Shown: in pieces, positions 1 through 64,000 of the stretch | How positions within the stretch are numbered: the first letter of the stretch is position 1 | Layout: each line of letters starts with the position of its first letter | Source of the DNA: Escherichia coli | Lineage (GTDB): Bacteria > Pseudomonadota > Gammaproteobacteria > Enterobacterales > Enterobacteriaceae | Assembly (NCBI RefSeq): GCF_003018115.1 | Contig: NZ_CP027457.1 | Length of the DNA stretch: 64,000 bases | Reading direction: 5' to 3' (one strand) | Program-made: the position numbers and the translations under genes | Notes under the pieces: model-generated | Told to the model about the DNA's origin: nothing | Database searches by the model: none | Seen by the model: only the letters and a program-made list of their open reading frames with translations

Positions 1-716
1 AGCGACTGCTGGATGAACTTAACAGCACGTTGCGCGATACCGGGCGTATGGGGCAACAACTGAGCGGAAAAGTTCGGGTCGCTGCCAGCCAGACCATTTC
101 CGCGCATCTTATTCCGCAATGCATTGCTGAAAGCCATCGCCGCTATCCAGATATTCAGTTTGTCCTGCACGATCGTCCGCAGCAGTGGGTGATGGAAAGT
201 ATTCGCCAGGGAGATGTCGACTTTGGCATCGTCATCGATCCAGGCCCAGTGGGCGATCTGCAATGTGAAGCGATTCTTTCCGAGCCTTTCTTTCTGCTTT
301 GCCATCGCGATAGCGCTTTGGCCGTGGAAGATTATGTACCCTGGCAGGCATTACAGGGAGCGAAATTGGTGTTGCAGGATTACGCGTCAGGCAGCCGACC
401 GCTGATTGACGCAGCGCTGGCGCGCAATGGTATTCAGGCGAATATTGTGCAGGAGATTGGACATCCGGCGACGCTGTTCCCGATGGTAGCCGCAGGCATC
501 GGCATCAGTATTCTTCCCGCACTGGCGCTACCATTGCCTGAAGGTAGCCCACTGGTGGTAAAGCGCATTACGCCGGTTGTTGAACGCCAGTTGATGCTGG
601 TGCGCAGGAAGAACCGTTCACTTTCCACCGCCGCTGAAGCGTTATGGGACGTGGTACGAGACCAGGGCAATGCGCTAATGGCTGGTCGGGAAGGGGATCC
701 GTTGTATCAGATATAG
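1..716 (+). CDS. yfeR: LysR-family transcriptional regulator, 5' end outside window (partial; frame of ORF 30..716)
   Basis: C-terminal LysR substrate-binding domain in the translation; position next to yfeN/xapA as in K-12 synteny. Confidence 0.75.
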
Positions 717-754
717 AGTGAATTCATACTGCCGGGAGCCCCGGCAGTAATCAA

Positions 755-1519
755 TCAGAAGTTAAATTTGATGGAGTAGATTATCGCATCCTGGTAAAAA
801 TCTTCGCCCAGTTTGTCATCCGCATATCGATACTGAATCCCCGTAGTAATGTGTGATGTTGCATTCCACCACAGTGCAACTGCGCCATTCAGCCCTTCTT
901 TACCGCCATTACCCGCTGCATAGGTAGCGTCACGGTCAAACTCGTACTCGTTCCAGTTGGTAAGAGTGAATTTCTCGCTGCCCAGCATAAAGTTGTAACC
1001 TGCAACCCAGCCGGCGACATAGCCGTTGTCGCCAGTGTAATAGGTTTGATCTGTATAACGCTTAGCAAAGAACGGTTTGAACCACCAACCGCTGCCGGTG
1101 AAATTGTAGCCGATACCGTACAGGAACATATCGTCGTGGAAATTCACGCGATTCGCAGAACCGTAGGTGCCATACGCATGCAAGTAGAAATTAAATCCGG
1201 TGTCACCCAGGTAAATACGGTTGGTATTTTTAAAGGTATAACGCTGCTCGCTACCTGGTTTATTATGGCGACCGTTATAGAAGTTTTCCCAGTCGAAGAA
1301 CCCGTACATTTCTCCCCAACTAAAGTTAGCGCCACCTTCAAATTCAAGATAGCCAAAATCATCTTTGTGTGATTTGGTCGACGATTTTTCGGTAGTCCGG
1401 CTGGTCCAGTCCAGATAATGCACGCCGATATCTGCAAAACCGCCTTTAAATTCTGCATGAGATACAACAGGTATCGCTAATATAGAGGAAAGTGTCAGAG
1501 TTAAAAGATGTTTTTTCAT
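755..1519 (-). CDS. yfeN: Tsx/OmpK-family nucleoside-specific outer-membrane channel homologue
   Basis: 254 aa with signal peptide ending ..VVSHA, aromatic-rich beta-barrel composition, C-terminal F; adjacent to xapA. Confidence 0.85.
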   Translation of the reverse strand: MKKHLLTLTLSSILAIPVVSHAEFKGGFADIGVHYLDWTSRTTEKSSTKSHKDDFGYLEFEGGANFSWGEMYGFFDWENFYNGRHNKPGSEQRYTFKNTNRIYLGDTGFNFYLHAYGTYGSANRVNFHDDMFLYGIGYNFTGSGWWFKPFFAKRYTDQTYYTGDNGYVAGWVAGYNFMLGSEKFTLTNWNEYEFDRDATYAAGNGGKEGLNGAVALWWNATSHITTGIQYRYADDKLGEDFYQDAIIYSIKFNF

Positions 1520-1767
1520 AGCATAATTCCCTATGCCGATCGTTATTAGTAGATTGCTTAATAAAGTGGTTTGCTAAAAACGACATATTGTTAATGCAAA
1601 GGAATTAATATCGCCAATACAGTTTTTACCGTGGATTAATAGAGGAAAGATATAAATCCATCGATATCGAATCGCTATTGAATGCGTGAGAAAAGTGTAT
1701 TGGTAAGAGCCGGGACAACCTCGCTATAAAAAGGCGTTAGATTCCACCCTACAGAAAAAGGATATAT

Positions 1768-2601
1768 ATGTCTCAGGTTCAATTTTCTCATAACATGCTG
1801 TTTTGCATAGATATTATCAAGACTTATAAACCTGATTTCACGCCACGAGTGGCCTTTATTTTAGGTTCCGGGCTCGGCGCGCTGGCCGATCAGATTGAGA
1901 ACGCTGTCGCAATTTCCTACGAAAAGCTGCCGGGCTTCCCGGTAAGTACGGTACATGGTCATGCGGGGGAGTTAGTGCTGGGCTATCTCCAGGGCGTACC
2001 GGTGGTATGTATGAAAGGTCGCGGACATTTCTACGAAGGTCGTGGAATGACCATTATGACTGACGCAATTCGTACCTTTAAGCTGCTGGGCTGTGAGCTA
2101 CTGTTCTGCACCAATGCGGCAGGCTCGCTGCGTCCGGAAGTGGGGGCAGGCAGCCTGGTCGCATTGAAAGATCATATCAACACCATGCCAGGTACGCCGA
2201 TGGTGGGACTTAACGATGATCGTTTTGGAGAGCGTTTCTTCTCACTGGCAAATGCCTACGATGCGGAATACCGCGCACTGTTACAAAAAGTGGCGAAAGA
2301 AGAGGGTTTCCCTCTGACGGAGGGCGTGTTCGTCTCGTATCCGGGGCCGAATTTCGAGACTGCGGCGGAAATTCGCATGATGCAAATTATTGGTGGGGAT
2401 GTTGTTGGTATGTCTGTGGTGCCTGAGGTTATTTCAGCTCGCCATTGCGACCTTAAAGTCGTTGCGGTCTCTGCGATTACCAATATGGCGGAAGGTTTAA
2501 GCGATGTGAAATTGTCACATGCGCAAACGCTGGCGGCTGCGGAGCTCTCTAAGCAGAACTTCATCAACCTTATTTGTGGCTTTCTGCGCAAAATTGCCTG
2601 A
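1768..2601 (+). CDS. xapA: xanthosine phosphorylase (purine nucleoside phosphorylase II)
   Basis: 277 aa, PNP family, matches XapA as recalled; followed by xapB and xapR. Confidence 0.95.
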   Translation: MSQVQFSHNMLFCIDIIKTYKPDFTPRVAFILGSGLGALADQIENAVAISYEKLPGFPVSTVHGHAGELVLGYLQGVPVVCMKGRGHFYEGRGMTIMTDAIRTFKLLGCELLFCTNAAGSLRPEVGAGSLVALKDHINTMPGTPMVGLNDDRFGERFFSLANAYDAEYRALLQKVAKEEGFPLTEGVFVSYPGPNFETAAEIRMMQIIGGDVVGMSVVPEVISARHCDLKVVAVSAITNMAEGLSDVKLSHAQTLAAAELSKQNFINLICGFLRKIA

Positions 2602-2660
2602 GAAAAACAATAAGAAACGGCCTCGCGGGTGAGGCCAAATGATGCGACAAGGAAACGATT

Positions 2661-3917
2661 ATGAGCATCGCGATGCGCTTAAAGGTAATGTCCTTTTTGC
2701 AATATTTTATCTGGGGGAGCTGGCTGGTTACCCTCGGCTCTTACATGATTAATACCCTTCATTTCACCGGCGCTAATGTTGGCATGGTTTACAGTTCCAA
2801 AGGGATCGCCGCGATTATTATGCCTGGTATAATGGGGATCATCGCAGACAAATGGCTGCGTGCAGAACGTGCATACATGCTATGTCACCTGGTGTGTGCG
2901 GGCGTACTTTTTTATGCGGCATCCGTAACTGATCCGGATATGATGTTTTGGGTGATGTTAGTCAATGCGATGGCGTTTATGCCGACTATTGCGTTATCGA
3001 ACAGCGTCTCTTATTCCTGTCTTGCCCAGGCAGGGCTTGACCCGGTGACCGCTTTTCCGCCCATTCGCGTTTTTGGTACGGTGGGGTTCATTGTCGCGAT
3101 GTGGGCAGTAAGCCTGCTGCATCTGGAATTGAGTAGTCTGCAGCTGTATATCGCGTCCGGTGCGTCATTGCTGCTGTCGGCTTATGCGCTGACTTTGCCG
3201 AAGATTCCGGTTGCGGAGAAAAAAGCGACCACATCGCTTGCCAGCAAGCTGGGTCTGGATGCCTTCGTGCTGTTTAAAAATCCACGCATGGCCATCTTTT
3301 TCCTCTTTGCCATGATGCTGGGTGCGGTACTGCAAATTACCAACGTTTTTGGTAATCCGTTCCTACATGATTTCGCCCGTAACCCGGAGTTTGCTGACAG
3401 TTTTGTGGTGAAATATCCCTCCATTTTACTGTCAGTTTCACAGATGGCAGAAGTGGGCTTTATACTGACTATCCCATTCTTTTTAAAGCGATTTGGCATT
3501 AAAACCGTCATGCTGATGAGTATGGTGGCCTGGACGCTGCGCTTTGGCTTCTTCGCCTATGGCGATCCGTCAACAACCGGATTTATTTTGCTGCTGCTGT
3601 CGATGATTGTTTATGGCTGTGCATTCGATTTCTTCAATATTTCTGGTTCGGTATTTGTCGAACAGGAAGTTGATTCCAGCATTCGTGCCAGCGCGCAGGG
3701 GCTCTTTATGACCATGGTAAATGGTGTCGGCGCATGGGTTGGCTCGATTCTGAGTGGCATGGCAGTAGATTACTTTTCGGTGGATGGCGTAAAAGACTGG
3801 CAAACTATCTGGCTGGTGTTTGCAGGATATGCTCTTTTTCTCGCAGTGATATTTTTCTTTGGGTTTAAATATAATCATGACCCTGAAAAGATAAAGCATC
3901 GAGCGGTGGCTCATTAA
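2661..3917 (+). CDS. xapB: xanthosine/nucleoside:H+ symporter (MFS, NHS family)
   Basis: 418 aa polytopic membrane protein downstream of xapA. Confidence 0.93.
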   Translation: MSIAMRLKVMSFLQYFIWGSWLVTLGSYMINTLHFTGANVGMVYSSKGIAAIIMPGIMGIIADKWLRAERAYMLCHLVCAGVLFYAASVTDPDMMFWVMLVNAMAFMPTIALSNSVSYSCLAQAGLDPVTAFPPIRVFGTVGFIVAMWAVSLLHLELSSLQLYIASGASLLLSAYALTLPKIPVAEKKATTSLASKLGLDAFVLFKNPRMAIFFLFAMMLGAVLQITNVFGNPFLHDFARNPEFADSFVVKYPSILLSVSQMAEVGFILTIPFFLKRFGIKTVMLMSMVAWTLRFGFFAYGDPSTTGFILLLLSMIVYGCAFDFFNISGSVFVEQEVDSSIRASAQGLFMTMVNGVGAWVGSILSGMAVDYFSVDGVKDWQTIWLVFAGYALFLAVIFFFGFKYNHDPEKIKHRAVAH

Positions 3918-3969
3918 AAGGATTCGCAGCTCTGCTCTTCAGAGCTGCTTTTATGATAAAGGTTAATTA

Positions 3970-4128
3970 GTGAAAGATATTTTATTTTCTTCCGGCGTTG
4001 GTTTTGGCATTGGTGCTTTGTTTACAATCGTGCGCTTGCCTATTCCTGTACCAAATGTATTACCGGGTATATTATCCATTGTGTTTATGTATGTCGGATA
4101 TCTGGTGGTGAAATACTTTATGCCATGA
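3970..4128 (+). CDS. small hydrophobic XapX-like membrane protein (52 aa, GTG start), not in the supplied ORF track
   Basis: GTG at 3970 preceded by AAAGG about 9 nt upstream; translation VKDILFSSGVGFGIGALFTIVRLPIPVPNVLPGILSIVFMYVGYLVVKYFMP; lies in the xapB-xapR gap. Confidence 0.5.
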   Translation: MKDILFSSGVGFGIGALFTIVRLPIPVPNVLPGILSIVFMYVGYLVVKYFMP

Positions 4129-4168
4129 TAATTTAATACGATGTATTTATTATATGGAGCACTTAATC

Positions 4169-5053
4169 ATGGAACGCGTATACAGAACAGATCTTAAGTT
4201 GCTCCGTTATTTTCTTGCCGTAGCGGAAGAGTTGCATTTTGGCCGCGCAGCAGCGCGTTTAAATATGTCTCAGCCTCCGCTCAGTATTCATATTAAAGAA
4301 CTGGAAAATCAACTCGGCACGCAGCTTTTTATTCGCCATTCGCGCAGCGTCGTACTGACACACGCGGGCAAAATCTTGATGGAAGAATCGCGTCGATTGC
4401 TGGTGAATGCTAATAATGTATTGGCTCGGGTTGAACAAATAGGTCGGGGAGAAGCAGGGCGGATTGAACTCGGCGTAGTGGGAACGGCAATGTGGGGACG
4501 GATGCGCCCGGTTATGCGGCGATTCCTCAGGGAAAATCCTAACGTTGACGTTCTTTTTCGCGAAAAGATGCCCGCGATGCAAATGGCCTTGCTGGAACGC
4601 CGCGAACTTGATGCCGGGATCTGGCGAATGGCGACAGAACCACCGACTGGTTTTACCAGCTTACGGTTGCATGAATCGGCGTTTCTGGTGGCGATGCCTG
4701 AAGAGCATCATCTCTCATCATTTTCCACCGTCCCGCTGGAAGCGCTACGTGACGAGTATTTTGTTACAATGCCGCCCGTTTACACTGACTGGGATTTTTT
4801 GCAGCGAGTTTGCCAGCAGGTGGGATTTTCACCGGTTGTTATTCGCGAAGTTAATGAACCGCAAACGGTACTCGCTATGGTCAGTATGGGCATTGGTATC
4901 ACATTGATAGCGGACAGCTACGCACAAATGAACTGGCCAGGTGTCATTTTCCGTCCGCTCAAACAGCGCATCCCTGCAGATTTATATATTGTTTATGAAA
5001 CACAGCAGGTGACGCCCGCGATGGTTAAGCTGTTGGCTGCATTGACACAGTAG
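4169..5053 (+). CDS. xapR: LysR-family activator of the xap operon
   Basis: Translation from MERVYRTDLKLLRYF (294 aa) has an HTH N-terminus; the ORF-track start at 4154 adds 5 codons that are probably not translated. Confidence 0.9.
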   Translation: MERVYRTDLKLLRYFLAVAEELHFGRAAARLNMSQPPLSIHIKELENQLGTQLFIRHSRSVVLTHAGKILMEESRRLLVNANNVLARVEQIGRGEAGRIELGVVGTAMWGRMRPVMRRFLRENPNVDVLFREKMPAMQMALLERRELDAGIWRMATEPPTGFTSLRLHESAFLVAMPEEHHLSSFSTVPLEALRDEYFVTMPPVYTDWDFLQRVCQQVGFSPVVIREVNEPQTVLAMVSMGIGITLIADSYAQMNWPGVIFRPLKQRIPADLYIVYETQQVTPAMVKLLAALTQ

Positions 5054-5130
5054 GTGAGGAGACAGGAATTGCCGGAAATAGTAGTCTGCTAAGTGAAGCG
5101 CATCAGGCAATTTCGCAAATCGCAGATAGC

Positions 5131-5158
5131 AAAAAAGCGCCTTTAGGGCGCCTTTTTA
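5131..5158. terminator. GC hairpin flanked by A-run and T-run; bidirectional intrinsic terminator between xapR and the tRNA operon
   Basis: aaaaaagcgcctttagggcgccttttt. Confidence 0.5.
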
Positions 5159-5161
5159 CAT

Positions 5162-5237
5162 TGGTGGGTCGTGCAGGATTCGAACCTGCGACCAATTGAT
5201 TAAAAGTCAACTGCTCTACCAACTGAGCTAACGACCC
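5162..5237 (-). tRNA. lysV: tRNA-Lys (UUU)
   Basis: Reverse complement reads GGGTCGTTAGCTCAGTTGGTAGAGCAGTTGACTTTTAATCAATTGGTCGCAGGTTCGAATCCTGCACGACCCACCA. Confidence 0.95.
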
Positions 5238-5241
5238 GAAG

Positions 5242-5317
5242 TGGTGGGTGATGACGGGATCGAACCGCCGACCCCCTCCTTGTAAGGGAGGTGCTCTCCC
5301 AGCTGAGCTAATCACCC
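5242..5317 (-). tRNA. valY: tRNA-Val (UAC)
   Basis: Reverse complement reads GGGTGATTAGCTCAGCTGGGAGAGCACCTCCCTTACAAGGAGGGGGTCGGCGGTTCGATCCCGTCATCACCCACCA; which of the K-12 val paralogues it corresponds to is uncertain. Confidence 0.95.
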
Positions 5318-5361
5318 ACTTCTCAATTTCTTGCTACACGGCGGAGACTACATAAAGTAGT

Positions 5362-5437
5362 TGGTGGGTGATGACGGGATCGAACCGCCGACCCCCTCCT
5401 TGTAAGGGAGGTGCTCTCCCAGCTGAGCTAATCACCC
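5362..5437 (-). tRNA. valU: tRNA-Val (UAC), second identical copy
   Basis: Identical 76-nt sequence 44 bp upstream (in operon sense) of the first Val gene. Confidence 0.95.
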
Positions 5438-5454
5438 CCGCTGTGTGGAGTCGC

Positions 5455-5482
5455 ATTATAGGGAGAGTTCAAAATGAGTCAA
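5455..5482 (-). promoter_or_regulatory. sigma70 promoter of the Val-Val-Lys tRNA operon
   Basis: Minus strand reads TTGACT, 16-nt spacer, TATAAT just upstream of the first tRNA-Val. Confidence 0.5.
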
Positions 5483-5695
5483 CGCATTTTCTAAAGAAAT
5501 TGTTCGTTCGTCGTAAATTTAAGCAAGATGATCGCAAAACAGACCGTGTTGCGCAATTTGTCAACGAAAACAATAATGCGTAAGGTTGCAACCCGAACTA
5601 CATTGAGGAATCAGGCGGGAGTGATAGAATATCGCCCACTCAATTTTTCCAGGATTTGCCGGTTGTCGGCATCTTTCTAAACGTAAGGCCATTTC

Positions 5696-7111
5696 ATGAA
5701 AATCAAAACTCGCTTCGCGCCAAGCCCAACAGGCTATCTGCACGTTGGCGGCGCGCGTACTGCTCTTTACTCCTGGCTTTTTGCACGTAACCACGGCGGT
5801 GAGTTCGTGCTGCGTATTGAAGACACCGATCTTGAGCGTTCCACGCCGGAAGCTATCGAAGCCATTATGGATGGCATGAACTGGCTGAGCCTGGAGTGGG
5901 ATGAAGGTCCGTACTTCCAGACCAAACGTTTTGATCGCTACAACGCGGTGATCGATCAGATGCTGGAAGAGGGCACAGCTTATAAATGCTATTGCTCTAA
6001 AGAGCGCCTGGAAGCGCTGCGCGAAGAGCAAATGGCGAAAGGTGAGAAGCCGCGTTATGACGGTCGCTGCCGCCACAGTCATGAGCATCACGCTGATGAT
6101 GAGCCGTGTGTCGTACGTTTTGCTAACCCGCAGGAAGGTTCTGTTGTTTTTGACGATCAGATCCGTGGTCCGATCGAGTTCAGCAACCAGGAACTGGACG
6201 ATCTTATTATCCGCCGTACCGATGGTTCCCCAACCTATAACTTCTGTGTGGTTGTCGATGACTGGGATATGGAAATCACCCACGTTATCCGTGGCGAAGA
6301 CCATATCAACAACACGCCACGCCAGATCAACATTCTTAAGGCCCTGAAAGCGCCGGTGCCGGTTTACGCGCACGTTTCTATGATCAATGGCGATGACGGT
6401 AAAAAACTGTCCAAACGTCACGGGGCAGTCAGCGTAATGCAGTATCGTGATGACGGTTATTTGCCAGAAGCACTGCTGAACTATCTGGTGCGTCTGGGCT
6501 GGTCCCACGGCGATCAGGAAATCTTCACTCGTGAAGAGATGATCAAATACTTCACTTTGAATGCCGTCAGCAAATCTGCCAGTGCGTTCAACACCGACAA
6601 GCTGCTGTGGCTGAACCATCACTACATTAACGCGCTGCCGCCGGAGTATGTTGCTACTCACTTACAGTGGCACATTGAGCAGGAAAATATCGATACCCGT
6701 AACGGCCCGCAGCTGGCTGATCTGGTGAAACTGCTGGGCGAACGCTGCAAGACGCTGAAAGAGATGGCACAGAGCTGCCGTTATTTCTACGAAGATTTTG
6801 CTGAGTTCGATGCCGATGCGGCGAAAAAACATCTGCGTCCGGTAGCGCGTCAGCCGCTGGAAGTGGTTCGTGACAAACTGGCCGCGATTACTGACTGGAC
6901 CGCTGAAAACGTTCATCACGCTATTCAGGCGACGGCGGATGAGCTGGAAGTGGGTATGGGTAAAGTTGGTATGCCGCTGCGTGTCGCCGTAACCGGTGCG
7001 GGGCAGTCTCCAGCACTGGATGTTACCGTTCACGCAATTGGTAAGACCCGCAGTATCGAGCGTATCAACAAAGCGCTGGATTTTATTGCTGAACGCGAAA
7101 ATCAGCAGTAA
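5696..7111 (+). CDS. gltX: glutamyl-tRNA synthetase
   Basis: 471 aa; class I aaRS HIGH-type motif ([11 protein letters not shown]) and KLSKR motif. Confidence 0.97.
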
Positions 7112-7127
7112 TTAGCGTGTAAAAAGA

Positions 7128-7162
7128 TAAACGGCAGGAGATAATATCCTGCCGTTTTTTAT
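7128..7162. terminator. intrinsic terminator between convergent gltX and yfeD
   Basis: acggcaggagataatatcctgccgtttttt hairpin plus T-run. Confidence 0.6.
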
Positions 7163-7555
7163 TTATGCTGATTCGTCAATATCGAGACGGGCGAGGAAAT
7201 TGCGAATTCCTTCACGTGACAAAAATTGCGCGACTTTTTCCTGCTCAATGTCTGTCATATTATCTATCGCGTTGATGATTTGTCGATACGCCGGGGCGCG
7301 TGCTCCAGGAGCGTATTCAGCAATTCTCTCTTCAGCTTCCATCAACATTGGTGTGTTATGGAACGCAGGCGTGTTCTGAATAAACTCGCAAACTTGCGTA
7401 TCGACCAGAATAAGTCTGGCACGACCGCCTTTCACGCCGGGAAATTTTTCCGTTTTCCAGCCTTTTTCTCTGATCCAACGGTTAACAGTTTGTTTAGCCA
7501 CACCGAGGCATTCAGCCAGTTCTTCGGTGGTCATTTTATTGCGTAATCTTTTCAT
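7163..7555 (-). CDS. yfeD: putative DNA-binding protein (YfeC/YfeD family)
   Basis: 130 aa, HTH-like N-terminus, paralogue of the adjacent gene. Confidence 0.85.
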   Translation of the reverse strand: MKRLRNKMTTEELAECLGVAKQTVNRWIREKGWKTEKFPGVKGGRARLILVDTQVCEFIQNTPAFHNTPMLMEAEERIAEYAPGARAPAYRQIINAIDNMTDIEQEKVAQFLSREGIRNFLARLDIDESA

Positions 7556-7556
7556 A

Positions 7557-7901
7557 TTATTTGCTATCGCGAATCCCTAAGCGTTGTAACAATCCGATAA
7601 TCCCTTCCCGCAGAAGCAAGGATGTAAACTGTTTTTGTTCAACTGGCGTCATCTCTTTCGCCAGTGTCACCAGCAATACTTCAAGCGGCGCATCACCAGA
7701 AAGGGCAAGCGCTTCTCCCTGACCTTCTGGACGTTCAGCATTACGAATATATTCACGAACCTGTTCATTGACGTGAACCAGTCGGGCTTTGCCACCCTGG
7801 ACGCCTGGTTTTGGTGACGTCGTCCAGCCTTCCTTGCGTACCCATTTATTAATGGTCTGGCGGCTATAGCCGGTCAGTCTGGCAAGTTCATCTGGCGTCA
7901 T
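7557..7901 (-). CDS. yfeC: putative DNA-binding protein (YfeC/YfeD family)
   Basis: 114 aa from MTPDELARL; ORF-track start at 7916 adds 5 codons. Confidence 0.85.
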   Translation of the reverse strand: MTPDELARLTGYSRQTINKWVRKEGWTTSPKPGVQGGKARLVHVNEQVREYIRNAERPEGQGEALALSGDAPLEVLLVTLAKEMTPVEQKQFTSLLLREGIIGLLQRLGIRDSK

Positions 7902-8075
7902 CCTCTCCTTGAACATAACAATTCCCTGAGTGTATGTGGGTCTATTAGTAGTTCATTTTATAGCACCACTTTACAGGAAACCGTGACATGAATAACTACT
8001 GAATGCGAGCGGTTTTCCAAAATTGTTCATTTGCCTGATTTTTCAGCGATTGAAACTACACGCTGCAATTTGCCG

Positions 8076-8104
8076 TTGACACATTCGGGCGGAATTCATA
8101 TGAT
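8076..8104 (+). promoter_or_regulatory. sigma70 promoter of the tRNA-Ala operon with GC-rich discriminator
   Basis: TTGACA, 17-nt spacer, TATGAT, then gccgcccg, about 30 nt upstream of the first tRNA-Ala. Confidence 0.55.
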
Positions 8105-8136
8105 GCCGCCCGTCAACTCGACAAGCTTTACGTGAC

Positions 8137-8212
<76 letters not shown>

Positions 8213-8251
8213 AATTTTGCACCCAGCAAATTTGGTACGTAAACGCATCGT

Positions 8252-8327
<76 letters not shown>

Positions 8328-8534
8328 AATTTCCAACCCTCGCTGCAAAGCGGGGGTTTTTTGTCTCTGCTTTTTGCCGCTTTTGTAATACAGTCTACGT
8401 CCGGGTTAGCGCCGCCTGGTGAAAGCATCATTGGATGAAAAATCGGCAACAGGCTGGCCCTTGTTTGCTTCGCGATGCGAATAAACTTATTATTTGTGTG
8501 CCTGAAAACCCCGATCAGTGAGAGTAGTGTACTC

Positions 8535-10724
8535 ATGTTTGTGGAGCATAACCTGATAAAAAATATCAAGATATTCACACTAGCGTTTACGCTCACCGTG
8601 GTACTTATTCAGCTTTCCCGTTTTATTTCGCCACTTGCCATTATCCATTCCAGTTATATCTTTCTGGCGTGGATGCCACTGTGCGTAATGCTGTCAATCT
8701 TGTTTATCTTTGGCTGGCGCGGTGTCGTTCCCGTTTTATGCGGGATGTTTTGCACCAATCTGTGGAACTTTCATCTCTCTTTTTTACAGACTGCAGTCAT
8801 GCTCGGTAGCCAGACGTTTGTCGTGTTGTGTGCCTGCGCAATATTACGCTGGCAGCTGGGGACGCGTTGGCGCTATGGATTGACCAGCCGATATGTCTGG
8901 CAACGCCTGTTCTGGCTTGGTTTGGTGACGCCGATCGGCATCAAATGCAGCATGTATCTTGTGGGGAGCTTCTTTGATTTCCCGCTAAAGATATCCACCT
9001 TTTTCGGCGATGCGGATGCCATTTTCACGGTCGTTGATTTGCTAAGCCTTTTCACCGCTGTGCTGATTTACAACATGCTTTTCTACTATCTCACTCGCAT
9101 GATTGTAAGTCCCCACTTTGCGCAGATATTGTGGCGCAGGGATATCGCTCCGTCATTGGGTAAAGAGAAACGCGCATTTACCTTAAGCTGGCTGGCAGCG
9201 TTAAGCGTGCTGCTACTTCTGCTGTGCACACCTTATGAAAACGACTTTATTGCCGGTTACCTGGTACCCGTTTTCTTCATCATCTTTACCCTCGGGGTCG
9301 GTAAGCTTCGCTATCCGTTTTTAAATCTCACCTGGGCTGTTTCAACGCTTTGCCTGCTGAATTACAACCAGAACTTTTTGCAAGGGGTGGAAACCGAATA
9401 TTCGCTGGCATTTATTCTCGCGGTGCTGATTTCCTTTAGCGTTTGCCTGCTCTATATGGTGCGCATTTATCATCGCAGTGAATGGCTTAATCGCCGCTGG
9501 CATTTGCAGGCGCTGACCGATCCGTTAACGCTCCTGCCCAACTTTCGTGCGTTGGAACAAGCACCGGAGCAAGAGGTGGGCAAGAGTTTTTGCTGCCTGC
9601 GCATTGATAATCTTGAGTTTATGAGTCGTCATTACGGGTTAATGATGCGCGTTCACTGTATCCGCTCAATTTACCGTACGCTGCTGCCGTTGATGCAGGA
9701 AAACGAAAAGTTGTATCAATTGCCGGGTAGTGAACTGCTGTTAGTGCTGAGCGGGCCGGAAACGGAAGGGCGACTCCAGCATATGGTTAACATCCTGAAT
9801 AGTCGGCAAATTCACTGGAACAATACCGGGCTGGATATGGGCTATGGTGCTGCCTGGGGGCGTTTTGATGGAAATCAGGAAACCCTGCAACCCTTGTTGG
9901 GGCAGTTAAGCTGGCTGGCGGAGCAATCCTGCGCACATCACCATGTGCTGGCGCTGGATAGCAGAGAGGAGATGGTTTCCGGGCAGACCACTAAACAGGT
10001 GCTATTGCTGAATACCATTCGCACGGCGTTAGATCAGGGGGATTTGCTGCTCTACGCCCAGCCAATTCGCAACAAAGAGGGTGAAGGTTATGATGAGATC
10101 CTCGCGCGACTGAAATATGACGGCGGCATTATGACCCCGGATAAGTTTCTGCCCCTTATTGCTCAGTTTAACCTTAGCGCGCGTTTTGATTTGCAAGTGC
10201 TGGAATCCTTGTTGAAGTGGCTGGCAACACACCCTTGCGACAAAAAAGGACCGCGCTTTTCAGTCAATTTAATGCCGCTCACGCTGCTGCAAAAGAATAT
10301 TGCCGGGCGGATTATTCGTCTGTTTAAGCGTTATCACATCTCCCCGCAGGCGGTCATTCTTGAGATCACCGAGGAGCAGGCGTTTTCTAACGCAGAAAGC
10401 AGCATGTACAACATCGAGCAGCTGCATAAGTTTGGTTTCCGGATTGCGATTGATGACTTTGGCACCGGATATGCCAACTACGAACGGTTAAAGCGTTTGC
10501 AGGCTGATATCATCAAAATTGATGGCGTCTTTGTGAAAGATATTGTCACGAATACGCTGGATGCGATGATTGTGAGATCAATTACCGATCTGGCGAAAGC
10601 GAAGTCATTGAGTGTGGTCGCGGAGTTTGTCGAGACGCAACAGCAGCAGGCGCTATTGCATAAGCTCGGGGTGCAATATCTGCAAGGGTATTTGATTGGT
10701 CGCCCGCAGCCATTAGCTGATTAA
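8535..10724 (+). CDS. pdeA: c-di-GMP phosphodiesterase, MASE1-(degenerate GGDEF)-EAL
   Basis: 729 aa from MFVEHNLIKN; N-terminal polytopic membrane domain, C-terminal EAL domain; ORF-track start at 8475 is probably an upstream extension. Confidence 0.9.
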   Translation: MFVEHNLIKNIKIFTLAFTLTVVLIQLSRFISPLAIIHSSYIFLAWMPLCVMLSILFIFGWRGVVPVLCGMFCTNLWNFHLSFLQTAVMLGSQTFVVLCACAILRWQLGTRWRYGLTSRYVWQRLFWLGLVTPIGIKCSMYLVGSFFDFPLKISTFFGDADAIFTVVDLLSLFTAVLIYNMLFYYLTRMIVSPHFAQILWRRDIAPSLGKEKRAFTLSWLAALSVLLLLLCTPYENDFIAGYLVPVFFIIFTLGVGKLRYPFLNLTWAVSTLCLLNYNQNFLQGVETEYSLAFILAVLISFSVCLLYMVRIYHRSEWLNRRWHLQALTDPLTLLPNFRALEQAPEQEVGKSFCCLRIDNLEFMSRHYGLMMRVHCIRSIYRTLLPLMQENEKLYQLPGSELLLVLSGPETEGRLQHMVNILNSRQIHWNNTGLDMGYGAAWGRFDGNQETLQPLLGQLSWLAEQSCAHHHVLALDSREEMVSGQTTKQVLLLNTIRTALDQGDLLLYAQPIRNKEGEGYDEILARLKYDGGIMTPDKFLPLIAQFNLSARFDLQVLESLLKWLATHPCDKKGPRFSVNLMPLTLLQKNIAGRIIRLFKRYHISPQAVILEITEEQAFSNAESSMYNIEQLHKFGFRIAIDDFGTGYANYERLKRLQADIIKIDGVFVKDIVTNTLDAMIVRSITDLAKAKSLSVVAEFVETQQQQALLHKLGVQYLQGYLIGRPQPLAD

Positions 10725-10730
10725 CAGGCG

Positions 10731-10764
10731 TAAAAAAGCCGGGGAATGATCCCCGGCTTTTTTA
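10731..10764. terminator. bidirectional intrinsic terminator between pdeA and nupC
   Basis: aaaaaagccggggaatgatccccggctttttt. Confidence 0.6.
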
Positions 10765-10773
10765 TGTATGGTT

Positions 10774-11976
10774 TTACAGCACCAGTGCTGCGATTGACGC
10801 AGACAGCACACTCACCAGGGTAGAGCCGTAAACCAGTTTCAGACCGAAGCGAGAAACCACGTTACCTTGCTCTTCATTCAGGCCTTTAACTGCACCTGCG
10901 ATAATCCCGATTGAAGAGAAGTTAGCGAAGGAAACCAGGAACACAGAGATGATGCCTTCAGCACGCGGAGAGAGCGTGGAAGCAATTTTCTGCAGATCCA
11001 TCATCGCAACGAACTCGTTGGAAACCAGTTTGGTCGCCATGATACTGCCCACTTGCAGTGCTTCACTGGAAGGAACACCCATCACCCATGCAATCGGATA
11101 GAAGATGTAGCCCAGAATGCCCTGGAAGGAGATGCTGTAGCCAAACCAGCCAGTCACGGTGGCAAACAGTGCGTTCAGCGCGGCGATCAGGGCGATAAAG
11201 CCGATCAGCATCGCGGCAACGATAATGGCAACTTTGAAACCTGCCAGAATGTATTCACCCAGCATTTCGAAGAAGCTCTGACCTTCGTGCAGGTTGGACA
11301 TCTGAATGTTTTCTTCACTGGCATCAACACGGTAAGGGTTGATCAGCGACAGCACGATAAAGGTGCTGAACATGTTCAATACCAGCGCAGCAACGACGTA
11401 TTTCGGTTCCAGCATGGTCATGTATGCACCAACGATGGACATCGACACGGTGGACATTGCCGTGGCAGCCATGGTGTACATACGATTACGGGAGATTTTG
11501 CCGAGGATATCTTTATAGGCAATAAAGTTTTCAGACTGACCCAGAATCAGGGAGCTGACGGCGTTAAAGGATTCCAGTTTGCCCATGCCGTTGACTTTGG
11601 AGAGCAGGAAACCAATTGCGCGGATGATCACCGGCAACACGCGAATGTGCTGGAGAATACCGATCAGTGCAGAGATAAAGACGATTGGGCACAGCACTTT
11701 CAGGAAGAAGAATGCCAGGCCTTGATCATTCATGCTACCAAAGACGAAGTTAGTCCCTTCGTTGGCAAATCCGAGCAGTTTTTCGAACATTTCGGAGAAG
11801 CCTTTCACGAAGCCTAAACCAACGTCGGAGTTCAGGAAGAACCACGCCAGTAACACTTCGATAACAAGCAGTTGAATAACATAACGGATACGAATTTTTT
11901 TGCGGTCGCTGCTTACCAGCAGTGCGAGAATCGCAACAACGGCAAGTGCCAGTACAAAATGAAGGACGCGGTCCAT
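10774..11976 (-). CDS. nupC: nucleoside:H+ symporter (CNT family)
   Basis: 400 aa from [11 protein letters not shown]; ORF-track start at 12015 adds 13 codons. Confidence 0.95.
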
Positions 11977-12240
11977 ATTTGCTCCAAATATGAGGCAGGT
12001 TAAATTTCCGTGCACATTCTATGTAACATGGTTAAGGAAAACGAGATCTGACACACACTATAATGACGTCCTGTGACAAGCTTCAAAAATAGTGATCTGT
12101 CATACATTTCTGCTATGTTGTGTATGGAAGCTGAAAGTTATGTAAATGTGCTAACATTAAACATAACCATAACATTCAAGTCATCAATCTTTTCGTAGTC
12201 ATAATCCTGGTCTATCAAAGAAATCACCACAACCCATTCA

Positions 12241-12262
12241 AATGAATTTGATAATCATTCTC
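12241..12262. promoter_or_regulatory. Fur box in the mntH promoter
   Basis: aatgaatttgataatcattctc resembles the GATAATGATAATCATTATC consensus. Confidence 0.5.
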
Positions 12263-12277
12263 GTTTGGCATAGCATG

Positions 12278-12299
12278 AAACATAGCAAAGGCTATGTTT
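12278..12299. promoter_or_regulatory. MntR operator (inverted repeat) in the mntH promoter
   Basis: aaacatagcaaaggctatgttt, a perfect 9-bp inverted repeat about 15 bp upstream of the mntH start. Confidence 0.6.
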
Positions 12300-12302
12300 T
12301 AG

Positions 12303-13550
<1,248 letters not shown>

Positions 13551-13577
13551 TTGAATGAGCGTCGCATCTGGCACTAT

Positions 13578-13667
<90 letters not shown>

Positions 13668-13690
13668 TTGTGCTCCATTGGCAAATGTGT

Positions 13691-14017
13691 TTAATGGCGG
13701 TGCCCATGTCCGCGGCCTTTTCCGCGATGATCGTCACGATCGCGCCAGCCTTCACGATAGCCACGCTCATACGCTTTACGCTTATCCCAGCCACGGTGGT
13801 AGCCATTATCATGACGCCACCAGCGGTTTTTACGCCATTCATAATTGCGATGCCAGTAATCACGATCTCGCCAGTGACCACCGTCCCAGTAATTACCGTA
13901 ATGATCGCGATCGCCAATTTGTAATTTGATTGATGGCAGTAGGGTGATTTCACCTGCGTTTGCTGCAAGCGGGGTAAATGCCATCAGGGCGGCCGCCAGA
14001 AACAGTGACCTGAACAT
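13691..14017 (-). CDS. ypeC: small periplasmic protein with Arg/His/Trp-rich repeats (DUF2502-like)
   Basis: 108 aa, signal peptide ...PLAANA, repetitive RDxxW/HR-rich C-terminus. Confidence 0.85.
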
Positions 14018-14131
14018 TGTTATTCTCCTTCACGATCGAAGCCGTCAGCGGCCTGTTAACGCAATATTACGGGGAGGTAAAGCCCCGTATCATCGCCATA
14101 ACTCTTAAATCATAAAGGAGAGCATTTTTTG

Positions 14132-15388
14132 CTAAACGTTATCGTGGGGTGGCTGTTGCTTCGGACGATTGACCATCATCATCGGCTTACCTGCTAATAA
14201 CAGCCATGCCGGAAGCATGACGATACAGAGCAGCGGTAGCAATGTGGTATTGGGTACAACGACTGCCGCCATAAAAAGACTTAACCAGCCATCGCGTGTT
14301 ACCACCAGCACGATGCCGAGAATAGCGCAGGAAACGGTTATTGCCGCTGGAACGGCGGGGACGTGCTCATGCAGCATCAACCCTAATGCCACGCCGACGA
14401 ACACTGCCGGGAAGATTCGCCCACCGCGAAAGCCACTGGCGGCAGCAACGACCAGGGCGGCAAGTTTAATTACCGCCAGCAAAAAGTAATCGCTGGTGCT
14501 GAAAGCCTGATTTGCCACCATCTGCTGCATCTCATCCAGTCCTTTAAACAGCGAAACCGGCCCACCAATAACCCCCAGAATACCGAGAATAAATCCGCCA
14601 ATACCCAGCACGAGCACCGGATTTTTCATTTGATGCATCATCGCGTGCAATCGTGGTAAGCACCATACGGCGACCATCCCTGCTGCGATGGCAATCGCCG
14701 CGACAATTGCACCGCTGAGAATATCGGTCATTTCCATCTGTCCGTAATGCGCAATGGGCAGTGAAAAATGAGGATGGAAAAATAATCCGGTAGTAAGTGC
14801 ACCAGCTGCTGCCGCCATTAACGGCGCAAAAAGACGATCCCATAGCGGAACTTCACTACTGCCATTTAAGGTTTGCGAAAATATCAACGCCGCCGCAACA
14901 GGTGTACCAAACAGCGCGCCGATGGTTCCGGCAGAGGCTAAAATAGTCCACTCCATTCGGTTGACGCGCGGTAACAGACGAGCGCCAATGGCAACCGCAA
15001 GGGCGATATTGACGGTCATGATCGGATGTTCCGGCCCCAGGCTGACGCCGCCAGCAAGACCGAGAATTAATGCTACGATAAGTCCAGGTAGCGCAGAGGG
15101 CGGAACCGGTGCGCCGATCAGCGGTTCACTGGCGGGGTCTGGTCCGGCATGACCCTGGCTGAAACGGATAACCAACCCCACCGCAATACCCGTTAGCGTT
15201 AATACACCGATGATCCAGAGGGGTGAATCCTGGGCTATCCCCAGAGTTCCCGGCAGTCGTTGCCAGAGCAAATTCTGTAATACCGAGGCGATTTTCATCA
15301 CCACAATCAGAATAAGACTGGACGCAATCCCAATTGCCACGGCGGGGAGCGATAATAACAACATGGTTCTGGCTCGCGGATGGAGCAT
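14132..15388 (-). CDS. yfeO: ClC-family ion channel/transporter homologue
   Basis: 418 aa polytopic membrane protein with GxGxPxG-like ClC motifs. Confidence 0.88.
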
Positions 15389-15591
15389 GTTCTATTCCTT
15401 ATGCGGGGTCAGATACTTAGTTTGCCCAGCTTGCAAAAAGGCATCGCTGCAATTGGTGCTGAAACGATAAAGTAATTGTGTGACCCAGATCGATATTTAC
15501 AGGGAGCCTGCCTTTCCGGCGTTGTTGTTATGCCCCCAGGTATTTACAGTGTGAGAAAGAATTATTTTGACTTTAGCGGAGCAGTTGAAGA

Positions 15592-16557
15592 ATGACAAAG
15601 TATGCATTAGTCGGTGATGTGGGCGGCACCAACGCACGTCTTGCTCTGTGTGATATTGCCAGTGGTGAAATCTCGCAGGCTAAGACCTATTCAGGGCTTG
15701 ATTACCCCAGCCTCGAAGCGGTCATTCGCGTTTATCTTGAAGAACATAAGGTCGAGGTGAAAGACGGCTGTATTGCCATCGCTTGCCCGATTACCGGAGA
15801 CTGGGTGGCAATGACCAACCATACCTGGGCGTTCTCAATTGCCGAAATGAAAAAGAATCTCGGTTTTAGCCATCTGGAAATTATTAACGATTTTACCGCT
15901 GTATCGATGGCGATCCCGATGCTGAAAAAAGAGCATCTGATTCAGTTTGGTGGCGCAGAACCGGTAGAAGGTAAGCCTATTGCGGTTTACGGTGCCGGAA
16001 CGGGGCTTGGGGTTGCGCATCTGGTCCATGTCGATAAGCGTTGGGTAAGCTTGCCAGGCGAAGGCGGTCACGTTGATTTTGCGCCGAATAGTGAAGAAGA
16101 GGCCATTATCCTCGAAATATTGCGTGCGGAAATTGGCCATGTTTCGGCGGAACGCGTGCTTTCTGGCCCTGGGCTGGTGAATTTGTATCGCGCAATTGTG
16201 AAAGCTGACAACCGCCTGCCAGAAAATCTCAAGCCAAAAGATATTACCGAACGCGCGCTGGCTGACAGCTGCACCGATTGCCGCCGTGCGTTGTCGCTGT
16301 TTTGCGTCATTATGGGCCGTTTTGGCGGCAATCTGGCGCTCAATCTCGGGACATTTGGCGGCGTGTTTATTGCGGGCGGTATCGTGCCGCGCTTCCTTGA
16401 GTTCTTCAAAGCCTCTGGTTTCCGTGCCGCATTTGAAGATAAAGGGCGCTTTAAAGAATATGTCCATGATATTCCGGTGTATCTCATCGTCCATGACAAT
16501 CCGGGTCTTCTCGGTTCCGGTGCACATTTACGCCAGACCTTAGGTCACATTCTGTAA
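15592..16557 (+). CDS. glk: glucokinase
   Basis: 321 aa, ROK/glucokinase N-terminus [14 protein letters not shown]. Confidence 0.97.
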
Positions 16558-16775
16558 ATCCTTCCTGTTATATCGGGAGGTAACTCTCCCGATAATCTTT
16601 TAAATCATACAGTTAATTCAATTTTTCTTTGTGTCCCCTCACAAGGCCGACCTGCGTCACACTTCCGTACAGCGGGATTAATTCTCCAGTAAATGCATTA
16701 TTTGTCTGGTAACGGCGATTTGTTTTGCACGTTCATAATTTCACTCGTCAACTATCACTGAACGAGGAATTAACG

Positions 16776-17102
16776 ATGAGTAAGAAACTGATTGCCTTAT
16801 GTGCCTGCCCGATGGGCCTGGCTCACACCTTTATGGCCGCTCAGGCGCTGGAAGAAGCAGCGGTAGAAGCCGGTTATGAAGTGAAAATTGAAACCCAGGG
16901 CGCGGACGGTATCCAGAATCGCCTGACGGCGCAGGATATCGCCGAAGCGACCATCATCATCCACTCCGTGGCAGTAACCCCGGAAGATAACGAACGTTTC
17001 GAATCACGCGATGTTTATGAAATCACTTTGCAGGACGCAATTAAAAACGCTGCGGGCATCATCAAAGAAATCGAAGAGATGATTGCCTCTGAACAACAGT
17101 AA
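16776..17102 (+). CDS. fryB: PTS fructose-like EIIB component
   Basis: 108 aa from MSKKLIALCACPMG (active-site Cys motif); ORF-track start at 16725 is an upstream extension. Confidence 0.9.
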   Translation: MSKKLIALCACPMGLAHTFMAAQALEEAAVEAGYEVKIETQGADGIQNRLTAQDIAEATIIIHSVAVTPEDNERFESRDVYEITLQDAIKNAAGIIKEIEEMIASEQQ

Positions 17103-17123
17103 TATTCGACAGGGATAATTGTT

Positions 17124-18371
17124 ATGGCCATTAAAAAACGCAGTGCAACCGTTGTGCCTGGCGCATCCGGTGCGGCAGCGGCAGTTAAGAATCCGCAGGC
17201 CTCTAAAAGCAGCTTCTGGGGTGAACTCCCGCAGCATGTGATGTCAGGGATTTCACGCATGGTGCCGACCTTAATTATGGGCGGTGTGATCCTCGCTTTC
17301 AGCCAGTTGATTGCTTATAGCTGGCTTAAAATTCCTGCTGATATCGGCATCATGGATGCTCTTAATAGCGGGAAATTCTCCGGTTTCGACCTCTCCTTAC
17401 TGAAATTTGCCTGGTTGTCGCAGTCCTTCGGCGGCGTGTTGTTTGGTTTTGCCATTCCGATGTTTGCTGCTTTTGTGGCGAACTCTATCGGTGGCAAACT
17501 GGCGTTTCCGGCTGGTTTTATCGGCGGCTTGATGTCTACCCAGCCGACGCAACTGCTGAACTTCGATCCCAGCACTATGCAATGGGCGACCTCTTCGCCG
17601 GTGCCGTCCACCTTCATTGGTGCGCTGATTATTTCTATCGTCGCGGGTTACCTTGTGAAGTGGATGAACCAGAAAATCCAGTTACCGGATTTCCTGTTAG
17701 CGTTCAAAACCACATTTTTGCTCCCGATTCTTTCCGCCATTTTTGTCATGCTGGCGATGTACTACGTCATCACCCCCTTTGGTGGCTGGATCAACGGCGG
17801 TATCCGTACTGTGCTGACTGCCGCAGGTGAGAAGGGCGCGCTGATGTACGCAATGGGGATCGCCGCGGCGACAGCAATCGACCTTGGTGGCCCGATCAAC
17901 AAAGCCGCAGGTTTTGTTGCCTTCAGCTTTACCACTGACCACGTATTACCGGTCACCGCTCGTTCTATCGCTATCGTTATTCCGCCGATTGGTCTGGGGC
18001 TGGCGACCATTATCGACCGTCGTTTAACCGGCAAACGCCTGTTCAACGCTCAACTTTATCCGCAGGGTAAGACCGCCATGTTCCTGGCGTTTATGGGGAT
18101 CAGTGAGGGTGCGATTCCGTTTGCACTGGAAAGCCCCATCACCGCCATTCCGTCGTATATGGTCGGCGCGATTGTCGGCTCAACCGCCGCTGTCTGGCTG
18201 GGCGCAGTGCAATGGTTCCCGGAATCCGCTATCTGGGCATGGCCGCTGGTCACTAACCTCGGCGTCTACATGGCGGGGATCGCGCTGGGGGCAGTCATAA
18301 CTGCGCTGATGGTGGTGTTCCTGCGTCTGATGATGTTCCGTAAAGGCAAATTGTTAATCGATAGCCTGTAA
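17124..18371 (+). CDS. fryC: PTS fructose-like EIIC component
   Basis: 415 aa polytopic membrane protein directly after fryB. Confidence 0.9.
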
Positions 18372-18385
18372 GAAGGAAAATCCAG

Positions 18386-19471
18386 ATGACATTACTCGCT
18401 TCGCTGCGCGACTGGCTTAAGGCGCAACAACTGGATGCGGTGCTTCTCTCCTCACGGCAGAACAAACAGCCGCATCTGGGGATCTCCACCGGATCAGGCT
18501 ATGTGCTGATTAGCCGTGAAAGTGCGCACATTCTGGTGGACTCGCGCTATTACGCGGATGTAGAAGCCCGCACTCAGGGCTACCAGTTACATTTGCTTGA
18601 TGCGACGCACACGCTTGCAACCATCGTCAATAAAATCATTGCCGATGAGCATCTGCAAACGCTCGGTTTTGAAGGCCAGCAGGTGAGTTGGGAAACCGCG
18701 CACCGCTGGCAGTCTGAACTCAATGCGAAACTGGTTAGCGCCACGCCGGATGTGCTGCGGCAAATCAAAACGCCAGAGGAGGTGGAGAAAATCCGCCTTG
18801 CCTGTGGGATTGCCGATCGCGGTGCAGAGCATATTCGCCGCTTTATTCAGGCGGGGATGAGCGAGCGCGAGATAGCCGCTGAACTGGAGTGGTTTATGCG
18901 CCAGCAGGGCGCAGAAAAAGCCTCTTTTGACACCATTGTTGCCAGTGGCTGGCGTGGGGCGCTGCCGCACGGCAAAGCCAGCGACAAGATTGTTGCAGCG
19001 GGCGAGTTTGTCACTCTCGATTTCGGTGCGCTCTATCAGGGCTACTGCTCTGATATGACGCGCACCTTGCTGGTGAATGGCGAAGGGGTGAGCGCCGAAT
19101 CTCATCCGCTGTTTAACGTCTATCAGATTGTTTTGCAGGCACAGCTCGCAGCAATCTCTGCAATTCGCCCCGGCGTGCGCTGCCAGCAGGTTGACGACGC
19201 CGCGCGTCGGGTGATTACCGAGGCAGGATTTGGCGACTATTTTGGTCACAACACCGGTCATGCTATTGGCATTGAAGTACACGAAGATCCGCGCTTTTCA
19301 CCGCGGGATACCACGACGCTACAGCCAGGCATGTTACTGACCGTGGAGCCGGGGATTTATTTGCCAGGGCAAGGGGGCGTGCGCATCGAGGATGTTGTGC
19401 TGGTTACCCCGCAAGGCGCAGAAGTGCTCTACGCCATGCCGAAAACAGTGTTGCTCACGGGAGAGGCATAA
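18386..19471 (+). CDS. ypdF: Xaa-Pro aminopeptidase (M24 family)
   Basis: 361 aa with metal-ligand motifs ([14 protein letters not shown]); lies inside the fry operon. Confidence 0.9.
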
Positions 19472-20508
19472 TGGATTTATCGCTATTGAAAGCGTTGAGC
19501 GAGGCAGATGCGATCGCCTCCTCGGAACAGGAAGTGCGGCAGATCCTGCTGGAAGAAGCGGATCGCCTGCAAAAAGAAGTGCGATTTGATGGGCTGGGAT
19601 CGGTGCTGATCCGCCTCAATGAATCGACAGGTCCGAAAGTGATGATCTGTGCGCATATGGACGAAGTTGGATTTATGGTGCGCAGTATCTCCCGCGAAGG
19701 CGCAATTGATGTGCTGCCGGTTGGCAACGTGCGCATGGCTGCCCGCCAGCTGCAGCCGGTGCGCATCACCACCCGTGAAGAGTGCAAAATTCCAGGCCTG
19801 CTTGACGGCGACCGGCAGGGGAATGACGTCAGCGCCATGCGCGTGGATATTGGCGCGCGCTCGTATGACGAAGTGATGCAGGCGGGAATTCGTCCAGGCG
19901 ATCGCGTCACGTTCGATACCACTTTTCAGGTTCTCCCCCACCAGCGAGTGATGGGGAAAGCCTTTGATGACCGCCTCGGTTGCTACCTGCTGGTGACGTT
20001 ACTGCGCGAACTACACAGCGCTGAACTGCCTGCGGAAGTGTGGCTGGTGGCCAGTTCCAGCGAAGAGGTGGGGTTACGCGGCGGGCAAACTGCCACCCGC
20101 GCGGTGTCGCCGGACGTCGCCATTGTCCTTGATACCGCCTGCTGGGCGAAAAACTTTGATTATGGCGCGGCTAACCATCGCCAGATTGGTAACGGCCCGA
20201 TGCTGGTGTTAAGCGACAAGTCACTGATTGCGCCGCCAAAACTCACCGCCTGGATCGAAACCGTGGCGGCAGAAATTGGCGTGCCGTTACAGGCGGATAT
20301 GTTCAGTAACGGCGGCACGGACGGTGGAGCGGTGCACTTAACCGGTACTGGCGTACCCACAGTGGTGATGGGGCCTGCCACCCGCCACGGACATTGCGCC
20401 GCGTCGATTGCCGATTGCCGCGATATTTTGCAGATGGAGCAACTTTTATCTGCCCTTATTCAACGTCTTACGCGTGAGACGGTTGTTCAACTGACGGATT
20501 TCAGATGA
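19471..20508 (+). CDS. ypdE: M42-family aminopeptidase
   Basis: 345 aa; start overlaps the ypdF stop. Confidence 0.9.
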
Positions 20509-20532
20509 TCTCCTGATTAACCCGGAGCGGTT

Positions 20533-23028
20533 ATGTTAACGATTCAATTTCTCTGTCCTTTGCCTAACGGTCTACATGCTCGTCCGGCGTGGGAACTTAA
20601 AGAACAGTGCAGCCAGTGGCAAAGCGAAATCACTTTTATTAACCATCGCCAGAACGCAAAGGCCGATGCCAAAAGCTCGCTGGCGCTGATTGGCACCGGC
20701 ACCCTATTTAATGACAGTTGCAGCCTGAATATTAGCGGCAGCGATGAAGAGCAGGCGCGGCGCGTGCTGGAAGAGTACATCCAGGTGCGCTTTATCGACA
20801 GCGACAGCGTTCAGCCTACGCAGGCAGAACTGACGGCGCATCCGCTGCCGCGTTCATTAAGCCGCCTTAACCCGGATTTACTGTACGGCAATGTGCTGGC
20901 AAGCGGCGTCGGCGTGGGTACGCTGACCCTGTTACAAAGCGACAGCCTCGACAGTTATCGGGCAATCCCCGCCAGTGCGCAAGATTCCACCCGGCTGGAG
21001 CACAGCCTGGCAACGCTTGCCGAGCAACTGAACCAGCAATTGCGTGAGCGTGACGGCGAAAGCAAAACTATCCTCAGCGCCCATTTGTCGCTGATTCAGG
21101 ATGATGAATTTGCAGGCAATATCCGTCGCCTGATGACAGAACAGCATCAGGGGCTGGGGGCGGCGATCATCAGCAATATGGAGCAGGTTTGCGCCAAACT
21201 TTCTGCTTCTGCCAGCGATTATCTGCGCGAACGTGTTAGCGACATTCGCGATATTAGCGAACAGTTGCTGCATATTACCTGGCCGGAACTGAAGCCGCGC
21301 AACAATCTGGTGCTGGAAAAACCGACTATTCTGGTGGCCGAGGATTTAACCCCAAGCCAGTTTTTAAGCCTGGATTTAAAAAATCTTGCGGGCATGATTC
21401 TGGAGAAAACCGGGCGCACCTCGCATACCCTGATTCTGGCCCGCGCCTCGGCGATCCCGGTACTGAGCGGCCTGCCGCTGGATGCGATTGCCCGTTATGC
21501 CGGGCAACCTGCAGTGCTTGACGCCCAGTGCGGCGTGCTGGCGATTAACCCGAATGACGCGGTGAGCGGTTATTATCAGGTCGCGCAGACGCTGGCGGAT
21601 AAACGCCAAAAACAACAGGCGCAGGCTGCCGCGCAGCTGGCTTATTCCCGTGATAACAAGCGTATTGATATCGCGGCGAATATTGGCACCGCTCTGGAAG
21701 CGCCTGGCGCGTTTGCCAACGGCGCGGAAGGCGTCGGGCTGTTCCGTACCGAAATGCTGTATATGGATCGCGACAGCGCGCCGGACGAGCAGGAGCAATT
21801 TGAAGCCTACCAGCAAGTGCTACTGGCAGCGGGCGACAAGCCGATTATCTTCCGCACAATGGACATCGGAGGCGATAAAAGCATTCCTTATCTGAATATT
21901 CCCCAGGAAGAGAACCCGTTCCTCGGCTATCGCGCGGTACGTATTTACCCGGAATTTGCTGGCCTGTTCCGCACTCAACTGCGGGCCATTTTGCGCGCCG
22001 CCAGTTTCGGCAACGCCCAGTTGATGATCCCGATGGTCCACAGCCTCGATCAGATCTTATGGGTGAAGGGCGAGATCCAAAAAGCGATCGTTGAGCTTAA
22101 GCGCGATGGCCTGCGTCATGCAGAGACGATTACGCTGGGTATCATGGTGGAAGTGCCGTCGGTGTGCTACATCATCGATCACTTCTGCGATGAGGTCGAT
22201 TTCTTCAGTATCGGCTCCAACGATATGACCCAGTATCTGTATGCGGTCGATCGTAATAACCCGCGCGTATCGCCGCTATATAACCCGATTACGCCATCGT
22301 TCCTGCGCATGTTGCAGCAAATAGTTACCACTGCGCATCAGCGGGGCAAATGGGTAGGCATTTGCGGTGAACTGGGCGGTGAAAGCCGTTATCTGCCGCT
22401 ACTGCTTGGGCTGGGCCTGGATGAGCTGAGTATGAGTAGCCCGCGCATTCCGGCGGTGAAAAGCCAGCTTCGTCAACTGGATAGCGAGGCGTGTCGGGAA
22501 CTGGCACGTCAGGCGTGTGAATGTCGCAGCGCGCAGGAAATTGAAGCGTTACTCACCGCCTTTACGCCGGAAGAAGACGTTCGCCCGCTGCTGGCGCTGG
22601 AGAATATCTTCGTTGATCAGGCCTTTAGCAATAAAGAGCAGGCGATCCAGTTCCTGTGCGGTAACCTCGGCGTTAACGGGCGCACTGAACATCCGTTCGA
22701 GCTGGAAGAGGATGTCTGGCAGCGGGAAGAGATTGTCACCACTGGCGTTGGTTTTGGCGTGGCGATCCCGCACACCAAATCTCAGTGGATCCGTCATTCC
22801 AGTATCAGCATTGCCCGGCTGGCGAAACCGGTTGACTGGCAGTCAGAAATGGGCGAAGTCGAACTGGTGATCATGCTGACGCTGGGTGCTAACGAAGGGA
22901 TGAATCATGTGAAAGTCTTCTCGCAGCTGGCGCGTAAACTGGTGAATAAAAACTTCCGCCAGTCGTTGTTTGCCGCGCAAGATGCACAAAGTATCCTGAC
23001 GCTGCTGGAAACAGAATTAACCTTCTGA
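20533..23028 (+). CDS. fryA: PTS multiphosphoryl transfer protein (HPr-EI-EIIA fusion)
   Basis: 831 aa; N-terminal HPr-like domain, central Enzyme I PEP-utilising domain, C-terminal EIIA. Confidence 0.92.
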   Translation: MLTIQFLCPLPNGLHARPAWELKEQCSQWQSEITFINHRQNAKADAKSSLALIGTGTLFNDSCSLNISGSDEEQARRVLEEYIQVRFIDSDSVQPTQAELTAHPLPRSLSRLNPDLLYGNVLASGVGVGTLTLLQSDSLDSYRAIPASAQDSTRLEHSLATLAEQLNQQLRERDGESKTILSAHLSLIQDDEFAGNIRRLMTEQHQGLGAAIISNMEQVCAKLSASASDYLRERVSDIRDISEQLLHITWPELKPRNNLVLEKPTILVAEDLTPSQFLSLDLKNLAGMILEKTGRTSHTLILARASAIPVLSGLPLDAIARYAGQPAVLDAQCGVLAINPNDAVSGYYQVAQTLADKRQKQQAQAAAQLAYSRDNKRIDIAANIGTALEAPGAFANGAEGVGLFRTEMLYMDRDSAPDEQEQFEAYQQVLLAAGDKPIIFRTMDIGGDKSIPYLNIPQEENPFLGYRAVRIYPEFAGLFRTQLRAILRAASFGNAQLMIPMVHSLDQILWVKGEIQKAIVELKRDGLRHAETITLGIMVEVPSVCYIIDHFCDEVDFFSIGSNDMTQYLYAVDRNNPRVSPLYNPITPSFLRMLQQIVTTAHQRGKWVGICGELGGESRYLPLLLGLGLDELSMSSPRIPAVKSQLRQLDSEACRELARQACECRSAQEIEALLTAFTPEEDVRPLLALENIFVDQAFSNKEQAIQFLCGNLGVNGRTEHPFELEEDVWQREEIVTTGVGFGVAIPHTKSQWIRHSSISIARLAKPVDWQSEMGEVELVIMLTLGANEGMNHVKVFSQLARKLVNKNFRQSLFAAQDAQSILTLLETELTF

Positions 23029-23030
23029 CG

Positions 23031-23888
23031 TTAGCCCTGAAAACGGGCGCTGTACTCTCCCGGCGTCAGACCAAACTGACGCCGGAAAACGCGACAAAAA
23101 TAGTCGCTATCCGGAAAACCGCAACGCTGTGCCACTTCATGAATTGACAGATGATATTTCTGCAAAATCATCCTCGCCTTCGCCATTCGCACCCAACGCA
23201 CATACTCGATAAAACGCATCGTTCCATGCTGAGCAAACAGTTTTGACAGATGATTGGGCGTGATATTAAAAAACTGCGCCACGCTCTCGCGGGTGAGCGG
23301 CTGGGCATAATTATCCTGAACCCAGTTACAAATGCTGTGATAGAGAAAATCGCCGCGCGGCTGCGAATTGCCCGGCGGCATATTCACCACGTTACGGCAA
23401 AGATGCAGCAAACTTAACACCAGCGGCTGAATGATATTTTGCTCCAGCGGCGAACGGCTAAGATGGGTGAGGGCGGTAAGCATCGCTTCACCTTCACCGC
23501 GTTGCAGGCTGGGAAGCTGGATCTGGCGAGCAGGATGCAACAACGACGTGGTGCGGCTATCGTAAAACGATAACCCAAGCCAGGTCGGAGCGAACACCAG
23601 GCTTAACAGCATCACCGGTTTGTTGTTGATCGGTAAATTAGCCGCGCGCGCCGGAATAAACAGCATTTCTCCTTCCACCAAACGTTGCTGCTTTGCTTCC
23701 AGCAGATTGCCGTATTCGCCGCGCAGCACGATATCCAGACGGGGAAAATCAATACATAAACTGCCCACCGGCAACGAGGCAGGCTGGCTGGCAAACCAGA
23801 CGCGCCCCAGTAGTTGCGGGTTAAGCACCAGGCCGCTGAACAGATCGGCGAAAAATTGTTGATCGGCGGGCAAGCCTGGTGCTTTCAT
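23031..23888 (-). CDS. ypdC: AraC-family transcriptional regulator
   Basis: 285 aa with C-terminal AraC HTH. Confidence 0.88.
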   Translation of the reverse strand: MKAPGLPADQQFFADLFSGLVLNPQLLGRVWFASQPASLPVGSLCIDFPRLDIVLRGEYGNLLEAKQQRLVEGEMLFIPARAANLPINNKPVMLLSLVFAPTWLGLSFYDSRTTSLLHPARQIQLPSLQRGEGEAMLTALTHLSRSPLEQNIIQPLVLSLLHLCRNVVNMPPGNSQPRGDFLYHSICNWVQDNYAQPLTRESVAQFFNITPNHLSKLFAQHGTMRFIEYVRWVRMAKARMILQKYHLSIHEVAQRCGFPDSDYFCRVFRRQFGLTPGEYSARFQG

Positions 23889-23900
23889 GAAAGTTCCCGA

Positions 23901-24635
23901 TTAAAGATGCATTAACTGGCGAAATTCTTTTACTTTGCTGCGGCTGACTGGCACTTCAAAATCCAGATCTTTCAGCCGCAGAATATAGGTGTTATTAAAC
24001 CACGGTTCGATTTCGCGGATTTTGTTCAGATTGACACAAAATGAGCGATGGCAGCGGAAAAAATGCGACGGCGGCAGTTTGCTGCAAAATTCGGTAATGT
24101 TCATCGGCATTACGTAGGATTCACGCCGCGTATAGACAAAGGTCATTTTCTCGTGCGCTTCGGCGTAATAGATATCGTTAATTGGCGTGACGATTATTCG
24201 CTCATCTTTCACCAGATTAATGGTGTCATTCTCACGCGTTACCGTCGCGGCAGGCGTGCTGCTGGTCTGCTGTTGTTGCCAGGCCGCTTCCAGTTTTTGC
24301 AGCATCCCGGTAATGCGTGACTCCTGATACGGTTTTAGAATGTAGTCAAACGCCTCCAGTTCAAACGCTTCTACCGCATGTTCTTTCCACGCGGTGATGA
24401 ACACAATAAACGGTTTATGGGCGAACTGGCTGATGTTTTGCGCCAGCAACACACCATCCAGCGACGGAATATTGATATCCAGAAAAATGGCGTCGACGCG
24501 GTTATGCTGCAAAAACTTCAACACGTCCAGACCGTCGTCAAAGGTGCCGACAATCTCCATCTGGCTGTGCTCTTTAATTAGCCAGCTCAGTTCCTGTTGT
24601 GCCAGGAATTCGTCTTCAACAATGATGACTTTCAC
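23901..24635 (-). CDS. ypdB: LytTR-family response regulator
   Basis: Receiver domain plus LytTR domain; 244 aa if started at GTG (VKVIIVEDE), or 250 aa from ATG at 24653 overlapping the ypdA stop. Confidence 0.88.
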   Translation of the reverse strand: MKVIIVEDEFLAQQELSWLIKEHSQMEIVGTFDDGLDVLKFLQHNRVDAIFLDINIPSLDGVLLAQNISQFAHKPFIVFITAWKEHAVEAFELEAFDYILKPYQESRITGMLQKLEAAWQQQQTSSTPAATVTRENDTINLVKDERIIVTPINDIYYAEAHEKMTFVYTRRESYVMPMNITEFCSKLPPSHFFRCHRSFCVNLNKIREIEPWFNNTYILRLKDLDFEVPVSRSKVKEFRQLMHL

Positions 24636-24649
24636 AATATCACTCCGGC

Positions 24650-26347
24650 TCAAAGCAATAACGTAGCCTGTGAGGCGACTGGGGTGCGTTGGTTAGGAAT
24701 GTAAAACGCAATTTCCGTTCCTGGTTCCAGGCGGCGGATATGCAGCCCCTCGCCATACAATAACTTCACGCGATGATGAACATTCAGCAGGCCAATTTTA
24801 TTGCCCGGCATTTCATTCGCTTCGACCCGCTCAATCACCTTTGGATCGATGCCGTGCCCGGTATCCCGCACCGCAATGCGTACCCGATTGCCGCACTCTG
24901 CAACGCTGATGGTGACAACGCCTTTACCTTTGCAAGGCTGGATACCGTGGACAATGGCATTCTCCACCAACGGCTGGATCAGCAGGCTGGGAATGCAGCA
25001 ATTCACCTCTTCATCAATATCATAGATAACCGTGAGCTTGTCGCCAAAGCGGGCCTGCTCAATGGCAATATAGTCTTTAATTTGATACAGCTCTTTTTTG
25101 ATATCGATTTGCTCATCGTCTTTTAATTCAATGTTATAGCGCAGATAACGCGACAGATTAAAGATCAGCTGGCGAGCAGTATCCGGATTCAGACGGATTG
25201 ACGATGAAATAGCGTTCAAAGCGTTAAACAGGAAATGGGGATTAATTTTGCTTTGCAGGGCGCGAAGCTCTGCCTTATTTGCCATTTCACGTAGCTGCTC
25301 GGCGCGTGAAACCTCCAGTTGCGTGGAGATGATTTGCGACAGACCAACCGCCATTTCCTGTAATGACGAGGTTATCTGATGTGCGTGGCAGTAGTAAATT
25401 TTCAGCGTTCCGGTCACAACGCCTTTCTCCCAAAGCGGGATCACCAGCATCGAGTGGATTTCCGGCGTACGGTGGGCTTCATCATTGTTTTTAATGATGA
25501 TTTTTCCGTAATTCATCGCCTGACGGGTCGTCGGGCTAATGAAGTCATCGCCATTCTGATAGTTATGCTCACCCACGCCAACATAGGCCAGCACATGATC
25601 GGTATTGGTAATCGCCACCGCATCGGCGTGAATGTCATCGCGGATAATTTCGCAGACCTTGCGTAATGACTCGCTATTGACATGGCGAAACAGAGGTAGC
25701 GTTTTGTTGGCGATATCCAGCGCCAACTTGGCCTGCCGCGCGGCGCTGGCCTCTTTTTCGCCCTCAACGCTTTGCACCAGAAGCACAATAAAGCCGATAC
25801 AGACGCTGCCGAGGATCATTGGAATCCCGATTTTAGAGACAATATCGATCCCCAGCGCGGTAGTTGGTGCCCAGACAATCACCAGAATCATGGTCAACGT
25901 TTCACACAACATGCCGCCGAGAATACCGACGCGCCAGCGCTGTGCTTTGGGGATTTTCAGGTTGATCCAGCCCGATATACAACCCGCCAGAATGCTGGTG
26001 ATAAAGCAGGGGATCGCCGTCACGCCGCCGATATCAATTAAATACCGGTGAATACCCGCAATCACGCCGGTAATGATGCCTACCCACGGGCCAAACAGAA
26101 TCCCGCCGGACATCACCGCGATAATACGTACGTTCACCAGCGAGCCTTCTACGGGAACGCCGGACCAGGTGCTGAACAGGGCGAACAGCGAGAAAATGGC
26201 GGTAACGGCGAGCAATTCTTTTGGGGAGTGCGCCGACTTGTGCAACAGTTCGCGAAACAGGCGGATACGGATGAGAAAGAACAGGCAGATAAGCATTAAC
26301 GCTGCCCGATCGAAGACCGCCAGCAGCATGTTGAATATTTCGTGCAC
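24650..26347 (-). CDS. ypdA: sensor histidine kinase (LytS/5TM-GAF-HK type)
   Basis: 565 aa; N-terminal membrane domain, GAF, His kinase with HATPase motifs. Confidence 0.9.
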
Positions 26348-26723
26348 GGGTGACTCTGAATAAGGATTAAACCTCTATGATAGGTAACCTGAAGGCTGAT
26401 GACCAGCAGGCCGTTTTTGAGGAAAAACCATAATTTTAAAAGGGGATTGATAGATAAATGGTGTATTAGCAATGCATCTCTTGATAATGCACTTCTGGTT
26501 AGTAAATTTATTGAAATTATTATGTTAATAAAATGGGTGGTAATTTTCTTGTTAGCGCAGATAAATTTCCTGTTTTTAAAGCAGAGTTCCTCATTTAACG
26601 TCATTAATAAAAATGTTCTAAAACGCTGGACAGACAGAAATTAATCAGGCTATTTTCAAAACAGCCACCATTGTGGCAGCGTCGCTCGGACGGTCCGGGC
26701 GCTAACGTTAATCTGAGGAAATT

Positions 26724-27962
26724 ATGGCTGACACTCGCCCTGAACGTCGCTTTACGCGCATTGATCGTCTCCCGCCCTACGTTTTTAACATCACCGCTGA
26801 ACTGAAAATGGCTGCGCGTCGGCGCGGCGAAGATATTATCGATTTCAGCATGGGTAACCCGGACGGTGCGACTCCGCCGCATATCGTCGAAAAATTATGT
26901 ACTGTGGCCCAGCGCCCGGACACGCATGGTTACTCCACTTCACGCGGCATTCCGCGGTTACGTCGCGCCATTTCCCGCTGGTATCAGGATCGCTACGACG
27001 TTGAAATCGACCCGGAATCAGAAGCCATCGTCACTATTGGTTCGAAAGAGGGCCTGGCGCATCTGATGCTGGCGACGCTGGATCATGGTGACACGGTGCT
27101 GGTGCCGAATCCAAGTTACCCGATCCATATTTATGGCGCGGTGATTGCCGGGGCGCAGGTACGCTCAGTGCCGCTGGTGGAAGGTGTCGATTTCTTCAAC
27201 GAACTGGAGCGCGCCATTCGTGAAAGTTATCCGAAACCGAAGATGATGATCCTCGGCTTCCCGTCGAATCCAACCGCGCAATGCGTGGAGCTGGAGTTCT
27301 TCGAAAAGGTTGTGGCGCTGGCGAAACGCTACGATGTGCTGGTGGTCCACGACCTGGCCTATGCCGATATCGTCTACGATGGCTGGAAAGCGCCGTCAAT
27401 CATGCAGGTACCGGGTGCACGCGATGTGGCAGTCGAGTTCTTTACGCTGTCGAAAAGCTACAACATGGCGGGCTGGCGTATCGGCTTTATGGTTGGCAAC
27501 AAAACGCTGGTCAGCGCCCTGGCTCGTATTAAAAGCTATCACGATTACGGCACCTTTACGCCGTTGCAGGTGGCGGCGATTGCGGCGCTGGAGGGCGATC
27601 AACAGTGCGTGCGCGACATTGCCGAACAGTACAAACGCCGCCGTGATGTATTGGTTAAAGGGCTGCATGAAGCGGGCTGGATGGTTGAAATGCCGAAGGC
27701 TTCGATGTATGTCTGGGCGAAAATCCCGGAACCATATGCGGCCATGGGATCGCTGGAATTTGCCAAGAAGCTCCTTAACGAAGCGAAGGTTTGTGTCTCG
27801 CCGGGGATTGGCTTTGGCGACTATGGTGATACGCATGTTCGCTTTGCACTGATTGAAAACCGCGACCGTATTCGTCAGGCGATTCGTGGGATTAAAGCGA
27901 TGTTCCGTGCCGACGGTTTACTACCCGCCAGCAGCAAACATATTCACGAAAACGCGGAATAA
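26724..27962 (+). CDS. alaC: glutamate-pyruvate aminotransferase (PLP fold type I)
   Basis: 412 aa; PLP-lysine context [10 protein letters not shown]. Confidence 0.92.
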
Positions 27963-28026
27963 ACACCGTCGTCAGAAATGCAAACAGGAGCCTGATGGCT
28001 CCTGTTTTTCATTGCACAGTTTGCTT

Positions 28027-28098
28027 TTAGATCATCAGGGCAAAAGTACCGGCCCAAACGATGACCATAAAAGAAATGCCCATAAAGAAATATTTCAC
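28027..28098 (-). CDS. ypdK: very small membrane protein (23 aa, GTG start)
   Basis: Minus strand encodes (M)KYFFMGISFMVIVWAGTFALMI; an in-frame upstream ATG at 28143 is also possible. Confidence 0.55.
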   Translation of the reverse strand: MKYFFMGISFMVIVWAGTFALMI

Positions 28099-28453
28099 TT
28101 TACATCTCTCCGCGTAATTACTGTTACGCCTGAATGACTTCATTACACCTGATACAGTGAGTTGACACCGGGCAAAGCGACCTTAAAAGCCCTGTATTTT
28201 ACCGTGGGCATCACCCCAGAATTCTGAGCTAAACTGCTCGAGACGGCGCTAATGTACGCCTAAAACTGAAACGAGACAAGAGACATTTTCTTATTTACTT
28301 TTAGTAACTTACAAGTGTCTCATATCGGCGACAGTTTAATTTCTGACGGTAATAATTAGATATTCAGCGAAGGAAAAAACCTTAAGAAAAAAGCCATAAA
28401 AACCATGAGGTTATTATGGCCGATTTGAGGAGGGAAAGAGTAAGAGCAGTTTG

Positions 28454-29374
28454 TTAAATGTACAACGACGATTCTCCCACCGGGCGCGTTTTAAAGCGAC
28501 GGTGGATCCAGAGGTACTGCTCCGGTGCGCGCATGATCTCTTTCTCGATAATCTTGTTCATATAGGCAGCGGCTTGATTTTCATCTGTCGGGTAGCCTTC
28601 CATCTCTGGGGTGATGAACAAACGATATCCGCTGTAATCCGCTTTTCTTACCATCGTTACGGTCAACATGGCTGCGCCAGAGAGACGGGAGAGAACATAG
28701 GTGCCATTGGTTGTGGCGACATTTTCCACCGCAAAGAACGGCGCGAAGGAGCTGCCTTTACGACCATAATCCTGATCGGGAGCAAACCATACCGCTTCAC
28801 CTTTCTTCAGTGCACCGACAATGCCGCGCAGATTATTTCTGCCGATCATCGCTTTGTTAGAGCGCATGCGCCCACGGGTCTGCACCCATTCCATCAGCTG
28901 ATTATTATGTGGACGATAGGTAGCCATCATTGGTTGGCACAGTCCCATCACGCGGCCGCCCAGTTCCAGCGACATAAAATGGACGCCGACAACCATTACG
29001 CCGCGATTTTGCATTTGTGCGCGTTTAAGGTTATCCAACCCTTCAACATCAAACCATTTACGTACGCGACTGTCGGGCCAGAACCATGCCATGCCGGTTT
29101 CTACCAGCGCCATGCCGAGTGAACGAAAGTTTTCGGCAATCATCTTCTCGCGTTCTTCCGCAGAATGCTGCGGGAAACAAAGTTCCAGGTTTTTACGGGC
29201 GATAGATTCACGACGTTTCAGGAATGGTCGCGCCATTGCGCCAATACGCGTGCCGAGAAAGCAGAGAACAGGATAAGGAAGCTGTACCCAAAGCCAGAGT
29301 ACACCAAGCCCAAACCATGTGAGCCAGTAGCGAGGATGTAGAAACTCGCGGGAAAATTTGCATTGTGGAAACAT
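28454..29374 (-). CDS. lpxP: lipid A palmitoleoyl acyltransferase (cold-induced)
   Basis: 306 aa from MFPQCKFSREF, LpxL/LpxM family; ORF-track start at 29440 is an upstream extension. Confidence 0.92.
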   Translation of the reverse strand: MFPQCKFSREFLHPRYWLTWFGLGVLWLWVQLPYPVLCFLGTRIGAMARPFLKRRESIARKNLELCFPQHSAEEREKMIAENFRSLGMALVETGMAWFWPDSRVRKWFDVEGLDNLKRAQMQNRGVMVVGVHFMSLELGGRVMGLCQPMMATYRPHNNQLMEWVQTRGRMRSNKAMIGRNNLRGIVGALKKGEAVWFAPDQDYGRKGSSFAPFFAVENVATTNGTYVLSRLSGAAMLTVTMVRKADYSGYRLFITPEMEGYPTDENQAAAYMNKIIEKEIMRAPEQYLWIHRRFKTRPVGESSLYI

Positions 29375-29726
29375 AGTTACCTTCTGTAGATACGAATTGT
29401 TGTATCGCAGAAGATTCCATGTCGACAGCGGTACACTCAATTGGTTGGGCCATCATGTACGACAATGGTTCCTGTAAAGAGTGTAAAGACTAGTCAGGAC
29501 ATAACCACGAGGAGCATGAATGCGGTATCTGTACTTTATCACTCGCTGACTGCTTTCAGCTACTGATTATTAATCGTGCAAAGTAAATATTTTTCCGTAC
29601 ACAACAGTCTTGCATTTAACATGCTGTTTTCATTGATGCTTAGCAAAAATTGCCAGAGGTTAAGGATTGTCTTACTATTAAAGTGACTGAAGTTACAGGT
29701 TTTTTAGCGCGGCAGGAGGTTGAGCT

Positions 29727-29969
29727 ATGATTTATTTATGGATGTTTCTCGCCCTGTGTATTGTCTGCGTAAGCGGCTACATCGGTCAGGTACTGAACGT
29801 GGTATCGGCGGTCTCTTCTTTCTTCGGCATGGTGATCCTCGCTGCACTCATTTATTACTTCACCATGTGGTTAACTGGCGGTAATGAACTAGTGACGGGG
29901 ATATTTATGTTTCTTGCCCCGGCTTGTGGCTTGATGATTCGCTTTATGGTGGGGTATGGCAGGCGATAG
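29727..29969 (+). CDS. yfdY: small inner-membrane protein (DUF2545-like)
   Basis: 80 aa with two hydrophobic segments. Confidence 0.85.
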   Translation: MIYLWMFLALCIVCVSGYIGQVLNVVSAVSSFFGMVILAALIYYFTMWLTGGNELVTGIFMFLAPACGLMIRFMVGYGRR

Positions 29970-30045
29970 TGGGTCAGGATGGCTCATTTGGGCAGGTGTT
30001 CACATCAGCATCAGACATGATTGTTCACCTGCCATGTGACAGACG

Positions 30046-30321
30046 CTATCGCACAGGATGAATAAGATAATTCGCCTTTGTCGGATAAGTAGGCGTGATT
30101 TCTTCTGTGAGGTTTAATGGTGGCGCATCTTCTCTCATCTTAAACAAAATCGCCTGTGATGGCTGAAGTTTTGTAGAGTGTGTGGTTGTCATCGCTGATG
30201 TTTTTTCAGTCTCTTTATAGCTCCTCTCACTTACACCACCAGAAATGGAAAATGCAAAAACATTGCATGCCATAATAGAGACCAATAAAAATAAGCTGAA
30301 AAGTATTAAGTTTACTTTCAT
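30046..30321 (-). CDS. ypdI: small putative lipoprotein
   Basis: 91 aa; signal peptide with lipobox-like ...IMAC. Confidence 0.85.
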   Translation of the reverse strand: MKVNLILFSLFLLVSIMACNVFAFSISGGVSERSYKETEKTSAMTTTHSTKLQPSQAILFKMREDAPPLNLTEEITPTYPTKANYLIHPVR

Positions 30322-30463
30322 AGAAAGTTATCCTGAAAATGGTTCACTGAGAACCTACGATGTTATGGCTGTATTTACATATAATTAATCAATATTTACA
30401 TCGATATAATAAATGACATCTCTTTGTGGTACATAAGAATAGTTCTCTGCGACAGGAAGCAGA

Positions 30464-30481
30464 TTCCTACAATTGTAAGAC
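30464..30481. promoter_or_regulatory. EvgA box upstream of yfdX
   Basis: ttcctacaattgtaagac fits the 18-bp inverted-repeat EvgA consensus TTCYTACA-N2-TGTARGAA. Confidence 0.5.
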
Positions 30482-30616
30482 TAAAATACTTCTTGCGATA
30501 ATAACTACAACTGTAAGATAACCCTTTCAAAATGACCGTTGCTCTCTGATTTCTCATTTCATGCTCACCCAATATGATGGCGGCGTTTTCTAAAACTGTT
30601 AAAGAATGAGGTAAGT

Positions 30617-31249
30617 ATGAAACGTTTAATTATGGCTACGATGGTCACAGCAATTCTGGCATCTTCAACTGTATGGGCTGCTGATAATGCACCGGTAGCG
30701 GCACAACAGCAAACTCAGCAAGTTCAGCAAACCCAGAAAACGGCAGCAGCAGAGCGTATCTCTGAACAAGGTTTATATGCGATGCGTGACGTGCAGGTAG
30801 CGCGCCTGGCTCTGTTTCATGGCGATCCGGAAAAGGCAAAAGAACTGACCAATGAAGCTTCAGCTTTGTTGTCAGATGACAGTACCGAATGGGCAAAGTT
30901 CGCTAAGCCAGGTAAAAAGACCAATCTCAATGATGACCAATATATTGTCATTAATGCATCTGTCGGAATTTCTGAGAGTTATGTAGCGACACCCGAAAAA
31001 GAAGCCGCGATAAAAATTGCCAATGAAAAAATGGCGAAAGGGGATAAAAAGGGCGCAATGGAAGAGCTTCGCCTGGCCGGAGTTGGTGTAATGGAAAACC
31101 AATATCTGATGCCGCTTAAACAGACTCGTAATGCACTTGCTGATGCGCAGAAACTGCTTGATAAAAAGCAATACTACGAGGCAAACCTGGCGCTTAAAGG
31201 TGCGGAAGATGGAATCATCGTCGATAGCGAAGCACTGTTTGTGAACTAA
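30617..31249 (+). CDS. yfdX: periplasmic YfdX-family protein (EvgA-induced)
   Basis: 210 aa with signal peptide, Ala/Lys/Glu-rich. Confidence 0.9.
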
Positions 31250-31492
31250 TGCTGACAGGCAGTATATTGAGGTAAAGGATTTAACTCCCTCCAGCCGACA
31301 ATTTTTTATGACCACAATACGACAGGTTGTGGTCATAAAATTATTTGGCGCTCGCGGTGCTATAAACTCGCATTTTATCTTCCTCAAAGTAAACCGTAAT
31401 AATCCCGTGTCATCACAAATCATTTATTATGTTATATTTTATGGTACGCTTTAAAAAGCGTAATCATACCCTTACTTGTAAATCACCGGCGC

Positions 31493-31510
31493 TTCTTACA
31501 GTTGTAAGAA
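31493..31510. promoter_or_regulatory. EvgA box, perfect palindrome, upstream of frc
   Basis: ttcttacagttgtaagaa is exactly TTCTTACA-GT-TGTAAGAA. Confidence 0.55.
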
Positions 31511-31760
31511 TAACATCACAAATGTCGCGACTCTCTCTGATTACCACGAACCAATATTTATCATATTCTTCTTTTCGTCCTCACTACTTACCATGCAGAA
31601 AGGAATTGGAAGTAGCGATGAAATGATTTTCAGCACTTGATACAGGAATGTGAAAATATCGAGTGCAGCTACGACGATATTTTGCGGATTATTTATAGAG
31701 GCGTTATGCCTTAAATAAACGCTAAATTAACACATATTTAATTAACTAATAGGTATTGCT

Positions 31761-33011
31761 ATGTCAACTCCACTTCAAGGAATTAAAGTTCTCGATTTCA
31801 CCGGTGTGCAATCTGGCCCATCTTGTACTCAAATGCTGGCCTGGTTTGGCGCTGACGTTATTAAAATTGAACGTCCCGGCGTTGGTGACGTAACGCGTCA
31901 CCAGCTGCGAGATATTCCTGATATCGATGCGCTTTACTTCACCATGCTTAACAGTAACAAACGTTCTATTGAGTTAAATACCAAAACAGCGGAAGGCAAA
32001 GAGGTAATGGAAAAGCTGATCCGCGAAGCTGATATCTTAGTCGAGAACTTTCATCCAGGGGCCATTGATCACATGGGCTTCACCTGGGAGCATATTCAAG
32101 AAATCAATCCACGTCTGATTTTTGGTTCGATCAAAGGGTTTGATGAGTGTTCGCCTTATGTGAATGTAAAAGCCTATGAAAACGTTGCTCAGGCAGCGGG
32201 TGGCGCGGCATCCACTACGGGTTTTTGGGATGGTCCGCCGCTGGTAAGCGCTGCAGCGTTGGGTGACAGCAACACCGGAATGCATTTGCTGATCGGTTTA
32301 CTTGCTGCTTTGCTGCATCGCGAAAAAACGGGGCGTGGGCAACGAGTCACCATGTCAATGCAGGATGCCGTATTGAACCTTTGCCGCGTGAAATTACGTG
32401 ACCAGCAGCGTCTCGATAAATTGGGTTATCTGGAAGAATACCCGCAGTATCCGAATGGTACATTTGGTGATGCAGTTCCCCGCGGTGGTAATGCAGGTGG
32501 TGGCGGTCAGCCTGGCTGGATCCTGAAATGTAAAGGCTGGGAAACCGATCCTAACGCCTATATTTATTTCACTATTCAGGAGCAAAACTGGGAAAACACC
32601 TGTAAAGCCATCGGCAAACCAGAATGGATTACCGATCCGGCATACAGTACAGCCCATGCACGACAGCCACATATTTTCGATATTTTTGCTGAAATCGAAA
32701 AATACACTGTCACTATTGATAAACATGAAGCGGTGGCCTATTTGACTCAGTTTGATATTCCTTGTGCACCGGTTTTAAGTATGAAAGAAATTTCACTTGA
32801 TCCCTCTTTGCGCCAAAGTGGCAGTGTTGTTGAAGTGGAACAACCGTTGCGTGGAAAATATCTGACCGTTGGTTGTCCAATGAAATTCTCTGCCTTTACG
32901 CCGGATATTAAAGCTGCGCCGCTATTAGGTGAACATACCGCTGCTGTATTGCAGGAGCTGGGTTATAGCGACGATGAAATTGCTGCAATGAAGCAAAACC
33001 ACGCCATCTGA
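31761..33011 (+). CDS. frc: formyl-CoA:oxalate CoA-transferase
   Basis: 416 aa, family III CoA-transferase. Confidence 0.95.
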
Positions 33012-33064
33012 TATTAACGGGGGCTTCTGGCTCCCAATTTATAAAAATTTCGAGGTTATTAATC

Positions 33065-34759
33065 ATGTCAGATCAACTTCAAATGACAGATGGTATGCAT
33101 ATCATCGTTGAAGCATTAAAACAGAATAATATTGACACTATTTATGGTGTTGTAGGTATTCCTGTGACGGATATGGCACGCCATGCCCAGGCGGAAGGCA
33201 TTCGTTATATTGGTTTTCGTCATGAGCAGTCGGCAGGCTATGCCGCTGCGGCAAGCGGTTTTCTTACCCAAAAACCGGGGATCTGCCTGACAGTTTCTGC
33301 GCCAGGATTCCTCAATGGTTTGACCGCATTGGCCAACGCAACGGTAAATGGTTTTCCGATGATCATGATTAGCGGCTCCAGCGACCGCGCGATCGTCGAC
33401 CTACAGCAAGGTGATTATGAAGAGCTGGACCAAATGAATGCGGCAAAACCGTATGCCAAAGCAGCATTTCGCGTTAATCAGCCGCAGGATCTTGGCATTG
33501 CATTGGCACGCGCTATCCGGGTCTCCGTATCGGGTCGCCCTGGCGGAGTTTATCTTGATTTGCCAGCAAATGTCCTGGCCGCGACGATGGAAAAAGACGA
33601 AGCGTTAACCACGATTGTAAAAGTTGAAAATCCGTCGCCAGCATTATTGCCATGCCCGAAGTCAGTCGCTAGCGCAATTTCGCTTTTAGCAAAAGCTGAA
33701 CGACCATTAGTTATCCTTGGCAAAGGCGCGGCGTATTCACAAGCTGACGAACAGCTTCGTGAATTTATTGAAAGTGCCCAGATTCCATTCCTGCCAATGT
33801 CTATGGCGAAAGGGATCCTCGAAGATACGCATCCACTTTCTGCAGCAGCTGCGCGTTCGTTTGCCCTGGCAAATGCTGACGTTGTCATGCTTGTTGGTGC
33901 ACGACTGAATTGGTTACTGGCACACGGTAAAAAAGGATGGGCGGCAGATACACAGTTTATTCAACTGGATATTGAACCGCAGGAAATTGACAGCAACCGC
34001 CCTATTGCTGTGCCAGTCGTTGGCGATATTGCATCCAGTATGCAAGGTATGCTGGCAGAGCTGAAACAAAACACATTTACGACTCCACTGGTATGGCGCG
34101 ATATTTTAAATATCCACAAGCAGCAAAATGCACAAAAAATGCATGAAAAATTAAGTACAGATACCCAACCATTAAATTACTTTAATGCATTAAGTGCTGT
34201 GCGCGATGTATTGCGTGAGAACCAGGATATTTATTTAGTTAATGAAGGTGCAAATACCCTGGATAATGCACGAAATATTATTGATATGTATAAACCACGT
34301 CGTCGTCTGGATTGTGGTACCTGGGGTGTCATGGGCATCGGTATGGGCTATGCCATCGGTGCTAGCGTGACCTCTGGTTCTCCGGTTGTCGCCATTGAAG
34401 GTGATAGTGCTTTTGGTTTCAGTGGGATGGAGATTGAAACGATTTGTCGATATAACCTGCCGGTGACGATCGTTATTTTTAATAATGGCGGCATCTACAG
34501 AGGAGACGGTGTTGATCTCAGTGGCGCTGGTGCACCATCACCAACGGATCTGTTGCACCATGCAAGGTATGACAAATTAATGGATGCGTTTCGTGGCGTT
34601 GGCTATAACGTCACCACGACAGATGAACTTCGTCATGCTTTAACCACCGGTATTCAGTCGCGCAAACCGACCATTATTAATGTGGTCATCGACCCTGCAG
34701 CAGGAACTGAAAGTGGCCATATTACCAAACTTAACCCAAAACAAGTCGCTGGTAATTAA
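33065..34759 (+). CDS. oxc: oxalyl-CoA decarboxylase (ThDP-dependent)
   Basis: 564 aa; ThDP-binding motif GDSAFGFSGMEIETICRYNLPVTIVIFNNGG. Confidence 0.95.
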   Translation: MSDQLQMTDGMHIIVEALKQNNIDTIYGVVGIPVTDMARHAQAEGIRYIGFRHEQSAGYAAAASGFLTQKPGICLTVSAPGFLNGLTALANATVNGFPMIMISGSSDRAIVDLQQGDYEELDQMNAAKPYAKAAFRVNQPQDLGIALARAIRVSVSGRPGGVYLDLPANVLAATMEKDEALTTIVKVENPSPALLPCPKSVASAISLLAKAERPLVILGKGAAYSQADEQLREFIESAQIPFLPMSMAKGILEDTHPLSAAAARSFALANADVVMLVGARLNWLLAHGKKGWAADTQFIQLDIEPQEIDSNRPIAVPVVGDIASSMQGMLAELKQNTFTTPLVWRDILNIHKQQNAQKMHEKLSTDTQPLNYFNALSAVRDVLRENQDIYLVNEGANTLDNARNIIDMYKPRRRLDCGTWGVMGIGMGYAIGASVTSGSPVVAIEGDSAFGFSGMEIETICRYNLPVTIVIFNNGGIYRGDGVDLSGAGAPSPTDLLHHARYDKLMDAFRGVGYNVTTTDELRHALTTGIQSRKPTIINVVIDPAAGTESGHITKLNPKQVAGN

Positions 34760-34828
34760 ATACTGACATCGTCTCCTCTTGCCAACTCATTATGCGATGG
34801 TGAGGGGACCCTTATCGGAAATACTATT

Positions 34829-35773
34829 ATGCTAACATTTTTTATTGGCGATTTATTGCCTATTATCGTAATCATGCTGTTGGGTTATTTTAGCGGCAGA
34901 CGAGAAACTTTTTCAGAAGATCAAGCCCGGGCATTTAATAAACTGGTATTAAACTACGCGCTTCCTGCAGCCCTATTTGTTTCTATTACCCGGGCAAACA
35001 GGGAAATGATTTTTGCGGACACTCGTCTGACCCTTGTATCACTCGTGGTTATTGTCGGATGTTTCTTTTTCTCCTGGTTCGGTTGCTACAAATTTTTTAA
35101 ACGTACTCATGCAGAAGCAGCTGTATGTGCATTAATTGCAGGTTCACCTACCATTGGATTCCTGGGGTTTGCAGTTCTCGATCCTATTTATGGTGATTCC
35201 GTATCAACAGGTTTAGTGGTAGCAATTATTTCTATTATTGTTAACGCAATTACTATTCCTATTGGTCTGTATTTGCTGAATCCTTCCTCAGGAGCGGATG
35301 GTAAGAAGAATAGTAATCTGAGCGCATTAATTTCTGCGGCAAAGGAGCCAGTTGTATGGGCACCTGTTCTGGCAACGATCCTGGTGTTGGTTGGGGTAAA
35401 AATTCCGGCAGCATGGGACCCAACCTTTAATCTGATTGCGAAGGCTAACTCAGGGGTAGCGGTATTCGCTGCGGGGTTGACTCTGGCTGCACATAAATTC
35501 GAGTTCAGTGCCGAAATTGCTTATAACACCTTCCTGAAGCTGATTCTGATGCCACTGGCACTGCTTCTCGTTGGTATGGCATGTCATTTGAACAGCGAAC
35601 ATCTGCAGATGATGGTACTGGCAGGCGCATTACCGCCGGCATTCTCCGGAATCATTATTGCCAGCCGGTTTAATGTCTACACCCGTACTGGTACAGCGTC
35701 ATTGGCTGTGAGCGTACTGGGTTTTGTCGTCACGGCTCCCTTGTGGATTTATGTCAGTCGACTGGTTTCATAA
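34829..35773 (+). CDS. yfdV: AEC-family putative transporter
   Basis: 314 aa polytopic membrane protein inside the frc-oxc operon. Confidence 0.9.
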
Positions 35774-35846
35774 TTAATCATGTTATTGATTTTACATAAA
35801 TGCCGAAGTGTCTTTTCACCTTCGGCTTTTTTCAAGGCATAAGCAA

Positions 35847-36992
35847 ATGACAAATAATGAAAGCAAAGGGCCGTTTGAAGGCTTATTAGTTATCGATATG
35901 ACACATGTCCTTAATGGACCTTTCGGAACTCAACTTCTTTGTAATATGGGCGCACGGGTAATTAAAGTTGAGCCGCCGGGCCATGGTGATGATACCCGCA
36001 CATTTGGTCCCTATGTGGATGGACAGTCACTCTATTACAGTTTTATTAATCATGGCAAAGAGAGTGTGGTTCTTGATTTAAAGAATGATCACGATAAAAG
36101 TATATTTATAAATATGCTTAAACAAGCTGATGTATTAGCTGAGAATTTTCGCCCAGGTACAATGGAAAAACTAGGGTTTTCATGGGAAAGGTTACAAGAA
36201 ATCAACCCGCGCCTCATATATGCTTCATCGTCAGGTTTCGGACATACCGGTCCGCTAAAAGATGCTCCTGCCTACGATACCATCATTCAGGCAATGAGCG
36301 GGATAATGATGGAAACAGGGTACCCTGATGCTCCGCCAGTGCGTGTTGGTACCTCTCTTGCGGATCTATGCGGCGGTGTTTATTTATTCAGCGGAATAGT
36401 GAGTGCACTTTATGGCCGCGAAAAGAGCCAAAGAGGGGCGCATGTCGATATAGCGATGTTTGATGCCACGCTGAGTTTTCTGGAGCATGGTCTGATGGCA
36501 TATATTGCGACAGGGAAGTCACCACAACGCCTGGGAAATCGCCATCCCTACATGGCACCTTTTGATGTTTTCGATACTCAGGATAAGCCGATTACGATTT
36601 GTTGTGGTAATGACAAGCTTTTTTCTGCGTTATGCCAGGCACTGGAGCTTACGGAACTGGTTAATGATCCCAGATTTAGCAGCAATATTTTACGCGTACA
36701 AAACCAGGCTATTCTTAAACAATATATTGAGCGGACGTTAAAAACGCAGGCAGCTGAAGTTTGGTTAGCCAAAATACATGAAGTCGGTGTGCCCGTAGCG
36801 CCGTTATTAAGTGTGGCTGAGGCCATTAATTTGCCACAAACTCAGGCGAGAAATATGTTGATTGAAGCCGGAGGAATAATGATGCCGGGTAATCCGATAA
36901 AAATCAGCGGCTGCGCGGACCCGCATGTTATGCCGGGAGCGGCAACGCTCGACCAGCATGGGGAACAAATTCGCCAGGAGTTCTCATCATAA
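35847..36992 (+). CDS. yfdE: acetyl-CoA:oxalate CoA-transferase (family III)
   Basis: 381 aa from MTNNESKGPFEGLLVIDMTH, paralogous to Frc; ORF-track start at 35808 is an upstream extension. Confidence 0.9.
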   Translation: MTNNESKGPFEGLLVIDMTHVLNGPFGTQLLCNMGARVIKVEPPGHGDDTRTFGPYVDGQSLYYSFINHGKESVVLDLKNDHDKSIFINMLKQADVLAENFRPGTMEKLGFSWERLQEINPRLIYASSSGFGHTGPLKDAPAYDTIIQAMSGIMMETGYPDAPPVRVGTSLADLCGGVYLFSGIVSALYGREKSQRGAHVDIAMFDATLSFLEHGLMAYIATGKSPQRLGNRHPYMAPFDVFDTQDKPITICCGNDKLFSALCQALELTELVNDPRFSSNILRVQNQAILKQYIERTLKTQAAEVWLAKIHEVGVPVAPLLSVAEAINLPQTQARNMLIEAGGIMMPGNPIKISGCADPHVMPGAATLDQHGEQIRQEFSS

Positions 36993-37014
36993 ATGTAAGA
37001 TGTGCTGGTAAATA

Positions 37015-37041
37015 GCTCCCACATTTGAACATTGTGGGAGC
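37015..37041. terminator. hairpin between convergent yfdE and evgS
   Basis: gctcccacatttgaacattgtgggagc, 9-bp stem. Confidence 0.5.
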
Positions 37042-37047
37042 CACTAT

Positions 37048-40000
37048 TTAGTTATTTTGTTGACAGAAAACAGCAATCTCCTGGTCCAGCTCTGCAATGT
37101 GTTCTTTTACAGAGTTCAGCAACTGAAGAATTTCAGGCTTACTGTCATCTGAAACAGGTGTTATTTCTAACTGATGGCTAATATTAATCAACTTTTGCAA
37201 ATTCAGGATGTTAGCCGCACCGTGGATGCGATGAATACACTGATGGAAAGTTCTATTATCGCCAGCTTCTAGTGCATGAAACGCAGCGGATAAATCTTTA
37301 TGTGTTTCATGCTGGAAAGTCATGAGAATCTCCTGCATCAGTTGTAGATCGTTCGCCGTATTATTTTTCAGGGCCTCGATATCAAGGTGGCGATACTGAG
37401 GTACAATATGCGCAACCTGGTGTAACTGACTTAAATGTGTTTTCAGTACATCCAGGGTCAACGGTTTGAACAAACATAAGTTCATGCCGCAATTTAACCC
37501 TTTTTCACGTTCGTTAGCCTGTGCGTTGGCTGTAAGCCCCCAGATGGGTAAGGACGAATTTTGCTCACGGAGTTTGCGAGTCAACTCAAAACCATCCATA
37601 TTCGGCATATTAACGTCAGTAATAAGCAGATCATAATGTTGCATACTGACTTTGTGTAGCGCTTGCACACCATCAGTGGCTTCGTCAACATCATATCCTA
37701 ATAGATTTAGCTGGCGTTTGAGTAATAGCCTGTTGGTCGGATGATCATCCGCGATTAATATGCTCAACTTTTCAGGTAGTGTGATAGGTTGTTCTGCTTT
37801 TGCCTCGACAGCCGCCACTTGTTGGGTAATTTCTACCGGGATTGTGATCGTAAATGTTGTTCCTATGCCTGGATGACTTTCTAATGACAAATCACCCTGC
37901 ATGTTTTTAATTAATTCTTTGCAGATCATTAAGCCTAAACCAGAACCTGTTTGCTGACGACCTGCACTTGTTTGGCTATAACGTTTAAACAGTTGTTGTT
38001 GTTCTTCCTGTGATAATCCACTTCCAGAATCCATAATCGTCATTTTGATTACAGCGTGGTTGTCATCAATGTGACCCAGGGAGGTCGTAATTTTTACTGC
38101 CCCCTCGGTGGTAAATTTGAGAGCATTACTCAGTAAATTTGATAAGACCTGCTTAAACGCCTGAGGGTCGATCTTAACTAGGTAATGTTCAGGAAACGTA
38201 CTGCTGCAACTTAATGCGATCGATTTGCTTGCAGCAATCGCACCGAAAGAGTGACAAGTGTTCTGGACTAAAGTAGGAATATCGACCCATTGTGGTTGAA
38301 GTTGATAGTTACCCGATTCAATTTTGTCGACATCAAGGATTTCACCAATTAAGCCGAGGAGTGATTGTCCGGTGGCGTAGGCAAGTGAAATCGCCTCCAC
38401 CCGTTGTTCCTTGCTAAGACCAGAACCCGACAGAAGTTCCAGGAAGCCCATAATAGAGCTTATTGGTGTTCTTATTTCGTGACTCATCGTTGCCAGAAAC
38501 TGACTTTTTGCTACGGTAGCCTTTATCGCTTTATTTTTTTCTACCTCGAGTGCATTAATTAGATCACGCGTTTCAGTAATATCTTGCCAACCACAAATAT
38601 ATACTGCATTGTCACTTGCAGGAAGATTGCATAATGTATGCCAGTGATTAATGCATCTTTTCTCGATGCCATTATCAATTTCAAATACCTGTGTGTATAT
38701 TGTTCGGTTTTCTTTCGTCTCTGCTGTGACTTCATGCGTATTAGAAAAAACATCTTTAAAGGGTGATTCACTGTTTTCTAATGGCAACATTGCATTTTTG
38801 TAGTAATCAGCAGTGAAATAATGTTCAAATGCACTATTGTGACTAATGACATTACCTTGCCAGTTTACAACATAAGTTGGATTCGGTAAGGAGTCCGAGA
38901 GCGCTTTCCGGAATGATATTTGGTTTTCTAAATCACCCTGAATGACTTTACGACGACGAACTGAGCGTAACAGGTAGAATCCCCATAAAAGGCTACTGCC
39001 AACTAATAAAACGGATAATGTCGTAACAATATAAAATTGCTCGCTATAGAGGTCCCATGTGTCAATGGTCACATTGGGCATTTTAATCCATTTTTCCGTC
39101 AGGCGCAGAACTTCGCTTGGGGGGATTGCATTCAGTGCTTTATTAATAATATCCTTAAGTTCCGGTTCTCCGCGAGGAAAAGCGAACGAAAGCGATGCAT
39201 TCGGAACGCCGGGAATAAGAAAATGATAAAGTTCATTAGGATAGTAATGGTCGATCATGTAACGCGAATTTAGCTGTGTCGCGACCAGAGCATCAAGTTC
39301 ACCTTCCTTGACCTTGTGAAATGCAGCGCTGGCGTTATCGACTTTTATCCACTCTACCTCCGGATACATCTCTTTTAATTGCGAATGCAGCTCATAATAA
39401 TATGGAATGGCAACTTTCATTCCTTTTTTTAATGTTTGTTCACTGTCAGGCGCTTTTTGCATGACAAAAACGTAAGGCGTTGTTATGAAGGCTTCAGCAA
39501 ATAAAACATTATTTTCTCTATCTTCACTATAAATAGCACCGGGTAATATATCCCATCCGCCGGGATTCAGCTGTGTTCCGGCATGGATATTGTGTGAAAC
39601 GGTGATCGGAGAAAAATTTAAACCTGTTTGCAAGGTAATAATATTAAGAATGTCCCCCATAACGCCCCGAACCGAGCCATTTTCATCCGTCATAGAATAG
39701 GGGGGCGAGTAAGGATTTTCCAGCACCTTTAAATCGGGATGCTGCTTAATCCACTGTTTTTCATGTTCAGTGAGTTCTAATGGCTTGTTCAGAAAGGCTA
39801 GGTTTCCTGTATCAAGCCAATTTTGTGATACTTCATAGCGAACTTCATTTGTTAAAGCATCAACAAATCGATTGAGTACTTCATTAAGAATGACAGATTC
39901 TTTTCTGGTTAAGAAGAAGTTATATTGACGCGGTGAGTTATAATATTTCACTACATTTAAGGAGTGAGTGAAATAGCGGGAAATCATACTGCTGGTAATG

Positions 40001-40641
40001 ATGTTACTACCAATAAAGTAATCATTCTGTCCGGCTGAGACGGATGCTAATGCCTGATATAAATTTGTAAAAGAGATAATTGTTGCTTTTGGAAATGATT
40101 GATGAATTATCTCGTCAGGGGGATAATTTGCTACTCGAGCAATATTTACTGGTTTTGATGAGGTAAGCGGTCGCATTGAATCGTGAAGGGTGGTGACCAG
40201 CGCCGGAAAGGTAATTATCAGTGGTTTGGTTGCAGCAATGTCATCATTAAGAGGCGGCGAAGCAACTAAATGTGATAACACTATATCGACTTCACCTTCT
40301 TCCAGCGCGTCCATTGCTTTTTGATGATCGGCGTATTCCCGGAGTGTTAATTTGATATTTAACGCTCTTTTTAAAAGATTTAAATAATCAGCATTAATAC
40401 CACGAACCCGTTGCTGCGAATCGGTATGCAACAACGTAGCCGTTTGGGACTTATGTACTGCAATCACAAGATTTTTTTTGCTCGCTAACCAACGTAATTC
40501 CTTGTTGCTCAGACGTAGTGGATCAAGTGTGACACGGTTGTTACTACTGATGCCACGATATTCGATGTAATCTTCGTCTGCGAAACTTATGGTCGACCAA
40601 AGACCACAACAGAGAAGAAAAATATAGGGTAAAAACTTCAT
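37048..40641 (-). CDS. evgS: hybrid sensor histidine kinase (periplasmic sensor, HisKA, HATPase, receiver, HPt)
   Basis: 1197 aa, BvgS-like architecture. Confidence 0.95.
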   Translation of the reverse strand: MKFLPYIFLLCCGLWSTISFADEDYIEYRGISSNNRVTLDPLRLSNKELRWLASKKNLVIAVHKSQTATLLHTDSQQRVRGINADYLNLLKRALNIKLTLREYADHQKAMDALEEGEVDIVLSHLVASPPLNDDIAATKPLIITFPALVTTLHDSMRPLTSSKPVNIARVANYPPDEIIHQSFPKATIISFTNLYQALASVSAGQNDYFIGSNIITSSMISRYFTHSLNVVKYYNSPRQYNFFLTRKESVILNEVLNRFVDALTNEVRYEVSQNWLDTGNLAFLNKPLELTEHEKQWIKQHPDLKVLENPYSPPYSMTDENGSVRGVMGDILNIITLQTGLNFSPITVSHNIHAGTQLNPGGWDILPGAIYSEDRENNVLFAEAFITTPYVFVMQKAPDSEQTLKKGMKVAIPYYYELHSQLKEMYPEVEWIKVDNASAAFHKVKEGELDALVATQLNSRYMIDHYYPNELYHFLIPGVPNASLSFAFPRGEPELKDIINKALNAIPPSEVLRLTEKWIKMPNVTIDTWDLYSEQFYIVTTLSVLLVGSSLLWGFYLLRSVRRRKVIQGDLENQISFRKALSDSLPNPTYVVNWQGNVISHNSAFEHYFTADYYKNAMLPLENSESPFKDVFSNTHEVTAETKENRTIYTQVFEIDNGIEKRCINHWHTLCNLPASDNAVYICGWQDITETRDLINALEVEKNKAIKATVAKSQFLATMSHEIRTPISSIMGFLELLSGSGLSKEQRVEAISLAYATGQSLLGLIGEILDVDKIESGNYQLQPQWVDIPTLVQNTCHSFGAIAASKSIALSCSSTFPEHYLVKIDPQAFKQVLSNLLSNALKFTTEGAVKITTSLGHIDDNHAVIKMTIMDSGSGLSQEEQQQLFKRYSQTSAGRQQTGSGLGLMICKELIKNMQGDLSLESHPGIGTTFTITIPVEITQQVAAVEAKAEQPITLPEKLSILIADDHPTNRLLLKRQLNLLGYDVDEATDGVQALHKVSMQHYDLLITDVNMPNMDGFELTRKLREQNSSLPIWGLTANAQANEREKGLNCGMNLCLFKPLTLDVLKTHLSQLHQVAHIVPQYRHLDIEALKNNTANDLQLMQEILMTFQHETHKDLSAAFHALEAGDNRTFHQCIHRIHGAANILNLQKLINISHQLEITPVSDDSKPEILQLLNSVKEHIAELDQEIAVFCQQNN

Positions 40642-40645
40642 GTGG

Positions 40646-41260
40646 TTAGCCGATTTTGTTACGTTGTGCGAATGTGTAAAGATCCATCAGTGATTTACAT
40701 TCTAATTTTTCCATCAGGCGACTTTTATAAGTGCTGACAGTTTTGTTGCTGATGAACATTTTTTCAGCAATGTCATTATTATCCTTGCCATCAAGAATAT
40801 AGCGCATGACACTAATTTCTTGTTTCGATAAGGAGTCGAGTTTTTGCTGGTCGGACGTTAAACTTCCAACAAACCGGTTGAGAGAGAAGGGGAAATAGCA
40901 GTAGCCATTTTTTGCAGCTTCAATAGCCGCAATGATATTGTTCATGCCTTCTTTTTTACTCACGAAACCATTAGCGCCAGCATCAGCACAATGTTTCCCG
41001 TAAAAATGGTCATTTTTAGCGGAAACGATAATAATAATTCCGCTATATTGACGCTTTCTCAGCGTTTCTAACACCTGGATACCGTTAACTCCGGGGATAT
41101 CGACATCAATGATGACGATATCAGGCTTAAGTGTTTCCACCCGCTGAACGGCACTTCCGCCTTCAGTCAACTCTGCTAAGATTTCAATATCGTTTTTGAT
41201 CAATAAATTACGAATTGCTGCGATAGCAAGAGGATGGTCATCAATAATTATTGCGTTCAT
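40646..41260 (-). CDS. evgA: NarL/FixJ-family response regulator
   Basis: 204 aa; receiver domain plus LuxR-type HTH. Confidence 0.95.
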   Translation of the reverse strand: MNAIIIDDHPLAIAAIRNLLIKNDIEILAELTEGGSAVQRVETLKPDIVIIDVDIPGVNGIQVLETLRKRQYSGIIIIVSAKNDHFYGKHCADAGANGFVSKKEGMNNIIAAIEAAKNGYCYFPFSLNRFVGSLTSDQQKLDSLSKQEISVMRYILDGKDNNDIAEKMFISNKTVSTYKSRLMEKLECKSLMDLYTFAQRNKIG

Positions 41261-41484
41261 AGATTATTCCCTTTGCAATGAAGCATCTCCCTTCTCCCTG
41301 TAGTAATACAGACATAAGGCATCATCTCATTTTCTCAATAAAAATAAGAAAATTTGAGCTTCCTTTAAGATAATTCGACAAGTATACCATATAAATAGTC
41401 GGCATATATGAAATGTCAACAATAAAATCAGGGATTGTACCGATGATTTATAGTTTCACATTAGCACTATAAGTCTTCTCACTA

Positions 41485-41502
41485 ATCCTACAGGCGTAAG
41501 AA
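41485..41502. promoter_or_regulatory. EvgA box in the evgA-emrK divergent control region
   Basis: atcctacaggcgtaagaa is a near match to the EvgA inverted-repeat consensus. Confidence 0.45.
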
Positions 41503-41675
41503 TTGTATTGCAAAAGCCACGGTTTAGTCCTCTGTTGTTTTTTTTGCACCTCATTTAAATTAGGCCTCCAACGTTCCTGGGATAATGTGCAACACATGCA
41601 CTGTGTTTGATATGAAGAATGAATACTCTTTTCATTCAATTCATAAATTTCATCTATGCGAAATGAGAGATAATA

Positions 41676-42839
41676 GTGGAACAGATTAATTCAAATAAAA
41701 AACATTCTAACAGAAGAAAATACTTTTCTTTATTGGCGATAGTTTTATTTATTGCGTTTTCAGGTGCTTATGCCTATTGGTCAATGGAATTAGAAGACAT
41801 GATTAGTACAGATGACGCCTATGTCACGGGGAATGCAGATCTAATTTCTGCACAAGTCTCAGGTAGTGTCACTGTAGTTAATCATAAAGATACGAACTAC
41901 GTTCGACAGGGTGACATTTTAGTTTCACTGGATAAAACTGATGCCACTATCGCACTCAATAAAGCTAAAAATAATCTGGCAAATATTGTTCGGCAAACGA
42001 ATAAACTGTACTTACAGGATAAACAATACAGTGCCGAAGTCGCTTCAGCACGTATTCAGTATCAACAATCTTTAGAAGATTATAACCGTCGTGTGCCTTT
42101 AGCGAAGCAGGGGGTTATTTCAAAAGAAACGCTGGAGCATACCAAAGATACGTTAATAAGTAGCAAAGCGGCATTGAATGCCGCTATCCAGGCTTATAAA
42201 GCGAATAAAGCTTTAGTAATGAACACACCATTAAACCGTCAGCCACAAGTCGTTGAAGCGGCGGATGCAACTAAAGAAGCCTGGTTGGCGCTTAAACGTA
42301 CGGATATTAAGAGTCCGGTTACCGGCTATATTGCCCAGAGAAGTGTTCAGGTCGGCGAAACAGTGAGCCCCGGACAATCGTTAATGGCTGTCGTACCGGC
42401 ACGTCAAATGTGGGTTAATGCCAACTTTAAAGAAACACAACTCACAGATGTACGGATTGGTCAATCGGTCAATATTATCAGCGATCTTTATGGTGAGAAT
42501 GTTGTGTTTCATGGCCGGGTGACAGGGATCAATATGGGAACCGGCAATGCGTTCTCCTTATTACCTGCACAAAATGCGACAGGGAACTGGATCAAAATCG
42601 TTCAGCGTGTACCGGTTGAAGTTTCTCTTGATCCAAAAGAACTCATGGAACACCCCTTGCGCATTGGTTTATCGATGACTGCAACTATTGATACGAAGAA
42701 CGAAGACATTGCTGAGATGCCTGAGCTGGCTTCAACCGTGACGTCCATGCCGGCTTATACCAGTAAGGCTTTAGTTATCGATACCAGTCCGATAGAAAAA
42801 GAAATTAGCAACATTATTTCGCATAATGGACAACTTTAA
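41676..42839 (+). CDS. emrK: multidrug efflux membrane-fusion protein (EmrA-like)
   Basis: 387 aa, HlyD-family, single N-terminal TM. Confidence 0.92.
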   Translation: MEQINSNKKHSNRRKYFSLLAIVLFIAFSGAYAYWSMELEDMISTDDAYVTGNADLISAQVSGSVTVVNHKDTNYVRQGDILVSLDKTDATIALNKAKNNLANIVRQTNKLYLQDKQYSAEVASARIQYQQSLEDYNRRVPLAKQGVISKETLEHTKDTLISSKAALNAAIQAYKANKALVMNTPLNRQPQVVEAADATKEAWLALKRTDIKSPVTGYIAQRSVQVGETVSPGQSLMAVVPARQMWVNANFKETQLTDVRIGQSVNIISDLYGENVVFHGRVTGINMGTGNAFSLLPAQNATGNWIKIVQRVPVEVSLDPKELMEHPLRIGLSMTATIDTKNEDIAEMPELASTVTSMPAYTSKALVIDTSPIEKEISNIISHNGQL

Positions 42840-44377
42840 TGGCAATCACTAAATCAACTCCGGCACCATTAACCGGTGGGACGTTATGGTGCGTCACTAT
42901 TGCATTGTCATTAGCGACGTTTATGCAAATGTTGGATTCCACTATTTCTAACGTCGCAATACCGACAATATCTGGCTTTCTGGGAGCATCAACAGACGAA
43001 GGCACCTGGGTTATCACCTCGTTTGGCGTAGCAAATGCCATTGCGATCCCTGTTACCGGCAGGCTGGCACAAAGAATAGGCGAATTAAGGTTATTTTTAC
43101 TTTCAGTCACTTTTTTTTCGCTGTCTTCCTTAATGTGTAGTTTATCGACCAATCTTGATGTGCTGATATTTTTTAGAGTCGTTCAGGGGTTAATGGCAGG
43201 GCCGTTAATTCCACTGTCACAGAGTTTATTATTAAGGAATTATCCACCAGAAAAAAGAACATTTGCTCTGGCATTATGGTCAATGACCGTGATTATCGCT
43301 CCGATATGTGGGCCGATATTGGGCGGTTATATTTGTGATAACTTTAGCTGGGGTTGGATATTTTTAATCAATGTCCCTATGGGTATTATCGTCCTGACAT
43401 TATGCTTAACCTTACTTAAAGGAAGAGAAACTGAGACTTCACCGGTCAAAATGAATCTACCAGGACTGACCCTGTTAGTGCTCGGTGTTGGTGGCTTGCA
43501 AATTATGCTTGATAAAGGGCGCGATCTGGATTGGTTCAACTCGAGTACAATAATAATATTAACAGTAGTATCAGTTATTTCTCTGATCTCTTTAGTCATT
43601 TGGGAGTCGACCTCAGAGAACCCGATTCTTGATCTCAGTTTGTTTAAGTCCCGTAACTTCACTATTGGTATTGTGAGTATCACATGCGCGTATTTATTTT
43701 ACTCTGGAGCGATCGTCCTTATGCCGCAGTTACTCCAGGAAACGATGGGGTATAATGCGATATGGGCCGGACTTGCTTATGCGCCCATCGGCATCATGCC
43801 ACTATTAATTTCACCTTTGATAGGACGTTATGGCAACAAAATAGACATGCGGTTGTTAGTGACATTTAGTTTTTTGATGTATGCGGTTTGCTATTACTGG
43901 CGTTCTGTGACATTTATGCCAACGATTGATTTTACAGGCATCATTTTGCCACAGTTTTTCCAGGGATTCGCCGTTGCCTGTTTCTTTTTACCCTTAACAA
44001 CGATTTCGTTTTCAGGGTTGCCAGATAATAAATTTGCCAATGCCTCGAGTATGAGTAATTTTTTTCGTACCTTGTCAGGATCAGTTGGTACATCGTTGAC
44101 AATGACGCTGTGGGGGCGACGCGAATCGTTACACCATAGTCAGTTGACAGCAACCATCGATCAATTTAACCCTGTGTTTAATTCATCGTCACAAATTATG
44201 GATAAATACTATGGTTCGCTTTCAGGAGTTCTTAATGAAATTAATAATGAAATAACCCAGCAGTCACTTTCTATTTCTGCAAATGAGATTTTCCGTATGG
44301 CGGCTATTGCTTTTATCTTACTTACGGTTTTGGTTTGGTTTGCGAAACCGCCGTTTACAGCGAAAGGCGTTGGGTGA
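42839..44377 (+). CDS. emrY: MFS multidrug efflux pump (EmrB-like, 14 TM)
   Basis: 512 aa; start overlaps the emrK stop. Confidence 0.92.
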   Translation: MAITKSTPAPLTGGTLWCVTIALSLATFMQMLDSTISNVAIPTISGFLGASTDEGTWVITSFGVANAIAIPVTGRLAQRIGELRLFLLSVTFFSLSSLMCSLSTNLDVLIFFRVVQGLMAGPLIPLSQSLLLRNYPPEKRTFALALWSMTVIIAPICGPILGGYICDNFSWGWIFLINVPMGIIVLTLCLTLLKGRETETSPVKMNLPGLTLLVLGVGGLQIMLDKGRDLDWFNSSTIIILTVVSVISLISLVIWESTSENPILDLSLFKSRNFTIGIVSITCAYLFYSGAIVLMPQLLQETMGYNAIWAGLAYAPIGIMPLLISPLIGRYGNKIDMRLLVTFSFLMYAVCYYWRSVTFMPTIDFTGIILPQFFQGFAVACFFLPLTTISFSGLPDNKFANASSMSNFFRTLSGSVGTSLTMTLWGRRESLHHSQLTATIDQFNPVFNSSSQIMDKYYGSLSGVLNEINNEITQQSLSISANEIFRMAAIAFILLTVLVWFAKPPFTAKGVG

Positions 44378-44484
44378 TGGTTAAAGGAGGGGGTTATAGC
44401 GGGTAAGACCGGGGATCTTAAGTCTGTGCCATCGGCAGCATCGCTCACCCAGGGAAAGGATGGCGATGCTGAATTGAAAATTAA

Positions 44485-45813
44485 TTAGCGGCCTTTTGCC
44501 AGATATTGCTCCATCTCTTCTTCCGGCACCATTCCACCTCCCGTCGCCCACACCAGATGAGTGGCATTATGCAGTTGTTCTGCGCTGAAACCGTGCATCT
44601 GTTGGTAACTTACTGATGCACACACGCGCTGAGGTCCGGCCATACCCGCCAGTGCCGAAGGTTCAAGACGAATACCTTCTTCCTGCGCCAGCCAGCCAAG
44701 CATGTCATACATGGTTTGATCGCTAAGGGTATAGAAGCCATCCAGCAGACGCTCCATTGCCCGCCCGACAAAGCCTGATGCGCGACCAACAGCAAGGCCA
44801 TCCGCTGCGGTAAGGTTGTCGATACCAATATCCTGAACAGAAATCTGATCGTGTAATCCTGTATGGACGCCTAACAACATACAAGGGGAGTGCGTTGGTT
44901 CGGCAAAAAAGCAGTGAACATGATCGCCAAACGCCAGTTTAAGCCCGAATGCGACGCCACCAGGACCACCGCCAACACCACACGGCAGATAGACAAACAG
45001 AGGGTTATCAGCATCGACGATACGGCCTTGCTGGGCAAATTGCGCTTTAAGACGCTGGCCAGCGACGGAATACCCAAGGAACAACGTGCGGGAATTTTCG
45101 TCATCAATAAAGAAACAGTTCGGGTCAGACTGCGCTGCTTTACGTCCTTCCTCGACGGCAACACCATAATCTTGCTCATATTCCACGACCGTAACGCCAT
45201 GGCTGCGCAGTTTCGCTTTTTTCCATGCCCGGGCATCAGCAGACATATGCACTGTCACCTTAAAGCCAATGCGGGCGCTCATAATGCCGATTGATAACCC
45301 CAGATTTCCGGTTGAGCCCACAGCAATGCTGTATTGGCTAAAGAACTGTTTAAACTCCGGAGAAAGCAGTTTGCTGTAGTCATCATCAAGCGTCAGCAAC
45401 CCCGCTTCCAGAGCCAGTTTTTCTGCGTGTGCCAGGACTTCATAAATCCCGCCGCGTGCTTTTATGGAGCCGGAAATGGGCAAATGGCTATCTTTTTTCA
45501 GTAACAGTTGCCCGCTGATTGGTTGTTGATATTCCTTTTCCAGCCGTTTTTGCATAGCCGGAATGGCAACCAGTTCTGATTCAATAATCCCCCCAGTGGC
45601 AGCAGTTTCAGGAAATGCTTTTGCCAGATAGGGTGCAAAACGGGATAAGCGCGCATGGGCGTCCTGAACATCCTGTTCGGTCAGGCCAACATAAGGTAAA
45701 CCTTCAGCCAATGAGGTCGTGCCAGGATTAAACCAGGTGGTTTCTTTAAGAGCAACCAGATCCTTTACCAACGGATACTGGGCGATGAGCGAGTTCATTT
45801 TAGCGTTTTCCAT
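44485..45813 (-). CDS. dsdA: D-serine ammonia-lyase (PLP-dependent)
   Basis: 442 aa; PLP-lysine motif SGSIKARGG. Confidence 0.95.
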
Positions 45814-45830
45814 AGTACGTCTCTTTGCGC

Positions 45831-46061
45831 TTAGATGATAAATGACAGCAGGAATGTGCCCGCCAGAGCGACGACTGAAGCGATAAATGTCGCTGTCGTA
45901 TAGTATTTAAATGTTTCATTGAGCGTAGCGCCGCAATATTGCTTCACCAGCCAGAAAAGCGAGTCCATAACGATCGTGCAGCCAATCGCGCCTGAACCGA
46001 TAGCAATCGCAATAATTTCCGGGCTGATGTCGGGATACAGCGGCAGCACAATGATCCATAT
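45831..46061 (-). pseudogene. dsdX: C-terminal fragment of the D-serine permease (GntP family); 5' part replaced by the csc insertion
   Basis: Frame encodes ..IWIIVLPLYPDISPEIIAIAIGSGAIGCTIVMDSLFWLVKQYCGATL..FII and opens at an in-frame stop; the ORF-track M at 46049 is an internal GTG. Confidence 0.8.
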
Positions 46062-46291
46062 TTATATTTTCTTCTCCAGGTTGGCGATGCCAGTTGGCAT
46101 GTTTTACTTACTTGCCTATATGGTTACTCGTTGGCGAGAACAGAGGCGGAATTTGGGACAATTGTCCGGCAATTATTGTTATTTTTTATTGTATTGCCGT
46201 GTCGGGTGATAGGGCGTTGAGAATTTCGTTGGATCTCGCCAGTGACGTCTGTTTCTGCTACAGTGCCCGTTTTACGGCAAACGGCTTGGGT

Positions 46292-47287
46292 ATGGCTTCA
46301 TTAAAGGATGTCGCACGCCTGGCGGGAGTGTCGATGATGACAGTCTCCCGGGTGATGCATAATGCAGAATCTGTGCGTCCTGCAACGCGTGACCGCGTAT
46401 TGCAGGCAATCCAGACCCTGAATTATGTTCCTGATCTTTCCGCCCGTAAGATGCGCGCTCAAGGACGTAAGCCGTCGACTCTCGCCGTGCTGGCGCAGGA
46501 CACGGCTACCACTCCTTTCTCTGTTGATATTCTGCTTGCCATTGAGCAAACCGCCAGCGAGTTCGGCTGGAATAGTTTTTTAATCAATATTTTTTCTGAA
46601 GATGACGCTGCCCGCGCGGCACGTCAGCTGCTTGCCCACCGTCCGGATGGCATTATCTATACTACAATGGGGCTGCGACATATCACGCTGCCTGAGTCTC
46701 TGTATGGTGAAAATATTGTATTGGCGAACTGTGTGGCGGATGACCCAGCGTTACCCAGTTATATCCCTGATGATTACACTGCACAATATGAATCAACACA
46801 GCATTTGCTCGCGGCGGGCTATCGTCAACCGTTATGCTTCTGGCTACCGGAAAGTGCGTTGGCAACAGGGTATCGTCGGCAGGGATTTGAGCAGGCCTGG
46901 CGTGATGCTGGACGAGATCTGGCTGAGGTGAAACAATTTCACATGGCAACAGGTGATGATCACTACACCGATCTCGCAAGTTTACTCAATGCCCACTTCA
47001 AATCGGGCAAACCAGATTTTGATGTTCTGATATGTGGTAACGATCGCGCAGCCTTTGTGGCTTATCAGGTTCTCCTGGCGAAGGGGGTACGTATCCCGCA
47101 GGATGTCGCCGTAATGGGCTTTGATAATCTGGTTGGCGTCGGGCATCTGTTTTTACCGCCGCTGACCACAATTCAGCTTCCACATGACATTATCGGGCGG
47201 GAAGCTGCATTGCATATTATTGAAGGTCGTGAAGGGGGAAGTGTGACGCGGATCCCTTGCCCGCTGTTGATCCGTTGTTCCACCTGA
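46292..47287 (+). CDS. cscR: LacI-family repressor of the csc sucrose regulon
   Basis: 331 aa from MASLKDVARLAGVSMMTVSRV (LacI HTH); the ORF-track start at 46094 is a spurious 66-codon extension. Confidence 0.88.
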   Translation: MASLKDVARLAGVSMMTVSRVMHNAESVRPATRDRVLQAIQTLNYVPDLSARKMRAQGRKPSTLAVLAQDTATTPFSVDILLAIEQTASEFGWNSFLINIFSEDDAARAARQLLAHRPDGIIYTTMGLRHITLPESLYGENIVLANCVADDPALPSYIPDDYTAQYESTQHLLAAGYRQPLCFWLPESALATGYRRQGFEQAWRDAGRDLAEVKQFHMATGDDHYTDLASLLNAHFKSGKPDFDVLICGNDRAAFVAYQVLLAKGVRIPQDVAVMGFDNLVGVGHLFLPPLTTIQLPHDIIGREAALHIIEGREGGSVTRIPCPLLIRCST

Positions 47288-47294
47288 TATTATG

Positions 47295-48728
47295 CTAACC
47301 CAGTTGCCAGAGTGCCCCATGTTGCACCACAGCCACTCCGTGGGAGGCATAAAGCGACAGTTCCCGTTCTTCTGGCTGCGGATAGATTCGACTACTCATC
47401 ACCGCTTCCCCGTCGTTAATAAATACTTCCACGGATGATGTATCGATAAATATCCTTAGGGCGAGCGTGTCACGCTGCGGGAGGGGAATACTACGGTAGC
47501 CGTCTAAATTCTCGTGTGGGTAATACCGCCACAAAACAAGTCGCTCAGATTGGTTATCAATATACAGCCGCATTCCAGTGCCGAGCTGTAATCCGTAATG
47601 TTCGGCATCACTGTTCTTCAGCGCCCACTGCAACTGAATCTCAACTGCTTGCGCGTTTTCCTGCAAAACATATTTATTGCTGATTGTGCGGGGAGAGATA
47701 GATTGATGCTGCTGGCGTAACGACTCAGCTTCGTGTACCGGGCGTTGTAGGAGTTTGCCATTGCTCTCTGATAGCTCGCGCGCCAGCGTCATGCAGCCTG
47801 CCCAGCCTTCACGTTTTGAGGGCATTGGCGATTCCCACATATCCATCCAGCCGATAACAATACGCCGACCATCCTTCGCTACAAAGCTTTGTGGTGCATA
47901 AAAGTCATGCCCGTTATCAAGTTCAGTAAAATGCCCGGATTGTGCAAAAAGTCGTCCTGGCGACCACATTCCGGGTATTACGCCACTTTGAAAGCGATTT
48001 CGGTAACTGTATCCCTCGGCATTCATTCCCTGCGGGGAAAACATCAGATAATGCTGATCGCCAAGGCTGAAAAAGTCCGGACATTCCCACATATAGCTTT
48101 CACCCGCATCAGCGTGGGCCAGTACGCGATCGAAAGTCCATTCACGTAATGAACTGCCGCGATAAAGCAGGATCTGCCCCGTGTTGCCTTGGTCTTTCGC
48201 CCCGACTACCATCCACCATGAGTCGGCTTCACGCCACACTTTAGGATCGCGGAAGTGCATGATTCCTTCTGGTGGAGTGAGGATCACACCCTGTTTCTCG
48301 AAATGAATACCATCCCGACTGGTAGCCAGACATTGTACTTCGCGAATTGCATCGTCATTACCTGCACCATCGAGCCAGACGTGTCCGGTGTAGATAAGTG
48401 AGAGGACACCATTGTCATCGACAGCACTACCTGAAAAACACCCATCTTTGTCATTATCGTCTCCTGGCGCTAGCGCAATAGGCTCATGCTGCCAGTGGAT
48501 CATATCGTCGCTGGTGGCATGTCCCCAGTGCATTGGCCCCCAGTGTTCGCTCATTGGGTGATGCTGATAAAACGCGTGATAACGATCGTTAAACCAGATC
48601 AGGCCGTTTGGATCGTTCATCCACCCGGCAGGAGGCGCGAGGTGAAAATGGGGATAGAAAGTGTTACCCCGGTGCTCATGAAGTTTTGCTAGTGCGTTTT
48701 GCGCCGCATGCAATCGAGATTGCGTCAT
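47295..48728 (-). CDS. cscA: sucrose-6-phosphate hydrolase / invertase (GH32)
   Basis: GH32 motifs NDPNG and RDP; start taken at MTQSRL (AGGA 9 nt upstream) rather than the ATG at 48737. Confidence 0.9.
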   Translation of the reverse strand: MTQSRLHAAQNALAKLHEHRGNTFYPHFHLAPPAGWMNDPNGLIWFNDRYHAFYQHHPMSEHWGPMHWGHATSDDMIHWQHEPIALAPGDDNDKDGCFSGSAVDDNGVLSLIYTGHVWLDGAGNDDAIREVQCLATSRDGIHFEKQGVILTPPEGIMHFRDPKVWREADSWWMVVGAKDQGNTGQILLYRGSSLREWTFDRVLAHADAGESYMWECPDFFSLGDQHYLMFSPQGMNAEGYSYRNRFQSGVIPGMWSPGRLFAQSGHFTELDNGHDFYAPQSFVAKDGRRIVIGWMDMWESPMPSKREGWAGCMTLARELSESNGKLLQRPVHEAESLRQQHQSISPRTISNKYVLQENAQAVEIQLQWALKNSDAEHYGLQLGTGMRLYIDNQSERLVLWRYYPHENLDGYRSIPLPQRDTLALRIFIDTSSVEVFINDGEAVMSSRIYPQPEERELSLYASHGVAVVQHGALWQLG

Positions 48729-48762
48729 TTTAATCATCCTGGTTAAGCAAATTTGGTGAATT

Positions 48763-48774
48763 GTTAACGTTAAC
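48763..48774. promoter_or_regulatory. candidate CscR operator (12-bp palindrome), copy 1
   Basis: gttaacgttaac in the cscA-cscK divergent intergenic region. Confidence 0.4.
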
Positions 48775-48826
48775 TTTTATAAAAATAAAGTCCCTTACTT
48801 TCATAAATGCGATGAATATCACAAAT

Positions 48827-48838
48827 GTTAACGTTAAC
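48827..48838. promoter_or_regulatory. candidate CscR operator (12-bp palindrome), copy 2
   Basis: Identical gttaacgttaac 64 bp from copy 1. Confidence 0.4.
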
Positions 48839-48943
48839 TATGACATTTTGTGATCGAATATGCATGTTTTAGTAAATCCATGACGATTTTGCGAAAAAGA
48901 GGTTTATCACTATGCGTAAGTCAGATGAATTTAAGGGAAAAAA

Positions 48944-49858
48944 ATGTCAGCCAAAGTATGGGTTTTAGGGGATGCGGTAGTAGATCTCTTGCCAGAATCA
49001 GACGGGCGCCTACTGCCTTGTCCTGGCGGCGCGCCAGCTAACGTTGCGGTGGGAATCGCCAGATTAGGCGGAATAAGTGGGTTTATAGGTCGGGTCGGTG
49101 ATGATCCTTTTGGTGCGTTAATGCAAAGAACTCTGCTAACTGAGGGAGTCGATATCACGTATCTGAAGCAAGATGAATGGCACCGGACATCCACGGTGCT
49201 TGTCGATCTGAACGATCAAGGGGAACGTTCATTTACGTTTATGGTTCGCCCCAGTGCCGATCTTTTTTTAGAGACGACAGACTTGCCCTGCTGGCGACAT
49301 GGCGAATGGTTACATCTCTGTTCAATTGCGTTGTCTGCCGAGCCTTCGCGTACCAGCGCATTTACTGCGATGACGGCGATCCGGCATGCCGGAGGTTTTG
49401 TCAGCTTCGATCCCAATATTCGTGAAGATCTATGGCAAGACGAGCATTTGCTCCGCTTGTGTTTGCGGCAGGCGCTACAACTGGCGGATGTCGTCAAACT
49501 CTCGGAAGAAGAATGGCGACTAATCAGTGGAAAAACACAGAACGATCGGGATATATGCGCCCTGGCAAAAGAGTATGAGATCGCCATGCTGTTGGTGACT
49601 AAAGGTGCAGAAGGGGTGGTGGTCTGTTATCGAGGACAAGTTCACCATTTTGCTGGAATGTCTGTGAATTGTGTCGATAGCACGGGGGCGGGAGATGCGT
49701 TCGTTGCCGGGTTACTCACAGGTCTGTCCTCTACGGGATTATCTACAGATGAGAGAGAAATGCGACGAATTATCGATCTCGCTCAACGTTGCGGAGCGCT
49801 TGCAGTAACGGCGAAAGGGGCAATGACAGCGCTGCCATGTCGACAAGAACTGGAATAG
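48944..49858 (+). CDS. cscK: fructokinase (PfkB/ribokinase family)
   Basis: 304 aa; PfkB signature GAGDAF near the C-terminus. Confidence 0.9.
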   Translation: MSAKVWVLGDAVVDLLPESDGRLLPCPGGAPANVAVGIARLGGISGFIGRVGDDPFGALMQRTLLTEGVDITYLKQDEWHRTSTVLVDLNDQGERSFTFMVRPSADLFLETTDLPCWRHGEWLHLCSIALSAEPSRTSAFTAMTAIRHAGGFVSFDPNIREDLWQDEHLLRLCLRQALQLADVVKLSEEEWRLISGKTQNDRDICALAKEYEIAMLLVTKGAEGVVVCYRGQVHHFAGMSVNCVDSTGAGDAFVAGLLTGLSSTGLSTDEREMRRIIDLAQRCGALAVTAKGAMTALPCRQELE

Positions 49859-49929
49859 TGAGAAGTAAACGGCGAAGTCGCTCTTATCTCTAAATAGGAC
49901 GTGAATTTTTTAACGACAGGCAGGTAATT

Positions 49930-51177
49930 ATGGCACTGAATATCCCATTCAGAAATGCGTACTATCGTTTTGCATCCAGTTACTCATTTCTCTTTTTTAT
50001 TTCCTGGTCGCTGTGGTGGTCGTTATACGCTATTTGGCTGAAAGGACATCTAGGGTTGACAGGGACGGAATTAGGTACACTTTATTCGGTCAACCAGTTT
50101 ACCAGCATTCTATTTATGATGTTCTACGGCATCGTTCAGGATAAACTCGGTCTGAAGAAACCACTCATCTGGTGTATGAGTTTCATCCTGGTCTTGACCG
50201 GACCGTTTATGATTTACGTTTATGAACCGTTACTGCAAAGCAATTTTTCTGTAGGTCTAATTCTGGGGGCGCTCTTTTTTGGCTTGGGGTATCTGGCGGG
50301 ATGCGGTTTGCTTGACAGCTTCACCGAAAAAATGGCGCGAAATTTTCATTTCGAATATGGAACAGCGCGCGCCTGGGGATCTTTTGGCTATGCTATTGGC
50401 GCGTTCTTTGCCGGCATATTTTTTAGTATCAATCCCCATATCAACTTCTGGTTGGTCTCGCTATTTGGCGCTGTATTTATGATGATCAACATGCGTTTTA
50501 AAGATAAGGATCACCAGTGCGTAGCGGCGGATGCGGGAGGGGTAAAAAAAGAGGATTTTATCGCAGTTTTCAAGGATCGAAACTTCTGGGTTTTCGTCAT
50601 ATTTATTGTGGGGACGTGGTCTTTCTATAACATTTTTGATCAACAACTTTTTCCTGTCTTTTATGCAGGTTTATTCGAATCACACGATGTAGGAACGCGC
50701 CTGTATGGTTATCTCAACTCATTCCAGGTGGTACTCGAAGCAGTGTGCATGGCGATTATTCCTTTCTTTGTGAATCGGGTAGGGCCAAAAAATGCATTAC
50801 TTATCGGTGTTGTGATTATGGCGTTGCGTATCCTTTCCTGCGCGCTGTTCGTTAACCCCTGGATTATTTCATTAGTGAAGCTGTTACATGCCATTGAGGT
50901 TCCACTTTGTGTCATATCCGTCTTCAAATACAGCGTGGCAAACTTTGATAAGCGCCTGTCGTCGACGATCTTTCTGATTGGTTTTCAAATTGCCAGTTCG
51001 CTTGGGATTGTGCTGCTTTCAACGCCGACTGGGATACTCTTTGACCACGCAGGCTACCAGACAGTTTTCTTCGCAATTTCGGGTATTGTCTGCCTGATGT
51101 TGCTATTTGGCATTTTCTTCCTGAGTAAAAAACGCGAGCAAATAGTTATGGAAACGCCTGTACCTTCAGCAATATAG
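49930..51177 (+). CDS. cscB: sucrose:H+ symporter (MFS, oligosaccharide:H+ symporter family)
   Basis: 415 aa, 12-TM LacY-like protein. Confidence 0.92.
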   Translation: MALNIPFRNAYYRFASSYSFLFFISWSLWWSLYAIWLKGHLGLTGTELGTLYSVNQFTSILFMMFYGIVQDKLGLKKPLIWCMSFILVLTGPFMIYVYEPLLQSNFSVGLILGALFFGLGYLAGCGLLDSFTEKMARNFHFEYGTARAWGSFGYAIGAFFAGIFFSINPHINFWLVSLFGAVFMMINMRFKDKDHQCVAADAGGVKKEDFIAVFKDRNFWVFVIFIVGTWSFYNIFDQQLFPVFYAGLFESHDVGTRLYGYLNSFQVVLEAVCMAIIPFFVNRVGPKNALLIGVVIMALRILSCALFVNPWIISLVKLLHAIEVPLCVISVFKYSVANFDKRLSSTIFLIGFQIASSLGIVLLSTPTGILFDHAGYQTVFFAISGIVCLMLLFGIFFLSKKREQIVMETPVPSAI

Positions 51178-51296
51178 ACGTAAACTTTTTCCGGTTGTTG
51201 TCGATATCTCCATATCCCTCAACCGGAAAATAATAATAGTAAAATGCTTAGCCCTGGTGACTGCTCCCCGCCCTGTCGGGCGAGGCTTCCCACTTC

Positions 51297-52466
51297 TTAA
51301 GCTGCAACCGTCTGTGTGACGGATTTACGCTGGCCTCCATGGGCAGAAACGACGAGTCCCGCCGCTTGTAATTCCAGTATGCCCTTGCGTTTGATGTTGA
51401 GCGCCGCGTTGATATCGCGGTCATGTTCAACTCCACACTCTGGACACTGCCAGATGCGCTTATGTAATGGCATCTCCGACATTTTGTGACCGCAGCAGTG
51501 GCAGATTTTCGAACTGGCGAACCATTGATCCAGTTTCACCAGATGCACACCTTTCTCTGTTGCTTTGTATTCCAGTTTTGTGATGAATCCAGACCATCCA
51601 GCATCGCCTATCGCACGAGCCAGATGGTGATTTTTCATCATATTTGCCGTTTTCAATGTCTCGACAATTACCGCTTGGTTTTCGTCAACAATTGCGCGAG
51701 ATAACTTGTGCTGGAAATCGGCACGGGCACTGGCTACCCGTTCGTGAACGGCTGCAAGTTGTATTCTGGCTTTGCGCCTGTTTGCGCTCCCTTTTTTCTT
51801 ACGGGACAGTGCTTTCTGCTTCCGGCGAAGGTTGCGACTTGCATTGATTAGGTGGCGGGGACTGGCAATTTTATTGCCGTCCGATTTGATGACAAAATGC
51901 GCCAGCCCCATATCCAGCCCTGTCACATTTGATATCAGTGCGGGCTTTGCCGGCGCTTCCATCCCGTCGTCACAGAGTAACGACGCGTAGTATTTCCCGG
52001 TTGCGCTGCGGCTCAACGTGATACTTTTCAGCATTCCCGTAATTTCACGATGTAAACGCGCTTCAATCGGCAAGATTTTCGGTATTTTTATCGCACCATC
52101 AAGGACTTTTATGCCAACACAATGATAGCTCGATTGTCTGCCGTGTTTACTTTTAAAGGTAGGTTTACCTGCTTTCAGTTTCGGATTGAAAAAGTTAGAA
52201 AAAGCCACGTCGAGGTTAATTACCGCCTGCTGCAACGCAATAGAATCATATTCTTTAAGCCATCCATACCGGCGGGATTTCTTCGCCACTGCAAGCAGTG
52301 GTTTGAGGTCTTTACGCGGGTTTAAATTTACGCGGTGCCGCTGGTAAGAATGTTTCTTGATATGCAGAGCTTTGTTGTACGCAAAACGCACTGCACCGAA
52401 CTGGGCGTTGATAAATTCAGCCTGTTCTGGTGTCGGGTAGATGCGTACTTTTGTTGCTCTTAACAT
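51297..52466 (-). CDS. tnpB: TnpB (OrfB) RuvC-like RNA-guided endonuclease of the IS200/IS605 family
   Basis: 389 aa; N-terminal HTH-like region, RuvC-I (GLDMGL), RuvC-II (VIVETLK), zinc ribbon CHCCGH...CPECG, RuvC-III (HDRDINAALNI). Confidence 0.9.
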   Translation of the reverse strand: MLRATKVRIYPTPEQAEFINAQFGAVRFAYNKALHIKKHSYQRHRVNLNPRKDLKPLLAVAKKSRRYGWLKEYDSIALQQAVINLDVAFSNFFNPKLKAGKPTFKSKHGRQSSYHCVGIKVLDGAIKIPKILPIEARLHREITGMLKSITLSRSATGKYYASLLCDDGMEAPAKPALISNVTGLDMGLAHFVIKSDGNKIASPRHLINASRNLRRKQKALSRKKKGSANRRKARIQLAAVHERVASARADFQHKLSRAIVDENQAVIVETLKTANMMKNHHLARAIGDAGWSGFITKLEYKATEKGVHLVKLDQWFASSKICHCCGHKMSEMPLHKRIWQCPECGVEHDRDINAALNIKRKGILELQAAGLVVSAHGGQRKSVTQTVAA

Positions 52467-52522
52467 AATCAGCGCTCATTGATATAATTCTTTTATTTTA
52501 ACGCTTTAGGTGAATATATCAA

Positions 52523-52948
52523 TTGAGTAATCATGATGATTTACTGGCGGGATTTCTCCGCAAACGACACAGTGTCAGTAAGCTGGTTGTGCACCTTATT
52601 TTTACGACAAAGTATCGACGCAAACTATTCGACAGTCAGATGATCGCTCAGTTGCGTGAGGCTTTTGGCTCCGCTGCGGCAAAGCTTGAATGCGAAATTA
52701 TTGAGATGGACGGGGAGCCAGACCATGTACACCTGCTGGTTGCCTACCCGCCAAAACTGGCGGTCAGTGTGATGGTCAATAATTTAAAATCGGTATCATC
52801 ACGTTTGCTACGCCAGCAGAACGCGCATTTACGTATGCAGAGTAAAACGGGGCTTTTGTGGTCGAGATCGTACTTTGTCTGTAGCACCGGAGGGGCAACG
52901 ATTGAAACGCTCAGAGCCTACGTTCAGAGTCAGTCAACACCTGATTGA
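52523..52948 (+). CDS. tnpA: IS200-type Y1 (HuH) transposase TnpA
   Basis: 141 aa; HuH motif HVHLLV, conserved TTKYRR, catalytic Tyr region (SRSYFV). Confidence 0.88.
   Translation: MSNHDDLLAGFLRKRHSVSKLVVHLIFTTKYRRKLFDSQMIAQLREAFGSAAAKLECEIIEMDGEPDHVHLLVAYPPKLAVSVMVNNLKSVSSRLLRQQNAHLRMQSKTGLLWSRSYFVCSTGGATIETLRAYVQSQSTPD

Positions 52949-64000: not shown

Follow-up and report, generated by a model that had tools for sequence, protein, structure and literature searches.

Does the 251-nt spacer between xapB and xapR of Escherichia coli encode a protein, and what would such a protein do? A sequence-only reading of the window, the 64,000-nt stretch of E. coli DNA analyzed here, had picked out in this spacer a small hydrophobic open reading frame starting at GTG, and had suggested that its product may modulate the XapB transporter. 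We examined whether the frame behaves as a gene, which family its product belongs to, how it is placed and possibly transcribed within the xap cluster, and which functions fit its relatives.

Coding status of the xapB-xapR spacer

The 52-codon frame, here called xapX, was found exactly where it had been placed, with the plausible Shine-Dalgarno sequence before it (Table 1). Its translation is V/MKDILFSSGVGFGIGALFTIVRLPIPVPNVLPGILSIVFMYVGYLVVKYFMP, the first residue being V as read from GTG; with initiator methionine the product is (M)KDILFSSGVGFGIGALFTIVRLPIPVPNVLPGILSIVFMYVGYLVVKYFMP. Two shorter frames overlap it, one of 38 aa in antisense (3963-4079, minus strand) and one of 37 aa in another frame of the same strand (3998-4111).

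Table 1. Features of the xap region, with positions in the window.
Feature	Position	Strand	Remarks
yfeR	upstream		annotation transfer from NZ_CP024273.1
yfeN	755..1519	-	annotation transfer from NZ_CP024273.1
xapA, xanthosine phosphorylase	1768..2601	+	first cassette gene; annotation transfer from NZ_CP024273.1
xapB, xanthosine/H+ symporter (MFS, NHS family)	2661..3917	+	candidate XapX partner; annotation transfer from NZ_CP024273.1
Promoter-like GTGATA-18-TATAAT	3846..3875	+	10/12 matches; at xapB 3′ end; candidate internal xapX-xapR promoter; consensus scan
Terminator-like hairpin	3926..3954 (stem-loop 3926-3948)	+	directly after xapB; ends 4 nt before xapX Shine-Dalgarno
Shine-Dalgarno-like AAAGG	3958..3962	+	7 nt 5′ of xapX GTG; read from sequence
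xapX CDS	3970..4128	+	GTG start, 52 sense codons, TGA stop; WP_000651752.1 is the PGAP CDS at the equivalent position
Promoter-like ATGATA-17-TATTAT	4125..4153	+	overlaps xapX stop; candidate xapR promoter; consensus scan
xapR, LysR-type activator	4169..5053	+	start 40 nt 3′ of xapX stop; annotation transfer from NZ_CP024273.1
lysV/valYXU tRNAs, gltX	3′ of xapR		annotation transfer from NZ_CP024273.1

The length of the frame is not beyond chance. When the spacer was shuffled with dinucleotide composition kept, 577 of 5000 shuffles (11.5%) gave a forward frame of at least 52 codons, and length was therefore rejected as evidence for the gene. This frequency is one of the points in favor of reading xapX as a chance open frame in an AT-rich spacer, spread by automated annotation and not expressed as protein. 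So are its GC content of 38%, its omission from the curated K-12 record, and the lack of a ribosome-profiling or proteomic record in the material searched, which came from media lacking xanthosine: the supplement of the Ribo-seq study of Stringer 2021, from cultures without xanthosine, has no entry for the xap locus, and that of smORFer has nothing for xapX.

Comparative data contradict the chance reading. We collected orthologous xapX loci from Salmonella, Chimaeribacter, Entomohabitans, an Enterobacter sp., Citrobacter enshiensis and one metagenome bin, with further loci from Pseudocitrobacter, Phytobacter, Pragia and another Escherichia. All of them have a 52-codon frame at the same place and in the same frame, so that length, frame, start position and Shine-Dalgarno sequence are kept over nine genera (Escherichia, Salmonella, Pseudocitrobacter, Entomohabitans, Phytobacter, Enterobacter sp., Citrobacter enshiensis, Chimaeribacter and Pragia). 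The start codon alternates between ATG and GTG among lineages, and in seven of them AAGG, AAGGAGG, GGGGG, GAAGGA or AGAGG, resembling a Shine-Dalgarno sequence, stands at the same position, 6-9 nt upstream. Homologues at 35-50% identity occur in distant phyla.

Substitutions point the same way. The sequence-only reading would have given up the gene had its frame been free of purifying selection across species; selection on it is instead strong. By the Nei-Gojobori method, seven lineages gave pN of 0.08-0.21 against pS of 0.25-0.92, with synonymous sites mostly saturated, and dN/dS was 0.04-0.30 where it could be computed. Variable alignment columns number 19, 12 and 46 at codon positions 1, 2 and 3 (51 columns each), a pattern that fits the xapX frame only and neither of the two overlapping ones. 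Within E. coli, the window's xapX differs from that of a phylogroup-B2 strain at seven sites, of which six are synonymous and one, V42I, is conservative; in K-12 MG1655 the frame is intact, with one synonymous difference from the window.

It is this comparative evidence (length, frame, start interchange, Shine-Dalgarno sequence, dN/dS, codon-position pattern and the profile match described below, far above threshold), rather than the length of the frame, that identifies xapX as a protein-coding gene under purifying selection. We consider it almost certain that xapX is a real membrane protein gene of the XapX family. A chance frame is essentially excluded.

Family, predicted fold and annotation status

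The sequence-only reading had named a XapX-domain family of small proteins at this very position, and rightly so: XapX matches the NCBIfam model TIGR03510 'XapX' at 64.2 bits (E=5.8e-18, cut-off 27.8), its residues 4-50 aligning to profile positions 2-48 of 49. The family takes its name from the gene lying between xapB and xapR. The E. coli protein has the traits of the family, namely about 50 residues, two hydrophobic segments, the xapB-xapR position and the signature residues G11, G15, L23-P24-x-P26-x-P28 and G43; it matches over its full length as the founding type, with no feature to set it apart, and the model is silent on function. When 1.8 billion representatives were searched with a profile, 75 clusters (50% identity) of 45-106 aa came up at E<=1e-3. 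Members occur in Proteobacteria, Bacillota, Actinomycetota and CPR bacteria, in varied operons.

The relation to Pfam is less direct. PGAP names the E. coli protein 'DUF1427 family protein', yet against Pfam it hits no family at E<=1 and does not reach the gathering threshold of PF07235 DUF1427 (27.1 bits). The PF07235 model describes a longer form of 64-88 aa, found beside amidase genes, with an N-terminal 'YVGRNE' extension and a C-terminal 'FGRP' tail. Other members bridge the two: 32 of the 37 XapX-family members that we collected match DUF1427 at E<=1 (best 1.6e-7), and short-form relatives score 16-27 bits, below the gathering score, aligning to profile positions of about 1-50 of 84. Such intermediates show that the XapX domain corresponds to the hairpin at the N-terminus of long-form DUF1427 proteins.

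The glycine-rich GVGFGIGALF and the second hydrophobic segment that had been pointed out are present, at residues 9-18 and 30-50, and the protein has a GRAVY of 1.31. AlphaFold2 with the family alignment predicted helices at residues 2-20 and 30-50, joined by a 9-residue proline-rich loop (mean pLDDT 89); the length and hydrophobicity of both helices would suffice to cross a membrane. The first helix bears G-x-G-x-G-x-G and is followed by the conserved turn R-L-P-I-P-V-P-N. Among the 37 diverse members, G11, G15, L23, P24, P26 and P28 are invariant or nearly so and G43 is also conserved; the family pattern is G-x3-G in the first helix, LPxPxP in the turn and, for most members, a glycine-rich second helix. 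From this model, and from the coding-type selection on the frame, we infer that XapX is translated and forms an integral helical hairpin of the inner membrane. Among solved structures, a profile search returned only a chance match (E=9) and Foldseek against the PDB returned none.

Some family members have faint similarity to other small membrane proteins. Eleven of the 37 weakly match positions of about 26-70 of the 109-position profile PF13782 SpoVAB, a membrane protein of the spore DPA-channel operon, the matched part being a glycine-rich helix, a proline-containing turn and a second helix; the best match is 23.5 bits (E=7.1e-5), all fall below the 25-bit gathering score, and E. coli XapX itself has no match. 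The LydA holin family likewise shows sub-threshold similarity (21.5 bits); P0067, P0089 and nine other members carry such weak similarities. These could reflect remote homology or the common composition of glycine-rich transmembrane helices.

The databases thus already know xapX as a family, and whether the gene is 'unannotated', as had been supposed, depends on the source. The description holds for the ORF track supplied with the window and for the K-12 MG1655 record (NC_000913.3), which has no feature between xapR (b2405) and xapB (b2406), where the frame lies at 2522518..2522676 on the minus strand. It fails for PGAP, which calls WP_000651752.1 in essentially every E. coli genome with the locus, about 4,000 complete genomes. 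At least 1,000 contigs carry the exact sequence, which other sources label 'XapX domain'. The surmise that the protein is known by homology and functionally uncharacterized proved correct; full-text literature on XapX, DUF1427, TIGR03510 and PF07235 yielded no functional study, only one mention in a gene table and one domain census of 2005.

Family and location being catalogued, neither will surprise a specialist. What our analysis adds is the quantified selection, the K-12 annotation gap, the evidence that xapX is optional, another nucleoside setting served by a different family of transporters, and the association of long-form genes with amidase genes, the last three described below. The gap means that the K-12 reference record lacks a member of a textbook E. 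coli operon that is conserved, under selection and called by NCBI's pipeline in thousands of other strains. At 52 codons, it also falls just beyond the 50-codon window of most small-protein screens.

The xap cassette and transcription of xapX

Wherever xapX is present in the xap loci of Enterobacterales, it lies directly 3′ of xapB, even where the flanks differ, and the cassette order is shared by nine genera. The Chimaeribacter locus has metG upstream and AraC-type genes downstream, and keeps the order xapA-xapB-xapX-xapR; the four genes therefore appear to travel as one cassette. Identity between E. coli and Chimaeribacter is 79% for XapX, 78% for XapB and 63% for XapR. The Pfam family Nuc_H_symport was found in xapB of orthologous loci. 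Repeated joint horizontal transfer of xapR and xapA has been reported (PMC2395238), in agreement with a mobile cassette.

xapX is an optional and dispensable member of this cassette. At the same chromosomal site, xapA-xapB-xapR clusters without it are found in Klebsiella huaxiensis, with a xapB-xapR spacer of 100 nt (loci L053 and L054, positions 4258-4357), and in one genome of the Enterobacter cloacae complex, with a spacer of 67 nt (L055, 4258-4324); tblastn detected no trace of xapX in these spacers. The XapB proteins of the clusters are nested among xapX-bearing lineages, which implies that xapX was lost repeatedly and that XapB works without it.

Two further loci vary the neighborhood. 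The cluster of Pragia fontium (L024, 4001-4950) reads xapA-xapB-xapX-deoC-lysR, where the gene for deoxyribose-phosphate aldolase, deoC, begins before the xapX stop, with an overlap of 16 nt. An uncultured Enterobacterales MAG (L047, 1702-7332) has the order nupC-yjdM-xapX-like gene-gene for a 133-aa unknown protein-deoB-deoD, nupC encoding a CNT nucleoside transporter; the XapX-like protein has 56 aa and scores 68 bits to TIGR03510, and there is no adjacent LysR gene. A second nucleoside context is thereby seen, in which transporter and phosphorylase belong to other families than XapB and XapA.

The xap region itself varies in E. coli. Among 5,426 complete genomes of the species, about 4,090 have a match to bases 1700-5100 of the window (best 99.9%), and about 1,336, roughly a quarter, have none. 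The xap-bearing genomes fall into two allele classes, at >=99% and 90-95% identity. In strain HH45 (L057, 3323-4441), yfeR is succeeded by a FlxA-like pseudogene, and the stretch of about 1.1 kb from there to lysV is unannotated, just 57 nt resembling the xapX-xapR junction. An IS1A lies inside the region in NCTC11023 and S1-CAM-01-C (NZ_LS483297.1, NZ_CP145718.1), and the region is also present on two plasmids.

Between xapB and xapX stands a terminator-like hairpin, found by consensus scan, with a 9-bp GC-rich stem (GCAGCUCUG/CAGAGCUGC), a 5-nt loop and a following UUUUAU (MFE -15.9 kcal/mol). A comparable hairpin occurs in B2 E. coli (with wobble changes), Salmonella, Enterobacter, Phytobacter, Pseudocitrobacter and Klebsiella, there also at a xapX-less locus; that of Chimaeribacter has no U-tract, and Entomohabitans has no hairpin. 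The Term-seq tables of Adams 2021 list no 3′ end at the hairpin (PMC7815308). The xapX start is about 20 nt or less from the hairpin, so that transcripts covering xapX must begin before the hairpin and pass through it. The two candidate promoters of Table 1 should be read with the fact that the promoter-like sites found were as many as expected from shuffles. With its own Shine-Dalgarno sequence and start right after the hairpin, xapX would probably yield a low-level product from read-through transcripts, or be made together with xapR, or both.

An RpoN-holoenzyme gSELEX peak has been mapped to the xapR-xapB spacer of K-12 (window 3918-4168), and with NtrC a second peak to the xapB-xapA spacer (PMC8743547). 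A sigma-54 promoter in the xapB-xapR spacer was considered and rejected; by eye, the spacing of TGGCAT...TGC misfits the -24/-12 consensus. An Rfam scan of 3700-4400 gave nothing meaningful.

Published K-12 data place a bicyclomycin-sensitive Rho termination region at 2522662 on the minus strand (BCM DirectRNA-seq, Rho score 3.14, p=4.4e-5; PMC7815308, supplementary file 2), a call made with 800-nt windows and low read counts from LB cultures. The position (about 3984 in the window) is codon 5 of xapX, and the region was classed as 'orphan' because K-12 has no annotated gene there. Such a site, with the hairpin before xapX, the xapX stop 40 nt before xapR, and a xapR transcription that is constitutive and not autoregulated (as cited in PMC7205307), suits the idea that xapX acts mainly in cis as a uORF of xapR, its translation guarding the transcript from Rho-dependent termination or setting xapR translation, and its peptide mattering little. 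Several findings speak against this. Selection on the amino acid sequence, at the dN/dS values above, goes well beyond keeping a frame open; across phyla, the peptide family is kept at loci that have no xapR; deoC and not a regulator follows xapX in Pragia, and the MAG locus has no LysR gene next to its xapX; and in Klebsiella and Enterobacter xapR is expressed with no uORF in the 67-100 nt that separate it from xapB. The windows and read counts behind the Rho call weaken it further as support. A leader peptide would be free to change in sequence, its frame always preceding the regulated gene, and xapX does not behave so. Given a peptide conserved across phyla and the place of xapX before deoC in Pragia, we consider the uORF reading highly improbable.

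Possible functions and comparison with known systems

The proposal that we favor, tentatively, is that the 52-residue XapX hairpin, an optional member of the cassette, is a non-essential accessory of nucleoside uptake and catabolism that acts most likely on XapB. The hairpin would insert in the inner membrane, where the small-residue faces of its helices may pack against the XapB permease and tune its stability or activity. We infer the membrane location, the route of expression and the partner of XapX from its predicted fold and its gene neighborhood. XapB would be the most economical partner, since its gene always directly precedes xapX and it alone, among the other cassette products, is an inner-membrane protein. 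The link to nucleosides is favored by deoC next to the Pragia gene and by nupC, deoB and deoD around that of the MAG.

The partnership with XapB taken by itself, as the sequence-only reading also had it, is possible but doubtful. The xapX-less clusters of Klebsiella huaxiensis and Enterobacter count against it, as does the terminator-like hairpin that parts xapX from xapB, there being no translational coupling of the two. Its specificity is put in question by the wider family, whose tightly coupled neighbors elsewhere are soluble enzymes (acetamidase/formamidase, FMN reductase, UPF0261/PEP-hydrolase), often with no transporter nearby; these neighbors argue for a function of the XapX family that is not specific to XapB.

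Outside Enterobacterales, short-form genes adjoin genes for FMN reductase (overlapping by 4 nt), a CsoR-like repressor, a UPF0261/PEP-hydrolase operon, ArgRS, a GHKL kinase and GAPDH. Long-form DUF1427 genes (64-88 aa, N-terminal M-x-YVYVGRNE, C-terminal 'FGRP') have a more regular setting: in 19 of 21 loci they lie on the same strand as, and within 300 nt of, a gene for an acetamidase/formamidase-like protein (FmdA_AmdA, PF03069), several pairs being separated by gaps of 11-19 nt. These long-form loci (L025, L027-L031, L033-L042, L045, L046 and L049, with the DUF1427 gene at about 3950-4220 in most) come, where paired with an amidase gene, from Burkholderiales, Alphaproteobacteria, Actinomycetota, Bacillota and Syntrophorhabdaceae. 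A full-text literature search found no paper describing the linkage. In Pandoraea, amidase-like genes lie on both sides of the long-form gene, and one of them is fused to an AraC HTH domain.

Such neighborhoods suit a generic function of the XapX/DUF1427 hairpin that is independent of XapB, either as a small oligomeric pore or facilitator for small polar solutes, self-assembled by way of the glycine-rich helices, or as a membrane tether for the adjacent soluble catabolic enzyme. In E. coli, xapX would then serve the pathway, by passage of a product or by-product or by localization of XapA, and not the permease. The wide phylogenetic spread of the family and the variety of its operons fit this, as do the close amidase linkage, the gene overlaps with FMN reductase and with Pragia deoC, the conserved G-x3-G, glycine-rich helices and invariant LPxPxP turn, and the weak, sub-threshold profile similarity to SpoVAB and a holin family. 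But the coupled enzymes have unrelated folds, so that specific enzyme binding is hard to generalize; searches of the PDB gave no sequence or fold match for XapX; and Enterobacterales strictly keep xapX right after the permease gene. We regard a generic function, the main alternative to a partnership with XapB, as rather unlikely. Broader still, XapX/DUF1427 hairpins may form a widespread class of minimal membrane components, pores or universal adaptors between an enzyme or transporter and the membrane, repeatedly recruited by catabolic operons, as in the xanthosine/nucleoside operons of Enterobacterales and the acetamidase/formamidase operons of Burkholderiales, Alphaproteobacteria, Bacillota and Actinomycetota. 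This we consider quite unlikely as stated; if true, it would make E. coli xapX, missing from the K-12 gene list, a genetically tractable entry point to the class.

The optional presence of xapX, its second nucleoside context and the linkage of long-form genes to amidase genes are handles for a first function of DUF1427/XapX. The xap system also serves as a model genetic switch (PMC7205307), in which a fourth, overlooked gene product sitting in the membrane might alter the amount of XapB or the uptake of xanthosine.

The reading of XapX as a XapB accessory follows a pattern seen among small E. coli proteins. Several small membrane proteins bind transporters in pairs such as AcrZ-AcrB, KdpF-KdpABC, MgtS-MgtA, SgrT-PtsG and CydX-CydAB. 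Like XapX, these are hydrophobic and of about 50 residues, their genes lie beside a membrane transporter gene or inside its operon, and their partners keep their basic activity without them. They differ in being mostly single transmembrane helices, whereas XapX is predicted to be a two-helix hairpin, and have no sequence relationship with it. Unlike them, XapX has relatives in operons without transporters, and its link to XapB is the adjacency of the genes.

Follow-up and report, generated by a model that had tools for sequence, protein, structure and literature searches.

A two-copy valU tRNA array in Escherichia coli and the probable loss of one 122-bp unit

In one stretch of Escherichia coli DNA (64,000 nucleotides of contig NZ_CP027457.1, assembly GCF_003018115.1, in the following called the window), the tRNA operon next to gltX has two tRNA-Val genes beside lysV, one fewer than in K-12. 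This raises the question whether a gene has been lost here or gained in K-12, and, if it has been lost, whether this happened in the strain or in the assembly.

The array and its K-12 counterpart

An earlier note on this DNA had described a tRNA-Lys gene and two identical tRNA-Val genes 44 bp apart, and ARAGORN and Rfam agree on these genes and on their coordinates. The features of the array, all on the minus strand, are the following.

5129-5159 (-): Rho-independent terminator hairpin directly 3' of lysV, with a 13-bp stem, -18.8 kcal/mol and z = -3.9
5162-5237 (-): tRNA-Lys(UUU), lysV, found by ARAGORN and Rfam (tRNA, RF00005), identical to K-12 lysV
5238-5241 (-): 4-bp Val-Lys spacer CTTC, as between K-12 valY and lysV
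5239-5322 (-): 84-bp tract (GAAGT, the 76-nt Val gene and CTT), shared without a difference by the valX unit and the valY unit in genomes with three copies
5242-5317 (-): tRNA-Val(UAC), second copy, found by ARAGORN and Rfam (RF00005), identical to K-12 valU, valX and valY
5318-5361 (-): 44-bp spacer, in the alignment the same sequence as between K-12 valU and valX
5362-5437 (-): tRNA-Val(UAC), promoter-proximal copy and valU equivalent, found by ARAGORN and Rfam (RF00005), identical to K-12 valU, valX and valY
5455-5482 (-): sigma-70 promoter, TTGACT-16 nt-TATAAT, with 11/12 consensus matches and a distance of about 17 bp to the first Val gene downstream

The two Val genes are identical at 76/76 positions in a pairwise comparison and follow each other at a distance of 120 bp from start to start, and ARAGORN found no further Val genes within the 64-kb window. 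The array sits between xapR (end of the open reading frame at 5053) and gltX (ATG at 5696) and is divergent from gltX. The promoter region upstream of the first Val gene is the same sequence as that upstream of K-12 valU in the alignment, and the terminator is conserved except for one A-to-G change that retains the pairing as G-U. For this terminator, the scan gave a hairpin on the plus strand only, and it was the folding of the minus-strand RNA that confirmed the hairpin. By its position and sequence, the locus, with its single promoter and single terminator, is orthologous to the valU-valX-valY-lysV tRNA operon of E. coli.

The statement in the earlier note that K-12 has three Val genes before lysV is correct, as the MG1655 locus has the order valU-valX-valY-lysV (b2401-b2404) with spacers of 44, 46 and 4 bp. 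The alignment to this locus, which the note had proposed as a check, gave a clean 122-bp gap in the window, and this gap, which comprises one 76-bp Val gene and the 46-bp valX-valY spacer, is the sole difference within the array. Position between gltX and xapR, tRNA sequences, leader, promoter, 44-bp spacer, CTTC junction and terminator are all shared with K-12, and it is only in the number of Val genes (two instead of three, without the 122-bp valX/valY unit) and in the associated 44/46-bp spacing that the window departs from the valUXY-lysV arrangement. Because of the missing unit, the distance from the xapR stop to the gltX start is 643 bp in the window versus 765 bp with three Val genes, and the 46-bp valX-valY spacer, TCTCGCCAGCTAAATTTCTTGTAAAAATGTGAAGTACC, has no match in the whole window when 3 mismatches are allowed. 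The second Val gene of the window has the valX-type spacer upstream and the valY-type junction downstream and would therefore be a valX/valY recombinant; as 84 bases are the same in the valX unit and in the valY unit, the crossover can be placed anywhere in 5239-5322 and no finer.

K-12 also differs from the window by a 156-bp insertion after lysV, which is a second polymorphism at this locus. The insertion contains an RtT element (Rfam RF00391, 47.3 bits, positions 3360-3485 of the K-12 locus, L001), after which the 3' end of lysV and the terminator occur a second time, and the K-12 region that includes the insertion (3330-3593) corresponds to the lysV-xapR intergenic region at 5054-5161 of the window. 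It is absent in the window, in strain 99-3165 and in the O169:H41 relatives, where lysV and xapR are 108 bp apart. Elsewhere, xapR-gltX distances of 765 and of 921 bp are found, and both states are common.

Ancestral state and copy-number variation

The bare difference from K-12 would be compatible also with two ancestral copies and the gain of one Val gene in K-12, and the direction of the change was judged from other species. One genome per species was scanned for the Val-CTTC-Lys junction in other Enterobacteriaceae and Erwiniaceae, which gave 104 loci and, with ARAGORN, 83 complete valU-type arrays with the following numbers of Val genes.

3 Val genes: 69/83 arrays
2 Val genes: 8/83 arrays
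1 Val gene: 5/83 arrays
5 Val genes: 1/83 arrays

Three non-coli Escherichia species (L025, L066, L079) have three Val genes with the 44/46/4 spacing of K-12, and Salmonella has three with a spacing of 45/41/4. Since the large majority of the arrays is three-copy, including those of non-coli Escherichia and Salmonella, three Val genes are, as judged from this distribution, the ancestral state, and the window represents a loss. A gain in K-12 from a two-copy ancestor is refuted by the same data, as three copies are found in most other enterobacterial genera, as 5,042 of 5,426 E. coli genomes have at least three, and as also the closest relatives of the window are three-copy; the probability that remains for such a gain is practically nil.

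Within E. coli, copy-number classes were inferred from diagnostic junction queries in 5,426 complete genomes, with matches counted above 80% coverage.

44-Val-46: at least three copies, 5,042 genomes
44-Val-CTTC-lysV: the two-copy allele of the window, 213 genomes
leader-Val-46: an alternative two-copy allele, 133 genomes
leader-Val-CTTC-lysV: one copy, 26 genomes

The four classes sum to 5,414 of the 5,426 genomes, with 12 in no class. The allele of the window spans unrelated lineages (O157:H7 FRIK944, O103:H2 12009, APEC IMT5155, UMNF18 and O78:H4), the alternative two-copy allele occurs in derivatives of K-12 J53, and the one-copy allele occurs in K-12 TG1. As deletions are thus present in unrelated lineages and in laboratory derivatives of K-12, it can be concluded that such events recur. 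Products of the reciprocal expansion are found as well: a four-copy array (spacers of 44/44/46/4) is present in one genome, and the duplication junctions 46-Val-46 and 44-Val-44 occur in up to 79 and up to 70 genomes, respectively, about 150 together, these counts being upper bounds because a few of the top matches were pieced together from two segments in messy assemblies of laboratory strains. Altogether, the valU array has only one or two Val genes in about 7% of the complete E. coli genomes, and duplication junctions are found in about 3%. The valU operon is a well-characterised tRNA operon, and its loss of a Val gene is an already known copy-number polymorphism that recurs.

Origin of the two-copy state

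The lineage of the window can be recognized by five complete genomes (F9792, F6326-C1, 2014EL-1345-2, F8111-1SC3 and L7_E1373_ETEC) that are 100.0% identical to the window at 5700-30000 (24.3 kb, from gltX on) and belong to the ETEC O169:H41 lineage, F6326-C1 and 2014EL-1345-2 both being O169:H41. In all five (5/5), the array has three Val genes, spaced 44/46/4. An origin from Shigella or from an unsampled source, which a 25-kb search across the locus had suggested with a best identity of 98.7%, was dropped when the query that started at gltX gave these five genomes at 100.0%; in the 25-kb search, the repeat splits three-copy genomes into two places, and only two-copy genomes therefore rank at the top. 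Four further draft or complete relatives (L112, L123, L128 and L130), which came from exact-protein look-ups with EvgS, XapR and PdeA (873 to 4,953 blocks, as these proteins are widespread), have three Val genes between flanks that are both 100% identical to those of the window, the identity extending as far as 4,073 bp towards xapR and 10,486 bp towards gltX. Among the XapR and PdeA look-up loci, none that spans xapR-gltX has two copies, and the EvgS loci ended short of the array; a second assembly with flanks identical to those of the window and two copies was not found among the relatives sampled. With all nearest relatives being three-copy, the two-copy state is, within this sample, private to the strain of the window or to its assembly.

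The missing segment is exactly one period of the array, the breakpoints lie within identical sequence, and the flanks are unchanged. The loss of one period inside perfect direct repeats with intact flanks is what is expected from unequal sister-strand exchange or replication slippage, and the instability of tandem repeats in E. coli is well established. The earlier note had named unequal recombination between identical repeats as the likely cause, and this agrees with the exact period, with the position of the breakpoints and with the direction of the change, which is a loss. In the proposed mechanism, the identical valX and valY units, which form an 84-bp perfect repeat, would recombine or slip, either in a RecA-dependent unequal sister exchange or in a RecA-independent slippage, whereby one Val gene and the 46-bp spacer would be lost. 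The product would be Val, 44-bp spacer, Val, CTTC and Lys, and the event would have occurred in the strain's own DNA and not during assembly. The two-copy E. coli genomes in RefSeq (99-3165, O103:H2 12009, O157:H7 FRIK944) have this identical Val-44-Val-CTTC-Lys arrangement in a different genetic background, the best complete one being 99.4% identical over 4600-6200 of the window; compared with the 100.0% of the three-copy O169:H41 genomes, this indicates that the deletion of the window arose independently of the other two-copy lineages.

It has to be considered, however, that the strain may be three-copy and that the assembler dropped a 122-bp loop at the identical repeats of 76 to 84 bp. Such a collapse would give exactly the sequence of the window, odd copy numbers do occur in some of the laboratory-strain assemblies of the collection, and the three-copy state of the five closest complete genomes and of the draft relatives with identical flanks would be readily explained. 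An assembler would, however, have had to discard about 38 bp of unique spacer that belong to the missing unit, typical reads and the largest commonly used k-mers exceed the 84-bp repeat in length, the contig continues across the array without any break, and the same allele is biologically common, as it is carried by 213 complete genomes, many of which are long-read assemblies. An artefact of the assembly is thus unlikely, albeit not negligibly so. Much less probable still, and hardly to be expected, is an import of the two-copy allele by homologous recombination from a two-copy donor: although two-copy alleles circulate in many lineages, the flanks of the window match those of three-copy relatives at 100% identity for over 4 kb beyond one end of the array and over 10 kb beyond the other, they contain no sign of an imported tract where they were compared, and the best complete two-copy genome reaches just the 99.4% mentioned above. 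As the flanks of L112 are 100% identical over 4,073 and 2,693 bp and this relative is nevertheless three-copy, nothing appears to have been imported, and the change seems to be local and recent. It is therefore probable, on the basis of these comparisons, that the window carries a real deletion of one 122-bp unit, produced by a recombination or slippage event that joined the valX and valY units, and a recent deletion of this kind is the most likely explanation of the loss.

Gains and losses of whole tRNA gene units are known also from Pseudomonas fluorescens SBW25 (PMC7661048, PMC10954465). As in other tandem-repeat copy-number systems, deletion as well as duplication products of the valU array are visible in populations, but systems of the SBW25 type involve duplications of many kilobases, whereas the unit of the window has only 122 bp and lies inside a single operon.

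Consequences for the operon and further features of the window

RNase P processes the precursor of the valU operon in the 3'-to-5' direction, beginning at the terminator end (PMC4176162). As promoter, leader, junctions and terminator are intact, the operon of the window should still yield a single polycistronic precursor. RNase P would cut this precursor from the 3' end, and each transcript would supply two Val tRNAs where the three-copy operon supplies three. The earlier note had also pointed to an altered tRNA-Val gene dosage, which is true as a gene count (two Val genes versus three), and provided that lysT, an operon outside the window, is standard, there would be 4 instead of 5 tRNA-Val(UAC) genes. 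Even with valUXY-lysV present, a deletion of the lysT operon could be obtained only with complementation, and most deletions of non-essential tRNA transcription units had a minimal effect on growth (PMC11480407). By analogy with the latter, the loss of one Val gene is probably near-neutral, with a small effect on fitness. One could also imagine that the valU array serves as an adaptive copy-number dial, from one to at least four Val genes, that tunes tRNA-Val(UAC) relative to tRNA-Lys, and that selection rather than neutral drift accounts for the loss in this ETEC strain, but this would be very unlikely, and the recurrent gain and loss at the array is silent on selection.

On its own, the significance of the loss is very small. 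It is a reminder that the number of tRNA genes in tandem arrays varies within a species, that differences in tRNA copy number may be private to one strain and should be checked against reads before they are interpreted, and that codon-usage or tRNA-supply predictions based on the K-12 set of tRNA genes would be slightly off for strains with another copy number.

A second tandem array of the window, two tRNA-Ala(GGC) genes at 8137-8327 (+) that are 39 bp apart and equivalent to alaW and alaX, has the same number of genes as K-12 and is unaltered. In the pdeA-nupC intergenic region (about 10725-10773), three of the five 100%-identical genomes (H191-H193) and L128 have an insertion of about 1.35 kb that encodes a 370-aa DDE_Tnp_1 transposase and is absent in the window. 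A tRNA-Arg(CCU) gene is located at 53462-53536, adjoined at 53612-54661 by the gene of a formate/nitrite-transporter-family protein that is similar to yfdC. No Pfam integrase match was seen in the open reading frames checked beside this tRNA gene, and there thus appears to be no prophage integrated at tRNA-Arg(CCU) in the window. About 1 kb from this tRNA gene, at 51297-52466 (-), a 389-aa IS605-family OrfB/TnpB protein is encoded, with the Pfam domains OrfB_IS605, Cas12f1-like TNB and HTH_OrfB_IS605; a similar TnpB gene is present in L121, L124, L125 and L129 at another site, between gltX and yfeD. The region 47295-51177 resembles in its layout a sucrose (csc-type) cluster near dsdA/argW, and its 415-aa LacY-family symporter (49930-51177; Pfam LacY_symp, E = 1e-193), which adjoins open reading frames of 304 and 480 aa, is the one member that was checked with Pfam.

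Follow-up and report, generated by a model that had tools for sequence, protein, structure and literature searches.

The 49 bp between the convergent genes pdeA and nupC in the Escherichia coli sequence analysed here (64,000 nucleotides of contig NZ_CP027457.1, referred to below as the window) are best explained as an intact, never-interrupted terminator shared by the two genes, the GGGG-N6-CCCC core of which corresponds to the preferred target of the insertion sequence IS186, as that target is quoted in a citing paper. In this explanation, to which a probability of roughly 0.9 was attached, the spacer has kept the ancestral empty state and its terminator is presumably functional. Two parts of the explanation are inferred, namely termination of transcription at the hairpin in vivo and a site that was at no time occupied in the lineage of the window.

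The pdeA-nupC spacer and its putative terminator

pdeA (yfeA) is situated at 8535..10724 on the + strand and was identified from its open reading frame and translation; the 729-aa product is a c-di-GMP phosphodiesterase/diguanylate cyclase family protein, and the TAA stop codon lies at 10722-10724. nupC, at 10774..11976 on the - strand, encodes a nucleoside:H+ symporter of 400 aa and has its TAA stop codon at 10776-10774. Both names are borne out by the ETEC strain F8111-1SC3, an annotated stretch of which is 100% identical and contains pdeA (WP_001400648.1) and nupC (WP_000376337.1). The 3′ ends of the two genes adjoin a spacer of exactly 49 bp (10725..10773), which lies between the convergent stop codons and represents the IS186 site without IS186. 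It reads CAGGCGT-AAAAAA-GCCGGGGA-ATGA-TCCCCGGC-TTTTTT-ATGTATGGTT. The locus consists of this spacer only, and lacks the 23-bp terminal inverted repeats (CATAAGCGCTAACTTAAGGGTTG) and the insL transposase gene that characterize an IS186 element; no copy of the terminal repeat was found on either strand of the whole 64-kb window.

The putative bidirectional intrinsic terminator occupies positions 10732..10763. It is composed of an A6 tract (10732-10737), a stem arm of 8 bp, GCCGGGGA (10738-10745), the loop ATGA (10746-10749), the second stem arm, TCCCCGGC (10750-10757), and a T6 tract (10758-10763). Seven of the 8 bp in the stem are G-C pairs. The spacer RNA was predicted to fold with -31.1 kcal/mol on the + strand and -25.6 kcal/mol on the - strand (z-scores of -8.0 and -7.0, respectively), and none of 200 shuffled sequences was as stable, so that the GC-rich stem-loop is stable beyond chance on both strands. 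A terminator scan likewise called the hairpin on both strands. Because of the A6 and T6 tracts, the hairpin is immediately followed by a U-tract in either transcript, and it lies just past the stop codons of both genes. When positions 7000-14500 were scanned with Rfam, no RNA family was matched in the spacer; the only matches were two tRNA-Ala genes.

It is apparent that this structure resembles the bidirectional Rho-independent terminators found between convergent genes, with a single GC-rich hairpin set between an A-tract and a T-tract. The hairpin is placed 7-10 nt after each stop codon, and nothing unusual was seen in comparison with such terminators. Either transcript would be expected to end in the hairpin followed by a run of U residues, and the spacer would then act as the shared Rho-independent terminator of pdeA and nupC, intact and never interrupted. 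The original prediction, which described a 49-bp spacer with a clean bidirectional terminator, agrees with the coordinates, with the folds of both strands and with the scan; termination in vivo is what a sequence of this kind would lead one to expect.

Comparison with K-12

In MG1655 (NC_000913.3), an element annotated as 'insertion sequence:IS186C' is present at 2514273..2515617, with insL3 (b2394), between nupC (b2393) and pdeA (b2395). The original prediction was thus correct in placing a copy of IS186 in this interval in K-12 MG1655. The arrangement in BW2952 is the same as that in MG1655, and the K-12 laboratory strains among the genomes listed match the K-12 junction at 100%. IS186C is 1339 bp long, ends in terminal inverted repeats of 23 bp and is bounded by a direct duplication of 10 bp, GGAATTATCC. 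In the orientation of the window, the MG1655 junctions read ...AAAAAAACCGGGGAATTATCC/CATAAGCG...CGCTTATG/GGAATTATCCCCGGCTTTTTT..., in which a slash marks each junction. The duplication could be delimited at anything from 8 to 12 bp, since the ends of IS186 continue the palindrome of the target.

The alignment to MG1655 that had been proposed as a check was performed, and the insertion is present in it, not missing. Once the IS and one copy of the duplication are removed, MG1655 aligns with the window free of gaps, and the 1398 bp of the MG1655 intergenic region are accounted for as 49 bp of spacer, 1339 bp of IS and 10 bp of target duplication. Within the spacer, the window differs from K-12 at three positions (10738, G vs A; 10748, G vs T; 10773, T vs C). 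The flanks are 98.76% identical to MG1655 over 3777 bp and 99.13% over 3887 bp, with 80 mismatches in total (7.7 kb). Locus, flanking genes and hairpin are therefore those of the IS186C insertion in MG1655, and the window differs from it in having no IS186. With neither IS186C between nupC and pdeA nor flanks nearly identical to those of MG1655, the window does not belong to the K-12 lineage. That the strain is not K-12 derived, as had been claimed, is evident from the same identities when they are set against the 99.989% found with F8111-1SC3.

The two arms of the hairpin are separated by IS186C in K-12. The 3′ regions of K-12 pdeA and nupC fold with only -8.9 and -10.2 kcal/mol (z-scores of -0.04 and -0.40), as does shuffled sequence, vs -24.4 kcal/mol when the empty K-12 allele is reconstructed. 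In K-12, insL3-pdeA was placed by an RNA-seq survey among the convergent pairs with overlapping transcription (PMC12288877). This overlap does not, of course, prove that the terminator has been lost in K-12, but it is consistent with such a loss. K-12 transcript data are uninformative with regard to the intact terminator, because the hairpin is split in that strain.

The stem as a target for IS186

The preferred target of IS186 is quoted as 5′-GGGG(N6/N7)CCCC in PMC6925257, where Chong 1985 and saiSree 2001 are cited; the consensus used here was taken from that citing paper and not from saiSree et al. 2001. Within the limits of that quotation, the GGGG-N6-CCCC core of the stem, GGGGAATGATCCCC (10741..10754), matches the consensus. 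The terminator stem is the sole match to GGGG(N6/N7)CCCC in the 64-kb window, in which about 0.4 would be expected by chance. The 10 bp at 10743..10752, GGAATGATCC, are those that flank IS186 as a direct repeat where the window allele is occupied. The site thus has both the consensus match and, as described below, repeated independent IS186 insertions at the same position that mark a hot spot. Since the core of the stem matches the consensus as quoted, the hairpin would be at once a terminator and a preferred IS186 target. In K-12 and many other strains, IS186 has entered the stem core, with duplication of 10 bp, and has split the arms of the hairpin.

A comparable hot spot is known in the lon promoter, where spontaneous insertions of IS186 occur at one position in either orientation (PMC3045373). 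The two sites are alike in having a target made up of a G-run and a C-run that is repeatedly hit at one position and in both orientations. They differ in that the lon site is in a promoter, where insertion gives a selectable Lon-deficient phenotype, whereas the pdeA-nupC site is a terminator between convergent genes, where insertion is not known to give a phenotype, and is unoccupied in the window. No paper on IS186 at the nupC, yfeA or pdeA site was found in a literature search.

Distribution of IS186 at the site

The state of the locus was determined for 5426 complete E. coli genomes. Occupancy was scored with a probe consisting of 60 bp of flank and the 23-bp IS186 end, and orientation with junction probes; the counts are of genomes and not of independent events, and laboratory clones of K-12 are over-represented in the collection. 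Of the 5426 genomes, 4460 (82%) have an uninterrupted locus, among them O157:H7, ST131 and E. coli B, and 946 (approximately 17%) have IS186 at the exact position. According to the junction probes, the element has the K-12 orientation in 474 genomes and the opposite orientation in 467; the latter set is made up of wild strains, for example HS, ATCC 8739, E. coli C, H10407 and UMNK88. In those listed strains that are not obviously K-12, the IS186 transposase is mostly co-directional with pdeA (HS, ATCC 8739, H10407, O169:H41). The K-12 orientation, co-directional with nupC, is in the minority among such listed strains, yet it was observed in at least 20 wild genomes. Clonal inheritance, target asymmetry or selection may account for this bias.

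About 20 genomes are in other states, neither uninterrupted nor occupied by IS186, and two of them were inspected. In E. coli 2020CK-00188 (locus 780-960), the spacer is longer and contains the terminator hairpin twice, flanking one REP-like palindrome (GCCTGATGCGCT.CGCTTATCAGGCCTAC). A longer spacer was also seen in Escherichia whittamii (locus 9215-9470), with the hairpin present twice around a longer REP-containing insert. A REP-containing spacer with two hairpins is a third natural state of the locus. In E. coli FXCREC035 (NZ_CM135826.1, 3000-4100), pdeA is truncated by ISApl1, which abuts a partial evgS; the sequence past ISApl1 matches positions 37910-39839 of the window, and approximately 27 kb, including nupC, appear to have been deleted.

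Independent insertions

The flanks and the duplication of K-12 and HS are identical; the two IS copies lie in opposite orientations and, this apart, have a single base difference. At least 60 wild genomes, NCTC86 among them, carry the exact pre-insertion allele of K-12 (990 bp, 100% identity) with the site empty. The window's own hairpin allele is occupied by IS186 in 46 genomes. In F6326-C1, HUSEC2011 and CX21, the duplication on both sides of the element is GGAATGATCC, vs GGAATTATCC for the K-12 allele, and it follows that the insertion took place in the window allele itself. Seventeen of these 46 genomes have the K-12 orientation, and the three that were inspected (F6326-C1, HUSEC2011 and CX21) have the opposite one. 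Two alleles, each occupied in two orientations, imply at least four independent insertions.

It might be argued that the two orientations derive from one old insertion that later inverted where it lay, for instance through recombination between its 23-bp terminal inverted repeats, in which case the site would not be a recurrent target. The near identity of the K-12 and HS copies, in shared flanks and with a shared duplication, is what such an event would leave. The same haplotype is, however, also empty in at least 60 genomes, and the second haplotype, which carries its own duplication allele on both sides of the element, requires a separate insertion in any case. At the lon promoter, moreover, IS186 is on record as inserting spontaneously at a single position in either orientation (PMC3045373). 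Inversion in place is consequently considered very unlikely, and less likely for K-12 and HS than independent insertion. On the sequence evidence, then, the terminator is a recurrent natural target of IS186, and K-12 is unrepresentative at this site, a modest addition to what is known.

In E. coli 14EC047 (NZ_CP024155.1, approximately 2540-3940), the repeats that flank IS186 at the site are unequal, the left one being GGAATTATCC and the right one GGAATGATCC. The IS186 copy there is 1336 bp long and its transposase is annotated as frameshifted. This site looks like a recombinant between two occupied alleles, or the result of a point mutation.

Close relatives and the ancestral state

The sequence of the window is 99.989% identical over 44 kb to that of ETEC F8111-1SC3, in which the site is empty, and 100% identical over 3051 bp at the locus. 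Its identity with O169:H41 F6326-C1, in which IS186 is present, is 99.99-100%, with 3 bases different in approximately 43 kb of flanks. F8111-1SC3 and F6326-C1 have 0 mismatches to each other over 48.6 kb, and in this shared stretch the window has 3 mismatches to each. As the window and F8111-1SC3 are empty and the nearly identical F6326-C1 is occupied, the simplest history is a recent gain of IS186 in the F6326-C1 line. The strain of the window is a close relative of these two ETEC isolates and would then have kept the ancestral empty terminator. Further afield, the 49-bp spacer is shared by the outgroup Escherichia sp. E1V33, where it contains the hairpin GCCGGGGAATTATCCCCGGC and lies in a gap-free alignment of 2049 bp at 92.8% identity. 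The predominance of the uninterrupted state (4460 of 5426 genomes), the E1V33 outgroup and local parsimony among the nearest relatives together support the view, put forward in the original prediction as an 'ancestral empty site', that the empty site is probably ancestral.

A site that had been emptied secondarily, by precise excision of an IS186 carried by the ancestor or by recombinational replacement with an empty allele, would look identical. That a very close relative, F6326-C1, is occupied with only 3 bases different in approximately 43 kb of flanks, and that the exact hairpin allele of the window is occupied in 46 genomes, would both accord with such a loss. The complete agreement of the empty F8111-1SC3 with F6326-C1 over 48.6 kb, to each of which the window has 3 mismatches, nevertheless makes a single recent gain in the F6326-C1 line the simplest account, and neither a scar nor an extra duplication is present at the site. 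Secondary loss would have required the clean removal of the IS together with one copy of the duplication, which would be a rare event. Taken together, nothing supports a secondary loss of IS186 in the lineage of the window, and this alternative is regarded as unlikely. A negligible probability was assigned to the further alternative that the clean junction is an assembly artefact, an IS186 copy having been collapsed out. IS elements do, in general, break or confuse short-read assemblies, but no specific support for an artefact was found here; where an IS has been collapsed, a break in the contig or a leftover duplication is to be expected and not an exact 49-bp spacer, and thousands of complete genomes contain this sequence, F8111-1SC3 among them, with 100% identity over 3051 bp.

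Several other features of the relatives were observed. Over positions 1-5437 of the window (the xapR/xapB/xapA/yfeN side), identity to F8111-1SC3 and F6326-C1 is no more than 99.52% (20 mismatches, 4 gaps), as against 99.99% in the 44 kb that follow, which points to a tract of local recombination or to another relative. At 5162-5437, the window has a valU-type tRNA cluster consisting of 2 tRNA-Val(UAC) and tRNA-Lys(UUU), compared with 3 tRNA-Val and Lys in F8111-1SC3 and F6326-C1, so that the window is shorter by 120 bp (one repeat unit). The best full-length megablast match of positions 1-25000, at 98.7%, had raised the possibility of a strain outside the collection (e.g. Shigella). This was ruled out by the 99.989% identity to F8111-1SC3; the megablast ranking favoured distant full-length genomes because the matches to the close relatives are split at the tRNA-Val cluster. 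Over a 49-kb stretch, F8111-1SC3 and F6326-C1 differ only in IS186 and in two 1-base gaps. The annotation of F8111-1SC3 gives dsdA and evgS as frameshifted; both are intact in F6326-C1, to which the window aligns free of gaps.

A scan of genome contigs for the hairpin returned 13 loci, in only three of which pdeA/nupC flanks were found: E1V33, E. whittamii and a contig from an Alkalicoccobacillus assembly. The last of these, 289 bp long and 98.6% identical to the E. coli locus, is E. coli-like and probably a contaminant. Ten unrelated contigs (MAGs and genomes of Bacillota, Verrucomicrobiae and Alphaproteobacteria), which are without similarity to the pdeA or nupC flanks, contain exact matches to the 23-nt hairpin pattern CCGGGGAATNATCCCCGGCTTTT.

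Implications

As an intrinsic terminator the feature is ordinary, and IS targets of this kind are already known; for the window itself it is of little import, since non-K-12 status is already plain from the level of SNPs. The proposal that the empty site marks a strain as non-K-12 holds in so far as it excludes K-12; as a marker it is weak, the empty state being common to 82% of E. coli. Occupancy, for its part, is not specific to K-12, IS186 being present at the site, in one orientation or the other, in 946 genomes, among them the wild strains HS, ATCC 8739, H10407 and HUSEC2011. The marker is therefore asymmetric: an empty site together with approximately 1% divergence excludes K-12 descent, and a filled site is no sign of K-12. 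As even nearly identical ETEC isolates differ in its state, the site is of use for fine-scale typing and, when occupied, of little value as an indicator of K-12 ancestry.

It is conceivable, though rather doubtful, that the occupancy of approximately 17% and the four or more independent events reflect selection in addition to target preference. If so, splitting of the hairpin would remove termination for both genes, and read-through would alter the expression of nupC or pdeA; alternatively, depending on orientation, read-through from nupC or pdeA may drive the transposase. Either effect might be favoured in some lineages, and the window would provide the unaltered state against which to compare them.

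K-12 is atypical at this locus, its pdeA-nupC terminator having been destroyed by IS186C. It follows that transcript maps, terminator catalogues and calls of convergent overlap made in K-12, such as that for insL3-pdeA (PMC12288877), would misdescribe most E. coli here.

Follow-up and report, generated by a model that had tools for sequence, protein, structure and literature searches.

The mntH promoter of Escherichia coli K-12 carries a Fur box, an MntR palindrome and an OxyR site, which we take to be those described by Patzer and Hantke (2001) and by Kehres et al. (2000, 2002). In Salmonella enterica, the mntH and sitABCD promoters are likewise under dual control by MntR and Fur. E. coli mntH is repressed by Fe-Fur and by Mn-MntR from a promoter in which MntR, Fur and OxyR each have a site of their own (PMC8632737), and the same dual control is drawn in the model figure of Martin et al. 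(PMC4361602). Induction of the gene through OxyR is described in this literature as well. Further, the information-theory model of Chen et al. places a Fur cluster (two sites, 19.9 bits) at position -56 relative to the mntH ATG, approximately position 12256 in the coordinates used here (PMC2189734), and Gao et al. assign mntH to the core Fur regulon of nine E. coli strains from ChIP-exo and expression (PMC10164565). Counter-evidence comes from a plasmid-borne PmntH-egfp biosensor fusion that showed no Mn response, whereas PmntS responded (PMC9806134). The arrangement of Fur and MntR operators at mntH is already known, and indeed textbook.

The sequence considered here, referred to throughout as the window, is a stretch of 64,000 nucleotides from an E. 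coli genome (contig NZ_CP027457.1). A sequence-only reading had pointed to adjacent Fur and MntR operators immediately upstream of a gene that it took to be mntH, and this site pair very probably marks the core mntH promoter of E. coli, together with the two repressor sites already known for it (Table 1). The annotation bears out the identity of the downstream gene: the sites lie in the ordinary nupC-mntH intergenic region of E. coli, with nupC divergent on one side and mntH, ypeC and yfeO following on the other (RefSeq), the same neighbours as in K-12. Of 5426 complete E. coli genomes, 5424 contain the 355 bases between the nupC start and the mntH start, with identities of 95-100%. Four single nucleotide differences from K-12 MG1655 fall within the intergenic region (12079, 12218, 12233 and 12239), none of them in the Fur box, the MntR repeat or the -35 or -10 hexamers, and the Shine-Dalgarno sequence and start codon are identical as well; where K-12 does differ, three of the four changes lie in or beside the OxyR-like site. 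The sequence-only reading had also judged the regulon to be intact. This holds for the cis-regulatory module of mntH, whereas the regulon is not judgeable from the window because fur and mntR lie elsewhere; fur, mntR, mntS and mntP were not among the genes identified in the examined parts of the window, and sitABCD is absent from it.

Table 1. Features of the mntH promoter region, in window coordinates; identity is the mean identity to the window over 79 aligned loci
Feature	Position	Strand	Relative to transcription start	Mean identity	Basis or remark
OxyR-like site	12201..12237	.	-83 to -47		ATAATCCTGGTCTAT-N7-ATCACCACAACCCAT
ypeD	12242..12331	+			RefSeq CDS 'protein YpeD', 29 codons; overlaps both operators and first 20 nt of mntH
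Fur box (predicted)	12244..12262	.	-40 to -22		GAATTTGATAATCATTCTC
Fur core	12248-12262			0.98	
-35 hexamer	12248..12253	+			TTGATA; promoter scan; inside Fur box
Promoter spacer	12263-12270			0.56	
-10 hexamer	12271..12276	+		0.93	TAGCAT; promoter scan
MntR operator (predicted)	12278..12299	.	-6 to +16	0.95	inverted repeat AAACATAGC-AAAG-GCTATGTTT
mntH transcription start (A)	12284	+			SMRT-Cappable-seq, K-12 coordinate converted
Shine-Dalgarno of mntH	12301..12305	+	+18 to +22		AGAGG; read from sequence; 6 nt before ATG, conserved
mntH ATG	12312	+	+29		
mntH CDS	12312..13550	+			Nramp-family Mn2+/H+ symporter, 412 aa; ORF and RefSeq annotation
First ten mntH codons				0.81	
Unselected intergenic DNA	12142-12200			0.38	

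Outside the promoter itself, K-12 MG1655 carries IS186C beyond nupC, at the pdeA/nupC junction; in the window the insertion is absent and the gap at this junction is about 50 bp (10725-10774). Upstream of gltX, at 5165-5437 on the minus strand, the window has only three tRNA genes (Lys, Val, Val); the K-12 cluster at this place presumably comprises four (valU, valX, valY and lysV). Among complete E. coli genomes, no 25-kb match exceeds 98.7% identity, and the source strain is accordingly without a close representative among them.

The anatomy of the promoter can be fixed from two independent directions. A scan against the promoter consensus returned a single promoter on the plus strand, with the two hexamers separated by a 17-nt spacer. 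Supplementary Data 2 of the SMRT-Cappable-seq study lists a start for b2392 (mntH) at K-12 position 2512734 on the reverse strand (PMC6131387); with the K-12 mntH ATG at 2512706, this converts to 12312-28, or 12284, in the window. The mapped start lies 8 nt downstream of the -10 hexamer, in agreement with the independently predicted -35/-10 pair, and leaves mntH with a leader only 28 nt long. The supplementary tables of Cappable-seq, in the version consulted, list no entry for the mntH locus. An alternative promoter in which GATAAT (12250-12255) would serve as the -10 element was considered and rejected, as it misfits both the mapped start and the conservation of the TAnnnT pattern at 12271-12276. 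Set against this anatomy, the predicted Fur box takes in the whole -35 hexamer and reaches halfway across the promoter spacer, and so occupies the classic repressor position over core promoter elements of mntH. The MntR repeat begins two bases past the -10 hexamer, spans the start site and stops 12 nt short of the mntH ATG, and the position of this predicted operator is compatible with repression.

How well the Fur box stands out depends on the scale at which it is assessed. Against the 19-bp Fur consensus GATAATGATAATCATTATC, the element agrees at 15 of 19 positions; its 7-1-7 core, TGATAATCATTCTCG, has two mismatches, or 13 of 15 positions against TGATAATnATTATCA. No sequence in the 64 kb matches better, and none other has as few as four mismatches; since the element has exactly four, a strict search of the consensus allowing at most three returned no match. 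The Fur-box-like sequence that the sequence-only reading had begun at 12241 is present, the first three of its bases being flanking sequence. Chance rates for Fur matches and for repeats with 9-bp arms were derived from dinucleotide shuffles, per window and per 336-bp intergenic region. A Fur match with at most four mismatches is expected 0.25 times per 64-kb window and is present in approximately 20% of shuffled windows, a rate that lends some weight to the view that the Fur and MntR matches are no more than chance resemblances in AT-rich intergenic DNA. Given this window-wide expectation, the Fur sequence match alone is only moderately strong, and position and conservation carry the case. 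Within the intergenic region, however, the corresponding expectation falls to 0.005. The window also contains other Fur matches with five mismatches, which again speak for chance, among them matches inside an ORF at 56547-56571. These are two overlapping matches within an AT-rich ORF of 422 codons (55774-57042, minus strand) that has a tRNA gene (53465-53536) about 2 kb away, and they probably reflect chance in horizontally acquired DNA.

At the MntR site, the sequence AAACATAGCAAAGGCTATGTTT forms an inverted repeat that is perfect, as the sequence-only reading had described it; the arms measure 9 bp and the spacer 4 bp, and the repeat matches AAACATAGC-N4-GCTATGTTT exactly, a pattern for which 0.05 matches would be expected even with three mismatches allowed. 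For perfect repeats with 9-bp arms of any sequence, chance would supply 0.024 per intergenic region, and the exact MntR pattern is much less frequent still. In the literature, the abstract of Patzer and Hantke (2001) reportedly speaks of a 'nearly perfect palindrome', and that paper is cited for an Mn2+-dependent MntR footprint. Support for the repeat as the recognition element of MntR, independent of such reports, comes from the occurrence of the same motif at mntS and mntP. In the mntS-mntR region of K-12, the best match to the mntH repeat is AGATATAGCACAGGCTATATTA, located exactly on the 5' end of rybA/mntS and hence overlapping its own transcript start, a repressor position as at mntH. At K-12 mntP, two matches with three mismatches each, GAATTTAGCCAAAGCTATGTTT and AGACATAGCTTAGGCTATATTA, lie approximately 360 and 400 bp upstream of the gene, at which MntR activates rather than represses (PMC9806134). 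The mntS and mntP operators share ATAGC-N4-GCTAT with A/T-rich flanks with the mntH repeat; they differ from it in being imperfect, with three to four mismatches.

Conservation across the Enterobacteriaceae provides the more decisive evidence. A scan for the MntH protein with one genome per species yielded 80 loci from Escherichia, Citrobacter, Salmonella, Enterobacter, Klebsiella, Raoultella, Buttiauxella, Kosakonia, Atlantibacter and other genera, and the 230 nt upstream of mntH were aligned in 79 of them, most of which belong to genera other than Escherichia; together with the window and three extra E. coli alleles, the 80 loci form a set of 84 sequences. Both operators are near-invariant across genera, exceeding in mean identity the first codons of mntH itself and standing well above the promoter spacer and unselected intergenic DNA (Table 1). 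Because of this conservation, chance is excluded as an origin of the sites for all practical purposes, and its probability is negligible. The -35 hexamer TTGATA is invariant (79/79 loci). The -10 hexamer conforms to TAnnnT in 84/84 sequences, with changes confined to hexamer positions 3-5, and the spacer between the hexamers is 16 or 17 nt in all 84; retention of TAnnnT at such a spacing is what a real promoter predicts. Conservation extends nine bases past the -35 hexamer (ATCATTCTC) into the promoter spacer, an extension that a promoter alone does not explain and that is attributable to the Fur box. Within Escherichia, polymorphism is concentrated in 12263-12277 and both operators are spared. 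Between the arms of the MntR repeat, the 4-bp spacer AAAG hardly varies either (99-100% over the 79 loci). The perfect symmetry of the repeat, on the other hand, is a minority state found only in Escherichia, Citrobacter, Salmonella and Kluyvera, and the site does not depend on it: G12296 is replaced by A in 76% of the other loci, which renders the repeat imperfect.

Two Salmonella mntH loci (L012 and L013, from S. enterica arizonae and diarizonae) have the same perfect MntR repeat at the same spacing and a closer Fur match (TTGATAATCATTATC), and they differ from the window in an extra direct copy of the left MntR half-site, AAACATAGCA, which overlaps the -10 hexamer 12 bp upstream of the repeat. 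At the equivalent position, E. coli keeps only CATAGCA (12269-12275). The -10 hexamer TAGCAT may double as a weak MntR half-site.

An inverted repeat within a transcription unit might also act at the level of RNA, as a hairpin in the mntH leader serving attenuation, termination or translational control rather than as a DNA site bound by protein. A transcript initiated further upstream would indeed allow the repeat to form a hairpin of 11 bp immediately ahead of the Shine-Dalgarno sequence, with a folding energy of -21 kcal/mol over 89 nt (z = -1.9). The mapped start, however, lies inside the left arm, such that the main transcript cannot form the hairpin, and the leader taken from 12283 is without unusual structure (z = 0.2). 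The commonest substitution likewise runs against pairing, given that the partner of G12296, C12281, is 100% conserved and that the change to A leaves an uncompensated C-A mismatch. Further, no Rfam covariance model, including that of the yybP-ykoY manganese riboswitch or of any other leader RNA, matched 11900-12400 at E <= 1. A hairpin as the function of the repeat is consequently very improbable, and a binding site for MntR is the preferred reading.

A second rival places the selected function in protein rather than in DNA. The RefSeq annotation includes ypeD, a small ORF that covers both sites. Stringer et al. gave it this name following ribosome profiling and a western blot; the same authors noted peptides similar to YpeD in Salmonella and Citrobacter koseri (bioRxiv 10.1101/2021.07.02.450978). 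On these grounds, it could be proposed that the conservation described above results from selection on YpeD, with the operators being incidental. Codons 1-7 of ypeD coincide with the Fur box and codons 13-19 with the MntR repeat, and the similarity between genera is explained by conservation of the operators. The ypeD start codon is kept in 75 of the 84 sequences, but it sits within a conserved AAATGA flank, right at the Fur box's 5' edge. The remainder of the ORF behaves quite differently from a conserved gene: its length ranges from 8 to 43 codons across the 84 sequences, and the frame shifts with the 16- or 17-nt promoter spacer. Within E. coli, the window allele of the region is found in 3332 complete genome records, and two alleles with a stop at codon 9 are present, unchanged, in 727 and 285 records, which amounts to at least 1012 of approximately 5400 complete E. 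coli genome records. Of the seven third-codon positions within the MntR repeat, six show no variation, and the substitution seen most often falls at a first position, which is not the pattern of coding sequence. Selection on YpeD as the source of the conservation is therefore highly unlikely, and premature stops, common as they are in E. coli, speak for ypeD being a by-product of the two operators.

How ypeD comes to be translated at all bears on the same issue. Relative to the sole start mapped for mntH, its ATG is at -42, so that expression would need a different transcript. A leaderless ypeD mRNA was considered and set aside, since it misfits the mapped start and the conservation of TAnnnT. 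Alternatively, rare transcripts started further upstream could carry ypeD, in which case ribosomes would cross both operator sequences and end 20 nt into mntH. Such an arrangement would constitute a translationally coupled route to MntH that would be sensitive to roadblock by bound Fur or MntR, and only in lineages with a 17-nt spacer and an intact frame; it is an improbable scenario, if a little less so than selection on YpeD or a leader hairpin.

Upstream of the promoter, a third element deserves consideration. An OxyR site comprises four ATAG/CTAT elements spaced 10 bp apart, directly upstream of the -35. The OxyR-like site agrees with the consensus ATAGnTnnnAnCTAT-N7-ATAGnTnnnAnCTAT at 13 of 20 positions. 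No other intergenic position scores higher; in the window the score is tied second-best and is equalled or bettered at twelve other positions. It adjoins the promoter on the -35 side, as OxyR sites usually do, and its core CTATCA.AG.AATCA and an ATcGTT part are kept across genera. Together with the published statement of an OxyR site in this promoter (PMC8632737), these features make 12201-12237 the probable OxyR site of mntH.

One element on the nupC side of the intergenic region is also conserved. The block 12102-12139 (ATACAtTT.TG.TATGTT..GTA....GAAAGTT) is kept across genera at 0.73 identity and lies 11-48 nt downstream of a distal nupC start (K-12 2512868, equal to window position 12150, minus strand). 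It contains one MntR-like half-site (GCTATGTT) and agrees with 12 of 20 OxyR consensus positions. It was not adopted as a second OxyR or MntR site, being on the nupC side and approximately 150-180 bp upstream of the mntH start (-182 to -145). Proximal nupC starts are found at 12010/12009 on the minus strand, with a -10 hexamer TAGAAT at 12021-12016. A direct repeat, D1 (12038-12057 and 12087-12106), and the sequence 12073-12088 resemble pairs of CRP-type half-sites at approximately -40, -71 and -89. Judged from this layout, the nupC promoter (12009-12106, minus strand) would be of the tandem kind typical of promoters controlled by CytR and CRP.

The mode of control that emerges combines the present coordinates with protein binding and metal responses inferred from the literature. 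RNA polymerase uses the -35 hexamer TTGATA and the -10 hexamer TAGCAT to begin transcription at A12284. Fe2+-Fur bound to 12244-12262 would exclude the polymerase, whereas a dimer of Mn2+-MntR on 12278-12299 would block open-complex formation or promoter escape. Oxidised OxyR, bound to the OxyR-like site that adjoins the promoter upstream, would activate from the usual activation position. The dual repression of mntH by iron and manganese, as proposed from the sequence at the outset, is supported by the literature, by where the sites lie relative to the mapped start, by their conservation between genera and by the recurrence of the MntR motif at mntS and mntP. A mildly useful by-product of the analysis is the recognition that the annotated YpeD amounts to an in-frame reading of the two operators, Fur box and MntR repeat, which confounds its reported similarity between genera. 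More broadly, the strain has the usual cis-regulatory module by which manganese import is tied to the status of iron, manganese and peroxide.

Follow-up and report, generated by a model that had tools for sequence, protein, structure and literature searches.

Are the genes frc, oxc, yfdV and yfdE of E. coli expressed by read-through from yfdX, or do they have an EvgA-dependent promoter of their own? Mild acid activates the sensor kinase EvgS, which phosphorylates EvgA. The first-pass annotation of the stretch of DNA analysed here (64,000 nt, called the window in the following) had placed one EvgA box upstream of yfdX and a second one deep in the yfdX-frc spacer, behind a terminator hairpin, and had proposed that the second box drives frc-oxc-yfdV-yfdE. 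After our analysis we regard it as highly probable that the locus contains two adjacent EvgA-activated transcription units, yfdX and frc-oxc-yfdV-yfdE. The genes of the second unit (oxalate/formyl-CoA acid tolerance) would respond directly to EvgS/EvgA, in parallel to yfdX.

EvgA sites before yfdX and before yfdW (frc) of E. coli K-12 were reportedly described by Masuda & Church in 2003 and by Itou, Eguchi & Utsumi in 2009. PMC3720670 states, citing Masuda & Church 2003, that repeats before yfdX and before yfdWUVE are bound by EvgA, and reports that yfdX and yfdWUVE are induced separately; binding of EvgA at the frc promoter is stated in PMC8147483. In a constitutive evgS mutant frc showed the highest fold increase (PMC4283999), and PyfdX is in use as a direct EvgA reporter (PMC5706723). 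The sites in K-12 are identical in sequence to those of the window (yfdX box at 2494538-2494555, frc box at 2493506-2493523) and lie in the same gene order; we found nothing substantially different. The box arrangement and a separate EvgA promoter for frc have been known in K-12 since 2003 and the current understanding is unchanged. Our additions are modest: a predicted frc start, a proximal yfdX box, a comparative footprint and a covarying pair in the hairpin. Among the useful outcomes is a specific predicted frc start to test (near 31577; K-12 ∼2493439).

The gene annotation was transferred from the RefSeq annotation of strain F9792, which is 100% identical to the window over positions 30300-31800 and differs at three positions in 23.5 kb; with few exceptions, the 5,426 complete E. 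coli genomes compared have 95-99% identity in the same region. On the plus strand follow yfdX (30617-31249; 210 aa, YfdX family PF10938), frc (31761-33011), oxc (33065-34759), yfdV (34829-35773) and yfdE (35847-36992). The cognate sensor kinase and response regulator are encoded in the same genome as the boxes, by evgS (37048-40641) and evgA (40646-41260), both on the minus strand; emrK starts at 41676, and ypdI (30046-30321, minus strand) lies on the other side of yfdX. This is the K-12 gene order emrKY-evgAS-yfdE-yfdV-oxc-frc-yfdX in reversed orientation. The yfdX-frc spacer has 36% GC versus 48% for the whole window and differs from K-12 by scattered SNPs, and yfdX is one Ala codon shorter than in K-12: a GCG codon is missing at 30740-30750, which gives a YfdX of 210 aa compared with 211 in K-12. 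The length of YfdX varies from 192 to 222 aa among homologues above 90% identity, and we suspect that the Gln/Ala-rich stretch behind the signal peptide, the site of the K-12 indel, is the length-variable part. An Rfam scan of 30000-32000 returned only two matches, both to eukaryotic families and at chance level. An open reading frame of 65 aa (31429-31626) was judged spurious, as it overlaps the frc box and part of it falls in sequence of low conservation.

We took the EvgA consensus to be TTCYTACANNTGTARGAA (TTCYTACA-N2-TGTARGAA) and afterwards checked it on K-12 promoters, where the same 18-bp motif was found upstream of safA, ydeP, yegR and emrK/evgA; a search of the full-text literature for an EvgA consensus gave nothing useful. 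With at most one mismatch the consensus occurs just twice in the 64 kb (0.00 expected from 100 shuffles): as the distal yfdX box TTCCTACAATTGTAAGAC at 30464-30481 with one mismatch and as the frc box TTCTTACAGTTGTAAGAA at 31493-31510 with none. Both boxes of the first-pass annotation were thus recovered at their positions, and its distance of about 250 bp to frc agrees with the 250 nt that we measured from the frc box to the ATG. Its description of the frc box as a perfect palindrome holds for the two 8-bp arms; the central GT is not self-complementary, and the site is palindromic at 16 of 18 positions in the window strain as in K-12. A divergent E. coli with GC in the centre carries a fully palindromic site. 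When up to three mismatches were allowed, four sites were found versus 0.54 expected, a number reached by none of the shuffles. The two extra sites are a weaker EvgA-like box upstream of yfdX (TAACTACAACTGTAAGAT, 30502-30519, three mismatches) and a box in the evgA-emrK intergenic region (ATCCTACAGGCGTAAGAA, 41485-41502, two mismatches). The proximal yfdX box is missing from the first-pass annotation. Among the boxes of frc, yfdX, safA, ydeP, yegR and emrK the frc box is the sole one with zero mismatches, and yfdX, unlike the other EvgA promoters compared, has two boxes, 38 bp apart.

Six EvgA promoters were aligned on their boxes (frc, yfdX box 2, safA, ydeP, yegR and emrK). All six carry a −10-like hexamer at an offset of 53/54 past the box, and the summed register score of 32.7 (null mean 18.5) was matched by none of 2000 random registers. 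This register predicts distances between transcription start site (TSS) and ATG of ∼178 nt for ydeP, 40-41 nt for yegR and 31 nt for yfdX. The published distances in Table S5 of PMC10469882 are 178 nt (RegulonDB v10.5) and 178 nt (EHEC Cappable-seq) for ydeP, 43 nt (RegulonDB v10.5) and 41 nt (EHEC Cappable-seq) for yegR and 31 nt (RegulonDB v10.5) for yfdX. The published starts of the three genes match the register, which places the box centre near −74.5. At frc the register points to a core promoter TTACCA-17-TATTCT on the plus strand, with a −35-like TTACCA at 31541-31546 and a predicted −10 hexamer TATTCT at 31564-31569; the box is separated from the −35 region by a conserved linker (31511-31546). 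Calibrated on the ydeP, yegR and yfdX starts, the geometry predicts transcription of frc from the G near 31577, with the box centred at −74.5/−75.5 and a leader of ∼184 nt (31577-31760); a leader of similar length is present at ydeP (178 nt). By our own count the frc core matches 8 of 12 consensus positions, and it was not listed by the promoter scan, whose threshold was 9 of 12. Such a weak core counts against our reading, yet it is what an activator-dependent promoter would be expected to have.

The yfdX core promoter TTCTCA-16-TATGAT was found by the promoter scan at 30551-30578 on the plus strand, and the RegulonDB v10.5 distance (PMC10469882 Table S5) places the TSS at 30586, 31 nt upstream of the ATG. 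Relative to this start the proximal box 30502-30519 is centred at about −75.5 and lies in the shared activation register; the strong distal box 30464-30481 is centred at about −113.5, 38 bp farther upstream. At yfdX it is thus the weaker of the two boxes, 30502-30519, that lies in register. We also considered a duplicated promoter module at frc and yfdX, with an in-register identity of 20/34, and dropped it: the similarity beyond the box is not significant, as 315 of 2000 shuffles scored as high. Two further starts are on record for yfdX. One, from EHEC Cappable-seq, lies 108 nt upstream of the ATG at window position 30509 (PMC10469882 Table S5) and fits a promoter-like TTGTAA-18-GATAAT whose −10 is preceded by TG (30473-30509). 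This promoter overlaps both yfdX EvgA boxes; EvgA binding might silence it while activating the downstream one. The other lies inside yfdX, ∼100 nt into the coding sequence (K-12 2494302, minus strand, window ∼30717; PMC7815308).

Conservation was examined within E. coli and in Yersinia. In nine E. coli genomes the arms of the frc box and the distal yfdX box are invariant, and the frc box varies in the central N2 alone. Of the 5,426 complete genomes, 5,406 contain the 60-mer that starts 6 nt before the frc box and runs to 36 nt past it; it is identical in 3,222 records, whereas a control 60-mer 90 bp upstream of it is identical in only 10 records, a contrast that is partly due to SNPs private to the lineage of the window. 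In Yersinia alsatica and related assemblies the genes yfdX-frc-oxc-yfdV-yfdE-evgS are arranged in this order as well, beside IS1 and integrase genes. The Yersinia YfdX is 84% identical to that of the window, and IS1 together with further transposase genes and integrase genes borders the module (1-18615 of locus L093; L094 and L095). The Yersinia copy suggests that the module moved horizontally together with its regulator.

Alignment of the window with the Yersinia copy gave 44% identity from the yfdX stop codon to the hairpin, 100% in the hairpin arms, 56% in the hairpin loop, 41% between hairpin and frc box, 83% in the frc box (TTCTTACACGCGTAAGAA in Yersinia), 89% in the 36 nt after it and 47% in the middle of the frc leader. 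The frc half-sites TTCTTACA and CGTAAGAA are retained, next to an upstream flank with 41% identity. The predicted frc −10 hexamer is kept at 5/6 positions (TATTCT to TATTAT) and matches the consensus better in Yersinia than in E. coli; it is the sole −10 candidate kept in Yersinia, the alternatives TATCAT and CATATT being destroyed there. At the level of the alignment this is a clean footprint of the hairpin, the frc box and the predicted core promoter. Upstream of yfdX, the surroundings of the proximal box are kept in Yersinia (the box itself has four mismatches there, as read from the alignment), and the distal box is absent; IS1 directly abuts the upstream side of yfdX. The proteins closest to Frc among the non-Escherichia matches listed in a scan of species representatives are those of Moellerella wisconsensis and Providencia stuartii (86-87% aa identity), and we found no EvgA box near frc in either species, so that the two were of no use for footprinting; EvgA control seems to go with the evgAS-linked form of the locus. 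In E. coli 1218KP (NZ_CM173878.1; 743-1557 of locus L091) IS1 and foreign genes replace yfdX and the spacer except for the last 57 bp, so frc of this strain is without the EvgA box and the predicted promoter.

Between yfdX and the frc box lies the hairpin that the first-pass annotation had called a strong terminator at about 31305-31340. It begins 55 nt past the yfdX stop codon on the plus strand, and its core (31308-31336) extends to a 15-bp stem with a 7-nt loop at 31304-31340, followed by the tail TTATTTGG. With a 5-bp outer helix added, the 66-nt segment 31290-31355 folds with −25.4 kcal/mol and z = −5.5. The hairpin is real in this respect; its terminating role is a reading of the sequence, and the T-tract is modest. 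A stable stem-loop right behind the stop codon, a T-rich tail and one covarying pair resemble a rho-independent terminator; in contrast to such terminators the stem is A/T-rich (4 of 15 pairs are G-C) and the tail, with 5 T of 8, is interrupted and not conserved in Yersinia, where CTCTCTGC (CTCTCTG) stands at the same place. The covarying pair was observed within E. coli: in CUVET21-1780, MS14384 and FDAARGOS_1287 the exchanges A31311G and T31333C occur together and turn an A-U into a G-C pair with the stem kept, which supports selection on the stem. The hairpin is likely a terminator or a 3′-end stabiliser of the yfdX mRNA. No 3′ end of yfdX is contained in the tables of PMC7815308, which were obtained under non-inducing conditions.

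The element ATGACCACAA-N9-TTGTGGTCAT might also be mainly something other than a terminator: a DNA-binding protein could use it as an operator, or it could act as a 3′ stem-loop in the stabilisation or processing of the yfdX mRNA. Each 10-nt arm has 100% identity in E. coli and Yersinia, and a comparison of these two shows no covariation, in flanks of 41-44% identity; the conserved arms could reflect a site at the DNA level. The low number of G-C pairs fits this reading, as does the downstream U-tract (5 U of 8, CUCUCUG in Yersinia); the arms and the U-tract weigh against termination in our preferred model. On the other side stand the paired exchange within E. coli that preserves the stem, the freely varying loop, the strongly non-random fold and the position shortly behind the stop codon, followed by TTATTTGG; no Rfam family or known operator matched. 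We consider such a function in place of termination unlikely, though clearly less so than the following alternatives for the frc box. If yfdX-frc-oxc-yfdV-yfdE formed a single operon, frc would be expressed by read-through, and 31493-31510 would bind EvgA without being part of a promoter, for instance as an anti-H-NS or reservoir site. The name 'yfdXWUVE operon' is still used in several papers, among them PMC3720670; acid induces yfdX, frc, oxc and yfdV together and to a similar extent (PMC10746267), and the weak U-tract, not conserved in Yersinia, also speaks for a single operon. Also in line with a single operon, and a point against our preferred reading, no frc TSS is listed in the TSS/3′-end tables of PMC7815308 or the Cappable-seq tables of PMC4782308, studies in which EvgS was not deliberately activated, nor in the RegulonDB/EHEC comparison table of PMC10469882, in which yfdX, ydeP and yegR appear; neither an frc TSS nor a yfdX 3′ end was found in PMC11092163. 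Against it, the register from box to −10 at frc equals that of five further EvgA promoters, of which three have TSSs that fit; Yersinia has kept the −10 and the 36-nt linker but not the surrounding spacer; and two publications report that yfdX and yfdWUVE are induced separately (PMC3720670) and that EvgA binds at the frc promoter (PMC8147483). We therefore hold a single operon to be quite improbable.

Shimada et al. 2014 (PMC3946193) reported binding of RpoD holoenzyme in the frc-yfdX spacer, with a 'constitutive' promoter, and flagged H-NS there. This promoter, TTTATA-18-AATAAT, maps to 31373-31402, ∼90 bp upstream of the frc box; its proposed position upstream of the box is a point against an EvgA-dependent start at 31577. 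In the window strain its −35 reads TTTATC, and conservation of this stretch in Yersinia is poor. The palindromic frc box could also drive an antisense transcript toward yfdX, instead of frc or besides it. The symmetry of the box, the location of the emrK/evgA box between divergent genes and a promoter-like TTTAAA-18-CATAAT on the minus strand (31455-31426) speak for this. However, the −10 of the latter lies, as read from the sequence, at an offset of 62 from the box and not at the shared 53/54, and the region upstream of the frc box is the least conserved of the spacer, with 41% identity to Yersinia and variation within E. coli. Antisense transcription from this box seems extremely improbable to us.

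The claim of an EvgA-dependent promoter for frc-oxc-yfdV-yfdE is thus supported by the published EvgA binding, the shared register and the conservation in Yersinia. In the arrangement with two transcription units that we prefer, a dimer of phosphorylated EvgA binds the 18-bp inverted repeats, as published, and, judging from the shared register, would act from about −74.5 to activate two weak sigma-70 promoters. At frc it would act from the box 31493-31510, ∼74-75 bp upstream of TTACCA-17-TATTCT, with a predicted start near 31577; at yfdX the weak box 30502-30519 would occupy the activating position relative to the TSS 30586, with the strong box 38 bp upstream of it. Further EvgA dimers could occupy the conserved 36 nt up to the −35 region, by analogy to BvgA. 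EvgA could also counter H-NS on the AT-rich spacer: its low GC content of 36% and the flag for H-NS make counter-silencing plausible as well. The stem-loop 31304-31340 would end or stabilise the yfdX transcript, which would make frc expression independent of read-through.

The EvgA promoters may share more than the box. Downstream of it CA (offsets 9-10), TC (26-27) and T (31) are invariant in all six promoters, with P values of 0.011 to 0.0004 when four promoters are counted as independent; at frc these positions are CA 31519-20, TC 31536-37 and T 31541. The 18-bp inverted repeat, the 53/54 offset of the −10 and the CA/TC/T positions of frc are shared by ydeP, safA, yegR and emrK. The invariant CA lies 20 bp and the invariant TC 42 bp from the first arm, and both line up with the same dinucleotides of the half-site TTCYTACA; around the TC element frc and yfdX have TCTGATT, whereas the other EvgA promoters have TCCTATT or TCTTATT. 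The Bordetella regulator BvgA, the homologue of EvgA, is a NarL/FixJ-type regulator like EvgA. According to Boucher & Stibitz it reportedly binds at the fha promoter to a high-affinity inverted repeat far upstream and to weaker half-sites in ∼21-bp steps toward the −35 region. The frc box, followed by CA 20 bp on and a TCYTA-like element 42 bp on, resembles this arrangement, a likeness that we treat as a lead. We tentatively propose, as a possibility that is rather doubtful at present, that EvgA promoters share a so far undescribed layout with a box at about −74.5, a CA element 20 bp on and a TCYTA-like half-site 42 bp on that overlaps the −35 region. Between E. coli and Yersinia the 36 nt behind the frc box are conserved to the same degree as the box. 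If so, activation would depend on a second factor or, as in the case of BvgA and fha, on an array of EvgA dimers, and not on a single dimer; the invariant positions hint that EvgA promoters may need more than the 18-bp box. Our literature search found no report of multi-dimer EvgA binding. Upstream of evgA itself, an RNA 3′ end of the class 'upstream ORF' is listed at about 41314 (K-12 2483701), 54 nt 5′ of the gene (PMC7815308), and the 9-codon evgL is annotated just upstream of evgA in K-12; together they hint at leader-peptide control of evgAS.

Follow-up and report, generated by a model that had tools for sequence, protein, structure and literature searches.

The response regulator EvgA of Escherichia coli reportedly recognises the inverted repeat TTCYTACA-NN-TGTARGAA, a consensus said to go back to Masuda & Church 2003 and Itou et al. 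2009. The RcsB box (TAAGAAT-ATTCCTA) is alike in its TAAGAA/TTCTTA-type half-site, and RcsB, like EvgA, has a helix-turn-helix domain of the NarL/FixJ family, but the half-sites of the two boxes stand in opposite relative order, and RcsB is not known to act at emrK. The EvgA half-site core TTCYTA also resembles the inverted heptads (TTTCCTA) of BvgA at vir-activated Bordetella promoters, fha among them. BvgA promoters and the emrK promoter are further alike in having a strong inverted repeat well upstream of the -35 element with conserved DNA between the two, whereas organism and regulon differ, as does the primary site, which is said to lie at -88.5 for BvgA and is predicted here at about -74 for EvgA. 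EvgA owes its name to its similarity to BvgA (PMC9496106). The closest described system is the emrK-evgA region of K-12 MG1655 (Kato et al. 2000; Tanabe et al. 1998), where the site has the same 18 bases and the same distances to both start codons as the one described below.

Binding and induction at this promoter are taken from published work. PMC8174306 and PMC9496106 cite Kato et al. 2000 for direct binding of EvgA to the emrKY promoter, and in Shigella the induction of emrK is EvgA-dependent (PMC6393483). In a constitutive evgS mutant, emrK rises by log2 5.03 (about 32-fold) and emrY by 3.64 (PMC4283999 Table S4); in the same mutant frc is the most induced gene (log2 8.37), followed by yegR (7.75), yfdX (6.97), ydeP (6.02) and ydeO (5.55), and all directly regulated genes carry an EvgA site according to the same study (PMC4283999).

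The plus strand at positions 41485-41502 of the window, by which we mean the whole 64,000-nucleotide stretch of E. coli DNA analysed, reads directly as ATCCTACAGGCGTAAGAA. It is arranged as ATCCTACA-GG-CGTAAGAA, an inverted repeat recorded with its strand left unspecified, whose emrK-proximal half-site CGTAAGAA occupies 41495-41502, and it was assigned as an EvgA box from its consensus match, its identity with K-12 and its conservation. Compared with TTCYTACANNTGTARGAA, the box departs at two places, having A instead of T at position 1 and C instead of T at position 11, and it matches 14 of the 16 positions that the EvgA consensus specifies. Both halves fit the half-site at 7 of 8 positions, and their complementarity to each other is just 5 of 8. 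Sequences with at most two mismatches occur three times in the 64-kb window against 0.04 expected from shuffles, and those with at most three mismatches four times against 0.54. The remaining matches, all on the plus strand, lie upstream of yfdX (30464-30481, one mismatch, and the promoter-proximal 30502-30519, three mismatches) and upstream of frc, where TTCTTACAGTTGTAAGAA at 31493-31510 matches the consensus perfectly.

In K-12 the same pattern is present upstream of safA, ydeP and yegR, and it is this recurrence in front of frc, yfdX, safA, ydeP and yegR that backs the consensus. In a consensus-free check, CTGTAGGAA was the sole 9-mer (at most one mismatch) common to all six EvgA-target upstream regions, the number of 9-mers so shared being not above the shuffle null. 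The other E. coli boxes (ydeP, safA-ydeO, yegR, yfdX, frc) have the same 18-bp motif and downstream layout as that of emrK, which is off consensus at positions 1 and 11 where the frc box is perfect, and which alone among them sits between the operon of the regulator itself and a target operon. The first-pass annotation had called the element a near-consensus EvgA site, and with 14 of 16 positions matched, 0.04 such matches expected per window and identity with K-12, this is borne out. The box is the known EvgA operator, the same as in K-12, already characterised and ordinary.

The box lies in the 415-bp evgA-emrK spacer (41261-41675), 224 bp from the evgA start codon and 173 bp from that of emrK; coordinates and strands agree with its earlier placement between divergent evgAS and emrKY. 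The response regulator gene evgA (40646-41260, minus strand) encodes 204 amino acids identical to K-12, with D52 present. The hybrid sensor kinase gene evgS (37048-40641, minus strand) encodes a full-length protein of 1197 amino acids with 20 substitutions relative to K-12, all of them outside the phosphorelay residues H721, D1009 and H1137, which are kept. On the other side, emrK (41676-42839, plus strand) encodes 387 amino acids with two substitutions relative to K-12, and emrY (42839-44377, plus strand) 512 amino acids identical to K-12. The start codon of evgA is overlapped by a nine-codon leader ORF, evgL (MLHCKGNNL; 41257-41286, minus strand), whose sequence is that of K-12 b4781; CsrA acts as a repressor of evgA translation, which is coupled to that of evgL (PMC11210196). 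As judged from gene content and residues, this confirms that the strain carries a complete EvgS/EvgA-EmrKY module, with a regulator and a kinase that look functional. The earlier statement that the regulatory wiring is intact holds in so far as all parts are present and K-12-like in sequence, but it was overstated as a functional demonstration. The G + C content is 33.7% in the spacer, 40.7% in evgAS and 41.7% in emrKY, compared with 48.1% in the window. The low value of the module (about 41%) agrees with horizontal acquisition and with the H-NS mark that has been reported in the spacer.

K-12 MG1655, in which the region has the opposite orientation to that of the window, shares the box, the flanking promoter elements and the EvgA protein, and differs in the 20 EvgS substitutions and at 9 of the 415 spacer positions, all of which lie outside the box and the 60 bp that follow it on the emrK side. 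The window is part of the E. coli chromosome, and strain F9792 is closer to it still, with four mismatches over 30.4 kb. The spacer was found in 5398 of 5426 complete E. coli genomes, and twenty plasmid places in the E. coli genome set also match it. Of 5417 E. coli records, 4891 carry an exact copy of a 30-mer around the box and 525 a copy with one mismatch. Two of these single-mismatch variants were inspected, one being a change of G9 to T in the unspecified spacer of the box and the other a change 3 bp outside it. On one plasmid, p2018-02-2CC_1 (102 kb; L018, NZ_AP027874.1 15591-27620), evgAS lies between IS1 copies, and about 95 bp beyond a degraded box (ATCCTGCATGCGTAAGAA) IS1 takes the place of emrK. 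Beyond emrKY in the window, at about 45831-53536 (positions from the annotation of the near-identical F9792, L002 coordinates + 26260), dsdX is truncated beside a sucrose-utilisation cluster, which comprises cscA and genes for a LacI-family regulator, a kinase and a transporter; beyond the cluster come the tnpA/tnpB pair of ISEc46, a fragment of an integrase gene and a tRNA-Arg. This insertion is missing from K-12 at the same position.

Since a comparison restricted to E. coli, at 96-100% identity, is too shallow to serve as a footprint, loci of other genera were fetched with EvgA as protein anchor, their EvgA being 71-87% identical. The divergent emrKY/evgAS layout is retained in five of these loci (L010-L014, EvgA 71-82% identical). 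In L009, L010/L012, L013 and L011 the emrK start is preceded at 166-177 bp by an element resembling the box, and in Dryocola (L014) at 121 bp by a related one. The emrK-proximal half-site YGTARGAA is retained in all relatives compared, and the evgA-proximal half is variable (ATCCTACA, TTCCTACA, TGATTACG, GGATGACA, AAACTACA, CACTGACA). Six spacers were aligned with MAFFT without an anchor (mean column identity 56%). Invariant columns number 18 out of 52 in the stretch that runs from the box to +34 and 24 out of 363 in the rest (Fisher p=1.3e-7); when only the box is counted, again across the six taxa, they number 8 out of 18, compared with 34 out of 397 outside it (p=1.2e-4). Among relatives whose EvgA is 76-87% identical, the box together with the 34 bp on its emrK side is the only strongly conserved block of the spacer.

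Some further loci show variants of the site. The corresponding site of a sister lineage with a spacer about 86% identical (L005:1256-1273, labelled E. coli SCPM-O-B-8794) is a perfect palindrome, TTCCTACAGGTGTAAGAA. This lineage came with a contig scan using the back-translated EvgA N-terminus, which returned four loci and missed other named Escherichia species. A Citrobacter-like evgAS locus devoid of emrKY (L015:2746-2763) carries a near-identical box, ATCCTACACACGTAAGAA, 237 bp upstream of its evgA homologue, sharing the two off-consensus deviations of E. coli. The 10 bases after this box, AACCCTTTCA, recur after the proximal yfdX box of E. coli, and the side beyond the Citrobacter-like box holds no obvious gene, only short ORFs of 33 and 48 amino acids. 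In Klebsiella pneumoniae ATCC 13883 (L007:1173-1190), an evgA homologue is preceded at 171 bp by GGATGACAGCTGTAGGAA, which keeps C-A at +9/+10, T-C at +26/+27 and CTGTTA at +30..35, in a layout directed at a divergent ORF starting MAKEKRAFW.

The conservation on the emrK side has a counterpart among the paralogous sites. Six E. coli EvgA-box promoters (emrK, yfdX with its proximal box, frc, safA, ydeP and yegR), aligned at the box in the direction of the gene, agree throughout at five positions (C at +9, A at +10, T at +26, C at +27 and T at +31), where shuffles or circular shifts give 0.2 (P<2e-4); read in the opposite direction, the six promoters had zero invariant positions. At the spacer box itself, all five are present on the emrK side and none of the five on the evgA side. 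The layout occupies 41503-41561, 30520-30580 and 31511-31570 in the window, and is found upstream of safA, ydeP and yegR in the K-12 loci (L003, L004). For emrK, the C-A falls at 41511-41512 (plus strand), invariant in the six promoters and retained in the orthologues of emrK, and is a candidate secondary contact for EvgA or for the alpha subunit of RNA polymerase. The hexamer AGTCCT follows at +24..+29 (41526-41531, plus strand), with the invariant T-C at 41528-41529. At this offset safA, ydeP and yegR have A[GA]TC[CT]T, and the frc box and the proximal one of yfdX are followed by TCTCTG; T268 and C269 are likewise invariant across taxa.

Because this directional layout is present only toward emrK, we predict a weak emrK promoter with the centre of the box near -74. 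Its putative -35 element would be CTGTTG (41532-41537, plus strand), 17 bp upstream of a candidate -10 element, TTAAAT or TAAATT (41555-41561, plus strand). At the -35 offset the relatives have CTGTTA, CTTTTA or CTATTA, and the T at +31 is the one invariant in the six promoters. A -10-like hexamer stands at +53..59 in all paralogues and emrK orthologues examined, the orthologues having TATCCT, TATGAT or TACCAT at +53..58 and the E. coli paralogues TATATT, TAATTT or TATGAT at the -10 offset. We infer a start site near 41567-41568. The ydeP leader starts at -178 (PMC11210196, Pourciau et al.), which is +66 after the ydeP box and agrees with the predicted geometry. The alternative of taking the +24..29 hexamer as the -10 element, with the box at -44.5, was rejected, since the ydeP leader start and the +53..59 hexamers fit a start near +66.

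A simple sigma-70 scan of the spacer was uninformative, giving one weak hit (41399-41428, plus strand), fewer than shuffles, and missing both evgA promoters as well as the predicted weak emrK -35/-10 pair. A different, constitutive emrK promoter, TTGATA-17-TTTCAT at 41607, was predicted by Shimada 2014 (PMC3946193), and the emrK start site was not found in the start-site supplements of Kim 2012 or Ettwiller 2016. The table of Kim et al. 2012 does contain a start at U00096.2 2481164 (+), assigned to evgA with a 613-nt leader; it is antisense, lying within emrK and reading toward evgA (window about 41873, minus strand).

Taken together, the 18-bp element is very probably (about 0.88) an upstream activator site of the emrKY promoter. 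Its presence, its identity with K-12, its non-random occurrence, its conservation and its directional layout are direct observations of this analysis. It sits 173 bp upstream of emrK, the first gene of an operon that is induced when EvgS/EvgA is activated (PMC4283999), and on sequence grounds it appears to hold a fixed position relative to the core promoter that is shared with the five other EvgA-box promoters and the emrK orthologues. The activation of emrKY proposed by the first-pass annotation is consistent with this layout and with the published binding and EvgA-dependent induction. The proposed sequence of events is that EvgS, activated by mild acid, alkali metals and aerobic conditions, would phosphorylate EvgA via its phosphorelay, and that an EvgA dimer would then bind the imperfect inverted repeat at 41485-41502 and turn on a weak plus-strand sigma-70 promoter starting near 41567. 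The output would be transcription of emrK-emrY, which code for the adaptor and the pump of an MFS efflux system dependent on TolC.

Between the box and the -35 element, the conservation of C-A and T-C suggests further contacts, which might be made by a second, weakly bound EvgA dimer or by the alpha subunit. A second full EvgA site at 20-22 bp spacing, fitted to the C-A and T-C, reaches only 3-5 of 8 half-site matches, and cooperative binding of extra dimers would be a hypothesis drawn by analogy with BvgA. We tentatively propose, as a possibility of rather modest probability, that EvgA-activated promoters share an extended and strictly directional architecture in which the emrK-proximal half-site is functionally dominant. 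Its parts may be the 18-bp box near -74, C-A at about -57, T-C at about -40 and a weak -35 element. No description of such an extended directional architecture of EvgA promoters was found in the accessible literature.

It had also been proposed that the box mediates autoregulation of evgAS, which would make it a shared bidirectional operator through which EvgA activates both emrKY and, in a positive loop, its own operon. Autoregulation was reported by Tanabe 1998, as cited in PMC11210196 and PMC3219618, and the near-identical box of the Citrobacter-like locus lacking emrKY and the box-like element of Klebsiella, both upstream of evgA homologues, speak for it. On the evgA side, a sigma-70 promoter, TTGACA-17-ATTTAT (minus strand; -35 TTGACA at 41414-41419, -10 ATTTAT at 41391-41396), starts at about 41384, and a sigma-S promoter, TGgTATACT (41381-41389, minus strand), starts at 41374; they correspond to leaders beginning at -124 and -114 from the ATG (given in PMC11210196, citing Tanabe 1998). 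The centre of the box would then be at about -110 and -120 from these two starts, respectively, a distance that is unusually large though still possible. An evgA promoter-lux fusion gives 4.0 in the wild type and 3.8-5.2 with constitutive EvgS, compared with 0.0 to 6.2-43 for safA and 0.0 to 10.5-91.5 for ydeP (PMC4283999 Table S3), and evgA and evgS are missing from the list of genes induced more than 4-fold. Moreover, evgAS is stated to be 'not autoregulated' (PMC8174306), evgA is unresponsive to acid (PMC11210196), and in macrophages evgA expression is unchanged while emrK is induced (PMC6393483). The evgA side also lacks the directional signature, and the evgA-proximal half-site is the less conserved half. 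With an evgA promoter that barely responds to constitutive EvgS, a layout directed only toward emrK and a box some 110-120 bp away, the autoregulation claim is not upheld, and a bidirectional operator appears distinctly unlikely; published functional data agree that evgA is essentially constitutive.

Two other readings concern the emrK side. EvgA could act mainly by displacing H-NS from AT-rich, horizontally acquired DNA, that is by anti-silencing and not by recruiting polymerase. The spacer, at 33.7% G + C, is well below the 48.1% of the window, and Shimada 2014 (PMC3946193) shows H-NS in this spacer and has a constitutive promoter listed for its emrK side. Against this stands the spacing of the box to the -35/-10-like elements, which is fixed across six promoters and several genera and which argues for a stereospecific contact with RNA polymerase. 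Anti-silencing as the main mode of action is unlikely, although the H-NS mark in an AT-rich spacer means that it may play a part. A fortuitous match in AT-rich intergenic DNA, devoid of any regulatory role, might be read into the imperfection of the palindrome, with its two consensus mismatches and its 5 of 8 self-complementarity. It is contradicted by the expectation of 0.04 such matches per 64 kb, by the retention of the site across genera in a spacer only 56% identical overall, by the exact 30-mer in 4891 of 5417 E. coli records and by the published binding and induction, and it is effectively refuted by the conservation and the literature. Activation of emrKY from an upstream site remains the preferred reading.

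For the window as a whole the site matters little, being a textbook K-12 operator, unchanged, in a region that is near-universal in E. coli. Geometry and published reporter data are at odds with the common annotation that the box serves autoregulation of evgAS. The EvgS/EvgA-EmrKY module itself contributes to the efflux of bile salts and drugs and, in Shigella, to survival in macrophages. If the directional architecture is real, sequence-specific contacts would be made downstream of the box either by a second EvgA dimer of low specificity, in a BvgA-like filling toward the -35 element, or by the alpha subunit of the polymerase, and the box in the spacer would be a one-way switch for emrK with a vestigial or conditional input to evgA. 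The directional signature could help to show which side of a palindromic EvgA box is regulated.

Follow-up and report, generated by a model that had tools for sequence, protein, structure and literature searches.

The argW-csc-dsdX'-dsdA allele of Escherichia coli is reportedly described for strains EC3132, W and O157:H7 in Alaeddinoglu and Charles 1979, Jahreis 2002 and Moritz and Welch 2006. Connolly 2015 and O'Boyle 2020 (PMC7486766) subsequently took up the same allele. Transcription of the native dsdXA genes, as summarized in papers that cite the original studies (PMC4366372, PMC7486766), starts from a promoter upstream of dsdX that is activated by DsdC together with D-serine. In EHEC, dsdC is lost and dsdX is truncated by the csc genes, so that the system is non-functional and D-serine is toxic (PMC7486766, PMC4366372), and the dsdA allele is intact yet "unable to upregulate" (PMC13012123). 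The csc+ strain E. coli W cannot use D-serine (PMC3032704), and in isolates from the gut, the ability to use D-serine goes with the dsd locus and the ability to use sucrose with the csc locus; the csc-dsdX' junction is exactly what is typed by a triplex PCR whose primers lie in dsdA, cscR and dsdX (PMC13054288). The literature that supports this reading of the csc allele also includes PMC11251922. Wild-type EHEC fusions that extend from cscAp to the sixth dsdA codon yield 63–134 RFU, and spontaneous deletions of cscR or of the whole csc locus bring dsdA under the control of cscAp or z3622p, with 2001 or 257 RFU, the value of 2001 RFU being that of the LCV2 deletion reporter (PMC7486766). These reactivating deletions raise the dsdA mRNA level 33-fold and are accompanied by D-serine consumption and tolerance, and a clean EHEC cscR deletion mutant is also D-serine tolerant (PMC7486766).

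The stretch of DNA analysed here (hereafter, the window) comprises 64 kb of E. coli sequence (contig NZ_CP027457.1) and contains the gene order emrY, dsdA, dsdX', cscR, cscA, cscK, cscB, ISEc46, integrase remnant, argW (Table 1). There is little doubt that the argW-dsd region of the window is the common csc allele, with a dsdA gene that is orphaned and is predicted not to be inducible by D-serine. Complete cscR, cscA, cscK and cscB genes adjoin the dsd remnant; dsdC is absent and only the 3' end of dsdX, cut at the canonical breakpoint, is left; and the whole arrangement is located between the tRNA gene argW and dsdA-emrY.

Table 1. Features of the region between emrY and argW, in window coordinates.
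Feature	Coordinates	Strand	Remarks
emrY, conserved core-genome flank on the dsdA side	42839..44377	plus	
dsdA, D-serine ammonia-lyase	44485..45813	minus	intact, 442 aa
native dsdX-dsdA intergenic spacer, 17 nt, with dsdA ribosome-binding region	45814..45830	minus	K-12 alignment
dsdX remnant (pseudogene), last 72 codons of 445, residues 374-445	45831..46048	minus	breakpoint 46048
csc-side DNA, junction to cscR start	46049..46291	none	without homology to K-12 dsdX
cscR, LacI-family sucrose-operon repressor, 331 aa	46292..47287	plus	RefSeq: 'cscR: sucrose operon repressor CscR'
cscA, sucrose hydrolase (invertase)	47295..48737	minus	TIGR01322, 480 bits (cut-off 356)
cscK, fructokinase, 304 aa	48944..49858	plus	NF006957, 505.7 bits (cut-off 450)
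cscB, sucrose:H+ MFS permease, 415 aa	49930..51177	plus	TIGR00882, 595 bits (cut-off 220)
ISEc46 (IS200/IS605 family)	51297..52948	tnpB minus; tnpA plus	tnpB 51297-52466; tnpA about 52523-52948
phage-type integrase N-terminal remnant (Arm DNA-binding domain), adjoins argW	53019..53300	minus	pseudogene, missing C-terminus (nearest-genome annotation)
argW, tRNA-Arg(CCU), integration/recombination hotspot bounding the variable region	53462..53536	minus	

A profile search with the dsdA product identifies TIGR02035 with 814 bits (cut-off 368) and NF002823 with 778 bits (cut-off 246). The match is full-length, the PLP-binding lysine K118 is kept in the context SIK118ARGG, the only stop in the reading frame is the terminal one, and the protein is 99.3% identical to K-12 DsdA, which bears out the statement of the first-pass annotation that the D-serine deaminase is intact. 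Among the genomes sampled, the substitution R415H is private to the window, and N435E and Q261E are found in csc+ alleles only among the 17 sequences compared. The spacer upstream of dsdA is the same as in K-12 and is invariant across 16 genomes; on the other side, the order dsdA-emrY-emrK-evgA-evgS matches that of K-12. A consensus scan detects no sigma-70 site upstream of dsdA on either strand, and promoter scans around the remnant and across cscR and cscA reveal no promoter-like site, so that an alternative promoter for dsdA is without sequence-level support. The sole minus-strand hairpin in the terminator scan lies inside the native 3' end of dsdX. The region around the dsdA start (window 45650-45950, about -135 to +164 relative to the ATG) shows low diversity in both allele types across 16 genomes, with 3–5 variable sites per 100 nt vs 9–14 elsewhere, third and synonymous positions being affected as well. 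An RNA element in this zone was considered and rejected, given a fold z-score of +0.48 and no Rfam match there; over the whole window, the Rfam search yields tRNAs only.

The dsdX remnant is an open reading frame (45831-46049, minus strand) with a 72-aa product that corresponds to residues 374-445 of K-12 DsdX with 97.2% identity (E = 4e-39). In a comparison to the 445-position DsdX model NF007395, only positions 374-445 are matched, with 143.5 bits against a cut-off of 618, so that this sequence falls well short of a full-length GntP-family permease of ~445 aa that would score above the 618-bit equivalog cut-off. In the nearest complete genome, NZ_CP024273.1 (F9792), the identical 219 nt are annotated by PGAP as a pseudogene, "D-serine transporter DsdX, incomplete, missing N-terminus". 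A GntP-type permease should not be able to form from just the C-terminal 72 of the 445 residues. In the K-12 alignment, the DNA homology to dsdX stops at window position 46048, and the first base of codon 374 is G in the window and A in K-12, so that the junction turns ATG into GTG (46049-46047). The length of 72–76 codons that was originally proposed for the remnant is thus right at its lower end and wrong at its upper end: positions 46050-46061, four open codons (ATA TGG ATC ATT) that follow a TAA at 46062-46064, are csc-side DNA rather than dsdX. Useful translation of the 72-codon frame was judged unlikely, the nearest GGAG being located ~25 nt upstream of the GTG that the junction created. 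The substitution T401M in the remnant is private to the window among the genomes sampled.

The breakpoint is fixed across the species. A spread set of 60 complete E. coli genomes includes 29 dsdCXA+ genomes, every one of which ceases aligning at query position 1564, which is window position 46048, and 30 csc+ genomes, every one of which aligns across the junction in one piece. The same 219-nt remnant recurs in nine csc+ loci whose identities span 98.9% to 94.4%, those of O157:H7 and O103 among them, and in each of the nine, dsdA is full length and carries no pseudogene flag. One dsdCXA+ genome, NZ_CP173557.1 from the blood isolate 98202, has a frameshifted dsdX (locus positions 1647-2163), an independent loss of the permease with dsdC and dsdA kept.

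All four csc genes are full length. Their products CscA, CscK and CscB exceed the curated NCBIfam cut-offs, and a profile search with CscR retrieves LacI-family matches only, every one under the curated cut-off; in RefSeq records, cscB is named 'cscB: sucrose MFS transporter', and the PGAP start of cscA is at 48728. The DNA between the junction and cscR is co-linear with cscR in csc+ genomes, among which it shows a 12–13 nt indel polymorphism. A perfect 14-nt palindrome, ATGCCAGTTGGCAT, is located at 46087-46100, 38 nt from the junction. The cscA and cscR genes are convergent, with 7 nt between the stop codons (47287-47295), and no minus-strand intrinsic-terminator-like site was found between cscA and dsdA (45814-47295); therefore, any cscA read-through would run antisense through cscR into dsdX'-dsdA. 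Sucrose-induced read-through from cscA into dsdA is accordingly conceivable; no test of it was found in the literature examined. On the argW side, ISEc46 is inserted between cscB and the integrase remnant and is annotated in the nearest genome as well; its tnpB gene is intact (389 aa; guided_TnpB, 341 bits with a cut-off of 100). The coordinates of the integrase remnant were converted from the nearest-genome locus by adding 32399.

A blastn search of the 64-kb window with the K-12 DNA of dsdC and the 5' end of dsdX yields no match, and a tblastn search with K-12 DsdC detects only a weak paralogue match in another gene, at 4193-4372 (E = 1e-7); in the nearest genome, this place is annotated as xapR, which encodes a LysR-type regulator. 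Five chromosomes of the ETEC O169:H41 lineage are 100% identical to the window over positions 44400-47400. These chromosomes were searched, at megablast sensitivity, with a chimeric query that consists of 3 kb of the window csc region and 1.5 kb of the K-12 dsdC and dsdX 5' end; each contains one matching place, for the csc part, and no dsdC/dsdX 5' sequence elsewhere. Thus, the LysR-type activator DsdC is detected neither in the window nor on the five nearest chromosomes. Among plasmids, the search of PLSDB identifies no genuine carrier of dsdC, the sole match being a 4.9-Mb record that is evidently a chromosome, so a plasmid-borne dsdC is ruled out within that database. The absence of dsdC from the locus had been noted in the first-pass annotation and stands, and the search for a second dsdCXA copy that had been proposed there came out negative on both the five chromosomes and PLSDB plasmids. 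Judging from these nearest chromosomes, the source genome probably contains no second dsdCXA. The window differs from F9792 by 5 mismatches in 27 kb and so represents a close relative rather than the identical strain. It contains two tRNA-Val genes vs three in F9792 in the val-lys tRNA cluster (5162-5437) and is without the frameshifted IS421 copy that F9792 carries beside nupC (about 10742-10753). Between mlaA and fadL, there is a 1269-nt 'hypothetical protein' gene (about 55774-57042, minus strand) where K-12 has the 1059-nt yfdF.

The junction allele is present in 2660 of the 5426 complete E. coli genomes (~49%), when at least 80% cover of a 3-kb query across dsdA, dsdX', cscR and cscA is required. 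The csc regulon is found in 2645 and dsdC with the dsdX 5' end in 2698 of the same 5426 genomes, of which 5371 contain csc or dsdC sequence, one or the other. The exchange of csc for dsdCX is, then, an already known, ordinary E. coli polymorphism that is found in about half of the complete genomes. Even where dsdA is only 94.5% identical, cscR shows 99.0–100% identity over its first 309 nt, and the two most distant csc+ genomes differ in just this manner, with 99.0% identity in this part of cscR and 94.5% in dsdA. Because the csc side is far less diverged than dsdA, the csc genes appear to have spread by recombination; the sequence comparison fits a single ancestral replacement that was later spread by homologous recombination. 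On the strength of the same cscR identities, much of the divergence that csc+ lineages show in dsdA is probably older than their acquisition of csc.

In the proposed scenario, dsdC, the control region between dsdC and dsdX, and dsdX codons 1-373 would have been exchanged for cscB-cscK-cscA-cscR in an old replacement event, which left behind the 72-codon dsdX pseudogene followed by an intact dsdA. Both the native dsdXA promoter upstream of dsdX and the activator DsdC are gone from the locus, so that dsdA should not be inducible by D-serine and would produce a weak basal signal at most. The first-pass annotation left the cause of the truncation unnamed; it is the cscRAKB replacement at a fixed breakpoint. 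Gene content, breakpoint, allele frequency and the absence of dsdC from the window and the nearest genomes are read directly from the DNA. The phenotype is predicted by analogy with characterized strains that carry the same allele: the window strain would be expected to be sucrose-positive, to fail to grow on D-serine and to be inhibited in growth when D-serine is present. By the same analogy, dsdA silence, D-serine sensitivity and reactivation by promoter-fusing deletions would all be likely features of this strain. The literature on the same allele agrees with the earlier suggestion that dsdA is probably uninduced and D-serine detoxification reduced, and the link that was drawn from this trait to the niches of E. 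coli pathotypes likewise matches what has been published.

Several other explanations of these observations have to be weighed. There is practically no chance that the truncation arose by a recent deletion private to this genome or is an artefact of assembly; this is refuted by the identical breakpoint in every csc+ and dsdCXA+ genome sampled, over a range of 94% to 100% identity, together with the presence of the junction in all the independent complete assemblies counted above. It is also very unlikely that the strain is D-serine proficient thanks to a second complete dsdCXA elsewhere in the genome, as in many K1 strains. Under this explanation, DsdC provided in trans would not rescue the promoterless copy, and the second operon would have to supply the function. 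In its favour, there are 2968 dsdC/dsdX-5' places in 2770 genomes, which translates into two copies in ~200 genomes; csc and dsdC sequences occur together in at most ~220 genomes (2770 + 2821 - 5371, any match); some csc+ genomes carry a second dsdA or dsdC place, e.g., BH100, with two dsdA places, ET350 and 4FM; and double copies in K1 strains are mentioned in the title of Moritz and Welch 2006, as cited in PMC13012123. However, roughly 92% of the csc+ genomes have no dsdC sequence at all, and the chimeric query finds exactly one place in each of the five locus-identical chromosomes, with no plasmid match in PLSDB other than the chromosome-sized record.

A further alternative, which we consider unlikely, is that dsdA keeps DsdC-independent, selectable expression that matters to the cell. 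Such expression could originate from a weak promoter within the last 115–130 nt of the dsdX remnant or from read-through of the sucrose-induced cscA promoter, antisense through cscR, and its role could be the removal of endogenous or low-level D-serine. A comparison of dsdA with the final 71 codons of dsdX, made in 10 csc+ genomes and in 6 dsdCXA+ genomes, the latter leaving out NZ_CP173557.1 (strain 98202) with its frameshifted dsdX, points in this direction. In the csc+ genomes, the ratio of non-synonymous to synonymous changes is 17:100 in dsdA vs 8:5 in the remnant (Fisher p = 0.0004), and dsdA is full length in 10 of 10; in the dsdCXA+ genomes, the ratios are 10:75 and 1:9, respectively (Fisher p = 1). 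Pairwise dN/dS of dsdA averages about 0.05 in the csc+ set and about 0.04 in the dsdCXA+ set, the latter value coming from seven genomes, strain 98202 included. These counts are suggestive of a remnant that evolves like a pseudogene next to a dsdA that still looks constrained, and such a polymorphism pattern would be unexpected if the gene were never expressed. However, the deep divergence of dsdA is probably older than the acquisition of csc, so that the low dN/dS may be inherited, and in a subset of closely related genomes, the difference fails to reach significance (6:22 vs 2:3, p = 0.57). Similarly, there is 1 variable site in the 127 nt upstream of the ATG vs 12 in the distal 108 nt of the remnant (p = 0.0007), but the low-diversity zone is also present in dsdCXA+ genomes and reaches +164 inside dsdA, and so is not specific to the orphan gene. 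With respect to the source of transcription, the convergent cscA/cscR pair with its 7-nt gap and the lack of a minus-strand terminator-like site from cscA to dsdA would permit read-through, but no promoter-like site is found in the scans. Experiments in EHEC also point both ways: a dsdA knock-out increases basal recA promoter activity, but leaves the T3SS response to D-serine unchanged (PMC13012123), and the wild-type reporter is low in strains that are sensitive to D-serine (PMC7486766). A stronger version of this idea, that dsdA is actively maintained in csc+ lineages through a DsdC-independent role and that the locus is a rewired unit rather than a decaying one, appears more doubtful still. 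If true, it would imply that a weak promoter in the conserved last ~130 nt of the remnant drives basal dsdA expression that clears endogenous or trace D-serine or, alternatively, that dsdA expression is coupled to sucrose by cscA read-through across the terminator-less cscA/cscR pair.

With the orphaned, D-serine-uninducible dsdA of the common csc allele as the preferred reading, the locus amounts to a genotype call that predicts a sucrose-positive, D-serine-sensitive strain, and the literature already invokes this trait to account for the different niches of intestinal and extraintestinal E. coli. The incompatibility argument made in the literature is about LEE-carrying strains, and the nearest relatives of the window are ETEC O169:H41. 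The window adds nothing new to the published picture of the allele; it extends the allele to one more lineage and confirms a breakpoint that does not vary across the species. The locus also touches upon the question of why dsdA stays intact in thousands of genomes without its activator.

Of the described systems, the closest is the argW-cscBKAR-dsdX'-dsdA allele of EC3132, W and O157:H7 (EDL933 and Sakai), which has the same gene set and order as the window, with dsdC absent and an intact dsdA, between emrY and argW; a direct comparison with O157:H7 F1273 and O103 RM8385 demonstrates the same dsdX breakpoint. The lineage of the window differs from this allele in the presence of ISEc46 between cscB and the argW-side integrase remnant, in the affinity to ETEC O169:H41 rather than to EHEC, and in the private substitutions R415H in DsdA and T401M in DsdX', none of which changes the interpretation. 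Compared to the intact dsdCXA locus of K-12 and UPEC CFT073, the window is co-linear and 97–99% identical over dsdA, the 17-nt spacer and the last 218 nt of dsdX, but is without dsdC, the divergent dsdC-dsdX control region and dsdX codons 1-373; between argW and dsdC, K-12 has the cryptic prophage CPS-53, whereas the window has csc and ISEc46 there. The laboratory-evolved, D-serine-tolerant EHEC derivatives LCV2 and LCV10B (PMC7486766) started from the same silent dsdX'-dsdA beside cscR and lost cscR or the whole csc locus, which fused cscAp or z3622p to dsdA; the window, in contrast, keeps all the csc genes and thus corresponds to the unreactivated state.

Follow-up and report, generated by a model that had tools for sequence, protein, structure and literature searches.

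The two identical 12-bp palindromes GTTAACGTTAAC located between the divergently oriented sucrose genes cscA and cscK are very probably the operators through which CscR, the LacI-family repressor encoded in the same locus, acts on the bidirectional cscA/cscKB control region; this assignment is part of the explanation that best accounts for the data as a whole. The palindromes lie within a window of 64,000 nucleotides, the whole stretch of Escherichia coli DNA that was analysed (contig NZ_CP027457.1). The finding is correct, but it is ordinary and of little value as a discovery, because the palindrome pair had been reported for E. coli by 2002. Publications from that year onward cover the sites, the repressor, the dependence on CRP and an operator mutation that relieves repression, and operator conservation was revisited in 2024. 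Industrial E. coli strains are routinely enabled to use sucrose by engineering of the csc promoter region and cscR, and knowledge of which operator is paired with which promoter would aid sucrose-inducible expression systems and biosensors.

The csc locus in the window consists of cscR, cscA, cscK and cscB and adjoins dsdA and argW. The 5.5 kb around the palindromes showed 100% identity to chromosomes of E. coli O169:H41. The cscR gene (46292-47287, + strand), assigned from the RefSeq annotation of the identical locus, encodes a LacI-family repressor of 331 aa and is convergent with cscA (47295-48728, - strand), which encodes a GH32 sucrose hydrolase. Divergently from cscA, the cscK-cscB operon (48944-51177, + strand) contains cscK (48944-49858, +), encoding a fructokinase of the PfkB kinase type, and cscB (49930-51177, +), encoding a LacY-family sucrose permease; cscA, cscK and cscB were assigned from the RefSeq annotation and Pfam. 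Mechanical extension of open reading frames gave a cscR frame from TTG 46094 (397 aa) versus the gene start at 46292 (331 aa), and a cscA frame from ATG 48737 versus the gene start at 48728. A stop codon comes after the upstream ATG (48737) in C. amalonaticus. The initial annotation had placed the palindromes in an intergenic region beginning at 48738; the intergenic location stands, while the left border does not, since the annotated cscA start is ATG 48728 and the region therefore spans 48729-48943 (215 bp). Of 5,426 complete E. coli genomes, 2,662 contain this control region (95-100% identity), and no feature is annotated in it.

An intact dsdA (44485-45813, - strand; RefSeq annotation and Pfam) and a C-terminal piece of dsdX of 72 codons (45831-46049, - strand) lie on the cscR side, the dsdX remnant directly beside cscR. 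The junction of the dsdX remnant, dsdA and cscR is the known csc/dsd replacement hot spot. Deletions at the csc/dsd junction in EHEC bring a silent dsdA under the control of the cscA promoter (PMC7486766). The region downstream of cscB contains ISEc46, an IS200/IS605-family element (51297-52948, mixed strands) with tnpB (51297-52466, - strand) and tnpA (52523-52948, + strand), and, further downstream, an integrase fragment and the tRNA-Arg(CCU) gene argW (53462-53536, - strand). ISEc46, the integrase fragment and argW fit the location of the csc genes at a tRNA-linked integration hot spot.

The palindrome GTTAACGTTAAC occurs exactly at 48763-48774 (O1, the putative promoter-proximal operator of cscA) and 48827-48838 (O2, the putative distal operator), as the initial annotation had described, and nowhere else in the 64 kb. 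It is its own reverse complement, being composed of two GTTAAC half-sites with a central CG, and the repeat common to both copies reaches 17 nt, AA(T/A)TGTTAACGTTAACT. The copies are 64 bp apart from start to start and are separated by 52 bp. No further similar site with two or fewer mismatches was found near the csc genes, the next-best matches (two mismatches) being far off in the window. Within 45800-51300, the sole other match with up to three mismatches is at 46818, inside the cscR coding region (3 mismatches); the region upstream of cscR (46050-46291) has none with up to three mismatches, so there is no evidence for CscR autoregulation via GTTAACGTTAAC. As 21 perfect 12-bp palindromes were observed in the window against 15.6 expected, a single one would mean nothing; only GTTAACGTTAAC is present twice. 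Its expected count is ~0.004 per 64 kb and 2e-5 in the intergenic region, calculated from the region's own base composition. The fraction of shuffled intergenic regions (n=200,000) containing any 12-bp palindrome twice was 1.3e-4, which together with the doubling of GTTAACGTTAAC excludes a chance origin. A reading of the repeats as an RNA element was rejected, as an Rfam scan of 45800-51300 generated zero RNA family matches. Another inverted repeat (48791-48804 and 48925-48938) was regarded as a chance occurrence and is not kept in divergent E. coli or Escherichia sp. sequences.

Both palindromes have the features of operators recognized by LacI/GalR regulators. The typical LacI-family site is an even palindrome with a central CG located 30-140 bp upstream of start codons (PMC4052901), and both copies have this form. 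The centre of O1 (48768.5) is 40.5 bp upstream of the cscA ATG, and that of O2 (48832.5) is 104.5 bp away from the start codon of cscA and 111.5 bp away from that of cscK. The cognate regulator gene is in the locus and co-occurs with the sites across orthologous loci (see below). The cscR product contains the LacI helix-turn-helix (PF00356) and sugar-binding (PF00532) domains in Pfam, and its closest relative of known structure is 6NDI (E = 1.8e-114). A dimer of the LacI/GalR type is the most likely form of CscR.

An inverted repeat of 12 bp, present twice in the cscA-cscK interval, was proposed as the CscR operator by Jahreis et al. (2002, J Bacteriol 184:5307) for the csc regulon of E. coli EC3132 and W, as summarized in PMC11251922 and PMC3938415. 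In that study, a point mutation in one copy derepressed the regulon, with raised cscA expression (PMC11251922). The repeats are further described as flanking the -35 and -10 elements of the cscA promoter, with the downstream repeat over the transcription start and a Crp site adjoining the -35 element (PMC11251922). Separate cscA and cscKB operator sites are named in PMC3938415, which also reports a recurrent operator mutation, 'cscKBOP', that enables cells to grow when sucrose is low. The bidirectional csc promoter, whose activity depends on cAMP, is said there to contain two cAMP-Crp sites. O2 appears to be the 'cscKB operator' of this E. coli W literature. In EHEC, deletion of cscR increased expression of cscA 58-fold, cscK 156-fold and cscB 28-fold, and reporter fusions indicated that CscR acts on the cscA promoter (PMC7486766). 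The coordinated repression proposed in the initial annotation agrees with this 28- to 156-fold increase of all three transcripts. The control region of EDL933, the parent of the EHEC cscR deletion strain, carries both of the same palindromes. Adaptive evolution of E. coli W on sucrose inactivated cscR repeatedly; that report concerns loss of function only and gives no operator details (PMC6599523). The locus, genes, two-repeat layout and Crp site beside the -35 element seen here show no substantive difference from the published E. coli csc operators.

Two CRP sites accompany the palindromes. CRPb (TGCGATGAATATCACA, 48808-48823, centre 48815.5) has one mismatch to TGTGAN6TCACA, and the CRP-like site CRPa (TGTGATCGAATATGCA, 48849-48864, centre 48856.5) has a perfect left half and a weak right half, so that O2 lies between the two. 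The TTTGTGATC portion of CRPa is invariant in E. coli, C. amalonaticus, Tatumella and Pluralibacter. The centre-to-centre distances are 64 bp (6.1 turns) for O1-O2, 47 bp for O1-CRPb, 17 bp for CRPb-O2, 24 bp for O2-CRPa and 41 bp for CRPb-CRPa.

In a promoter and terminator scan of 48600-49050, nothing passed and no strong sigma-70 consensus match was obtained. For cscA this fits an activator-dependent promoter; the start sites used here were consequently derived from CRP geometry only and are uncertain. The cscA core promoter was placed at 48775-48807 (- strand) from CRP geometry and a conserved CTTT...AAA block, with TATTTT (48787 to 48782) and TATAAA (48781 to 48776) as candidate -10 hexamers on the - strand. 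A position of CRPb at -41.5 would put the cscA start near 48774, in agreement with the published description. With this start, the -10 element would be TATTTT, O1 would cover about +1 to +12, thereby overlapping the -10/start region, and the centre of O2 would fall near -58. For the cscKB promoter, the best candidate -10 region is the GGTTTATCA block (48900-48909, + strand), which does not vary among six E. coli-type loci whose protein identity falls to 65-73% and which extend as far as Pluralibacter; the block may instead be part of a leader or another binding site. The candidate hexamer, TATCAC (48905-48910, + strand), is poor and lacks the terminal T; if this were the cscKB -10 element, CRPa would lie near -61.5 and O2 near -85. 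The candidates nearer to O2, TATGAC (48839) and TAGTAA (48870), were rejected on the basis of non-canonical CRP distances and lack of conservation. Conservation is higher in the cscK-proximal part of the intergenic region (48866-48943) than in the inter-operator stretch that holds the cscA promoter. CCATGACGATTTTGCGAAAAAGAGGTTTATCACTATGCGTAA is nearly invariant in the sampled E. coli and Escherichia sequences, which included a lineage with csc proteins only 92-96% identical, and shows one A/G polymorphism (O26, FCI55).

A scan with CscA, restricted to one genome per species, yielded 80 Enterobacterales loci encoding a CscA relative at 53-97% protein identity. A pair, defined as two palindrome copies with 0-1 mismatch each upstream of the invertase operon, was present in 64 of these, with a spacing of 64 bp in 43 loci, 63 bp in 11, 62 bp in 3 and 68-69 bp in 7 loci of Proteus with altered half-sites. 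The pair accompanies CscR-like genes in about 60 loci of many genera. All CscR-like proteins encoded beside the sites share the recognition helix VS(M/L)MTVSR at 48-100% overall identity. Neither a CscR homologue nor the sites are present in the fetched region of four loci (Lonsdalea and one S. marcescens), and the CscR-containing loci without sites are those cut off upstream; another four (L006, L011, L017 and L072) have the sites though the fetched stretch contains no CscR homologue. Among eight sampled sequences of E. coli and Escherichia, both 12-mers were invariant and the intervening 52 bp diverged; the 12-mers are likewise kept amid diverging flanking DNA across genera whose proteins are only 55-70% identical. 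Conservation of the 12-mers amid diverging flanks, together with CscR, is a strong phylogenetic footprint tying the palindromes to CscR. The assignment to the adjacent repressor in the initial annotation is thus supported by this co-occurrence as well as by the literature and the helix-turn-helix domain of CscR.

The loci are of two types. The E. coli-type arrangement, with cscK or cscB divergent from cscA, was found in E. coli, C. amalonaticus, Tatumella, Pluralibacter and Rosenbergiella. The single-operon type, in which a gene for a LacY-family transporter (~40% identical to CscB) is followed by that for a GH32 invertase, was found in Yersinia, Rahnella, Serratia, Erwinia, Klebsiella, Kosakonia, Cedecea and others. 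In 55 non-redundant modules the order is CRPa, 24 bp, O_distal, 17 bp, CRPb, 45-47 bp and O_proximal. Their consensus reads TGTGATTTCGATCACA, 8 nt, ATGTTAACGTTAACAT, T and TGTGATTAACATCACA in the distal half, and a variable stretch with a conserved CTTT followed by AAA-GTTAACGTTAAC-AAT in the proximal half. The distal operator across genera is thus a 16-bp palindrome, ATGTTAACGTTAACAT; CRPb has the consensus TGTGATTAACATCACA at a fixed distance from it, and CRPa in other genera is the full TGTGATTTCGATCACA. The consensus can be read as a distal operator with a perfect-consensus CRP site on either side, followed by the promoter and the proximal operator. Variation in length is wholly between CRPb and O_proximal, the CRPa-O_distal and O_distal-CRPb distances being fixed. 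The module across genera and its fixed geometry extend the five-species comparison of PMC11251922.

There are strong grounds to conclude that CscR binds both palindromes and that, bound to O1, it blocks RNA polymerase at the cscA start. In the mechanism proposed here, each helix-turn-helix of the CscR dimer would read one GTTAAC half-site, with the hinge inserting at the central CG. In the absence of inducer, CscR would occupy O1 and O2, and at O1, over the -10/start region of the CRP-dependent cscA promoter, it would exclude RNA polymerase directly. O2, at about -58 for cscA and about -85 for the presumed cscKB start, would interfere with CRP-dependent activation; this anti-activation role is the most likely one for O2, and we infer it with less confidence than the role of O1. 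The alpha C-terminal domain of RNA polymerase docks immediately upstream of CRP at class II promoters, and CscR at O2 would fill the docking DNA upstream of CRPb. As O2 would lie on this docking DNA and abuts both CRP sites, both divergent promoters would be lowered, O2 being shared in E. coli with the cscKB promoter. Sucrose or a sugar derived from it would release CscR, after which cAMP-CRP would activate both promoters. The cscKB side is the weakest step of the mechanism, as about -85 is an unusual position for a repressor.

The single-operon loci bear on the role of O2. In Yersinia, Serratia, Rahnella and Erwinia there is no divergent gene or promoter, and the module is preceded by a gene in the same orientation that is unrelated to its counterparts in the other genera, yet both operators and both CRP sites are kept. 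Retention of both operators in loci with one promoter indicates that O2 belongs to the invertase promoter's own control. A broader account, which we put forward tentatively as a possibility, is that the operators form the ends of an ancient, rigid, CscR-linked module whose distal operator anti-activates, and that E. coli co-opted O2 and CRPa for cscKB. The distal operator would then neither occlude nor loop in the manner of LacI; CscR would instead sit at about -58 between two CRP dimers.

The same loci make it doubtful that each promoter has an operator of its own, with O1 acting only on cscA and O2 only on cscKB, each blocking independently, since the single-promoter loci retain both operators at the same spacing. 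Relative to cscK, moreover, O2 is upstream of CRPa and ~70 bp from the conserved candidate -10 block, a position that does not allow simple occlusion of RNA polymerase there. The operator mutation summarized in PMC11251922 raised cscA expression, and both repeats flank the cscA promoter in that description, which also argues against one operator per promoter.

Looping was likewise considered, in which a CscR dimer of dimers on O1 and O2 would loop out the 64-bp segment with the promoter and CRPb and so repress both promoters. The initial annotation had pointed to a spacing of about six helical turns, and the 6.1 turns measured here bear this out, placing the operator centres on nearly the same helix face. 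The spacing is 62-64 bp in 57 of the 64 paired loci, and the layout of an operator, a CRP site and an operator over the start resembles a compressed lac O3-CAP-O1. Looping by CscR is thus geometrically possible. However, CscR ends at residue 331 with the sugar-binding domain extending to 329, and its alignment to LacI covers LacI residues 5-313 only; nothing in CscR corresponds to the C-terminal helix through which LacI forms tetramers and bridges two operators, although CscR may self-associate in some other way. A loop of 64 bp would be very tight for a protein without a flexible bridge. The insertions and deletions are all between CRPb and O_proximal, the other distances being fixed, so the O1-O2 spacing is explained by a CRP site and a core promoter filling the gap, and the 68-69 bp of Proteus are half a turn out of phase. 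Looping, though geometrically sound, seems unlikely, and direct blocking at O1 with anti-activation from O2 is preferred.

That the repeats do not bind CscR at all, being chance occurrences, what is left of a tandem duplication of 64 bp, or targets of another factor, is highly improbable: single 12-bp palindromes are common (21 in the window), and the literature searched contained no CscR EMSA, footprint or ChIP data, the operators still being termed 'putative', but the same palindrome occurs twice at a probability of about 1e-4, the 12-mers are invariant amid diverging flanks across genera and co-occur with CscR-like genes, and published genetic evidence supports their role. An origin by tandem duplication was rejected, since beyond the 17-nt core the two 64-bp units agree at 13 of 47 positions, as chance alone would give.

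The csc control region was compared with known systems. The lac O3-CAP-O1 region and csc are alike in having an auxiliary operator upstream of a CRP site, a main operator over the start and in-phase spacing. They differ in that the lac sites are 92 bp apart versus 64 bp in csc, that LacI forms a tetramer via its C-terminal helix whereas CscR lacks this helix, and that CRP in csc would act from about -41.5 (class II), compared with -61.5 in lac. CytR/CRP anti-activation promoters such as deoP2 share with csc a LacI-family repressor site between two CRP sites. CytR-type promoters have a CRP-CRP spacing of about 52-53 bp and weak CytR sites that depend on CRP. In csc, by contrast, the CRP centres are 41 bp apart, the repressor site is a perfect, strong palindrome, and a second operator lies over the start. 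The ScrR operators flanking the scrY promoter in pUR400 and Klebsiella (Jahreis and Lengeler 1993, as cited in PMC11251922) are 14-bp repeats of different sequence. ScrR belongs to a different orthologous group of repressors from CscR, and Scr is a PTS-type regulon with no divergent second promoter.

The module and a CscR-like repressor are widespread in Enterobacterales (L007-L081; e.g. L022, 3641-3716; L047, 3632-3707; L074, 3635-3710) and also occur in Pantoea, upstream of a transporter/GH32 operon. As csc has been described as rare outside E. coli (PMC11251922), these loci look like a related but distinct non-PTS sucrose locus. In Providencia and Morganella (L009, L010, L012, L014 and L015), the sites are the variants GTTAATGTTAAC and GTTAACATTAAC, with a central TG/CA instead of CG, and the neighbouring CscR-like proteins are only 48-49% identical with the same recognition helix, VSMMTVSR. 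In the Proteus loci (L045, L048-L051, L055 and L058), the pair consists of GATAACGTTAAC and GTTATCGTTAAC at a spacing of 68-69 bp, and the interval lacks a recognisable CRP site, a geometry unlike that of all other genera. In E. coli O84:H7 strain Trh52 (L087, NZ_CP047600.1, 2468-2618), an exact 64-bp deletion between direct repeats, corresponding to 48762-48825 of the window, has left a single palindrome and removed the cscA core promoter and CRPb, so that the intergenic region is 151 bp versus 215 bp. A deletion of this type is rare, as only 5 of the 2,662 genomes with the control region matched it at < 80% coverage.

Follow-up and report, generated by a model that had tools for sequence, protein, structure and literature searches.

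What is a long, perfect inverted repeat doing between a sucrose permease gene and an IS200/IS605-family element? In the 64,000-nt stretch of Escherichia coli DNA analysed here (hereafter, the window), 119 bp separate cscB from the stop codon of tnpB (51297), and within this gap an inverted repeat begins 10 nt downstream of the cscB stop codon TAG (51175–51177). The initial annotation described it as an 11-bp perfect stem with a 22-nt loop lying immediately after cscB, which, having no U-tract, is not a canonical intrinsic terminator. Coordinates of the features discussed are collected in Table 1.

Table 1. Features around the cscB-proximal inverted repeat (positions in the window)
Feature	Position	Strand	Detail	Basis
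cscB	49930–51177	+	sucrose permease	ORF list; RefSeq annotation, identical strain F9792
Putative sigma-28 −35 element	51181–51188	+	TAAACTTT; consensus TAAAGTTT	weight matrix; consensus from PMC2859248
Left arm	51187–51197	+	TTTTCCGGTTG; end of the −35, then 9 promoter spacer bases out of 11	sequence, fold, alignment
Putative sigma-28 −10 element	51200–51207	+	GTCGATAT; consensus GCCGATAA; critical CGA at 51202–51204; inside the loop	
Predicted FliA-dependent start	51212–51214	+	6 nt after the −10 octamer; inside the loop	analogy with aer
Right arm	51220–51230	+	CAACCGGAAAA; in intact loci ends 7–10 nt before the MCP ATG	sequence, alignment
Decayed 5′ stub of MCP gene	51231–51256	+	former start codon ATA at 51236–51238	alignment A1
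IS right-end flank	51241–51256	−	site of the 16-nt omega-RNA guide equivalent	IS boundary
ISEc46	51257–53019	−	IS200/IS605 family	other copies match exactly this span; RefSeq annotation
Subterminal hairpin, IS right end	51266–51285	−	CCTCGCCC GACA GGGCGGGG	fold and sequence
tnpB	51297–52466	−	within ISEc46	
tnpA	52523–52948	+	within ISEc46	
Subterminal hairpin, IS left end	52982–53003		counterpart of the right-end hairpin	fold and sequence
Target TTAG	53020–53023		on the complement; adjoins the ISEc46 left end	

A stable hairpin without terminator features

The sequence confirmed this description. The two arms pair at 11 of 11 positions and are separated by 22 nt (51198–51219), and the bases beyond the stem, TAATAATAG on the + strand and AGTTTACG on the − strand, contain no U-run on either. 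Folded as RNA, the hairpin has a free energy of −17.1 kcal/mol (z = −3.7), and none of 200 shuffled sequences was equally stable. A first-order Markov model predicts, in 64 kb, 0.69 perfect inverted repeats with arms of 11 bp or more and loops no longer than 40 nt, which scales to ~0.001 for the 119-bp gap. The fold stability and the low random expectation together indicate that the hairpin is not a chance feature.

The hairpin lacks the hallmarks of an intrinsic terminator, having no U-run, a 22-nt loop and A-U pairs at the stem base (4 of the 11 pairs); the terminator scan likewise made no call at the hairpin, which bears out the original assessment, and neither did the sigma-70 promoter scan. 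None of the Rfam 15 covariance models matched the hairpin, even at E ≤ 10. In this strain, the loop holds a 5-bp inner stem (GATAT 51203–07 / ATATC 51212–16) that is not conserved elsewhere, and it also holds the −10 element of a putative sigma-28 promoter. Elsewhere in the window, the arms have only chance-level matches with one mismatch, and a search for arms or other repeats linking both ends of the csc segment revealed nothing meaningful.

Association with a chemoreceptor gene

To either side of the species boundary, the arms are unchanged next to cscB, namely in a divergent E. coli locus (L004; CscB identity 95%) and in two genomes of Citrobacter amalonaticus (CscB identity 91–92%), with inter-arm distances of 22, 25 and 26 nt among these loci. 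In Citrobacter, the right arm is followed after 7–8 nt by the ATG of a gene whose 370-aa product has HAMP and MCPsignal domains (Pfam); next to this chemoreceptor (MCP) gene, on its downstream side, lies fbp in the opposite orientation. A metagenome scan for both arms, together with the genomic contexts of MCP orthologues, provided loci in which the same repeat occurs without csc: six, L144 and L147 among them, with the order yjfF-hairpin-MCP-fbp-mpl and two, from Salmonella enterica, with the order ppa-hairpin-MCP-fbp. The MCP start codon lies 7–10 nt after the right arm in every intact locus, whereas more distant cscB orthologues (83–71% identical) lack the repeat and carry ordinary terminators composed of a stem and a T-run. 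Because the repeat occurs without csc at a fixed distance from the MCP ATG, it belongs to the chemoreceptor gene and not to cscB. The suggestion that the hairpin might be part of the csc island holds only as far as linkage is concerned, the same repeat being found without csc in other Enterobacteriaceae.

E. coli retains ~30 nt of the MCP ORF. This stub is ~68% identical to the start of the Citrobacter ORF over ~31 nt, a stretch comprising the 26 nt after the hairpin and a few more from IS-free strains. The hairpin in this window is a fossil of the control region of a truncated chemoreceptor gene, and a literature search found no published description of the element.

The distribution of the repeat also bears on the possibility that the stem-loop forms the 3′ end of the cscKB mRNA, acting either as a weak or Rho-assisted terminator devoid of a U-tract or as a transcript-stabilising structure that blocks 3′ exonucleases. 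Its proximity to the cscB stop codon and the stability of the stem fit such a role, the stretch from cscB to the IS holds no other terminator, and in other cscB orthologues a terminator occupies the corresponding position; in E. coli, an incidental effect of this kind is quite possible. Yet the repeat persists unchanged where no csc gene lies upstream, always in register with the MCP start codon, it lacks a U-tract on both strands, and beyond the E. coli/Citrobacter amalonaticus group it is missing from the cscB orthologues. A repeat that is missing from other cscB orthologues and present without csc did not evolve for cscB, and we regard a primary function at the mRNA 3′ end as unlikely.

Two further observations were made during these comparisons. 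First, canonical terminators directly follow cscB in Pluralibacter, Raoultella and two metagenome lineages (L012, L014, L015 and L017), those of L014 and L015 being bidirectional and serving convergent fbp as well; csc adjoins fbp in several genera, with or without a chemoreceptor gene in between. Second, unrelated long near-perfect hairpins (TTTCCGGTTGACCGTGG…CCACGGTCAACCGGAAA, with the flanks ‘ttttggcc…aaattgaaat’) recur in environmental contigs, ten of which were recorded; these metagenome matches were discarded, having only the 10-mers of the search pattern in common with the repeat.

A sigma-28 promoter match spanning the left arm and the loop

The sigma-28 (FliA) consensus is TAAAGTTT-n11-GCCGATAA, with CGA at −11 to −9 and with T-32 and A-30 being critical; the mapped aer start lies 6 nt after the −10 octamer (PMC2859248). 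The segment following cscB reads TAAACTTT-N11-GTCGATAT, that is, it has the 11-nt spacing and a −35 element matching the consensus at 7 of 8 positions, the last two bases of which (51187–51188) are the first two of the left arm. The 52 FliA ChIP-seq sites reported for E. coli K-12 by Fitzgerald et al. (Table 2; PMC4183435) were used to derive a weight matrix. The 28-mer at 51181–51208 scores 23.06 bits, which would rank fifth against the 52 sites, between yhjH/motAB and hypD/tsr, and is the best FliA site on either strand of the window (128 kb of strands scanned). By analogy with aer, FliA-dependent transcription is predicted to begin at ~51213, a position between the left and the right arm.

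The promoter match is shared by the orthologous sites associated with an intact MCP gene (15.6–25.2 bits), where it lies 38–67 nt upstream of the HAMP+MCPsignal gene that is truncated in this window. No lineage with an intact gene has lost the −35 or the −10 element or departed from the 11-nt spacing; TAAA of the −35 is invariant in 13 of 13 aligned versions, as are the G-CGATA columns of the −10, and the GTCGATA variant of the −10 has been seen in published bound sites (holA, hslU, rluF, yjdA and evgS). One E. coli variant has lost a T of the T-run, leaving a 10-nt spacer, and scores 11.1 bits, a drop of the kind that would be expected of a decaying relic. In about half of the sequenced E. 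coli, cscB would be followed directly by a high-scoring, outward-facing orphan FliA promoter, which is invisible to K-12 flagellar-regulon maps, the K-12 strains used for ChIP-seq being devoid of csc.

As a positive control, the matrix recovered TCAACTTCAACCACAATGGGTCGATATT inside evgS (38278–38305, − strand), a published K-12 intragenic FliA site, here with one base different. The second-best sigma-28-like match in the window, TAAAAATACCGAAAATCTTGCCGATTGA (52063–52090, − strand), is located on the sense strand of tnpB; its score of 16.2 bits is mid-range among real FliA sites, and the match may be due to chance.

Conservation of pairing

Conservation of the repeat was assessed in an alignment of 13 sequences (A1) with a 12-pair helix. 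The helix is formed in 96% of the alignment cells, compared with 35–57% when the 3′ partner is slid by 1–3 columns, and it is the only consensus structure predicted by RNAalifold. Eight of the 12 pairs never vary. In Salmonella, a C-G to U-G change retains a G·U pair, and in the L144/L147 lineage two adjacent pairs have changed on both sides (G-C to A-U and U-A to C-G). The covariation is thin, comprising this one lineage and one wobble. Across loci, the arms are fixed and the distance between them is anywhere from 22 to 40 nt, and the left arm consists mostly of promoter spacer, which is otherwise unconserved in sigma-28 promoters. Judged from these alignments, the pairing, the variable loop and the conserved spacer favour a selected hairpin over a protein site of fixed geometry, and, because the G·U pair is retained, selection probably acts at the RNA level.

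The conservation of both arms, at the same time, exceeds what pairing by itself demands, and a site bound by a protein could also account for it. The arms could be half-sites for a DNA-binding regulator that bracket the −10 element, that is, an operator and not an RNA structure: they flank the −10 symmetrically and are nearly invariant even though the MCP proteins are only 72% identical. However, a distance between the arms that varies from 22 to 40 nt is hard to reconcile with a fixed dimer, the L144/L147 arms have changed in a complementary way, the Salmonella substitution preserves only an RNA-type G·U pair, and no known motif was recognised in the arms. We therefore consider an operator quite unlikely.

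The repeat is linked to the MCP gene, matches a sigma-28 promoter as well as bona fide sites do, and has conserved its pairing. The best explanation overall, and in our judgement a likely one, is that it represents the conserved promoter and leader of the gene for the 370-aa chemoreceptor, of which E. coli carries a relic.

Breakpoints next to cscB and origin of the E. coli csc locus

Three different breakpoints next to cscB are seen among the Escherichia loci. In Escherichia sp. MOD1-EC7003 (L003, 4300–4341), the breakpoint lies inside the loop (…TTGTCGATAGCTC|GTAACCGGCTC…), which leaves this locus without a right arm; in E. coli SCPM-O-B-8794 (L004, 4299–4330), it falls right after the right arm, where a diverged DUF4942-like sequence is joined; and in most E. 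coli, it is found ~30 nt after the right arm. Nor does the hairpin mark the junction between the csc island and the IS, as the initial annotation had considered, the junction being situated ~30 nt further to the right. The occurrence of three breakpoints within ~60 bp, with the IS target TTAG at the last one, might point to a recombination or rearrangement hotspot, either a DNA cruciform or a site joining csc to different neighbours. Against this, the repeat is single-copy, has no associated recombinase, and its arms are unlike attC, dif or IS ends; the clustering may mean no more than that deletions end before they reach cscB, which is under selection, and a function as promoter and leader accounts for the conservation seen in intact loci. 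We thus deem a hotspot very improbable.

The E. coli-type csc locus has been found in a few Citrobacter genomes by a survey from 2024, which suggested transfer from E. coli (PMC11251922). The Citrobacter copies include a complete chemoreceptor gene in its usual fbp-mpl neighbourhood, whereas E. coli has only the first ~30 nt of this gene. Since the MCP gene is intact in Citrobacter and a stub in E. coli, the E. coli csc locus appears to derive from a Citrobacter-like arrangement: the csc genes probably arrived together with the promoter-hairpin and the MCP stub from a Citrobacter-like chromosome, the rest having been lost. The right boundary, on which this comparison is based, argues for transfer from Citrobacter to E. 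coli, the direction opposite to that of the 2024 survey (PMC11251922). At the left csc boundary, tblastn found no remnant of yjfF; weak blastn and tblastx matches between the dsdX-cscR spacer and yjfF were rejected, being out of frame and vanishing in tblastn. The DUF4942 fragment is single-copy and always linked to csc, and gives no finer placing of the island junction. The divergent cscA-cscK promoter region also contains two LacI-type palindromes, (A)ATTGTTAACGTTAACT (48759–48775 and 48823–48839), which are presumably CscR operators.

The hairpin is older than, and separate from, ISEc46

The question raised at the outset included a role for the neighbouring IS, the initial annotation having placed the hairpin exactly where a TnpB guide or flank, or the right-end boundary of the IS, would be. 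We compared the segment 50700–51700 by megablast with 5426 complete E. coli genomes. IS-free csc loci match 50700–51256, and other ISEc46 copies match from 51257 onwards. Five other copies of ISEc46 have identical ends, the right one starting with GTGACTGC, and unrelated flanks; the left end of every copy reads …TTCGC followed by TAA(G), corresponding to the conserved target TTAG (top strand of the element). A 16-nt TnpB guide would correspond to the right-end flank of this copy (51241–51256), which stops 10 nt short of the hairpin. Neither the boundary nor the guide thus coincides with the repeat.

The 63-nt hairpin region is present once per genome in ~2640 of the 5426 genomes, always on the chromosome and never on plasmids, and this single location per genome excludes a dispersed repeat (REP, MITE or similar). 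The IS occupies the csc-adjacent site in just 7 genomes, and ~2630 have the hairpin with no IS there. The proposal that the hairpin could be part of the IS had been accompanied by the suggestion to align csc loci of IS-free strains, where an unchanged hairpin would speak against it. This is what we found: with a joined empty-site query, XH990 and other IS-free strains are 100% identical through the flank, then continue with CTAA into the DUF4942 gene fragment, and the hairpin of IS-free EDL933 differs in one loop base. ISEc46 was inserted later, 26 bp to the right of the hairpin and 3′ of TTAG, into an XH990- or EDL933-like sequence. A function of the hairpin in ISEc46, be it right-end recognition, an omega-RNA scaffold or guide, or the marking of an IS/csc junction, has in its favour just the 26-bp proximity on the guide side, and the IS-free genomes, the unrelated flanks of the other copies, the guide-length flank ending at 51241 and the subterminal hairpins that the IS itself possesses leave it practically dismissed. 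We conclude with high confidence that the hairpin is the promoter and leader of an MCP gene and neither part of the IS nor a csc terminator; it is accordingly unsuitable for defining the ends, omega-RNA or guide of ISEc46.

Below the Rfam threshold, a match to HgcC (E = 0.79) spans 51241–51356 (− strand), extending exactly 16 nt beyond the IS end, and sot0042 weakly matches the tnpB 3′ end and the IS right end; both are RNA families linked to IS200/IS605 omega-RNAs.

The left flank of ISEc46 (53020–53330) is a truncated gene for an Arm-type integrase beside tRNA-Arg (argW), not the DUF4942 fragment. In none of the genomes searched is the csc flank joined directly to the integrase remnant; therefore, the right flank was replaced after the insertion of the IS. 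After insertion, the IS probably mediated the loss of island content lying between csc and argW, possibly by recombination between two IS copies.

A possible filter against read-through transcripts

In its home context in Citrobacter and relatives, where the order is yjfF or cscB, hairpin, MCP, fbp and mpl, the segment would act as a class-3 flagellar sigma-28 promoter whose parts are interlaced with the helix: the left arm begins within the −35 and its remainder belongs to the spacer, the −10 sits in the loop, and the right arm would cover a GGA ribosome-binding motif. This GGA is the only one of the leader in intact loci and likely serves as the Shine-Dalgarno sequence, albeit a weak one. 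RNA started by FliA would begin in the loop and lack the left arm, keeping the ribosome site open, whereas read-through RNA entering from upstream (from yjfF, or from cscB where csc is present) would have both arms, fold and hide that site. Because pairing needs both arms and the FliA transcript is without the left one, the helix would form only in RNA entering from upstream. The chemoreceptor would then be made exclusively from transcripts of the flagellar regulon and be insulated from read-through expression; the read-through RNA, being untranslated, would be accessible to Rho and might be trimmed back to, and capped by, the stem.

Folding predictions for seven intact loci agree with this scheme, the probability that GGA is unpaired being 0.00–0.07 in read-through RNA and 0.33–0.74 in FliA-started RNA, a difference that is near-automatic once the helix is assumed. 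On this modelling, we find insulation from read-through plausible while leaning slightly against it. A promoter spacer that is conserved because it pairs with the ribosome site of the very gene it serves would offer a chromosomal gene an elegant means of disregarding read-through.

In E. coli, the relic might at most cap cscKB read-through RNA and act as an orphan FliA promoter firing rightwards. That the repeat is a ‘transcript-origin filter’, permitting translation of the MCP only from FliA-initiated mRNA, and that in addition the orphan copy is still live as a strong FliA promoter in about half of E. coli, is a conjunction that we hold to be unlikely. If true, the promoter would, in strains like this one, fire into the right end of ISEc46, producing a motility-coupled RNA antisense to the tnpB 3′ end and the omega-RNA.

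Comparison with known systems

The likeness of the hairpin to the subterminal hairpins of IS200/IS605 elements and to TnpB omega-RNAs is that it adjoins the right end of an element of this family. Unlike these structures, it is external to the element, the flanks of the five other ISEc46 copies do not contain it, and the hairpins of ISEc46 itself have GC-rich 8-bp stems and 4–5-nt loops. With Rho-independent terminators and 3′ stabilising stem-loops, it shares a stable stem just past a stop codon, but it differs in its long, interrupted loop, the A-U pairs at the stem base, the missing U-tract and a spacing that is fixed relative to the downstream ATG and not to the upstream stop codon.

The resemblance to class-3 flagellar promoters (tar, tsr, trg, aer, motAB and fliC) includes the TAAA-type −35, the 11-nt spacer, the −10 with its CGA core, the location directly upstream of a chemoreceptor gene and a matrix score among those of the strongest in vivo FliA sites. 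In contrast to these promoters, the spacer itself is conserved here and is complementary to the leader before the start codon, a complementarity for which nothing alike was found among the 52 E. coli K-12 sites (PMC4183435), and the E. coli copy is an orphan, the gene it served having been deleted.

The proposed mechanism has its closest parallel in the transposase genes of IS10 and IS50, which are reportedly protected against outside transcription by a fold-back structure, as is said to have been described by Davis, Simons and Kleckner in 1985 and by Krebs and Reznikoff in 1986. The same geometry, with the 5′ arm upstream of the gene’s own start, the 3′ arm over the ribosome-binding site and a hairpin formed only by read-through RNA, would hold here provided that the predicted start site is right. 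The system would differ in that it concerns a chromosomal chemotaxis gene of the flagellar regulon and not a transposase gene, with a function deduced from folding only, and in that the 5′ arm is the promoter spacer itself.
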